Source: Macrostomum lignano (Eukaryota). Taken from it: a stretch of DNA of 29,798 nucleotides. The translations under genes were made by a program, and so were the position numbers. Position 1 is the stretch's first letter; every line of letters begins with the position of its first letter. The stretch spans positions 1 through 29,798 of the forward strand of contig NIVC01004971.1 in the NCBI GenBank assembly GCA_002269645.1, written 5' to 3'. Below the pieces are notes generated by a model, which did no database searches, was not told the DNA's origin, and worked only from the letters and a program-made list of their open reading frames with translations. Below, in pieces: positions 1-29,798 of this stretch.

Positions 1-725
1 GGATAGTCTAGCTGGTCTAGGGGATAGTCTAGCTGGTCTAGGGATAGTCTAGCTGGTCTAGGGGATAGTCTAGCTGGTCTAGGGGATAGTCTAGCTGGTC
101 TAGGGTAGTCTAGCTGGTCTAGGGGATAGTCTAGCTGGTCTAGGGATAGTCTAGCTGGTCTAGGGATAGTCTAGCTGTCTAGGGATAGTCTAGCTGGTCT
201 AGGGGATAGTCTAGCTGTTAGGGGATAGTCTAGCTGGTCTAGGGATAGTCTAGCTGGTCTAGGGGATAGTCTAGCTGGTCTAGATAGTCTAGCTGGTTAG
301 GATAGTCTAGCTGGTCTAGGGGATAGTCTAGCTGGTCTAGGGATAGTCTAGCTGGTCTAGGGATAGTCTAGCTGGTCTAGGGATAGTCTAGCTGGTCTAG
401 GGGATAGTCTAGCTGGTCTAGCGGATAGTCTAGCTGGTCTAGGGATAGTCTAGCTGGTCTAGGGGATAGTCTAGCTGGTCTAGGGGATAGTCTAGCTGGT
501 CTAGGGATAGTCTAGCTGGTCTAGGGGATAGTCTAGCTGGTCTAGGGGATAGTCTAGCTTATCTGGTAGATAGTCTAGCTTATCCAGTAGACAGTTTAGC
601 TTATCTAGTAGATAGTCTAGCTTATCCAGTAGACAGTTTTGCTTATCTGGTAGATAGTCTAGCTTATCCAGTAGACAGTTTAGCTTATCTGGTAGATAGT
701 CTAGCTAATCCAGTAGAGAGTAGCT
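1..725. repeat. Minisatellite, 20-21 bp unit (gggatagtctagctggtcta), grading at ~546 into a ~42 bp two-subunit variant; truncated by window start
   Basis: Unit read directly and repeated head-to-tail; variant gatagtctagcttatccagtagacagtttagcttatctggta from ~546. Confidence 0.97.
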
Positions 726-1096
726 TGTCTGTCTGATCTCGAAAAGAACTTATAATTTTTACTGTTCATTACTTTAAGAAATTCTGAACTTTCAAAGTGA
801 TGCCATTTTCGCTTTCTTAAATATAAATTTATATTTTTTGATTAAATGCGATTTTGCTTCGATTGCTACTATGAGTAGAGCTTAGCTCGTAGCAACATGG
901 TTTTTAAGTTGAAAAGCGGAGGCTGTTTCCGCAAACTGCAATGCAGAATCGCTCATGCAAAGTACTGGTTAGAACTCGAAGTTTTGTAAGTTTGTAAGTG
1001 TTGTAAAATGGGTGATACGAGCTATAACTTCAAAATACTGTACGCTGTACAACTTGATTCAGCTGAGACAGTCGGGCGACTCAAAGACTACCCATG

Positions 1097-1238
1097 CAGG
1101 ATGACTTAGGCAGATGACTCAGGCAGATGACTCAGGCAGATGACTCAGGCAGATGACTCAGGCAGATGACTCAGGCAGATGACTCAGACAGATGACTCAG
1201 AAAATGACTCAGACGAATGATTCAGACAAATGATTCAA
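1097..1238 (+). repeat. 13 bp tandem repeat (gcagatgactcag) carrying eight perfect TGACTCA (AP-1 type) motifs
   Basis: TGACTCA starts at 1115, 1128, 1141, 1154, 1167, 1180, 1193 and 1205, with degenerate copies on both flanks. Confidence 0.93.
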
Positions 1239-1335
1239 GTGATATGCATTTTTGTATTGAACGGATTTTTGGTGGAGGTGAGATTCGCTCCCATGAGGAA
1301 GGCCCGTCACTGGACAGCCGACTGGGAAGTCTCTC

Positions 1336-1401
1336 ATTGGCCTGCAGAGCCCAATGCAGTTGATCTATATAAAAAAGCAGCACACTGTGCGTGCAGAGTC
1401 A
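1336..1401 (+). promoter_or_regulatory. Candidate Pol II core promoter (ATTGG/CCAAT pair, TATATAAA), possibly for the downstream GPCR
   Basis: attgg 1336-1340, ccaat 1351-1355, tatataaa 1366-1373, tca 1399-1401; donor-like ttg|gtaagc at 1486; acceptor-like ccctgaccgcag at 2873. The link to the GPCR is inference. Confidence 0.35.
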
Positions 1402-2902
1402 TCCCACTCCATTCAAACTGATTACGATGCCCAAGAGCAGTGTTTCCTTTGACCAACAGGTGAACAGAGTCAGCTACTGATATTGGTAAGCACCATTTCT
1501 ATCAAGAGACATTTCATTGCCTAGAAAATAAAAATCGCATGAAAATTAATTCGGGGAATTAGGTATTCTCAAGTGCCTCATCTGTAACCTGAGTATTCGA
1601 CCCTAATTAAAGAGTTCGAGTTCTAGCCCTGACTATGCATGAGCTCCTAGCTGCCTTCGATACTGAATAGCTAGTTAGTTCATTGGCACGCTTGAGTTTG
1701 GGGAGGAGAAAAATCCGCTAAATTTCTATAGCTTGCTAGACCCGACTTCCCACTTCGAGAAGTCGGCACGCAATCGTTCCCCTTGTGGTGCGCTGACCAG
1801 ATGGGGCTCTCCCAGTGAGTTCAAGTAGATTCCTGTCGAATAAATAAGAAAACGTGTAACAGGGAAAGATTATTCATTAGAAAACAGTATTCAAACTCGA
1901 GGCTGTTTTTTGAGCACCCTGGATACTAGCGAATATAAATGGGGTCAAGTTCGAATAGAGGTTGAGAAACGTCTCCCGTCACACAAAATAGGCCTATAGA
2001 TCGTGTTTTGACTAAGGAAGGTAATCAAACTTTAAAGCTGGTTAAATCTTAATTCTACTTTGCTTATGGTTGTACTAATAGTCTGTAGAGTCAGTCTTGC
2101 GTGACACTAGCAGTTTGGCTTTAATTTCATAAGTAAGAAGAGGAAAATTTAAAAAAGCATAACGAAAGCAGTACCAATTTTGGCACCGTTGATTCGCATT
2201 TATTGTTTAAATTATACAAGCTATAGTAGTCGAAATTCTGTAGGAAATGCGCGATTTAGTTTGCATTTCAATGTTAATGTACGAGTATTGCTATCAGTAA
2301 CTGTATAACAATGAGTCCGGGTGAGCATATTTAACGAGTCCGCTAGCTATAAATATGAGGTGGGTTGCCGCGTTGGCCAATGAGCGTCAATAGAGAGGAA
2401 AGTAGTTTTGAGGCTCTCTACGCTAGCTTGGGTGGTGTTAGCCAATGAGCGTTTGAAGAATATTCGTTGTGAGGCTCCCTACGCTCGCTACGTCAAAAAG
2501 CATGCCCTTTGGTCGACACTTGCTTGAAGGCTGTCTACGATATGCCTGAACGGATGCATTCTATTTGAGCAACTAAGTACTTTCCTAGATAAGCTGATGA
2601 TGACTTGGGGTAGCTGAAGCAAGAGTTTTTACTTCTTAACTAATTAGTTAATCAATGTTAAGTTTTAAAGATAAGCGTAGAAACGAGTTCCAATTAGTGT
2701 GGTCTAAATGATCTAAATTATTTCTGTTACAACCTCAGTACTTCCTTCAAACGATATTTTAGCTCGTAATAGAGGATTTTCATTGAAATTGGAAATCTAA
2801 TCTGGAGTGGCATAGTTTAAGCATTTCCTGTCGAGAGATCGATTGGAAGATTATTATCCCACCCTGACCGCAGACATAACCACCCGCAAAGCCAGACACC
2901 AG

Positions 2903-3306
2903 ATGAGCATCAGCGGCAACCTCAGCGACAGTAGCAGCGGCCACTGCGTGACGCTGGCCTACCTGCAGTCTGCCGGATTCGCCCTGCTGACAGCCGGCCT
3001 GGCGCTCATCAATGCCGCCGTCATTCTGGGCAACATCCTCGTCGTACTAGCGGCCTGCACTTCCACTAAGCTGCAGGGCGCCCTCACCAGCACCTTCGTA
3101 GTGAGCCTCGCCGTCAGCGACCTGCTGTTGGGCCTTGGCGTGCTTCCATTCTCCATCACTCACCAGGTGCTGCTGAAGCACTGGGTGTTCAGCTCGTGGT
3201 GGTGCCAGATCTGGCTAGCGCTGGATGTCTGGACTTGCACAGCCTCGATTCTTAATTTGGTGATCATCAGCTTGGATCGGTACATCAGCCTGCGGCATCC
3301 TCTGAA
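2903..3306 (+). CDS. Class A amine GPCR, alpha-adrenergic-like octopamine receptor (OAMB/Oct-alpha1 type), coding exon 1 (TM1-TM3)
   Basis: ATG at 2903; N-L-S sequon; GNILV (TM1), SLAVSDLL (TM2), WCQIWLALDVWTCTASILNL with the amine-binding Asp3.32, DRY; phase-2 donor AA|gtgagt at 3307. Confidence 0.93.
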
Positions 3307-3403
3307 GTGAGTCGCCACTTATCGATTCAATAAATTCAATTCTTCTCTAAGTGTCGGCCAGCAACAAGACCCTGTCCTCTTGTTTCATCATGCATAACCT
3401 GCC

Positions 3404-4020
3404 ATTCACTGAATCCACCCCTTCACTGAATCCGCCTTTTCACAGAATCCGCCCCTGCATCGAATCCGCCCCTTCACAGAATCCGCCCCTTCACAGAATC
3501 CGCCCCTTCACAGAATCCACCCCTTCACAGAATCCGCCCCTGCACAGAATCCGCCCCTTCACAGAATCCGCCCCTTCACAGAATCCGACTCTTCACAGAA
3601 TCCGCCCCTTCACAGAATCCGCCCCTTCACAGAATCCGCCCCTTCACAGAATCCGCCCCTTCACAGAATCCGCCCCTTCACAGAATCCGCCCCTTCACAG
3701 AATCCGCCTCTTCACAGAATCCGCCCCTTCACAGAATCCGACTCTTCACAGAATCCGCCCCTTCACAGAATCCGCCCCTTCACAGAATCCACCCCTTCAC
3801 AGAATCCGCCCCTTCACAGAATCCGCCCCTTCACAGAATCCACCCCTTCACAGAATCCGCCCCTTCACAGAATCCGCCTCTTCACAGAATCCGCCCCTTC
3901 ACAGAATCCGACCCTTCACAGAATCCGCCCCTTCACAGAATCCGACCCTTCACAGAATCCGACCCTTCACAGAATCCAACCCTTTACAGAATCCGCCCCT
4001 TCACAAAATCCGCCCCTTTC
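3404..4020. repeat. 17 bp intronic minisatellite (cacagaatccgcccctt) inside the GPCR intron 3307-4041
   Basis: Direct tandem repetition; it generates the spurious ORF 3351..4082. Confidence 0.97.
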
Positions 4021-4041
4021 GCAAACCACTCCCATTTCCAG

Positions 4042-4954
4042 GTATCCCAACCTCATGGACCGCAAGCGAGCCCGGCTACTAGTGGCCGGAGTCTGGGCCC
4101 TGGCCTGCGCCATCAGCCTGCCGACTCTGCTCAAACTGCTGCTCCAGACAGACGCCGATGAGAACGACAGTCTCCGCCGTTCCACCTGGCTAGAGCAGGA
4201 CAAGCGGACAGCCAACGAATCCGTGGGTGATTGCCTGCAGCTCGGACCCACCTGCACCATAGCGCACAGCACCCCCGGCTACATTGTCTATTCAGCGCTC
4301 GGCTCATTCTTCCTGCCCTTCCTCATCATGACCTATTTCTACGCGCACATCTTCGCCGCGGTGCATCGCACTTTGAAGGCCGGCCGTCGTGGCGCCGCCG
4401 AGAACGGCCAGCTCAGGATTCACCGAGGAGGTGGCGGCGGCGGCGGAGGGACCGCTAGCGGAGGCGGCGGCAGCGGAAGTGGCTGCGGAAGAGGAGAGAC
4501 GCTACTTTCGGCTCCAACAGGAAGCGGCGCCGTACCGCGCCAGGCCTCTTGGACAACGCTGGCAGCGACTGCTGCTACTAGGAGAGCGGCGCAGTTCACC
4601 TCTGGCGGCAGGTACGGCCGGGAGCTGAAGGCCGCCCGCATGCTGGCCATCATCTGCATCACCTTTGTCGGCTGCTGGGCCCCCTTTTTCTCTGTCTACC
4701 TGTATGGCGCCGTGTGCCCGGACTGCATCTCCGCCCTGGCCTTCGACATCTGCTTCTGGCTCGGCTACGTGAACAGCGCGCTGAACCCGCTCATCTACGC
4801 GCTGTTCTCTGCCGACTATCGGCGCGCATTCAAGACGCTGATTTTGCGCAGGCGACGCCGCCAGTACGACACAATCGGGACGCTGGCGAGGCGCGGCCTG
4901 CACGGCATGGGGGCGCTGGCGGGTGCCCGGCGGGACCAGCTAAACCAGGGCTGA
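4042..4954 (+). CDS. Octopamine-receptor-like GPCR, coding exon 2 (ICL2-TM7 and C-tail); spliced product ~438 aa
   Basis: Acceptor ccatttccag|g at 4041 restores HPLK-YPNLM in frame; GYIVYSALGSFF (TM5), LRIHRG, RELKAARMLAII, CWAPFF, FWLGYVNSALNPLIYALFS match OAMB-type motifs as I recall them; stop TGA 4952-4954. Confidence 0.93.
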
Positions 4955-5071
4955 CTTGCTTGAAGTAGTTTTGTTGCTTTTGCAGTTTTGTTTGCCTTGA
5001 CAGGATACAGGGCTCTTGATGCAAGAAGAACTGTTTGCGACTGAAGGTTTAACAATAGAGTGTTTTCCTAG

Positions 5072-5185
5072 TGTCATGAATCCCTTCTTTGGGTGTCATT
5101 AACCCCCTCCTCGGGTTGTGAATCCCCTCCTCGGGTCATGAATCCCCTCCTTGGGTCATGGATCCCCTCCTTAGGTGATGGATCC
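5072..5185. repeat. Short degenerate 20 bp tandem repeat (aatcccctcctcgggtcatg), ~5 copies
   Basis: Direct reading. Confidence 0.8.
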
Positions 5186-5615
5186 TGTTCGATCACTGGA
5201 ATAAGGAGCGTAGTTACATCTAGCGGTATTGAATGTAGATAATTTTTTTCAGTTGGCTAGTATTATTCTGAAACTACAATCAATCCTGTGTCCTGTGTCT
5301 ATTTCCAGCTGTACATGTGCGCCATCCAGTGTTTCTAGAAATTAAAAAATAATGAAACCCTCTTTCGATTGCTGGCAATCAACCCTGGCGCAAGAAATCG
5401 TTGAGACTCAATTTATTTCTTCGAAAATAATGAAATAGTCGCACTCCACGCTGATTGGCTGCGCTGCGGGCAGGTTTTCATCGTATCTCTCAATTTCTAC
5501 CCCTCGAGCGACACCCACCTCACGCCGCGATTCAGAGGCATCGCCGTGGATTTTATGATTGTGGTACAAAGCCAAGAATTCTACATGTACATTATTTTGA
5601 TAATCGGTGTATCTA

Positions 5616-5716
5616 GCACTCATTTTGGCGCTGCAGGCAGGCACTCATTTTGGCGCCGCAGGCACTCATTTTAGAGCCGCAGGCACTCATTTTGGTGCCT
5701 AAGGCGCTATATTTTG
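5616..5716. repeat. ~21 bp tandem repeat (gcactcattttggcgccgcag), ~4-5 copies
   Basis: Direct reading. Confidence 0.85.
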
Positions 5717-5895
5717 ACCCCCTTTAGCAAAACTATTGATTTCCACAACGGGTCACAGACATGTTCCCCTTTAACTATCTTATGATGTCGAAATCTTAGC
5801 ATATCCTTAACTATTCTAATTTTTTATTGCAACAAACTACTGTTAACTCGCAATCATTTTCTTGCATCTCGATCCTAATTTTTTAGGAATCCCTA

Positions 5896-5896
<1 letters not shown>

Positions 5897-5958
<62 letters not shown>

Positions 5959-6063
5959 ATCTTTCTCACGCGCATCCTCATCACCCTCTCACTCCCTCCT
6001 TATCTTTCTCACGCGCATCCTCATCACCCCCCTCTCTCTCTATCTTTCTCACGCGCATCTTCA
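5897..6063 (+). repeat. (CT)n followed by ~3 copies of a 37 bp unit (ctatctttctcacgcgcatcctcatcaccctctctct); left flank of the Crypton
   Basis: Same unit and orientation as 7409-7624. Confidence 0.93.
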
Positions 6064-7400
6064 TTGTTGGAGCTCAGGTCAGCGTTAGGAAGGCGAGGAA
6101 AGCAACCGTTTGGCCTTGGAGACAGAGGATCTAGAAAAGCTGCGCCGCTACTTCCATCGAAGTAGCCCGACTATTTTGCAGCAGGAGGTCTACTATGTAT
6201 TAGCCTTGCAGTTTGGCTTGCGTGGACGCGAACGGTTTCGTAAGCTAACTACGGATTCTATTGAGAGATGCAACATCAATGGGCGACGCGCATTCAGGCT
6301 GGCATCAATGGAAACCAAGACTGTTCGAGGAAGTTTAGAAGAGCGGACCTCAGAAGATAGGAAGCAGAGTGTGATTGTCGAAACCTTTGAAATAGGATGC
6401 CCCTACGAGTGTGTTGAGCTTTACCTGAGCAAGATCGAAGAGGCCAAGAGAAAAGAGGGAGTGTCGAGCTCCGTTGTGTTCATACGTCCCCGAGTACGCG
6501 GCTTTGCAGAGTCGTGGTATTTTGCTAAGCAGGTTGTAGGCGTCAACACTCTTGGGAACATGATGAGTGGCATCTCCAAAGCGGCTAATTTGAGCAAGAT
6601 TTATACTGGCCACTGTCTAAGAGTCACCCTGGCAACCGAGTTGAGTGCAGCTGGAGTGTCCCTGAGGGATATCAGCGCTGTAACGGGACACAAAACTGAA
6701 ACAGCTGCACAAAGGTACATTCGGAACAGCAGAAAGCGTGACGGAGAGATGGCTGGGCTGTCTGTAAGGATCAGTTCCATCGGCGAGGAAAAGAGCGCAA
6801 GGATAGAGAGCCCGCACGACGAGGTGCGTGTGCCGACGCCCGGCTCAGAGGTACCGGCTGATGCCTTGCTACCGGAGACCAGTGCTCAGGCCGATGTGCG
6901 ACAGCAATCATCTACAGCCACGAGGGCTGGAATGGAGATGCAAACGTTGGCTACAGCTATATCGGGCACATTCAACAACTGCCAATTCCACGTGCATATT
7001 TCGAACATGCCTTGATCCGGCGTACAGCTTGGACCGATTTATACTAAATCCGTTGATTGTTTTTTCATATTAAGTTTTTATAATGTTACAACTGCTAAAT
7101 ATAGCATTAAGTAGTTAGCTCAGACGTTGGGTTCGGCCATAGACATTCAAAGCGTGCAACAATCTGGCTTGATTGCTATACCCCTAAAAACCCCTCCAAA
7201 ATGATACAATGAGTGCTGAAGTAATATATATTTGGTGCAGCTCTGGCCTATCATGCCAGTCTGTCTTACTATCGAGCTCTTGGGTTTTTCCTTTAGGGTC
7301 GCAGCCCTTCTATGCACTTCGGCTTTACTGTCGAAGGCTTTACACAGTCTGAGCCATAGACAAAAAGGAAGTGTTAATGCCCAAAAGCTTAAGCCACAAC
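6064..7400 (+). mobile_element. 5'-truncated Crypton (tyrosine-recombinase DNA transposon) fragment
   Basis: Contains the YR ORF plus ~385 bp of 3' region with short hairpins; boundaries are approximate and set by the flanking minisatellites. Confidence 0.72.
6089..7015 (+). CDS. Crypton-type tyrosine recombinase (C-terminal catalytic part; no ATG start)
   Basis: EDLEKLRRYF, FGLRGRE (Arg), ETKT (Lys), YTGHCLR (HxxR), TGHK (His), QRY (Tyr), and C-terminal FNNCQFHV typical of metazoan Crypton/DUF3504-like proteins; frame opens after TAG 6086-6088, which doubles as a possible splice acceptor. Confidence 0.88.
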   Translation, partial: EGEESNRLALETEDLEKLRRYFHRSSPTILQQEVYYVLALQFGLRGRERFRKLTTDSIERCNINGRRAFRLASMETKTVRGSLEERTSEDRKQSVIVETFEIGCPYECVELYLSKIEEAKRKEGVSSSVVFIRPRVRGFAESWYFAKQVVGVNTLGNMMSGISKAANLSKIYTGHCLRVTLATELSAAGVSLRDISAVTGHKTETAAQRYIRNSRKRDGEMAGLSVRISSIGEEKSARIESPHDEVRVPTPGSEVPADALLPETSAQADVRQQSSTATRAGMEMQTLATAISGTFNNCQFHVHISNMP

Positions 7401-7408
7401 ACTCATTA

Positions 7409-7624
7409 CCCCTCTCTCTCTCTCTATCTTTCTCACGCGCATCCTCATCACCCTCTCTCTCTATCTTTCTCACGCGCATCCTCATCACCCTCTCTCTCTA
7501 TCTTTCTCACGCGCATCCTCATCACCCTCTCTCTCTATCTTTCTCACGCGCATCCTCATCACCCTCTCTCTCTATCTTTCTCACGCGCATCCTCATCACC
7601 CTCTCTCTCTATCTTTCTCACGCG
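7409..7624 (+). repeat. 37 bp minisatellite, ~6 copies; right flank of the Crypton
   Basis: Unit spacing of 37 verified (7441 vs 7478). Confidence 0.95.
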
Positions 7625-8329
7625 GATCCCTATAATCCTAAACCTTCCTCAGTCTTACAAGCTCACACAGTTTGGTGAGGTCAACCAGTGCGCACTAGAG
7701 CAGTGCTAATTAATTGAGCGATCGAAAAAATGCCTACACATTTTTAGTTCGAAGTTAGTCTCTCAAATTTGCATTTCATCTTGGCAAAAGTTTTTTTTCG
7801 GTTGGCATTTTGATTGGCCCGAAAAGCTTCAATTTGACCGGCTCCCCCCGTGCGGAAATCCCTGATTCTGGAAGCAATAAATTTGGCGGAAATAACCATC
7901 GCGCGGGCCCTGTCCTGGCCTGATTGGCTAATTTAATTTGCAGAAATTTAGTTTGCACAACCAACTATGATTCCGTTTGGCAAAGGAGCCCAGTTTGATT
8001 GCATGCGCGGGATGAAACATCTAAAAGAAGTGCTAATTTAATTCAAGAAAACAAAGAATTTCCGAAACTGATTAATGCGACTCCGGCAAAATTATAACGC
8101 CAAACTAATTACCCGAGGGTAGTATCCGATATGTTGGGTCATTTTGAGTGACTATTTTACAAGTACAGTACAAGCAATGTATTATGAAAACCGTTGAACA
8201 ACTTATTGATTGAAGAGTTTCACGAATAAAATCTTTTCAAGTCCCTATCATTTTATTTAAATCTGTCGTTGGTTTACCTTTTACCTGAATAAAAAATCTA
8301 CTTCAAATGTATGTATGATCATTCTTTCC

Positions 8330-9135
8330 TTAACCTGCAGTTATTCTACCTCCAATCTGCAGTTATTCTACCTCCAATCTGCCATCATTCTACCTCCAAT
8401 CTGCCGTCATTCTACTTCCACTCTGCCGTCATTCTACCTCCAGTCTGCCGTCATTCTACCTCCAATCTGCCGTCATTCTACCTCCAATCTGCCGTCATTC
8501 TACTTCCACTCTGCCGTCATTCTACCTCCAGTCTGCCGTCATTCTACTTCCACTCTGCCGTCATTCTACCTCCAGTCTGCCGTCATTCTACTTCCACTCT
8601 GCTGTCATTCTACCTCCAGTCTGCCGTCATTCTACTTCCACTCTGCCGTCATTCTACCTCCAGTCTGCCGTCATTCTACCTCCAATCTACCGTCATTCTA
8701 CCTCCAATCTGCAGTTATTCTACCTTTAATATGCATTTGTTCTACCTTTAATATGCAGTTATTCTACCTTCAATCTGCAGTTATTCTACCTCCAATCTGC
8801 AGTTATTCTACCTCCAATCTGCAGTTATTCTACCTCCAATCTGCAGTTATTCTACCTCCAATCTGCAGTTATTCTACCTCCAATCTGCAGTTATTCTACC
8901 TTCAATCTGCAGTTATTCTACCTCCAATCTACCGTCATTCTACCTCCAATTTGCAGTTATTCTACCTCCAATCTGCCGTCATTCTACCTCCAATCTACCG
9001 TCATTCTACCTCCAATCTACCGTCATTCTACCTCCAATCTGCAGTCATTCTACCTCCAATCTACCGTCATTCTACCTCTAATCTGCTGTTATTCTACCTA
9101 CAATCTGCCGTCATTCTACCTCCAATCTGCAGTTA
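8330..9135. repeat. 22 bp minisatellite (ctacctccaatctgc[cgtc/agtt]att)
   Basis: Direct reading; source of ORFs 8311..8751 and 8315..9361. Confidence 0.97.
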
Positions 9136-9654
9136 CTGTGAATCTTCCCAGCTAAGATCTGTGCTGGCTAGACTTTTAGAGAAAATCAGGAGCGGGTCTC
9201 TTCCCAGGGGAGACAGGGAATCAACAGGATCGCTATCCCAATCAGGTTACTACCCTACTCTCCTTCCCCCCGTATCAATTCCCATCGGCTTTGCTCCCAT
9301 GCGTGTGGTCCTGTATCCGAATTCCCATGGGTCTTTTTGGCGAAGACCCATATGCACTTGAGCTACTGTCAGTTATATCTGTGCAATGCAGATGCTAATT
9401 AAGATTTTTACTTGACTGATTTTGTCCCCTACACTAATTGAGGAAGAGGGAGAGAGGGGGACAGAGGGGATGGGCGGAGGGGATCAGAAAGGCCAATTAT
9501 TGAAATTCGCCCGTTCAAATTGCCAATCAGCTACTCTTGGAAAAGGGGGTGAGGGATGAGTTGAGCGTCCAGTCTGTTCGAGTAAATTGTCCCGTCCATG
9601 CCCTCAATCCCCTGGTGCTGCCTCAGACAGCCATGCGGTAGGAGGTTGATGACT

Positions 9655-10247
9655 CTACCGGGGCTGGACATTTTGATAATCTATCGGGGCTGGACATTCT
9701 GATAATCTACCGGGGCTGGACATTTTGATAATCTACCGGGGCTGGACATTCTGATAATCTACCGGGGATGGACATTTTGATAATCTACCGATGATGGACA
9801 TTTTGATAATCTACCGGGGCTGGACATTCTGATAATCTACCGGGGATGGACATTTTGATAATCTACCGGGGATGGACATTTTGATAATCTACCGGGGCTG
9901 GACAGTTTGATAATCAACCGGGGCTGGACAGTTTGATAATCTACCGGGGATGGACATTTTGATAATCTACCGGGGATGGACATTTTGATAATCTACCGGG
10001 GATGGACATTTTGATAATCTACCGGGGCTGGACAGTTTGATAATCTACCGGGGCTGGACAGTTTGATAATCTACCGGGGCTGGACAGTTTGATAATCTAC
10101 CGGGGCTGGACAGTTTGATAATCTACCGGGGCTGGACAGTTTGATAATCTACCGGGGCTGGACAGTTTGATAATCTACCGGGGCTGGACATTTTGATAAT
10201 CTACCGGGGCTGGACAGTTTGATAATCTACCGGGGATGGACATTTTG
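9655..10247. repeat. 26 bp minisatellite, variant A (tctaccggggctggacattttgataa)
   Basis: Direct reading, 26 bp spacing. Confidence 0.97.
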
Positions 10248-11003
10248 AGGGTGGTCTATCGAGAATGGAAATTCTGAAAGTCTATCGGGGATGGACATTC
10301 TGGGAGTCTATCGAGAATGGAAATTCTGAGAGTCTATCGGGGATGGACATTCTGAGAGTCTATCGAGAATGGAAATTCTGAGAGTCTATCGGGGATGGAC
10401 ATTCTGAGAGTCTATCGAGAATGGACATTCTGAGAGTCTATCGGGGATGAACATTCTGAGAGTCTATCGGGGATGGAAATTCTGAGAGTCTATCGGGGAT
10501 GGACATTCTGAGAGTCTATCGGGGATGGACATTCTGAGAGTCTATCGAGAATGGAAATTCTGAGAGTCTATCGAGAATGGACATTCTGAGAGTCTATCGG
10601 GGATGGACATTCTGAGAGTCTATCGAGAATGGAAATTCTGAGAGTCTATCGGGGATGGACATTCTGAGAGTCTATCGAGAATGGACATTCTGAGAGTCTA
10701 TCGGGGATGAACATTCTGAGAGTCTATCGGGGATGGACATTCTGAGAATCTATCGAGAATGGAAATTCTGAGAGTCTATCGGGGATGGACATTCTGAGAG
10801 TCTATCGGGGATGGACATTCTGAGAGTCTATCGAGAATGGAAATTCTGAGAGTCTATCGAGAATGGAAATTCTGAGAGTCTATCGAGAATGGAAATTCTG
10901 AGAGTCTATCGGGAATGGACATTCTGAGAGTCTATCGGGGATGGACATTCTGAGAGTCTATCGGGAATGGACATTCTGAGAGTCTATCGGGAATGGACAT
11001 TTT
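10248..11003. repeat. 26 bp minisatellite, variant B (gagagtctatcggggatggacattct / ...cgagaatggaaattct)
   Basis: Direct reading; related to and contiguous with variant A. Confidence 0.97.
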
Positions 11004-11479
11004 GAAGAACCTATTGTGGAAGCGCTTGGACTTTTATCTCAGACCTCTAGAAACGGAACAACAATCCAGTTTTTTCATTGGTCATCATGCAGCCGTGCAG
11101 CATGCAAATTGTGCAGATTCGGGCCAGTTTGGGATAATGTCCAAGCGCTGCAGACACTTGTTGAACGGCCCACGAGGGGTTCGGAAAGTTGAAAAAGAAG
11201 AAGATCGCGAGGATGCTCAGCCCTCTGCCCCATCTCTCTCTGGCTGAGCAGCGTTGATCAAATCGTCTGTGATTGAATTGTCCGCCATCTAATCCGCCCC
11301 TGGCGCACTTGTGTCCCTCCCTCGCGGCATCTTATTGCCGTGGGCATGAGTTGCTGCTCGACCCTTTAGTCACCCCCGCCACCCCGGCCTCCCCCACCTA
11401 GCCTCAGCCAAGGCGGTCCAGAGCCACAGTCTGGAGTAGCAACTCTCTTCTCTAATCCATAATCAGCACGATTGCAGGA

Positions 11480-11660
11480 GGGCTGCGAACACCCTGGCGA
11501 CATCGTACCACACTCCAGCGCTGAGGCAGCTGACGATCCTGAGCACATACAGGCACACACTCATACACACGCTCACACAGGGTGTACAACTGCCCTGACT
11601 GTCTAATCGTCAGGCATGTACACTCTCTGTGCCTTGGGGGCTGGCTGTCGTGGCACTTTT
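11480..11660 (-). mobile_element. Diverged body of the SINE-like element at 23981-24339
   Basis: Shared ordered blocks caccctggcg, cctgagca, caggcacacactca, gtgtaca...tgtacac, gccttggggg. Confidence 0.7.
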
Positions 11661-12096
11661 AGAATGAAAAATCATCTTAAATCTGTACTGTAATTTTCCT
11701 TTCCCCATAAGGCTTTATCTTACAGTACAAAACAGACAACTCGTGTTGCCATATTTTTTTTTCATTCCTTGACTAATTGTCGATTTTTTCTCCGCGACAT
11801 CAAACGGATCTGGCCAGAGTTCGCTGGCACTCTGAGTTCTAGCTCTGGGTCTTCTTGGCTCAGGCAAGGGGCGCCCAAACTTCTCCTCCCCCGCTCGTCT
11901 CTCTCTCCGCGGCTTTGGGATCCTCCCGAACTAGAGCGAAGTTACTGAACCCTGTAGCTACTGTCACGCTGCAGTTGGCATCTCTTAATACCCCGCGCCC
12001 GGCTCGAGTGCCACTAGGATTTGGAATTATGCCGCCTCCGCCCCCAACTCGCCCTCACTTTTCCCTTTCCTTCGTCCGTTAATTTTCCGGTGTTTT

Positions 12097-12165
12097 GCCC
12101 CAGCCCAGAATCGAACTGAAAGCTTTAACACTCCGCCTGTCAATCTGCCTCTCCCCACTGAGTAA
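12097..12165 (-). mobile_element. Degenerate tRNA-derived head (SINE-like or tRNA pseudogene)
   Basis: Reverse complement has A-box-like ctcagtgg and B-box-like cagttcgattct at tRNA spacing; no intact cloverleaf. Confidence 0.55.
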
Positions 12166-12311
12166 AGTTACTACTTCAGCTAGCTAGAGTGTGGCTGTGC
12201 AAAAATATTTCACTTGAAAGCCTGGCTCAGAGGCCAATCTACAACAGAGTGCATCCAGCATAACAAAAAGTGCGAATTCTAAAATAAATTGTAAGGCCTT
12301 CTTTCTGTTTG

Positions 12312-12935
12312 ACTGCCTACCTGTCTGTGCGTGTGGGTTGGGTGAGGCTTATCGATTTTCTAGCCTGCTCTCTGCCTGCCTGTTCTGATGGGGTGGGCGA
12401 GGCTTATCGATTTTCTAGCCTGCTCTCTGCCTGCCTGTGCGTGTAGGGTGGGTGAGGCTTATCGATTTTCTAGCCTGCCTTCTGCCTGCCTGTGCGTGTG
12501 GGTTGGGTGAGGCTTATCGATTTTCTAGCCTGCTCTCTGCCTGCCTGTTCTGATGGGGTGGGTGAGGCTTATCGGTTTTCTAGCCTGCTCTCTGCCTGCC
12601 TGTGCGTGTAGGGTGGGTGAGGCTTATCGATTTTCTAGCCTGCTCTCTGCCTGCCTGTGCGTGTAGGGTGGGTGAGGCTTATCGATTTACTAGCCTGCTC
12701 TCTGCCTGCCTGTGCTGATGGGGTGGGTGAGGCTTATCGGTTTTCTAGCCAGCTCTCTGCCTGCCTGTGCGTGTAGGGTGGGTGAGGCTTATTGATTTAC
12801 TAGCCTGCTCTCTGCCTGCCTGTGCTGATGGGGTGGGTGAGGCTTATCGGTTTTCTAGCCAGCTCTCTGCCTGCCTGTGCGTGTAGTGTGGGTGAGGCTT
12901 ATCGATTGCCTGGCCTCCTGTCTGCCTGGGTGTAA
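12312..12935. repeat. 55 bp minisatellite, ~11 copies
   Basis: gaggcttatcga recurs every 55 bp (12344, 12399, ...). Confidence 0.96.
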
Positions 12936-13426
12936 CAAGGCTTACCGATTGTTTTCAAACCAACTGCATATGCCTTAGACACTCTACTGACAATTATGAC
13001 ACCATGTTATCCACTATAGCGCCTGTCGTGCCTGATTTTCACGATAGTTTTTTTTTCCGCTGCGAATTTTCTGACTCCCAGAAAGATCGCAATTTCCCGG
13101 TCATGCAAGAAATCCGCTCAGCAAAATGCATTTATTCGTGTCCTCCCTCCATTCTGAATCCCAGTTTTACTGAGCATTTAAGGAAATCTTCTCAGTTTCA
13201 AGCGCAGAGAGTAATCCCACGTCTCATCTCTACAAGGCACTGCATGCAATCCCCCTCTCTCTCACTCGCTCCCAACCAGCCTAGACTCTATAGACCACTG
13301 GCAAGGGAGGAATGGTCGCAGCCTTAAGCGGTTAATTTTCGTTGCAGACAAAGTGGCTTAGGATGGCGGAGACAGTTGAAGAATTGTCTCAAACGACTTT
13401 CTCTTGTCCCCCCCTCTCTCTCTCCT

Positions 13427-13462
13427 CTCGAGTTTCGGCCGAAACTCCTTCATCAGCCGATG
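13427..13462 (-). other. Degenerate hammerhead-ribozyme-like core, Penelope-retroelement style
   Basis: Minus strand reads CUGAUGA-AGG-AGUUUCGG-CC-GAAAC-UCGA; stem I cannot be completed. Confidence 0.35.
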
Positions 13463-14863
13463 CGAGGGATGTCATACAGGGCTAGTGAGGCGGATAAGTG
13501 GACTTCGGAGATAATCGCCCTAAGAATCGCGCTCTGAGGCTGGGCATGGCGGTCTGGGAGGATAAAGAGGCGCCACCGCCGTTGACAACAAGAGAATCGA
13601 TTGGGATTCCCCGCCTCAACCCTGCATGCAAAGCAAAGCAAAGCAAAGCTGCATGCACTTTGTTTTTGGCGGGGGTGGCGGGTGGTGGGTTAGCCATATC
13701 TTAAGACTCAAGGATTTCATCTCATTTTCTAGGGTATCAGGGCTTGTACAAGCATTGAGACTCTGCAACAGATTACGAATAGATATTGGCCTATTGCATG
13801 TACGCTCGTAGTTGCTATGCTATGACTTAAAGGCTATGGGAACAGCCAACAATAGCTGTTGAGCATTATCAGTAACAATACTCGTACAATTTATGCCTGA
13901 AAGGCTTGTTTTCCTAACGGAAAAGATGTCAATACTCGCACATGACAGGGAGCTTCGAAAGTGTTGGCTTAAATCATTTTTTAGTGCATTCGACTCGTAT
14001 AACAATTTATTTAATCGATAGCAGTAGAAATGAGACTTAATAATACTTTTAGTATTATTGATCGAAATTAATAAATGTTTAAAATGAAGGGACAATTGTA
14101 CAGGATTCCTTTATATTATTTATTTTTTGACGAGTTTTCCGGTTTTTTTATCTACAATGATTATTTTAATATTTATTTATTATACAGTATTTAAGTACCA
14201 TAATACAATTATAACAGATTAATTTTTTTAAAATCCGTATTATTTACGGATATCTATTAAAATTAATTTATTTAATAAAAAACCCTCAAACGAAAAATTA
14301 AAAACTTTAAAAAATTACATGACTCCGATACAAACAACTGCGGCGCTACCGTGGAGAGAAAAATTATTGAATGACTGAATATTTGAGTTGCTGTTAAAAC
14401 GCATTGACCTAGGCGGTCGCGGGTCAGCCCTTGGGGGGGGCTCTGCCGCAATATATATATTTATAAAAAAATTTAAAACGAGCATTGTATTGTAAATTAA
14501 TTTTCGAAATAGTATTTTACTTAGTATAAAAGGTTTAAAGGTGTAAAACTGTTATTATTGAGTTTGAAAATAAAAGTAAAAGCATATTGGAATAATTTTA
14601 GAAAATTTTTGCTCAAGGAAGGAGAATATTTGAGTTACTATTGAATTGAGTTAATGTTCCGTTATAAGAAAAAAAAGTAGAATTTTATTGATGAAGAAAC
14701 ACATTGATTGCAAATCTGAAGGCTTAGCTAGATATATTTTTATCTGTTAAGATTAAGACTAAGATAATATTTATAAAAATTAGTTCACGGTTGGCTGCCG
14801 TGTCTGAAGCTATTTAGCTGTGTGTTGTTAAGACATCTGGATTAGCAATCCTTTCTTATTCCT

Positions 14864-15988
14864 TCATCCATGGAAAAAATTGACAACAATTTTCTCTTTT
14901 AAGTGGCGGCAAAAAGATCTGAAAATGAAAACAAGAATAACGAACAAAACTTTGATTGTATACTCCGAAACCGAGGCACATGAAGCGGTGTTCTGAAATT
15001 GGCTTGAGCCACCATAGTCAACCGCAGCAATCCAGATGGCAATGGTGCAAATCACGGTACAGCAGACAGCAGCGAAGCATAGGCATGAAAACAACGCGCT
15101 CAGAATGACGATGCCCACTTTTGATAGCATTAACAGACAGCAGTAGACGGTCAATAGAAGTGGATAAATCAAACAGCAAAACGCGGCGATAGAAATGAGT
15201 ATAAAAGCACTTTTACTAAGTTTCTTACCGAATAGCTTTGAGGACCAACTTTCTATTTTCGATTTTGCGAGTGCTTGTGTGTGCTCCGCTAAGGTCTTGA
15301 AATTGATCTCTAAATTGCACTGCACTTTTTTGTGAGCCATATTTAACTTGATCCGCAAATCGCACTGCACTTCTTTGTGAACCATCGCACTCATCTCGCC
15401 AGAAATAAACTTCACCAGGTACCGAGGGGCTGCCTGCTCAGCTCGGTACACAATGTACTCATCGTTGAGTACACCTCCGCTGCTCTTAGTCTTCCGTTTA
15501 GCAAACGCAGAGTCGCAGCCCTCAGCTTGCAGCCGTACAATGCTGAGCCTGGGATCGGCTGCTTTGCAAACCAACGGTTTTCCGATAGCAACATCGCATA
15601 ACAGCAGGTACTTGGCTCCATTGTCGCGACAGTATTGAGCACTCTTGGTGCTATCGGTGGCGAAGTAGATTCCCGGACCGAACATGCCTCCACTACCGAC
15701 CTTGAATCCATCTTCGATAATTTTCTCGGCGTTTTGTTTCGTCGTCCCGTGAAAAAGCAGCTGCGGCTGGCGGTCGCTGGCGTGCAGTTCATTGAGACAG
15801 TTTCTCAGTTTGCGATCCAACTCGGAGTTTTGGATCCTCTCAATCGACTGGATCTGTATTCGGATTCCATGCTCCGGTTTGACATACCGCTCGACTCTGT
15901 CCCGAACTGTCAGATACTCTTGAATTGTGTCGTCACTGGTCTCGGTGAGAAGTTTCCGGCGAACTACTCTGCCTTGTATCTGATCTGG
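14864..15988 (-). CDS. PARP-like ADP-ribosyltransferase (H-Y-E triad) with C-terminal hydrophobic, Cys-rich membrane segments; 5' exon not resolved
   Basis: Frame is open from 15988 (after acceptor ...aatactttttag) to the stop at 14864; QIQSIERIQN, LLFHGT, GMFGPGIYFA, KSAQY, LLLCDVAIG, NDEYIVY..EQAAPRYLV; hydrophobic stretches AFILISIAAFCCLIYPLLLTVYCCLLML, VGIVILSALFSCLCFAAVCCTVICTIAIWIAAV and IKVLFVILVFIF. Confidence 0.88.
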   Translation of the reverse strand, partial: PDQIQGRVVRRKLLTETSDDTIQEYLTVRDRVERYVKPEHGIRIQIQSIERIQNSELDRKLRNCLNELHASDRQPQLLFHGTTKQNAEKIIEDGFKVGSGGMFGPGIYFATDSTKSAQYCRDNGAKYLLLCDVAIGKPLVCKAADPRLSIVRLQAEGCDSAFAKRKTKSSGGVLNDEYIVYRAEQAAPRYLVKFISGEMSAMVHKEVQCDLRIKLNMAHKKVQCNLEINFKTLAEHTQALAKSKIESWSSKLFGKKLSKSAFILISIAAFCCLIYPLLLTVYCCLLMLSKVGIVILSALFSCLCFAAVCCTVICTIAIWIAAVDYGGSSQFQNTASCASVSEYTIKVLFVILVFIFRSFCRHLKEKIVVNFFHG

Positions 15989-16469
15989 CTAAAAAGTATT
16001 ATCAAAGAGAGATCTATGATTAAATTGACTCGGATTGAGACTTTAAGCTCTTCCACACAGCCATCAATTGAAGGCAATTGTAGAGCGATTGATTACATTC
16101 ATACTTCACACATAATCGCAGGAGCAGGCACCCTGGCGCAACGTCTTTGGCGACATCGTCCCACGTTGCACTATACCAGCGCTTTTGATAGGAGGCAGAT
16201 CCAGTGTTGATCTTTTGATATGTTGTGCCTTTCTTATTGCTCCATCGATATTCATAAAGCTTTTCGTTCAGAAATAGTTTTAAAGGGAGGTTTCACCGAA
16301 AAAAATACACTACGGAGATAGGAAATTTCACGATTTTCAACACTAAAACAGTGATTGGGTCTCTTAACAGTGTCAGAGAAAGTTCTAATCACACTATTTT
16401 GTGCCTCACATGCTGCTCTGACGACGCATTAATCGATTTTTTATGTTAAATTGGTCTTATTGGAAAAAA

Positions 16470-16613
16470 CGTTTAAAATAATGATAAGAACTGAAGCAAT
16501 GCAGAGAGTTAAGTGTCTTGCTCAAGGACACAAATTGTTCCCGTGGGGTCGAGAATCGAACCCCCGACCTTTCAGTCGTGAGCCCGACGCTCTGACCGCT
16601 AGGCTACAACCCC
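16470..16613 (-). mobile_element. CORE-type tRNA-derived SINE (Val-CAC-like head)
   Basis: Minus strand: ggggttgtagcctagcgg (A box), ggttcgattc (B box), then tgtgtccttgagcaagacacttaactctctg, close to the MIR CORE segment tgtgaccttgggcaagtcacttaacctctctg as I recall it. Confidence 0.78.
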
Positions 16614-16659
16614 TCTATGCTAAACCCCCCTCTTTGGTGCAAAGCCCTAAATGAATGTT

Positions 16660-16735
16660 GCCATGTACGGAATGAATCGAACCTGGGGTCGCAATGCAAG
16701 AGTCAGACGCGTTTACCGCTGAGCTGCCCTGCCCC
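16660..16735 (-). mobile_element. Second tRNA-derived head (SINE-like)
   Basis: Minus strand gcagctcagcggtaaacgcg (A box) ... ccaggttcgattc (B box); resembles the head at 24265-24339. Confidence 0.62.
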
Positions 16736-18414
16736 TAATTTTAAATCTGTAAAGTACTTTTATTGCGTGCTTTGGGTAGCTATACGGATATTTGATTTAA
16801 TGCATGCACGCTCAAGTATTCACCTGACCGGCTGCATCATGCCAGCATTAAATTAATCCATTTCATAAGTTCACATACCTGGGATGCGGGTTGATTACCC
16901 ATGCCGCGATAAAAGTATTCGGACACTTAAATTAAACAAATATTTTGTTGATCATAACTAAAAACAATTAACCGATGGCTAAAGGTATACCTGTCTCTTT
17001 GATGAGTTAGTTCTTCTGCTTACAGTTTATGCAAGTTTTGTTTGGAGCTTGTGCCACAGATTTCCTGTCTTGACTAATAAAACTCTCTCGCAATTATAGA
17101 CTCAAAATTTGTAAAAAAATGTTATCAACTACACTACTTATATACTAAGAAGGTACAAGCCACTAGCCACTGATACTAGAATCGTTTCCCAGTGTACAAC
17201 TTATGCATTTACCTTGCGTACTGTTTCTAAGTCTGTCTAGCTCTAATTGCACGTACGCATTCGTGCAATACAAGGCTACTTTTGTTCGTTGTTTTGTTCG
17301 CCTTTCATTCGTCATGTTATGTGGAACTTCAGTTTTGCTCCAAAGTAATTTGCAGCATCTTTTATGTAATTTTTGTCCTACAAGATTTTGGGTTGCTTGT
17401 CGTAGATAGACGGATTGGAAATCACAGACTTACAGAAGTCAATTTCAATCATATTTGATCGCAGCCAATGTTAAATTGGGCGGAAGTTTTCGTTCTCAAA
17501 GGAACTTAGAATTACAGCTAAATCTTGTGATATCATAAAAACTCATTTGACGGGGTGGTAGCAAAGAAAGGAATGAGAAATTTTGAATGAACTAAATGTA
17601 GAAATTTTTGTATATAGTTGCTACTGTTACTTTCTTACGGAAAAGGATGCTTTAAAGCAAAAAAATTATCGGCCCCTGACAGCTAGCTGGCAGCCACCCC
17701 AAAGATCATATGATCTAGCCCAAGATGTCAGCACCCCTTTGAGAAGTGAAATCTCAGCAATTCCCCCTTGAGCCATGCAAAGGCTACTAAAGTAGAAGGA
17801 CGCAACACTCGAAATCTATGGAAAATGTTTTGAAGGCCACTTTTCCTAACCATGTCCTTTTTGAATGGATGGAGGGAGAGTGTTGGCTGAGGCAGTGCTG
17901 GCAGAGATTTAATCCGATGTGCAGACGATACGCTCTTATTTCCTAGAAGAAAGCAATTAAATAAGATGCCTCTATTATAGGTACAGCAAATTTTATAAAG
18001 CTTATAGACTTTCATTTTGCGCTACTCATAGTAATAGAAGCAGAGCCCGAGTGCCTTTCGATGAGCAGCAGTGCTGGCTGAAGTAAGTGCGCACTGTTTA
18101 TGCTGCTATATGAGCGGAATGACAAATTGAGTAATGAGTCATGCTGCTCACCCTCGCTTCAACTACGAGTATGGCGAAGCGCTCGTGCCCCAGCCTCCTC
18201 TCCGGCTGGCTTTCGAATTAACAAAAATTTCTTTTGAGTTTTCGCCTGCACATCATGCGGGCGGGCCGCGCATTGTTTCTGCTACTAAAATGGAAATTAC
18301 AGCAATTAACGATCCGGCAGAAGCAGTTGAGATGAAGAATGCGCGTAAGTGAACTCATTGAGTCCAAGATATTACTCAGGTACGCTTGTGCTGCAAATTT
18401 GACATGGCGTTCTC

Positions 18415-18876
<462 letters not shown>

Positions 18877-19389
18877 GAGGGCGAGAAGTAACCAAAGCCA
18901 ACACAGCGGAATGCCGAACGGCCGCATGAATGGCACAGCTGGCTAGCATAAAGGCCTGTCCTCTCAAACAATAAACCGCTCCATCGGGCAGGGGCGGGCG
19001 GGTCAGAGTGAAGTGTCATTTGCGGCCGCTGAAATGGAGCAGGCGGAGCGCGGCATCGAGCGAGAGAAGTGCGCGCTGCTAACCAAAGCCTCCCTTAGAT
19101 TTTTGAAAGAAGGAAACCTCAGTGGGTCAGGGAAAGAGAAGATGGCAGTAGTTTGAGAGACTGAGTGGGCCAGGCGGTGTTAACCATGCAATAGAAATGC
19201 CTATACACTTACCCCTGAAGTTTTGTCTTATATTCTGGCAACAATCTCTTTTACACGGCCCCTCTAAGTGCGAGGGTCAGAATAAACCCGACCAGCTCGT
19301 TGAGCTCATCTGAGCACTAATTCTTTTGATAAGGTCAGTCGGCCAGTCCCCGGATCTGCAGCAGCAGCAGCAGCAGCTTGCGTGACGCA

Positions 19390-19594
19390 ATGCAACTGGT
19401 GTGCAAGGTGGCCAGGGCCTTGGCCACCACAGCTCTGATAATCGCAATCCTTCCCTATGAGGCTCGAGCACAGGACGTCTCGCCAGGAGTGGCAGCCGGG
19501 GTGACCTTCGCCGTGACGTTTATCGTCTGCGTATGCGTCTGCGTCATCCTCGTCTGCTACCTGCTGCGGCGAATGCGCCTGATGAAGAGGAGAT
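19390..19594 (+). CDS. TM-PDZ acidic-repeat gene, exon 1: signal peptide, ~6-residue ectodomain, TM helix, basic stop-transfer
   Basis: MQLVCKVARALATTALIIAILPYEARA-QDVSPG-VAAGVTFAVTFIVCVCVCVILVCYLL-RRMRLMKRR; phase-1 donor T|gtgaga at 19595. Confidence 0.7.
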
Positions 19595-19636
19595 GTGAGA
19601 GCTGGCTGCAAGGGCTTCGGGAGGAGTGGCATTAGC

Positions 19637-20470
19637 GGAGAGCATGAGGGGGAGATGGAGAGCATGAGGGGGAGAGGGAGAGCATGAGGGGGAGATAGAG
19701 AGCATGAGGGGGAGATGGAGAGCATGAGGGGGAGAGGGAGAGCATGAGGGGGAGATAGAGAGCATGAGGGGGAGATGGAGAGCATGAGGGGGAGAGGGAG
19801 AGCATGAGGGGGAGAGGGAGAGCATGAGGGGGGAGATGGAGAGCATGAGGGGGAGTGGGAGAGCATGAGGGGGAGATGGAGAGCATGAGGGGAAGAGGGA
19901 GAGCATGAGGGGGAGAGGGAGAGCATGAGGGGGAGATAGAGAGCATGAGGGGGAGAGGGAGAGCATGAGGGGGAGATGGAGAGCATGAGGGGGAGAGGGA
20001 AAGCATGAGGGGGAGAGGGAGAGCATGAGGGGGAGATGGAGAGCATGAGGGGGAGATAGAGAGCATGAGGGGGAGAGGGAGAACATGAGGGGGAGATGGA
20101 GAGCATGAGGGGGAGATGGAGAGCATGAGGGGGAGATGGAGAGCATGAGGGGGAGAGGGAGAGCATGAGGGGGAGAGGGAGAGCATGAGGGAGAGATGGA
20201 GAGCATGAGGGGGAGAGGGAAAGCATGAGGGGGAGAGGGAGAGCATGAGGGGGAGATGGAGAGCATGAGGGGGAGATAGAGAGCATGAGGGGGAGAGGGA
20301 GAACATGAGGGGGAGATGGAGAGCATGAGGGGGAGATGGAGAGCATGAGGGGGAGATGGAGAGCATGAGAGGGAGAGGGAGAGCATGAGGGGGAGAGGGA
20401 GAGCATGAGGGGGAGATGGAGAGCATGAGGGGGAGATGGAGAGCATGAGGGGGAGAGGGAGAAGAGCATG
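19637..20470. repeat. 20 bp purine-rich minisatellite (agcatgagggggagatggag) in intron 1
   Basis: agcatg at 19641, 19661, 19681, ... Confidence 0.97.
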
Positions 20471-20510
20471 AGAGGGTAGAGGGACAGGGATACAGTTCAC
20501 TTTAACCTAG

Positions 20511-20683
20511 TCCCTTTGTCGTCGCACCCTCCTTGGACAGCGAGCTCACACAGGTCCCGGTCCGGCGTCGAGAACACCGGCTTTGATTGGGTGGAGAACC
20601 GGCCCGCAACCACCGGTCGCCGAGCTGAGCAGAGCGGCGGCGCCTCAGTGCGGATGGTCAACGAGCAGGATTCTGCCAAAGTG
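20511..20683 (+). CDS. TM-PDZ acidic-repeat gene, exon 2
   Basis: Acceptor ttaacctag at 20510 (phase 1 matches); encodes FDWVENRPATTG, echoed by later WENLENRPVTG repeats; phase-0 donor gtgagc at 20684. Confidence 0.68.
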
Positions 20684-20719
20684 GTGAGCCAGCCCACAGA
20701 TTATCCTGTGAGCCAACCT

Positions 20720-21050
20720 GTGTTTCACCTGGTTCCCGGTGTTCACCTGATTCCCGGTGTTCACCTGGTTCCTGGTGTTCACCTGATTCCCGGTGTTCAC
20801 CTGATTCCCGGTGTTCATCTGGTTCCCGGTGTTCACCTGATTCCCGGTGTTCACCTGGTTCCCGGTGTTCACCTGGTTCCCGGTGTTCACCTGGTTCCCG
20901 GTGTTCACCTGGTTCCCGGTGTTCACCTGGTTCCGGTGTTCACCTGATTCCCGGTGTTCACCTGATTCCCGGTGTTCACCTGGTTCCCGGTGTTCACCTG
21001 ATTCCCGGTGTTCACCTGGTTCCCGGTGTTCACCTGGTTCCCAGTGTTCA
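20720..21050. repeat. 18 bp minisatellite (gtgttcacctggttcccg) in intron 2
   Basis: Direct reading. Confidence 0.97.
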
Positions 21051-21091
21051 GCTGTTCACTATCAAACCATTGTCTTCATCAACAACTTCAG

Positions 21092-21251
21092 CATGTCAAC
21101 AAGCCAAAGCCGGAGGTCAAGGATCTAATATCAGTTTGCGCCACCAAGCTTGAGGACTTGGAATTAAAGATTAAGCTGAGCAACAACATGGTCCTGGTGT
21201 CCAAGGACCCCGCGCACAGCTCGCTCTGCAGTCGGCAAGGCGTTCGAGCAG
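21092..21251 (+). CDS. TM-PDZ acidic-repeat gene, exon 3 (N-half of PDZ-like domain)
   Basis: Acceptor caacttcag at 21091 (phase 0); LELKIKLSNNMVLVSKDPAHSSLCSRQGVRA; phase-1 donor G|gtaatt at 21252. Confidence 0.72.
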
Positions 21252-21272
21252 GTAATTTCGTTGTCCTGATGT

Positions 21273-21419
21273 CAACCCCAACCCCAACCCCAACCCCAAC
21301 CCCAACCCCAACCCCAACCCCAACCCCAACCCCAACCCCAACCCAACCCCAACCCCAACCCCAACCCCAACCCCAACCCCAACCCCAACCTCAACCCTAA
21401 CCCCAACCTAAATCCTAAC
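21273..21419. repeat. (CCCCAA)n telomere-like hexamer repeat filling intron 3, ending in CCCTAA-like variants
   Basis: Direct reading. Confidence 0.96.
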
Positions 21420-21460
21420 AATTCCCTTGCTAACGAATGCCGGCCTCTCCACTGCCTTAG

Positions 21461-23781
21461 GCGACCGCATCGTGGCGATCCGGGTCGACCTAACAGCTGG
21501 CGAAGCGGCCGACGCGGTCGACCCCGATCATGTGAGCTTCCTGCTCGGCCTGGCCGGTTGCTACGGCCTCACAGTAGAATTCCAGCACCAGCAGCCAGCG
21601 ACTTCAGCCGCCGCCGCCGCCGCCGCCGCCCCGCCGCTGCCGCCGTCAACACCGTTGCGCGAGGCCTCGCGAAGCGTCGCCCTACCATCGATCGTTGTCT
21701 CCGAGGAGGCGCCGGCGCCTGCGCCTACAGGAGGGCCGCGGCTTCTGCTGGCCCGCGGCGGCGGAGTCCCGCAGGCGGCAGCTGGTGGCCAACTCGAGCG
21801 GGCCCTGCTGAACTCCGACTGGACGGAGGCGGAGCCACAGGAAGACGAATGGGTGGCACTGTCGGTGGATCTGATGCTGAAAGAGGAGGCCGACTCGCAC
21901 GCCTACGCTGTCATTGGCGAGGTGGCGGTCCCGAACCTCGACTTGTCGCTGGAACCCGGAGACGAAGGCAAAACCTGGCGCTCGTTGGGTGGCGCCGTTG
22001 AAGACGCGCTGACCGAGTCCACAGGCAGGCGCGGCTCCGCCTCGTCAGGTGGCACCTCGTCAGGCACGGCGAACACCCTGGTGGAGATGCCGCGGCCGCG
22101 CAGCGACGACAGCCTGTCAGCGTCCGGGGATGACGATCTGGACGAGGCCGACCTAGTGGTTCAGGCTGTTAGGAATGCCGACAAAGCGTTGTCGAATGCG
22201 GAATCCGCGGAAGTCGAACCGGAAGTGGAGATTGATGTTGAAGAAAAAGTCGAAGCTGCGGTTGACTTGGCAACTCATGCCGAAGTGGAATTCAATGGGG
22301 AAGTTGAAGTGGGCCTCAGACCGGAAGCTGATGTGGAACTAGAACTCGATTTTGAGAGCCAACCAGAGGTGGAGGCGGAAGTAAAATTCGATGTTGACGT
22401 CCGACCGAAAGTTGATGCGGAAGTGGAGCTGGATGCTAACTTACGACCAGAAGTTGAAGCGGAAGTAGACTTCGGTGTTGATATCCGACCGGAAGTTGAT
22501 GCAGAATTGGAACTTGATGTTGACGTTCGACAGGAGGCGGAAGTAGAATTCGGTGTTGATGTCCGACCGGAAGCGGAAGTAGAATTCGGTGATGTCCGAC
22601 CAGAGGTGGAAGCGGAAGTAGAATTCGATGTTGATGGCCGACCAGAGGTGGGGGCGGAAGTAGAATTCGGTGTTGATGTCCGACCAGAAGCGGAAGTAGA
22701 ATTCGGTGTTGATGTCCGACCGGAAGCGCAAGTAGAATTCGGTGTGATGTCCGACCGGAAGCGCAAGTAGAATTCGGTGTTGATGTCCGACCGGAAGCGC
22801 AAGTAGAATTCGGTGTTGATGTCCGTCCAGAAGCGGAAGTAGAATTCGGTGTTGATGTCCGACCGGAAGCGGAAGTAGAATTCGGTGTTGATGTCCGTCC
22901 AGAAGCGGAAGTAGAAATCGACGCTGATGCAGAAGTTGAAAGGGAATTGGAAGCGGATGCAAAAGTGGAAGTAGAATCGGAAGAAGAAATCGGATCTGAT
23001 ATTGAGATCAAATCGGGCGCTGAAGTAGACCTGGGTGTACAGGCCGAGGCGGAAGTCGACCTGGATGTACATGCTGAGGCGGAAGTCGACCTGGATGTAC
23101 AGGCTGAGGCGGAAGTCGACCTGGATGTACAGGCTGAGGCGGAAGTCGACCTGGATGTACAGGCCGAGGCGGAAGTCGACCTGAATGTACAGGCGGAGCT
23201 GGATTCGGACGCAGAGGAGATCGTAGAGGCCGCAGTCAGCTCGGTGGCGCAGTCGGCGCAGTCAATCAATCTAGAACGGAAGGCGCCCAAACTGGAAGTT
23301 CGAACCGAAGCCCCGGAAGTTAAAGAAGATATTGACGAGATTCAACGAGACGACGACATCGAGGAGGTCTCTATCGATGACGACACGCCGGAAGTCCGCA
23401 GCCTGGATGCGTCAGCGCCGGCTCGCTGGGTAGGCCGGGCCGAGTCCAGCGGCAGCCGCAGCAGCAACGAAAGCATCGACGACAACTCGGACGGAGAGGC
23501 CGGCAGCGACCGCCGGCTGCGAAAGGCAATACGCCAGGCGGCCAGAGCAGTTGAGAAAGATGCCGAAGACGGGGAGGCTGCGGCGGCATCGAGTAAGACG
23601 CCGAACTCTACGCGGGAGAAAACGGCAGAATGGCAAAGTTTGGAGAATCACCCGGTGACCGGAGGCCGGTGGGAGAATCTGGAGAATCGGCCGGTGACTG
23701 GAAGCCAGTGGGAGAATCTGGAGAATCGCCCGGTGACTGGAGGCCGGTGGGAAAACTTAAACAATCTGCCGGTTGATACAG
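21461..23781 (+). CDS. TM-PDZ acidic-repeat gene, exon 4 (C-half of PDZ, 12-aa RPEAEVEFGVDV repeats, 10-aa AEAEVDLDVQ repeats, 13-aa WENLENRPVTG repeats); one apparent -1 frameshift at ~22745
   Basis: Acceptor ctgccttag at 21460 gives G-DRIVAI; ORFs 21427..22770 and 22947..23816 join if one T is restored in ggtgt[t]gat; phase-1 donor G|gtaagt at 23782. Confidence 0.78.
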
Positions 23782-23980
23782 GTAAGTTGCATAATTGTAA
23801 AGTTATAAAGCGATAAAACACAAATTCACCTATTTACCATGCGTTCATTAACAATAATAACTGACAAAAGGAAAGTTCTAAATTTGACATGAAACCTCCA
23901 ATTTAATACTCTCTACTCAATCTGCTTTTACAAGCACCTCAACCGCTAGCCAGCTAACTTCTACACCCACCTCACTCCTT

Positions 23981-24339
23981 TTTTATTAGAGGCAGGGGGG
24001 TTGTGTGCACCCTGGCGCACTTTAAGCGACATAGGCACACAACCGGCGAGAGGCATTACTGCCCATTCCGCCGACTCCCCTGAGCAGGCATGCAAGCGCG
24101 CGGATACGTACGCAGGCACACACTCACACAGGAGTGTACAGCGGCCCTAACTTATTTATCGTTAGGCATGTACACTTCACTGCGCCTTGGGGGGTTGGCT
24201 CTCAAGGCCGTTAATTGCACGAGCAGAGCCAAACCGAGATTCCAATTCAGCCCCAAATTAATGTGAACCTGCACTTGGAATCGAGCCTGGGTCGCTGGCA
24301 CACCAGAGCAGCTGCGCTACCGCTGGGCTACGGCCCCCT
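23981..24339 (-). mobile_element. Apparently full-length ~360 bp tRNA-derived SINE with hairpin-rich body and A-rich tail, in intron 4
   Basis: Minus strand starts gggggccgtagcccagcggtagcgc (A box), ggctcgattcc (B box), ends tctaataaaaaa; flanked by direct repeat ccacctcactcctt (23967-23980, 24340-24353), which is also the local minisatellite unit. Confidence 0.75.
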
Positions 24340-24515
24340 CCACCTCACTCCTTGCACCCGGCTCACTCCTTACACCCACCTCACTCCTTGCACCCACCTC
24401 ACTCACTCCTTGCACCCTCCTCACTCCTTACACCCACCTCATTCCTTACACCCACCTAACTGCAATTACACCCACCTCAAGCCTTACAACCACTTCACTC
24501 CTTACACCCACCCGT
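24340..24515 (+). repeat. 18 bp minisatellite (cacctcactccttacacc)
   Basis: Direct reading; inverted counterpart at 25196-25440. Confidence 0.92.
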
Positions 24516-24620
24516 GTCAACCCACAATAACAAACTGATCCAACTACATCGCTCAGTAACAGAGATAGGTATACACACAACTGACTCTAAAATTAAAAAA
24601 CTAATTGGTTCTCTCCACAG

Positions 24621-25147
24621 TCCAAGAGCCGGAGTTGGCAGCGTCTATCGTACAGCATCCGAAGCCGCAACAGAAAGCGTCCAGAATTCCCCAGCGCTCA
24701 TTAAGCTCAATTCTCAGGGACGTCGAATCCGCAACTGTAGACCTGGTAAATAACGAGGCACAGGCCGCTGCCGCGGCCGCCGCCGAGGACAACCACAGGG
24801 GCGCGGAGTCGCCACCAGTTATCGACGAGACCAACATCAAAGCGACCCAGGCGCCGGTTCCGGTCGTCCAGCTGGACTTTCAGGCGCTGCAGGAGGCGGA
24901 GGACGAGGCGGGCGAGCCCGAGTCGCCGCTGCTGGATCCGGAGCTGGTGCGGGAGATCCAGGCCGGCGCTGAGGGAATCTGGGACGACGATGAGGAGAAC
25001 GGCGTGGAGGAAGGTGACGCTCTCCAGCTGGAGGAGTCGGAGGGCGAACTGTCGGACAGCTTTCAGGAGTTTCTCAACAATGAGGAACTGCTGGAGCAGG
25101 ACGGATTCAGCCGTATGATACGAAAGCTGGAAGAGTCAGACGCCTGA
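24621..25147 (+). CDS. TM-PDZ acidic-repeat gene, last coding exon (acidic tail)
   Basis: Acceptor ttctctccacag at 24620 (phase 1 matches); GC3-rich codons; ends FSRMIRKLEESDA, TGA 25145-25147. The exon sum of 3386 nt plus 1 restored base equals 1129 codons. Confidence 0.76.
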
Positions 25148-25195
25148 GGAGTAGCGGTGAGAGTTAATTTTGCTTCTTGTAACTGGTGCCGTGCA

Positions 25196-25440
25196 TGAGG
25201 TGGTTGTAAGGAGTAAGGTGGGTGTGAGGTGGGTGTAAGATTAGTGAGGTGGGTGTGAGGAGTGAGGTGGGTGTAAGGAGTGAGGTGGGTGTGAGGAGTG
25301 AGGTGGGTGTGAGGAGTGAGGTGCCTGTAATTACAGTTAGGTGGGTGTAAGGAGTGAAGTGGGTGTGAGGAGTGAGATGGGTGTAAGGAGTGAAGTGGGT
25401 GTAAGGAGTGAGGTGGGTGTAAGGAGTGAGGTGGGTGGGT
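25196..25440 (-). repeat. Same 18 bp minisatellite in inverted orientation (ggtgtaaggagtgaggtg)
   Basis: Reverse complement of the 24340-24515 unit, including shared interruptions. Confidence 0.92.
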
Positions 25441-26028
25441 ACAGTTGAAGTAGCTAAAAAGTATCTCATGACTATTTACGCTCGTACCCTGTGCCCCTCT
25501 GCTCTTTGTAGGCAGCGATCGATAATGGATGACCTTACACATACTTGTTACGGGCAGCTGCATGCAGAGGAATGATCATAGAAGAAATGAATTTCTCACA
25601 AATAGCTTGTACATGTAACGCCAGTTATCCACTCAAATCAGTCAGTCGCGTATGTCATACACGATTCCATAATAGATAAAAAAATGTCCGACTATACTAC
25701 TAACCACAGTTTTCAATCTTGCTTATCTGAAAATTTTGTTGTGTTGAATGTTTGCATATAAAATACCCGTCCCCCACTTTGCCTTATTGCATGCGCTTTC
25801 TATTTTTGAACTTTGCTCATGTGGGTGTCTGAGCGTATTAGTCCAATTCGCATCAGCCTGTCAACATTTTACGCTCGTAACACTTCATGACGATGACTTA
25901 CTCATGACTTAACAGCAGAATAAAAGTGCCATGCAATTTTTCATTGAACTATGAATATTTGAAGCTTGACGACTAGCTATAATTGTAGTAAATTCCTGCT
26001 TTCATCGATTAATTAGACAAGATAACTT

Positions 26029-27020
26029 GAGGATCTGGGGGGGGGGGGCTGGCCCAGCAACTGAGGATCTGGGAGGCTGGCCCAGCAACTGAGGATCTGG
26101 GAGGCTGGCCCAGCAACTGAGGATCTGGGAGGCTGGCCCAGCAACTGAGGATCTGGGAGGCTGGCCCAGCAACAGAGGATCTTGGAGGCTGGCCCAACAA
26201 CTGAGGATCTGGGAGGCTGGCCCAGCAACAGAGGATCTTGGTGGCTGGCCCAGCAACTGAGGATCTGAGAGGCTGGCCCAGCAACTGAAGACCTGGGAGG
26301 CTGGCCCAGCAACTGAGGATCTGAGAGGCTGGCCCAGCAACTGAGGATCTGGGAGGCTGGCCCAGCAACTGAGGATCTGGAAGGCTGGCCCAGCAACTGA
26401 GGATCTGGAAGGCTGACCCAGCAACTGAGGATCTGGAAAGCTGGCCCAGCAACTGAGGATCTGGGAAACTGGCGGACTGAGGATCTGGGAGGCTGGCCCA
26501 GCAACTGAGGATCTGAGAGGCTGGCCCAGCAACTGAAGATCTGGGAGGCTGGCCCAGCAACTGAGGATCTGAGAGGCTGGCCCAGCAACTGAAGACCTGG
26601 GAGGCTGGCCCAGCAACTGAGGATCTGAGAGGCTGGCCCAGCAACTGAAGACCTGGGAGGCTGGCCCAGCAACTGAGGATCTGGGAGGCTGGCCCAGCAA
26701 CTGAGGATCTGAGAGGCTGGCCCAGCAACTGAAGACCTGGGAGGCTGGCCCAGCAACTGAGGATCTGAGAGGCTGGCCCAGCAACTGAAGACCTGGGAGG
26801 CTGGCCCAGCAACTGAGGATCTGGGAGGCTGGCCCAGCAACTGAGGATCTGAGAGGCTGGCCCAGCAACTGAAGACCTGGGAGGCTGGCCCAGCAACTGA
26901 GGATCTGAGAGGCTGGCCCAGCAACTGAAGACCTGGGAGGCTGGCCCAGCAACTGAAGATCTGTGAGGCTGGCCCAGCAACTGAGGATCTGGAAGGCTGG
27001 CCCAGCAACTGAGGATCTGG
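26029..27020. repeat. 28 bp minisatellite (gaggatctgggaggctggcccagcaact), ~35 copies
   Basis: Direct reading; source of the three long minus-strand ORFs at 26002-27125. Confidence 0.98.
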
Positions 27021-27841
27021 AAGGGTGGCAACCCAAATCCGACAAGATAAAAAATCAGAACATGAGCCACGCAAAAGATACAATCGATTTCCCAGCAACA
27101 AAATGGCACAAGAGACACGAGCCAAGTGTATATTTATGAATTTATTATTTCAATTGATAAAAAACACAAAAAACTTTGAGCAGACAGACATCAGCTGTGA
27201 GTATTGGGCACAATAGTATATAATAATCGTGAACCGTATAAACATGAATTTGTGTATAAGACAGATCTATAGCACATCCTAATCTGATGATAATCGTAAA
27301 GCTATTTGGATTTCTAAATATATCGATTGTAGAAATCAGCTTACAATAATGAGTTGTACTTTTCGAAAGCAGAGAATCTAACACAACAGAATCGCAGTGC
27401 AACACGTACGTACCCTGATAGCATCAGTAAAATTGAGTCCAGCTGTCTTAACTAGTGGAAGAGCAGCGATATCTGTAGTGAGCTGATGATGAAACAACGG
27501 AGAACGGGGGGGGGGCGACACGTGGAATGACAAAAACTGTGCTGAAATGTGCAGTACAAATTTGAAACGACAGAACACACGGCACTACACGGGCAGTACG
27601 TTCACACACACAAGAATCTAAAAACGGAAATATTCATCATAAGATATAAAAGCACTAAGCCAAAAAAGTTATTGGAATAAGTTTAATGCCGAAAAAGCGC
27701 AATTATTCTTTTTAGTAGATAAAAAGTGATGATTTTCATCAAGTACTTTGCAGGTTTGCCGCTACAGTCTGGAACGAGATCGTTAGTTGGCCTGTAAAAC
27801 AAAATGGAAAAACAATACGTCTGTTAGTGTTTTTGATATGC

Positions 27842-28215
27842 TCAAAGCGATTGGAACATGTTGCTCTTCTCAGAGAAAGTTCCCGGCTTCATCTTGACCT
27901 GGGTGCGCTTGTTCTGGCCTATCTTGGCCCGCATCTCCTCCAGGCTGATGTTGCCGACTGGGTCGCTGCCTTTGCCGCCGCCGCCGTTCTGGGCTGCGGC
28001 TGCCGGGGCCGCGGCTTTGGCGACTGGCGCCGGCGGGGTCGGCGACGGGCTTCGGCGACTGGCGCCGGCGGGGTCGGCGACGGGCTTCGGCGACTGGCGC
28101 CGGCGGGTCGGCGACGGGGCTTCGGCGACTGGCGCTGGCGGGTCGGGGACGAGCGGCGCTGCTGCTGCGGACTCGGAGCCGGAGATGCAGTTTGCGATGA
28201 AACGGCACTCAGCTG
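27842..28215 (-). CDS. Terminal coding exon of an unidentified gene (Pro/Ala-rich linker, C-terminus ISLEEMRAKIGQNKRTQVKMKPGTFSEKSNMFQSL*)
   Basis: Acceptor ctcccttattcag at 28216; frame open for 124 codons to TGA at 27844-27842; strongly C/G-ending codons; absent from the ORF track because it lacks an early start codon. Confidence 0.66.
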
Positions 28216-28270
28216 CTGAATAAGGGAGGTGGAGGTCATGGGCGTGAGCAGATGAGGCTGATGCTATGTG

Positions 28271-28470
28271 ACCAGTGACTCTTATTGATGAGGATGTCAG
28301 CAGTGGTGTAACCAGTGACTCTTATTGATTAGGATGTCAGCAGTGATGTAACCAGTGACTCTTATTGATGAGGATGTCAGCAGTGGTGTAACCAGTGACT
28401 CTTATTAATGAGGATGTCAGCAGTGGTGTAACCAGTGACTCTTATTGACGAGGATGTCAGCAGGTGAGGT
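28271..28470. repeat. 40 bp minisatellite, 5 copies
   Basis: accagtgactc at 28271, 28311, 28351, 28391 and 28431. Confidence 0.96.
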
Positions 28471-28949
28471 GGCGTAGCCAGTACTCTCTTTATAAAGGCC
28501 AGTGATTGAGTTATTGACTTTGCCATAGAAAATGGCATGACTATATTACATGATTATATTATAAACTCAGCAGTTGAATCAACACCGGAATTTCGACTGA
28601 CAACTGAGGCTAAACTGACCCTTGCTCACGTTAGCTACTCAATTCTCCTGAATTAATTCAAAGCCAAAAAGCAAACAGGCCCCAGGCAAACCCATTCAAG
28701 CGAACAAACGTTAAAACACGCCTTAACATGTCGCCCGTTTCCCCGTATTGGATTGTAAATTTTATTTTATTTGCAAGGTCATACACACGCACACACAGGT
28801 GCAAGGGAAACTCTGACCAGCGATATAAAAATTCAATGCTAATTTTGCTTCTTTATCAAAAATATTCAGTGAAGCAAATCAGAGAAATATGGAAATATTC
28901 AGTAGTTTACTGAGAGAGAACACACGCGTACAGAGCAGAGACCGTCTCT

Positions 28950-28954
<5 letters not shown>

Positions 28955-28980
<26 letters not shown>
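28955..28980. repeat. (CT)n microsatellite
   Basis: Direct reading. Confidence 0.95.
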
Positions 28981-28986
<6 letters not shown>

Positions 28987-29276
28987 CTAACAAATTTGGC
29001 TTGGCTGTAAAACTCCGTCTACAAGCAGTGTTAATATTTTCTATTCCTAACTATATCAAACCCTTTCTAGAATGGGCGGCAACTTGGCGAAAGAAAATAG
29101 AGAATCTACGTACATATCACAAAAATCCTTGTTAAATATTTCTCTGCAGACCTACCCCAGCCTAACCACTGACCGGCCTCACTGTTCGGCATTCGGTGTA
29201 GCGCAGCAGTTCAGGCTTAGTCACCTGATACGGTAAGGCTTTGAAAAGCGAACCCTATAGCGAACTAGCGAACCTA

Positions 29277-29279
29277 CTC

Positions 29280-29351
<72 letters not shown>

Positions 29352-29370
29352 TCTCTCTCTCTCTCTCTGT
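29277..29370. repeat. (CT)n microsatellite, interrupted
   Basis: Direct reading. Confidence 0.95.
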
Positions 29371-29534
29371 TTCTCTAGCTCCACAAACGTATTTACCCAT
29401 GGATAACTAAAGCAAAGCTTCTGGACTGGATGCATAATCACCCGGCTTGTACTAAATATCGCGAAAAAATTTTTCTATAACAAAACCTAAAACAAAACTG
29501 CAGGCAACGCATCTATCTGTTTGATTGTATCTGT

Positions 29535-29798
29535 ATGCCTGTGCAGCCTGTCTGTCTGCGCCTAGTGTCTGTCTGTTTGCGCGCCTTTGTGTCTGTCTGT
29601 CTGCGCCTTTGTGTCTGTCTGTCTGCGACTTTGTGTCTGTCTGTCTGTGTCTTAGTGTCTGTCTGTCTGCGCCGTAGTGTCTGTCTGCGCCTTAGTGTCT
29701 GTCTTTCTGTCTGCGCCTTAGTGTCTGTCTTTCTGTCTGCGCCTTAGTGTCTGTCTTTCTGTCTGCGCGCCTTAGTGTCTGTCTGTCTGTGCCTTTGT
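29535..29798. repeat. ~22-26 bp degenerate minisatellite (gtgtctgtctgtctgcgcctta), runs off window end
   Basis: Direct reading. Confidence 0.93.

Follow-up and report, generated by a model that had tools for sequence, protein, structure and literature searches.

A region of the Macrostomum lignano genome is described here which we consider, with somewhat better than even confidence, to be the main exon of an unannotated gene, belonging to a minimal PARP family that has expanded in this species and encoding a tail that anchors its product in the membrane. The exon is located on the minus strand of a 29,798-nucleotide stretch of contig NIVC01004971.1 (the window), and encodes a PARP domain followed by a linker and a hydrophobic tail (Table 1). 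As judged from the sequence, the presence of an intact PARP domain together with an in-frame Cys-rich tail would be an unusual combination, known from one species.

Results

A single open frame that is missing from the public annotations

The minus-strand frame from 15988 to 14867 is open without break, from an AG at 15989-15990 to a TGA stop, and the 1.1-kb exon is thus uninterrupted, as an earlier sequence-only reading of this DNA had stated. In a collection of 5.8 billion proteins, which includes the proteins of both public M. lignano annotations, none was found to contain the exon (14864-15988), and since the gene is without a model in either annotation it may be weakly expressed or silent. 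Neither an allelic nor a homeologous counterpart of this locus, sought via the neighbouring GPCR protein, is on record, and tRNA and Rfam scans returned no match. The neighbouring GPCR exon itself displays 99% identity to an M. lignano protein. An antisense ORF on the plus strand (15635-16210; 191 aa) was taken to be a chance ORF opposite the coding exon, since it has no Pfam match.

Table 1. Features of the mini-PARP locus, in window coordinates (residues are numbered from the start of the main exon; a slash marks a splice junction)
Feature	Positions	Strand	Basis or detail
Main (last) coding exon	14864..15988	minus	374 sense codons plus TGA at 14864-14866; PARP domain, then linker, then hydrophobic tail
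PARP/ARTD catalytic domain, aa 23-194	15407..15922	minus	PF00644 profile match
FHGT, aa 79-82	15743..15754	minus	Catalytic His80 and Gly81 (NAD+ binding); aligned to the tankyrase/PARP4 His
GIYFATDSTKSAQY	15632..15673	minus	Nicotinamide-pocket Tyr108, Ser116 and Tyr119; aligns to tankyrase GIYFAENSSKSNQY
GIYFA, aa 106-110	15659-15673	minus	Holds Tyr108
NDEY, aa 175-178	15455..15466	minus	Catalytic Glu177; aligns to the Glu of tankyrase-2 'LAEY' and of PARP4 'DDEF'
45-nt tandem duplication	15297..15385	minus	Copies 15342-15385 and 15297-15340, 82% identical
Duplication products	15356-15385, 15311-15340	minus	MVHKEVQCDL and MAHKKVQCNL, respectively
Predicted long linker helix, aa 203-253	15230..15382	minus	Charged, amphipathic; AF2, pLDDT about 60-67
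Hydrophobic helix 1, aa 259-287	15128..15214	minus	Kyte-Doolittle >1.6; AF2 helix 259-287; CC pairs at 271 and 283
Hydrophobic helix 2, aa 292-325	15014..15115	minus	Six Cys; hydropathy and AF2
Helix 3, aa 336-373	14870..14983	minus	Hydrophobic core VLFVILVFIF, then basic end RSFCRHLKEK; hydropathy and AF2
AATAAA, possible polyadenylation signal	14684..14689	minus	174 nt past the stop; sequence alone
Predicted splice acceptor ttgataatactttttAG/CCA	15989..16005	minus	Its TAG also closes the upstream frame
Preferred candidate first exon MGNQPASQ plus donor	16877..16902	minus	Coding 16902-16879; inferred
Alternative candidate first exon, MNIDG...CSCDY	16110..16255	minus	48 codons; weak donor TAT/GTGTGA, 123-nt intron; inferred

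An intact catalytic domain of canonical type

The exon matches the PF00644 profile at E=1.4e-29 (103.5 bits against a gathering cut-off of 26.7), with profile positions 2-197 of 199 covered, and this ART domain begins 22 residues after the splice acceptor. The H-Y-E triad proposed from the sequence was borne out: His80, Tyr108 and Glu177 lie inside the profile match and align with tankyrase-2 and PARP4, as do the NAD+ pocket residues as a whole (H80-G81, Y108, S116, Y119 and E177). H80, G81, Y108, K115, S116, D176 and E177 are invariant in an alignment of eight family sequences, while 49 of the 51 positions that are identical across seven relatives are retained, both exceptions being mild (L>I and V>A), and constraint on the domain is on a par with that on the annotated paralogues. 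In a Pfam scan of the exon, neither the WGR and helical regulatory domains of the PARP1/2/3 group (clade 1; PF05406, PF02877) nor ankyrin repeats or a SAM domain were detected.

Searching PDB sequences yielded matches to PARP4 and tankyrase at E about 2e-10, the best 60 of the 87 matches being PARP4, tankyrase and PARP1-3; neither PARP16 nor PARP6 or PARP8 is among these 60. The AF2 model has a pLDDT of about 90 across the catalytic domain, and its best Foldseek matches are the ART domains of tankyrase-1, PARP1 and PARP4 (probability 1.00, E about 1e-12), with target-normalised TM-scores of up to 0.68, which confirms the ART fold on the model.

The ART domain of tankyrase 1/2 (clade 4), the best fold match and a near-best sequence match, resembles the window domain in its H-Y-E residues and in its short donor loop, which ends in GGMFGxGIYFA, and like it has no helical regulatory domain. 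Identity is only 23-26%, however, the zinc-binding Cys/His insertion of tankyrase aligns to a gap or to unrelated residues, and its ankyrin repeats and SAM domain are absent from the window protein. The best PDB sequence match is the ART domain of PARP4 (E=2.1e-10, aa 16-195), which also has H-Y-E. PARP4 is a protein of 1,724 residues with BRCT, VIT and vWA regions and no membrane segment, and the tankyrases are not membrane proteins.

Two earlier characterisations of the domain are not supported. The loop that had been likened to that of Gig2 is a generic PARP signature, common to tankyrase. The fish and amphibian Gig2 proteins, which are interferon-induced, do resemble the M. lignano family in being lineage-expanded small PARP-like proteins, but their published description (non-amniote vertebrates only, very weak PARP homology, a conserved C-terminal domain of their own and no invertebrate homologues; PMC3617106) sets them apart from the strong canonical PF00644 match of the window protein. 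The term "polymerase-type" is also not established, H-Y-E being necessary but not sufficient, since PARP3 and PARP4 possess the Glu of this triad and yet perform mono-ADP-ribosylation only (PMC9027952).

A hydrophobic tail in the same frame

The tail frame of 179 codons contains no stops, as against 4-14 in each of the other five frames, and a stop-free tail frame was obtained in only 3 of 20,000 dinucleotide-preserving shuffles (about 1.5e-4), such that the tail is, on these sequence statistics, probably coding. When codon usage was scored by frame, with about 1,500 M. lignano codons as the training set, the signal was clear in the PARP part and weak in the tail, where the score of 0.002 (versus -0.096 and -0.082) was no better than that of one antisense frame.

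The internal duplication previously noticed in the linker proved to be a genuine 45-nt tandem repeat, which doubles an M-x-H-K-x-V-Q-C motif, its first copy being homologous to MLDKAVQCE of the paralogue P0136, a 261-aa M. lignano PARP-domain protein (P0136-P0138, that is, BOX15_Mlig006965g1-3; PAA67678.1, PAA79676.1 and PAA57412.1). Alignments with P0136 pass the end of the domain, reaching 15359 by tblastn and 15360 by blastn. The Cys-rich hydrophobic segments were likewise confirmed, with Kyte-Doolittle 19-residue windows above 1.6 at aa 256-327 and aa 335-363, hydrophobic helices over about 115 residues and 13 Cys in the tail, three CC pairs among them; in the hydrophobic part, T makes up 38% of the coding strand. 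The tail is modelled by AF2 with a confidence of only 58-75. Based on hydropathy and the model, this Cys-rich tail of about 180 residues probably spans the membrane, and helix 2, with its 34 residues, might pass through the membrane a single time or be bent.

No homologue of the tail was retrieved at E<=10 in a word-index search, and an exhaustive HMMER search against 1.84 billion representative proteins returned none that was credible; its sole match, a bacterial repeat protein (E=7e-4), was rejected as spurious because the alignment runs only via 'VWIAAV' repeats. Similarly, tblastn of the tail against the paralogue loci L001-L004 gave nothing convincing, and BLASTP against the P0136 extension gave no match. 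The tail is nonetheless not wholly novel, as its two ends recur in shortened form in the C-terminal extension of P0136 with frame and order conserved, and were also aligned with MAFFT. The chained score of the two motifs is 58 against 37.8 +/- 4.0 in shuffles and was reached by 0 of 300, whereas singly the motif matches are insignificant (score reached in 261 of 5,000 shuffles). The helix 3 segment IFRSFCRHLKEK (14891-14926) resembles the P0136 C-terminus ...DIMRSFRKRKKTK.

The first exon

An upstream first exon is needed, since the main exon has no Met before aa 102; homology to the paralogues starts at exon aa 6. This need had been recognised from the sequence, but the exon then suggested (ATG at 16255, donor at 16111), though possible, has a weak donor, and MGNQPASQ fits better. 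The latter candidate (ATG GGT AAT CAA CCC GCA TCC CAG, then the donor CAG/GTATGT) is in phase 0, with an 890-nt intron to 15989, and is the sole MG-start candidate and the one with the best donor score within 2.4 kb upstream. It matches the N-myristoylation pattern, and phase-0 mini first exons are present in the paralogues P0005, P0006 and P0136 (MGNCYSKRRST, MGLFHSKRHLV and MGNHVAIPDPAYDTCTLP). With the N-terminal portions of every relative as tblastn queries, no upstream exon was detected in the window, and alignment of the candidate region to the first exons and promoters of the paralogues revealed no usable similarity.

Relatives of the gene

The minimal PARP-domain family of M. lignano comprises at least eight paralogue groups. 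The PARPs closest to the window gene are P0001-P0006 (UniRef A0A1I8H7A7, A0A1I8G268 and A0A1I8GHB6; BOX15_Mlig016183g2, Mlig001219g1 and Mlig002508g1), at 54-59% identity over the full catalytic domain, and since its nearest relatives are without exception paralogues from M. lignano, the proposal that the gene is lineage-specific is upheld. The metagenomic relatives P0007 and P0008 come from contigs no longer than about 1 kb, and no description of these flatworm PARPs was found in the literature.

P0001-P0006 and the window gene have the same H-Y-E residues and NAD+ pocket, are alike in their moderate GC3 and AT-rich 3' flank, and have a domain uninterrupted in the last exon; in the short members the first exon is an MG... 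mini-exon, for which the window holds a candidate. The six paralogue clusters end 1-8 residues after ...RYL(V/I)KF, at the end of the domain, and none of them has the linker or hydrophobic tail of the window gene. Some of P0001-P0006 begin with long coiled N-terminal regions and a Cys/His motif, neither of which occurs upstream in the window.

P0136 is the sole relative with a C-terminal extension. In both P0136 and the window protein M-x-x-K-x-V-Q-C occurs straight after the domain and is followed, in the same order, by a hydrophobic helix (LPGLIT...LIVDLVLDIM in P0136) and then by RSF and a polybasic end; the MGN... mini first exon of P0136 is in phase 0. Its extension, however, has 50 residues as compared to 179, with one weakly hydrophobic helix containing two Asp where the window protein has three long Cys-rich helices. 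At 43-44% identity to the window protein, P0136 appears from its sequence to be probably inactive, since it has other residues (LLSFYTT) in place of the catalytic His-Gly and lacks the Ser and Tyr of the pocket.

Discussion

Alternative explanations

The earlier reading had regarded the gene as possibly mobile or horizontally acquired. That it is mobile-element cargo, or an ADP-ribosyltransferase of bacterial or viral descent, situated in an AT-rich island, appears highly improbable. The AT-rich DNA past the stop is real, and the GC minimum of the window does occur directly after the gene, yet such a flank is what the paralogues usually have on their 3' side rather than a special island (GC is 0.28 at 14063-14863 and 0.33-0.35 past the ends of four paralogous genes at other loci). 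Likewise, the difference in GC3 from the neighbouring GPCR is genuine (0.78 in the GPCR, as compared to 0.58 for the PARP part and 0.49 for the tail) but is a family trait and not peculiar to this gene, the paralogues, which carry spliceosomal introns and reside at several other loci, having values of 0.50-0.63. A Crypton-like tyrosine-recombinase ORF 8 kb away may be counted towards mobility, whereas the flanking-repeat search revealed no inverted or terminal and no direct repeats around the gene; a 22-nt match between 14850-14871 and 16228-16249 (19/22) was set aside, being of the short two-copy type that often arises by chance. A foreign source might also be suspected from the word-index search, in which the flatworm and metagenome relatives are followed by bacterial WGR-PARP proteins at E about 1e-10. 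This ranking is an artefact of word-index sensitivity: in the PDB sequence and fold searches the eukaryotic tankyrase, PARP4 and PARP1 are at least as close as bacterial PARPs, and in a viral structure library the giant-virus and phage PARPs are at most 24% identical, compared to 22-26% for human PARPs.

It is unlikely, though it deserves more weight, that the gene is real and its mature protein is without the multi-helix anchor, this being spliced out or confined to a minor isoform to leave a soluble or peripheral mini-PARP. A consensus donor within the tail (TTCG/GTAAGA, the intron beginning at 15228) and a polypyrimidine acceptor (tttcag/, the exon beginning at 14918) could, as read from the sequence, excise most of the hydrophobic block, and the weak codon-usage signal of the tail, the termination of the six paralogue clusters so soon after the domain and the mere 50 residues of the P0136 extension would agree with such a product. 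Against this, the pairing shifts the frame to ...KLFDLFAAT* and destroys the in-frame RSF..K.K motif that is kept in P0136, and it would require a 103-codon intron to be stop-free in the frame of the exon by coincidence, the introns of the paralogues carrying stops. It is quite unlikely that the locus is a duplicate that has fallen silent or is in decay, its PARP exon orphaned for want of a functional first exon or promoter and its tail an accidental read-through after the loss of a stop. The missing gene model, the failure to find an upstream exon by homology and a tail that is without relatives in both large searches, lower in GC and weaker in coding signal all favour decay, but the PARP domain is as conserved as those of expressed paralogues, and the fact that every catalytic residue is intact when the nearest paralogue is only 59% identical indicates that constraint has prevailed through most of its evolution. 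The low chance probability of the stop-free run, the in-frame resemblance of the tail ends to P0136 and a paralogue-like MG mini-exon candidate with a good donor upstream also argue against it.

A proposed membrane-bound mini-PARP

If the exon is indeed the main exon of a membrane-anchored mini-PARP, the protein would bind NAD+ and transfer ADP-ribose, singly or as short chains, to targets beside the membrane, with its catalytic domain in the cytosol and the C-terminal hydrophobic helices holding it at the membrane. The cysteines of the tail may be palmitoylated, and a myristoylated N-terminal glycine from the MGNQPASQ mini-exon would probably attach the protein a second time, as it would in three of the paralogues. 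The long tail may be an enlarged form of an older, short C-terminal element, consisting of a hydrophobic helix and a polybasic end, that is still found in BOX15_Mlig006965, and the added part probably arose locally, given its lack of relatives and its T-rich coding strand. De novo emergence of membrane segments from T-rich DNA has been documented in yeast (PMC7005711). A putative role in stress or immune signalling would fit a family of fast-diversifying, membrane-targeted paralogues. Only tentatively do we put forward the fullest version of this proposal, namely that the gene encodes the first multi-pass or hairpin H-Y-E PARP tethered doubly, by lipid and transmembrane segments; that it is a flatworm-specific writer of ADP-ribose, possibly of chains, on the cytosolic face; that its anchor is recent and emerged de novo from T-rich DNA in the expansion of a short amphipathic/polybasic tail; and that it belongs to a Macrostomum mini-PARP arsenal equipped with MG-myristoyl exons and polybasic tails.

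To our knowledge, the only human PARP with a transmembrane anchor is PARP16, a mono-transferase which lacks the catalytic Glu. The window protein, from its sequence, may be likened to PARP16 in joining an ART domain to a C-terminal hydrophobic stretch, but differs from it in having Glu177, three helices over about 115 residues and a tail without relatives, whereas PARP16, which animals in general have conserved, combines one C-terminal TM segment with a helical domain at its N-terminus. PARP16 (ARTD15, clade 6) is a tail-anchored PARP of the ER, its ART domain being cytosolic and its hydrophobic anchor C-terminal (PMC4245714). Perina et al. (2014) also reported clade-3 PARPs with a TM, N-terminal in the case of a sponge protein, from a sponge and from Rhizaria, and these sporadic architectures show that the PARP domain has repeatedly been joined to a membrane segment (PMC4245714); going by their description, they differ from the window protein in position (N-terminal), clade and lineage.

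Were the tail not translated, the finding would shrink to one more unannotated paralogue in a species-specific PARP expansion. A PARP built into the membrane with a full H-Y-E triad, on the other hand, would be a natural test of ADP-ribosylation at membranes, and of chain synthesis by a tethered ART domain that is without a helical domain, and M. lignano is a transgenic-capable regeneration model in which the gene is directly testable. As far as the sequences indicate, this family would have taken three routes to membrane targeting, namely a mini-exon bearing a myristoylation signal, a polybasic tail and an orphan TM-like extension, and the locus would represent a fairly clean example of a soluble enzyme family gaining membrane targeting.

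Results

The main exon and its surroundings

An exon of the window's rhodopsin-family receptor gene (4055-4954) shares 99% identity with a UniRef protein of Macrostomum lignano, and the DNA is therefore that of M. lignano. The PARP gene occupies a repeat-free stretch from approximately 13.0 to 18.4 kb, where the features described in the sequence-only reading (H-Y-E triad, duplicated linker, Cys-rich hydrophobic segments and uninterrupted exon) were all found. The frame is shut just upstream of the main exon by a TAG whose AG also serves a good splice acceptor (ttgataatactttttAG/CCA), and the first Met within the exon is residue 102 (numbered by exon codon); the gene must therefore be spliced, with this exon as an internal or the last one, and is not complete here. 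The exon occurs in no protein of the searched collection, although both public M. lignano annotations contributed proteins to it, and the gene is therefore unannotated.

An antisense ORF of 191 codons (15635-16210, plus strand) lies opposite the exon, has no Pfam match and most likely arises as a side effect of the coding exon. A 22-nt direct similarity (19/22) links 14850-14871, spanning the stop codon, with 16228-16249, at the start of the first exon proposed previously (ATGGATGAAGGAATAAGAAAGG / ATCGATGGAGCAATAAGAAAGG); it is probably due to chance, since short two-copy matches often are, as the repeat tool cautions.

The minisatellite density of the window is exceptional (periods of 4-55 nt, up to 115 copies), and in several frames the arrays give rise to long spurious ORFs; the receptor gene's intron is mostly a 17-nt minisatellite (3405-4018, 36 copies). 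The integrase-like ORF is, judging from its domain matches, a putative Crypton-like or domesticated tyrosine-recombinase sequence, and no link was found between it and the PARP gene, about 8 kb away. The acidic ORFs match no Pfam family above threshold and probably represent a multi-exon gene for a low-complexity protein.

Features of the window, the encoded protein and related M. lignano loci (L002-L004, local coordinates)
Feature	Position	Strand	Remarks
Main coding exon	15988-14867	minus	374 sense codons plus TGA at 14866-14864; frame translation
AATAAA	174 nt 3' of stop	minus	sequence
Candidate first exon MGNQPASQ	16902-16879	minus	890-nt intron to main exon
45-nt tandem duplication	15342-15385 and 15297-15340	minus	copies 82% identical; encodes MVHKEVQCDL and MAHKKVQCNL
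Predicted long helix	aa 203-253		AlphaFold2 (AF2) model
Three long hydrophobic helices	aa 259-287, 292-325, 336-373		AF2 model
Rhodopsin-family GPCR (PF00001), two exons	2843-3310 and 4055-4954	plus	nearest arthropod octopamine and tyramine receptors
301-codon ORF	6110-7015	plus	Phage_integrase E=1e-9, DUF3504 E=5e-8
Long GC-rich ORFs	21427-25147	plus	very acidic, repeat-rich product; EVE(A/F)... units of 36-78 nt
Minisatellite arrays	1-721, 7416-7629, 8335-9130, 9654-11005, 12320-12928, 18415-18876		
Further minisatellite arrays	19637-20462, 20724-21054, 26043-27029, 28267-28463, 29548-29798		
Short two-exon paralogue, P0005	L003 6001-6786		
Short two-exon paralogue, P0006	L004 6001-6891		
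Short two-exon paralogue, P0136 (BOX15_Mlig006965)	L002 19122-20354	minus	proteins P0136-P0138; hydrophobic and polybasic C-terminal extension

The catalytic domain

PARP identity was borne out by the PF00644 profile, which aligns over nearly its whole length with residues 23-194 (E=1.4e-29; 103.5 bits against a cut-off of 26.7). Among solved structures, the top sequence matches were the ADP-ribosyltransferase (ART) domains of PARP4 (E=2.1e-10) and tankyrase-1/2 (~4e-10), then PARP2, PARP1 and PARP3. In these alignments His80 (FHGT), Tyr108 (GIYFA) and Glu177 (NDEY) coincide with the catalytic H, Y and E, upholding the claimed triad, and Gly81, Ser116 and Tyr119 (TKSAQY) fill other NAD+-pocket positions. 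An AF2 model built with the family alignment has a pLDDT of about 90 in the PARP domain and best resembles the ART domains of tankyrase-1, PARP1 and PARP4 (probability 1.00, E about 1e-12). A Pfam scan of the exon found no WGR, helical regulatory, ankyrin or SAM domain, and alignment to the structures showed the tankyrase zinc-binding insertion to be absent. The domain belongs to PF00644 and to the H-Y-E group but not to an orthologue of tankyrase, PARP1-3, PARP4 or PARP16, because the defining accessory features were sought and not found. The window domain retains 49 of the 51 positions identical across all seven relatives (exceptions L>I and V>A), the same record as that of the annotated paralogues, and does not appear to be decaying.

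Two of the earlier attributions went too far. The term "polymerase-type" does not follow from the Glu, which is needed for chain elongation but is no proof of it, PARP3 and PARP4 carrying it yet being mono-transferases (PMC9027952). The supposedly Gig2-like loop is a general PARP signature, GGMFGxGIYFA occurring also in tankyrase; Gig2 itself is described as occurring only in non-amniote vertebrates, resembling PARPs very weakly and having a C-terminal domain of its own (PMC3617106).

Paralogues and the candidate first exon

The nearest PARPs are six M. lignano minimal clusters (P0001-P0006; 54-59% identity, over the catalytic half of the query only), all ending 1-8 residues past ...RYL(V/I)KF, followed by two metagenome-derived proteins (42-44%). 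Four family members share one 286-kb contig (NIVC01001462.1). Long members carry a Cys/His motif (FRCGHTE...FCSSCW) N-terminal to the PARP domain that the window gene does not have; in the P0002 gene (locus L001, about 11290-12513) a short in-frame intron (~100 nt) lies immediately 5' of NDELRTFRCGH, and the P0136 gene has a tandem repeat inside its intron.

The short paralogues have introns of 96-447 nt and tiny phase-0 first exons: MGNCYSKRRST (P0005), MGLFHSKRHLV (P0006) and MGNHVAIPDPAYDTCTLP (P0136). These N-termini fit the N-myristoylation pattern of known N-myristoyltransferase substrates, G-{EDRKHPFYW}-x(2)-[STAGCN]-{P}, and are candidate myristoylation sites; P0005 has a Cys at position 4, and its MGNC also resembles a palmitoylation site. 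Among the ATG-initiated frames that run to a phase-0 GT within 2.4 kb 5' of the window acceptor, a single candidate starts with MG, and it also has the best donor (ATGGGTAATCAACCCGCATCCCAG/GTATGT). The first exon proposed previously (ATG 16255, 48 codons, 123-nt intron) is in phase, but its donor at 16111 (TAT/GTGTGA) is weak; the MG exon is the preferred candidate because it follows the design of the family.

The C-terminal tail

The frame runs on past ...RYLVKF without a break into a tail of 179 codons. Kyte-Doolittle hydropathy exceeds 1.6 without a gap over residues 256-327 and once more over 335-363; among the 13 Cys of the tail are three CC pairs, and its C-terminal end is basic (RSFCRHLKEK). 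A word-index search among 5.8 billion proteins found no homologue of the tail at E<=10, while exhaustive HMMER against 1.84 billion representatives gave a single match (E=7e-4), a bacterial repeat protein aligning solely through VWIAAV, which was rejected as spurious.

A further paralogue of 261 aa (BOX15_Mlig006965g1-3) outlasts the domain by 50 residues (...RYLVTFRSSRSTGVMLDKAVQCEGVATSLPGLITLIVDLVLDIMRSFRKRKKTKRS). Its MLDKAVQCE is the counterpart, at the equivalent position, of MVHKEVQCD in the window and is crossed by alignments reaching 15359 (tblastn) and 15360 (blastn); LPGLIT aligns with YPLLLT, and the C-terminal ends align as ...LIVDLVLDIMRSFRKRKKTK with ...VLFVILVFIFRSFCRHLKEK. BLASTP of the tail against this extension gave no match and a single shared motif is not significant (score reached in 261 of 5,000 shuffles); the collinear motif pair scores 58 against 37.8 +/- 4.0, with none of 300 shuffles reaching 58. 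The tail thus appears nearly, but not completely, an orphan. In P0136 the His-Gly is gone (LLSFYTT), as are the Ser and Tyr of the pocket; the triad's Tyr and Glu remain, and the protein is probably a pseudo-enzyme. The window gene is thus the only member seen here with an intact active site plus a C-terminal hydrophobic extension. An ancestral short extension of motif, one hydrophobic helix and polybasic end may have been enlarged in the window gene by the 45-nt duplication and by the gain of roughly 100 new hydrophobic residues.

Discussion

On balance we favour the view that the window gene encodes a membrane-anchored enzyme. With roles assigned by homology, NAD+ would be bound by the ART pocket residues and ADP-ribose transferred with Glu177. 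Neither the main exon nor the two candidate first exons show an evident signal peptide, and the ART domain should therefore be cytosolic. The C-terminal hydrophobic helices would tether the protein to the membrane, the many tail cysteines being candidate palmitoylation sites and an N-terminal myristate perhaps a second tether. The hydrophobic region comprises a 72-residue block and a third helix; it is flanked by basic residues, KKLSK ahead of it and RHLKEK behind, which would favour hairpins or an even number of membrane crossings.

This reading depends on the tail being translated. The tail has no stop in its own frame against 4-14 in the other five, and when its DNA was shuffled 20,000 times with dinucleotides preserved, only three shuffles were free of stops. 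With codon usage learned from a small set of M. lignano coding sequences, the frame signal was clear in the PARP part (0.139, against -0.03 and -0.13) but weak in the tail (0.002, against -0.096 and -0.082), where one antisense frame did at least as well. T makes up 38% of the coding strand in the hydrophobic part, and T-rich composition is known to yield transmembrane-like peptides once non-genic DNA is translated (PMC7005711). A mature product from which splicing removes the hydrophobic block is unlikely: a consensus donor (TTCG/GTAAGA) that would open an intron at 15228 and a polypyrimidine acceptor with the exon resuming at 14918 do lie inside the tail, but splicing there would put the following codons out of frame (...KLFDLFAAT*) and delete the C-terminal motif common to P0136, and it would be unusual for an intron to read open through 103 codons in the frame of the exon. 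Slightly less likely still is a silent or decaying copy, to which the missing annotation and a first exon known from prediction would point, set against the conserved state of the domain.

Horizontal or mobile origin, raised previously, we consider highly improbable, as no terminal repeats flank the gene and its paralogues have spliceosomal introns; viral PARP models, at no more than 24% identity against 22-26% for human PARPs, are not closer. As to the proposed AT-rich island, the flank past the stop is indeed AT-rich (GC 0.28), but values of 0.33-0.35 occur in the 800 nt after four paralogous genes. The GC3 contrast with neighbouring genes is likewise real, but the family range of 0.50-0.63 brackets the 0.58 of the window gene; the contrast with the surroundings arises because the rest of the window is full of GC-rich minisatellites and has a GC3-rich GPCR.

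In function the protein would resemble PARP16, whose cytosolic ART domain likewise sits on a C-terminal anchor; unlike PARP16 it has the catalytic Glu, and its anchor is unrelated and much larger. Transmembrane segments attached to PARP domains are on record as sporadic cases from a sponge and from Rhizaria (PMC4245714), so the idea of a membrane-joined PARP is not new; full-text literature searches yielded no account of this architecture, of its local origin or of flatworm mini-PARPs with MG mini-exons. The significance of the window gene is moderate and hinges on its expression. The mini-PARPs of M. lignano may be a membrane-targeted family, and the apparent repeated re-invention of membrane targeting among the paralogues is suggestive of a possible role in signalling or defence.

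What the first reader, a model, noticed from the sequence alone, without database searches (positions are those of the whole stretch)
19390..25147. Unusual receptor-like protein: signal peptide, almost no ectodomain, one TM, PDZ-like domain, then ~900 aa of acidic repeats
Seen: five exons with mutually consistent splice phases (1,0,1,1), which the ORF track shows only as unconnected pieces. After cleavage only about 6 residues (QDVSPG) would be outside the cell. Exons 3-4 give LELKIK...VLVSK...SSLCSRQGVRAGDRIVAI...DHVSFLLGLAG..GLTVEF, matching the PDZ pattern (G-L-R-x-G-D-R-I) with a non-canonical GLGF loop. Tandem repeats with alternating hydrophobic/acidic residues follow (PEAEVEFGVDVR, AEAEVDLDVQ). 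Known: AHNAK and periaxin are PDZ-plus-repeat scaffolds but have no TM. Inference: a previously undescribed membrane-tethered, AHNAK-analogous polyanionic scaffold (spacer, cation buffer or beta-repeat filament). This is my strongest novelty candidate here.
Basis: partly seen in the sequence, partly recalled or inferred. Interest (0 to 1): 0.75.

Follow-up and report, generated by a model that had tools for sequence, protein, structure and literature searches.

The report
Membrane-anchored PDZ-like acidic-repeat flatworm protein
This is a real gene of the flatworm Macrostomum lignano, already in public databases, that encodes a membrane-anchored protein with a weak PDZ-like module and a long acidic repeat tail; it has no detectable relatives and no known function, so it is an interesting orphan but not a new kind of system.

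Summary
The window is the whole contig NIVC01004971.1 of the Macrostomum lignano Mlig_3_7 assembly. The five-exon gene is real. GenBank annotates a gene at exactly 19390-25147 (+): Mlig031930.g2/g3, PAA46243.1/PAA48277.1, "hypothetical protein". UniProt auto-names it "PDZ domain-containing protein".

The exon-2 acceptor is 20541, not 20511.

As assembled, the frame stops at 22768-22770. A near-identical sister contig has the missing T and gives an intact 1118-aa protein, so this is probably an assembly error.

The anatomy holds:
- Signal-peptide-like segment, about 6 external residues, one strong TM and a basic stop-transfer stretch.
- About 1050 cytosolic residues with net charge -168.
- About 350 aa of 12/14/10-residue repeats with alternating hydrophobic and acidic residues.

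PDZ support is weak and local. Pfam PDZ_6 scores 14.6 bits against a cutoff of 27. hhalign gives 58% probability over 21 columns, but that score is far above shuffles. The GLGF loop is absent and AlphaFold was uninformative.

No homologues were found outside this species. Repeat-only hits are unrelated proteins. Homology to AHNAK/periaxin is not supported.

Function is inferred only: a membrane-tethered polyanionic scaffold or spacer.

The parts
19390..19594 (+). Exon 1. It holds the ATG, a signal-peptide-like segment (aa 1-27, ...PYEARA|Q), 6 putative external residues (QDVSPG), a TM segment (aa 34-59) and the basic stop-transfer RRMRLMKRR. It ends in phase 1.
   Evidence: Sequence and splice donor. 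Hydropathy. Identical N-terminus in annotated P0002 and P0067. Best codon-usage frame with GC3 0.75.
19595..20540 (+). Intron 1, almost entirely a 20-nt minisatellite (19637-20462, 41 copies).
   Evidence: Its length differs between the two sister contigs (946 against 1061 nt).
20541..20683 (+). It encodes a Ser/Arg/Gly-rich linker.
   Evidence: P0002 and P0067 read MKRR|SSSHRSRSG. The acceptor sequence ccttggacag|CG was located at 20531-20541. This exon has the weakest coding signal of the five.
21092..21251 (+). Exon 3, the first half of the PDZ-like module (…LISVCATKLEDLELKIKLSNNMVLVSKDPAHSSLCSRQGVRAG).
   Evidence: The extended hhalign alignment places betaA to alphaA here.
21461..23781 (+). 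Exon 4, the large exon. It encodes the second half of the PDZ-like module (DRIVAIRVDL…GLTVEFQ), a roughly 200-aa low-complexity linker, the acidic repeat arrays, an acidic tail and the WENL repeats.
   Evidence: In sister contig L001 this exon is one uninterrupted 801-codon ORF.
22740..22770 (+). Frame break. One T is missing at 22745/6 (CGGTGTGATG against CGGTGTTGATG), which gives a premature stop at 22768-22770 as assembled.
   Evidence: This T is the only CDS difference from sister contig L001 across 3.36 kb.
22319..22920 (+). Array of 36/42-nt coding repeats giving 12- and 14-residue units (PEAEVEFGVDVR, PEVEAEVDFGVDIR).
   Evidence: TRF. Differences between units concentrate at codon position 3 (87 of 147 and 26 of 44). 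AF2 predicts a low-confidence all-beta meander.
23022..23198 (+). Array of 30-nt coding repeats giving 10-residue units (AEAEVDLDVQ), about 6 copies.
23641..23752 (+). Three 39-nt coding repeats (WENLENRPVTGGR), each carrying a W-x-x-L core.
24621..25147 (+). Exon 5, the acidic C-terminal 175 residues ending …FSRMIRKLEESDA, plus the stop codon.
   Evidence: Identical in P0002. Largely present in P0001 from the older assembly.

Best explanation
Shown: this is gene Mlig031930 of the flatworm Macrostomum lignano. It is a transcript-supported five-exon gene present in at least two nearly identical genomic copies. The intact product is about 1118 aa; the annotated versions have 1011-1026 aa because repeats are collapsed.

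The window copy carries a single-T deletion in the repeat array. This is most likely a consensus error of the long-read assembly.

Inferred from sequence: the protein enters the secretory-pathway membrane through a cleavable signal peptide or, equivalently for topology, a hairpin. It is held by one TM helix with essentially no lumenal or extracellular part. It exposes about 1050 cytosolic residues, in this order:
- a short basic and Ser-rich linker;
- one small PDZ-like module with a degenerate peptide-binding loop;
- a very acidic arm (net charge -168) whose core is about 350 residues of 10-14-residue units with strictly alternating hydrophobic and acidic side chains.

Most likely mechanism (inference): it is a membrane-tethered scaffold or spacer. 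The PDZ-like module docks or dimerises with a partner at the membrane surface. The polyanionic arm is beta-strand-prone, and may be disordered unless counter-ions neutralise it. It projects from the membrane as an electrostatic spacer or as a cation- or basic-protein-binding surface.

The gene appears restricted to the Macrostomum lineage.

The confidence figure is for the whole statement. The identity and gene-model part is about 0.95, and the scaffold/spacer mechanism is about 0.35.
For: - Identity and annotation. The contig length of 29798 equals the window length, and the annotated gene ends at 19390 and 25147.
- Transcript basis of the annotation: the Mlig_3_7 annotation was built from RNA-seq with StringTie/TACO plus a de novo transcriptome (PMC5730564).
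- Junctions.
- Coding signal in all exons.
- Repeat differences concentrated at third codon positions.
- Frameshift and intact sister copy.
- Topology: hydropathy and a +6 flank after the TM.
- PDZ-like motif: PDZ_6 is the only Pfam family reported for the sub-segments (E 0.03-0.11). hhalign against 18 Pfam-verified PDZ domains gives P 1e-4 and score 27.5, while 300 shuffles reach at most 16.1. The PDB search hits PDZD3 in the same register at E = 1. UniProt auto-names the protein a PDZ protein.
- Acidic alternating repeats.
- All-beta prediction for the repeats (pLDDT 53.8, pTM 0.52), with weak beta-solenoid fold matches.
- Lineage restriction.
Against: - No experimental or expression data were found for this gene.
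- The PDZ assignment is below every curated threshold and rests on about 21 aligned columns. The carboxylate-binding GLGF loop is replaced by LEDLELKI.
- AF2 of the PDZ-like module was uninformative (pLDDT 36.8).
- Signal-peptide cleavage and TM topology were not run through a dedicated predictor.
- The repeat structure prediction has low confidence, and no fold match is significant (best E 1.7).
- With -102 net charge over 350 residues the repeat region may simply be disordered.
- The function is entirely inferred.
- The frameshift could be real in this copy.
Confidence: 0.45

Rival explanations
1. Organelle-autophagy-receptor-like protein. A single-pass anchor in an organelle membrane carries a long, net-negative cytosolic disordered region with LC3/Atg8-interacting W-x-x-L motifs. 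Such a protein would fragment portions of that organelle and deliver them to lysosomes, as TEX264, SEC62 and FAM134B do.
For: [quoted passage not shown]
- Here there is a TM anchor and a cytosolic charge of -168.
- Six W-x-x-L cores occur where 0.73 are expected. Two of them (DEWVAL at aa 298, AEWQSL at aa 892) fit the extended LIR pattern in an acidic context.
Against: - Extended-LIR matches are not enriched over shuffles (3 against 1.1, P = 0.10).
- Three of the six W-x-x-L cores are copies of one repeat.
- The tail is four times longer than any receptor IDR listed in that paper (47-250 residues).
- This reading does not explain the regular beta-type repeats or the PDZ-like module.
- No Atg8-binding or localisation data exist.
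Confidence: 0.08
2. Divergent true homologue of the vertebrate AHNAK/periaxin family, which has an N-terminal PDZ, a giant exon of beta-strand repeats and a scaffold function. Under this reading the flatworm protein secondarily gained a TM anchor.
For: - The order is the same: small exons encode a PDZ-like module and one large exon encodes the repeats (for AHNAK; here).
- After GD-x-I-V-x the sequence reads A-I-R-V-D-L and lacks the usual N-G, as in periaxin (S-A-R-V-F-F) and AHNAK (G-A-T-I-Y-F). hhalign uses the same gap.
- Pairwise BLASTP to the periaxin PDZ (verified as 4cmz) gives E 0.003 over 49 residues.
Against: - No BLASTP alignment to the AHNAK PDZ.
- Neither 4cmz nor 4cn0 appears in a PDB-wide search at E <= 10.
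- Repeat units are 10-14 residues and acidic (K 1.4%), against 128/165-residue units in AHNAK and AHNAK2.
- The exhaustive search found no AHNAK-like protein among the hits.
- AHNAK and periaxin are known only from vertebrates (background knowledge).
Confidence: 0.04
3. Fast-evolving, lineage-specific low-complexity gene with no PDZ fold. Under this reading the GVRAGDRIVAI match is a short chance or convergent motif and the repeats are a recently expanded coding minisatellite under weak constraint. The window copy may be a young pseudogene.
For: - No homologues outside the species.
- Pfam is below threshold, and AF2 gives no fold.
- The repeat core has very different codon usage (GC3 0.37 against about 0.75 elsewhere) and near-identical units, typical of recent expansion in a genome that is 15% tandem repeat.
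- A frameshift is present in the window copy.
Against: - The gene is transcribed and spliced.
- The ORF is intact over 1118 codons in the sister copy.
- Older, diverged repeat units differ mostly at third codon positions while keeping the hydrophobic/acidic alternation.
- The PDZ-profile score is about 9 SD above shuffles, and the extended alignment places all PDZ secondary-structure elements in order.
- The ORF stays open for 2 kb downstream of the frameshift.
Confidence: 0.25
4. Membrane-tethered high-capacity cation (Ca2+/Mg2+) or polyamine buffer. The acidic faces of the repeat strands would bind cations, which would also drive folding of the array into a beta-solenoid or sheet.
For: - There are 256 Asp and Glu residues in 1050 cytosolic residues, and net charge is -102 over the 350-aa repeat core.
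- The strict alternation gives one acidic and one hydrophobic face per strand.
- AF2 predicts strands of 8-13 residues joined by RP/G turns.
- The weak fold matches are beta-helix proteins.
- Pfam noise hits are all beta-barrel or beta-helix families, namely MspA, BBP2_2 and Bactofilin.
Against: - The predicted topology places the arm in the cytosol, where free Ca2+ is low. Known high-capacity Ca2+ buffers sit in the ER/SR lumen (background knowledge).
- No EF-hand or other Ca2+ motif was found.
- All structural evidence is low confidence.
Confidence: 0.12

Closest known systems
AHNAK / AHNAK2 / periaxin (vertebrate PDZ-plus-repeat scaffolds; PDZ structures 4CMZ and 4CN0)
   Same: A PDZ-type module lies N-terminal to a very long array of short beta-prone repeats rich in P-E-V-D. 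Small exons encode the N-terminus and one large exon encodes the repeats. The PDZ variant lacks the usual N-G after the GD-x-I-x-x strand.
   Different: The flatworm protein has a signal peptide and TM anchor. Its repeats are 10-14 residues and strongly acidic rather than 128/165-residue Lys-rich units. It is 1.1 kaa long, not 1.4-5.9 kaa. Sequence similarity is marginal to periaxin (E 0.003 pairwise) and absent to AHNAK. There is no evidence of common descent.
Canonical PDZ domains (Pfam PF00595, PF17820, PF13180)
   Same: The alphaA-betaD-betaE core S-x-x-x-x-x-G-V-R-A-G-D-R-I-V-A-I aligns with the PDZ consensus pA…G-L-x-x-GD-x-I-l-x-V. The module is about 85 residues long, and predicted strands and helices follow the PDZ order.
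   Different: It is below all Pfam thresholds. There is no GLGF carboxylate-binding loop. Depending on the alignment, it has either an insertion or a shortened alphaB. The fold is unverified.
Single-pass organellophagy receptors such as TEX264 and SEC62 (membrane anchor plus negatively charged cytosolic IDR plus LIR; PMC12431859)
   Same: It has a minimal lumenal part, a single TM anchor, a long net-negative cytosolic region and W-x-x-L motifs far from the membrane.
   Different: The tail is much longer and more regular, and contains a PDZ-like module. The LIR-like motifs are not statistically enriched, and there is no functional evidence.
Titin PEVK and other P/E/V-rich repeat proteins retrieved by the exhaustive search (spidroin, fungal Hyr cell-wall protein, MAP1B-like)
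   Same: Composition and short-period repeats. They matched only the repeat zone (query aa about 240-430) at E 1e-44 to 1e-3.
   Different: They carry unrelated flanking domains (Spidroin_N, Hyphal_reg_CWP, MBL_MAP1B, PhoD) and none has a PDZ or the same anchor. The resemblance is compositional, not homologous.

Membership tests
PDZ domain (Pfam PF00595 / PF17820 / PF13180) | Scores at or above the curated Pfam gathering threshold | tested here: not met
   The whole protein and aa 1-228 gave no PDZ hit at E <= 10. Sub-segments hit only PDZ_6 at 12.7-14.6 bits against a cutoff of 27, over 13 residues.
PDZ domain (Pfam PF00595 / PF17820 / PF13180) | Conserved alphaA-betaD core (…pA…G-φ-x-x-GD-x-I-φ-x-φ) | tested here: met
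   hhalign against 18 Pfam-verified PDZ domains gives score 27.5, P 9.8e-5 and 21 columns. 300 shuffles give mean 10.1, SD 1.8 and maximum 16.1. The reversed sequence scores 9.6, and other segments of the protein score 7-13.
PDZ domain (Pfam PF00595 / PF17820 / PF13180) | Carboxylate-binding loop (R/K-x-x-x-G-L-G-F) before betaB | tested here: not met
   The aligned position reads K-L-E-D-L-E-L-K-I, with no Gly-φ-Gly-φ.
PDZ domain (Pfam PF00595 / PF17820 / PF13180) | Six-stranded beta-sandwich with two helices | tested here: inconclusive
   Single-sequence AF2 gave pLDDT 36.8. The order of predicted elements is compatible with PDZ, but no homologues were available for an MSA.
AHNAK / periaxin family | N-terminal PDZ detectably related to the AHNAK2/periaxin PDZ (which share more than 50% identity with each other) | tested here: not met
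   4cmz and 4cn0 are absent from the PDB phmmer search at E <= 10. BLASTP to periaxin gives E 0.003 (31% over 49 aa) and to AHNAK gives no alignment.
AHNAK / periaxin family | Central repeat units of about 128 aa (AHNAK) or 165 aa (AHNAK2), Lys-rich | tested here: not met
   Units are 10, 12 and 14 aa. Composition is E 24%, D 11% and K 1.4%, with net charge -102 over 350 aa. AHNAK features are taken from PMC10682155.
AHNAK / periaxin family | Soluble scaffold without a membrane anchor | tested here: not met
   A signal-peptide-like segment and a 26-residue TM are encoded by exon 1, which is joined to the rest in P0002 and P0067.
Type I single-pass membrane protein with cleavable signal peptide | n/h/c signal peptide with small residues at -3/-1, then a TM followed by a positive cytosolic flank | tested here: met
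   MQLVCKVAR / ALATTALIIAIL / PYEARA|Q. The TM at aa 34-59 has a hydropathy peak of 3.7, followed by RRMRLMKRR. This was judged by rule. SignalP and DeepTMHMM were not available, so cleavage itself is untested.
Organellophagy receptors (functional class, PMC12431859) | Membrane-tethering module plus cytosolic region of net negative charge | tested here: met
   TM anchor. Cytosolic part has net charge -168 over 1050 aa. Class definition.
Organellophagy receptors (functional class, PMC12431859) | [quoted passage not shown] | tested here: inconclusive
   Pattern matches occur at aa 298, 892 and 1028, but they are not enriched over shuffles (P 0.10). W-x-x-L is enriched, partly through repeat copies. 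Binding is not testable here.

The most novel reading that the evidence does not exclude
A flatworm-specific class of membrane-anchored polyanionic proteins. Under this reading the 10-14-residue units with alternating hydrophobic and acidic residues fold, perhaps with cations, into a regular beta-solenoid or beta-ribbon that projects from an organelle or plasma-membrane surface. The array would be organised by a degenerate, dimerising PDZ-like module. It would act as a structural spacer, or as an autophagy-receptor-like organelle-remodelling device through its W-x-x-L motifs. This would be a convergent, membrane-bound counterpart of AHNAK/periaxin.
Probability: 0.1. Interest if true: 0.6.

Novelty: new variant of a known kind. 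Interest (0 to 1): 0.3.

Why it matters
If the architecture is functional, it would be an unusual way to build a scaffold. A PDZ-type module would be fixed directly to a membrane by a TM helix with no ectodomain, and it would carry a very long, regular polyanionic arm. That would interest people who study membrane-proximal scaffolds, intrinsically disordered or beta-repeat proteins, and lineage-specific genes in flatworms.

M. lignano has RNAi, in situ hybridisation and transgenesis, so the function is directly testable.

On present evidence it is an uncharacterised orphan protein that is already deposited in public databases. Such low-complexity orphans are common in this repeat-rich, recently polyploid genome, so the immediate significance is modest.

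A practical point is that the public models of this gene are imperfect. Repeats are collapsed to give 1011-1026 aa instead of 1118 aa, and this contig carries a probable 1-nt assembly error.

Tried and rejected
1. **MspA porin.** The full protein hits Pfam MspA above its cutoff (40.4 bits, E 3.6e-10). I rejected it. The hit covers only 54 of 179 profile positions inside the tandem repeats, sits among other sub-threshold beta-barrel and beta-helix hits, and reflects the alternating pattern and repetition.
2. **Amnionless.** The match (E 0.0025-0.027, below cutoff) covers only the TM and juxtamembrane stretch. Rejected.
3. **Word-index homologue searches.** Searches with aa 1-428 and aa 1-218 returned nothing. 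They did not return the protein's own database entry either, so they say only that no other close relative exists.
4. **Exhaustive HMMER search.** The N-terminal 180 residues were therefore never searched exhaustively.
5. **AF2 of the PDZ-like region.** Run without an MSA it was uninformative. AF2 of the repeats was low confidence, and Foldseek gave no significant match.
6. **Repeat-zone hits.** I checked them for a shared architecture. They are spidroin, fungal Hyr protein, MAP1B-like, PhoD-like and similar proteins, so they are not homologues.
7. **P0001.** This protein ("WW domain-containing protein") is a fragmentary older-assembly model of the same gene with frameshifted stretches. It is not an independent homologue.
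8. **Expression information.** The gene id is absent from the searchable literature and from the held supplements of three M. lignano expression papers.
9. **Conservation between the two genomic copies.** They are too similar to compare exons with introns (98.7% over 10.8 kb; CDS identical apart from one T).
10. **Rebuilding the annotated CDS.** A brute-force attempt to obtain the 1011-aa CDS from the window with two deletions failed. The annotated product needs at least three gaps in the repeat arrays. P0067 contains an "EFEF" junction, as expected if an aligner placed a GT..AG gap inside the array. These gaps look like artefacts of collapsed repeats.
11. **Other scans.** Rfam found nothing in the window. 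The bacterial promoter and terminator scan is irrelevant for this eukaryotic sequence.

Full report
**Where the window comes from.** A search with the C-terminal part of the model returned one protein, a Macrostomum lignano UniRef entry. An exhaustive HMMER search with the first-frame part of exon 4 returned a 1011-aa protein, P0002, at 82% identity. The shortfall from 100% is due to missing repeats.

An exact look-up shows P0002 is GenBank PAA46243.1 / PAA48277.1, "hypothetical protein BOX15_Mlig031930g2/g3". It is also UniProt A0A267DHR2, auto-named "PDZ domain-containing protein". A 1026-aa version, P0067 (A0A1I8HLA4), comes from the older assembly.

The gene lies on two contigs of GCA_002269645.1 (Mlig_3_7). 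One of them, NIVC01004971.1, is 29798 bases long. Its stored range 9390-29798 is identical to the window, so the window is that contig. The annotated gene occupies window positions 19390-25147, exactly the coordinates of the finding.

The Mlig_3_7 annotation was built from RNA-seq (StringTie/TACO) plus a de novo transcriptome (PMC5730564). The annotated junctions therefore rest on transcripts.

**Gene model.** P0002 and P0067 reproduce three junctions residue for residue: 20683/21092 (…DSAKV|HVNKPK…), 21251/21461 (…GVRAG|DRIVAI…) and 23781/24621 (…LPVDT|VQEPEL…).

Exon 1 is joined to exon 2 in both models, but at a different acceptor. They read MKRR|SSSHRSRSG, which corresponds to ccttggacag|CGAGC at 20540/20541. 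The two choices differ by 30 nt in frame.

A codon-usage model trained only on the neighbouring GPCR and PARP genes scores the proposed frame best in every exon, with GC3 0.70-0.76 and no stops. Exon 2 is the weakest.

**The frame break.** On the raw sequence exon 4 (2321 nt) does not stay open. One repeat unit at 22740 reads CGGTGTGATG where every neighbouring unit reads CGGTGTTGATG. The frame then runs into a stop at 22768-22770.

On the sister contig (L001) exon 4 is one uninterrupted 801-codon ORF. Its spliced product of 1118 aa is 100% identical to the window model once one T is added. Across 3.36 kb of CDS that T is the only difference between the two copies. The introns differ by two substitutions and by minisatellite length.

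The most likely explanation is a homopolymer error in the long-read consensus. A very young lesion in one of several gene copies cannot be excluded.

The deposited 1011-aa and 1026-aa products lack 107 and 92 residues of repeats. They must skip the frameshift through gaps placed inside the arrays. P0067 even shows an "EFEF" join, as expected from a GT..AG gap inside the unit. The 1118-aa product is the better estimate.

**Anatomy of the protein (1118-aa numbering).**
- **aa 1-27:** MQLVCKVAR-ALATTALIIAIL-PYEARA, a classical n/h/c signal-peptide layout with Ala at -3 and -1.
- **aa 28-33:** QDVSPG.
- **aa 34-59:** a strongly hydrophobic segment with hydropathy up to 3.7.
- **aa 60-68:** RRMRLMKRR.

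Whether or not the first segment is cleaved, the positive-inside rule puts everything after residue 60 in the cytosol and leaves 6 to 12 residues outside. The N-terminus is an anchor and not a receptor ectodomain. No signal-peptide or TM predictor was available, so cleavage is an inference.

**The PDZ-like module (about aa 125-205, split by intron 3).** The evidence is mixed.
- Pfam gives no PDZ hit on the whole protein.
- On sub-segments the only family reported is PDZ_6, at 12.7-14.6 bits (cutoff 27) over 13 residues.
- A PDB sequence search gives PDZD3 at E = 1, in the right register.
- I built a profile from 18 PDZ domains, all of which Pfam confirmed as PDZ. hhalign gives 58% probability, P 9.8e-5 and score 27.5 over 21 columns (SLCSRQG-VRAGDRIVAIR-VDL).
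- 300 shuffles of the candidate average 10.1 +/- 1.8 with a maximum of 16.1. The reversed sequence and other segments of the protein score 7-13.
- The relaxed alignment places betaA to betaF in PDZ order over about 85 residues, but with low confidence. The GLGF loop is replaced by LEDLELKI.
- AlphaFold without an MSA gave pLDDT 36.8.

The module is therefore PDZ-like at motif level, and the fold is unproven.

**The tail.**
- aa 206-415 are low-complexity sequence (poly-Ala, Pro-rich, acidic).
- aa 416-765 are tandem units of 14, 12 and 10 residues: PEVEAEVDFGVDIR, PEAEVEFGVDVR and AEAEVDLDVQ.
- 60% of adjacent residue pairs are hydrophobic next to acidic, against 30 +/- 2% in shuffles.
- Net charge is -102 over these 350 residues, and the whole cytosolic part carries -168.
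- Differences between units fall mainly on third codon positions (87 of 147, 26 of 44, 10 of 14). This argues that the peptide pattern, and not just the DNA repeat, is maintained.
- The most homogeneous units use AT-ending codons (GC3 0.37 against about 0.75 elsewhere), a sign of recent expansion.
- AlphaFold predicts an all-beta meander of 8-13-residue strands at low confidence (pLDDT 53.8, pTM 0.52). Foldseek finds nothing significant; the weak top matches are beta-helix proteins.
- Downstream lie three WENLENRPVTGGR units and an acidic C-terminus ending EESDA.

**Relatives.** No protein outside M. lignano matched the N-terminal, middle or C-terminal non-repeat parts. The other 64 hits of the exhaustive search cover only the repeat zone. 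They belong to unrelated families: spidroin, fungal Hyr cell-wall protein, a MAP1B-like protein, a PhoD-like phosphatase and an Ig-repeat protein. None has a PDZ.

One caveat applies.

**How it probably works.** What is shown is a transcribed, spliced, lineage-restricted gene for a membrane-anchored, overwhelmingly cytosolic and extremely acidic protein.

My best inference is a membrane-tethered scaffold or spacer. The PDZ-like module would dock or dimerise at the membrane surface. In periaxin and AHNAK2 the PDZ serves dimerisation rather than peptide binding (Han and Kursula 2014, cited). The polyanionic, beta-prone arm would project from the membrane as an electrostatic spacer or a binding surface for cations or basic proteins.

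The rivals are these:
- **Orphan low-complexity gene with no PDZ fold.** This is the most serious rival.
- **Cation buffer.** The cytosolic topology argues against the classical lumenal Ca2+-store role.
- **Organellophagy-receptor-like protein.** A membrane anchor plus a net-negative cytosolic region plus a LIR is the defining layout in PMC12431859. The protein has DEWVAL, AEWQSL and 3x WENL. However, extended-LIR matches are not enriched (P 0.10), and the W-x-x-L excess partly reflects repeat copies.
- **True AHNAK/periaxin homologue.** The evidence for this is very thin.

**Comparison with AHNAK and periaxin.** The resemblance is one of layout: a PDZ-type module, then a huge exon of P/E/V/D-rich beta-prone repeats. 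A small detail is shared too, the missing N-G after the GD-x-I-x-x strand.

The defining features tested here fail:
- There is no detectable relation to the solved AHNAK2 and periaxin PDZ domains in a database-wide search.
- The pairwise E-value to periaxin is only 0.003, and there is no alignment to AHNAK.
- Units are 10-14 residues rather than 128/165.
- The charge is acidic instead of basic.
- A TM anchor is present.

The protein may work somewhat like these scaffolds, but it cannot be filed as a family member.

**Verdict.** It needs three corrections: the exon-2 acceptor, the frame break and the extent of the repeats.

The protein is not undescribed as a sequence. It is deposited and auto-labelled as a PDZ protein. 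It is uncharacterised, apparently restricted to Macrostomum, and has an uncommon combination of parts.

I rate it a new variant of a known kind (membrane-anchored PDZ-type scaffold with a repeat tail), with modest interest. The function is testable in this model animal. Nothing found here points to a new mechanism, and repeat-rich orphans are common in this genome.

Noticed in passing
window 24335-24512 and 25221-25443: The last exon (24621-25147) is bracketed by the same 18-nt minisatellite in opposite orientations: CCACCTCACTCCTTACAC in intron 4 and its reverse complement just after the stop codon. The best arms are 110 nt long and 86% complementary. In the pre-mRNA this could pair across the exon. 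The significance is unknown.
   Followed up: partly
window 19637-20462, 20724-21054, 21273-21408, 24340-24512; also 18415-18876 and 26043-27000: Every intron of the gene is mostly minisatellite: a 20-mer x41, an 18-mer x18, CAACCC x23 and another 18-mer. The flanks hold (AGAT)x115 and a 28-mer x16+. Array lengths differ between the two sister contigs. This fits the 15% tandem-repeat content reported for the genome.
   Followed up: partly
window 2843-3310 and 4055-4954 (+): Two exons of a rhodopsin-family GPCR (7tm_1, E 6e-27 and 6e-29) are separated by an intron filled with a coding-looking tandem repeat at 3351-4082.
   Followed up: partly
window 6110-7015 (+): A 301-aa ORF with Phage_integrase and DUF3504 matches, which looks like a Crypton-type tyrosine-recombinase element or a domesticated copy.
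   Followed up: no
window 14864-15820 (-), annotated gene about 14864-16902: A PARP catalytic-domain gene (382-aa annotated product) whose C-terminal part is a Cys-rich, very hydrophobic, multi-TM-like tail. It lies immediately upstream of the finding in both sister contigs.
   Followed up: partly
window 27919-28239 (-); L001 17727-25538 (-): The terminal exon of a convergent downstream gene. On the sister contig that gene is annotated as a 276-aa protein with a bona fide Pfam PDZ domain (PF00595). Its PDZ exons lie beyond the end of the window. I could not test whether it is related to the PDZ-like module of the finding.
   Followed up: no
L001 22523-25489 (-): A minisatellite array about 3 kb long is open in all three minus-strand frames (ORFs of 844-988 aa of GPENSGSGR…TRKLGIRES units). 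It lies inside an intron of the neighbouring gene on the sister contig. It shows how misleading long ORFs are in this genome.
   Followed up: no
window 22319-23198 against P0002 and P0067: The public protein models of this gene differ in repeat number (1011, 1026 and 1118 aa). P0067 contains an EFEF join, consistent with an aligner-made GT..AG gap inside the array. P0001 contains frameshifted stretches (RPPPRTTTGAR). The deposited models should be treated as approximate.
   Followed up: partly
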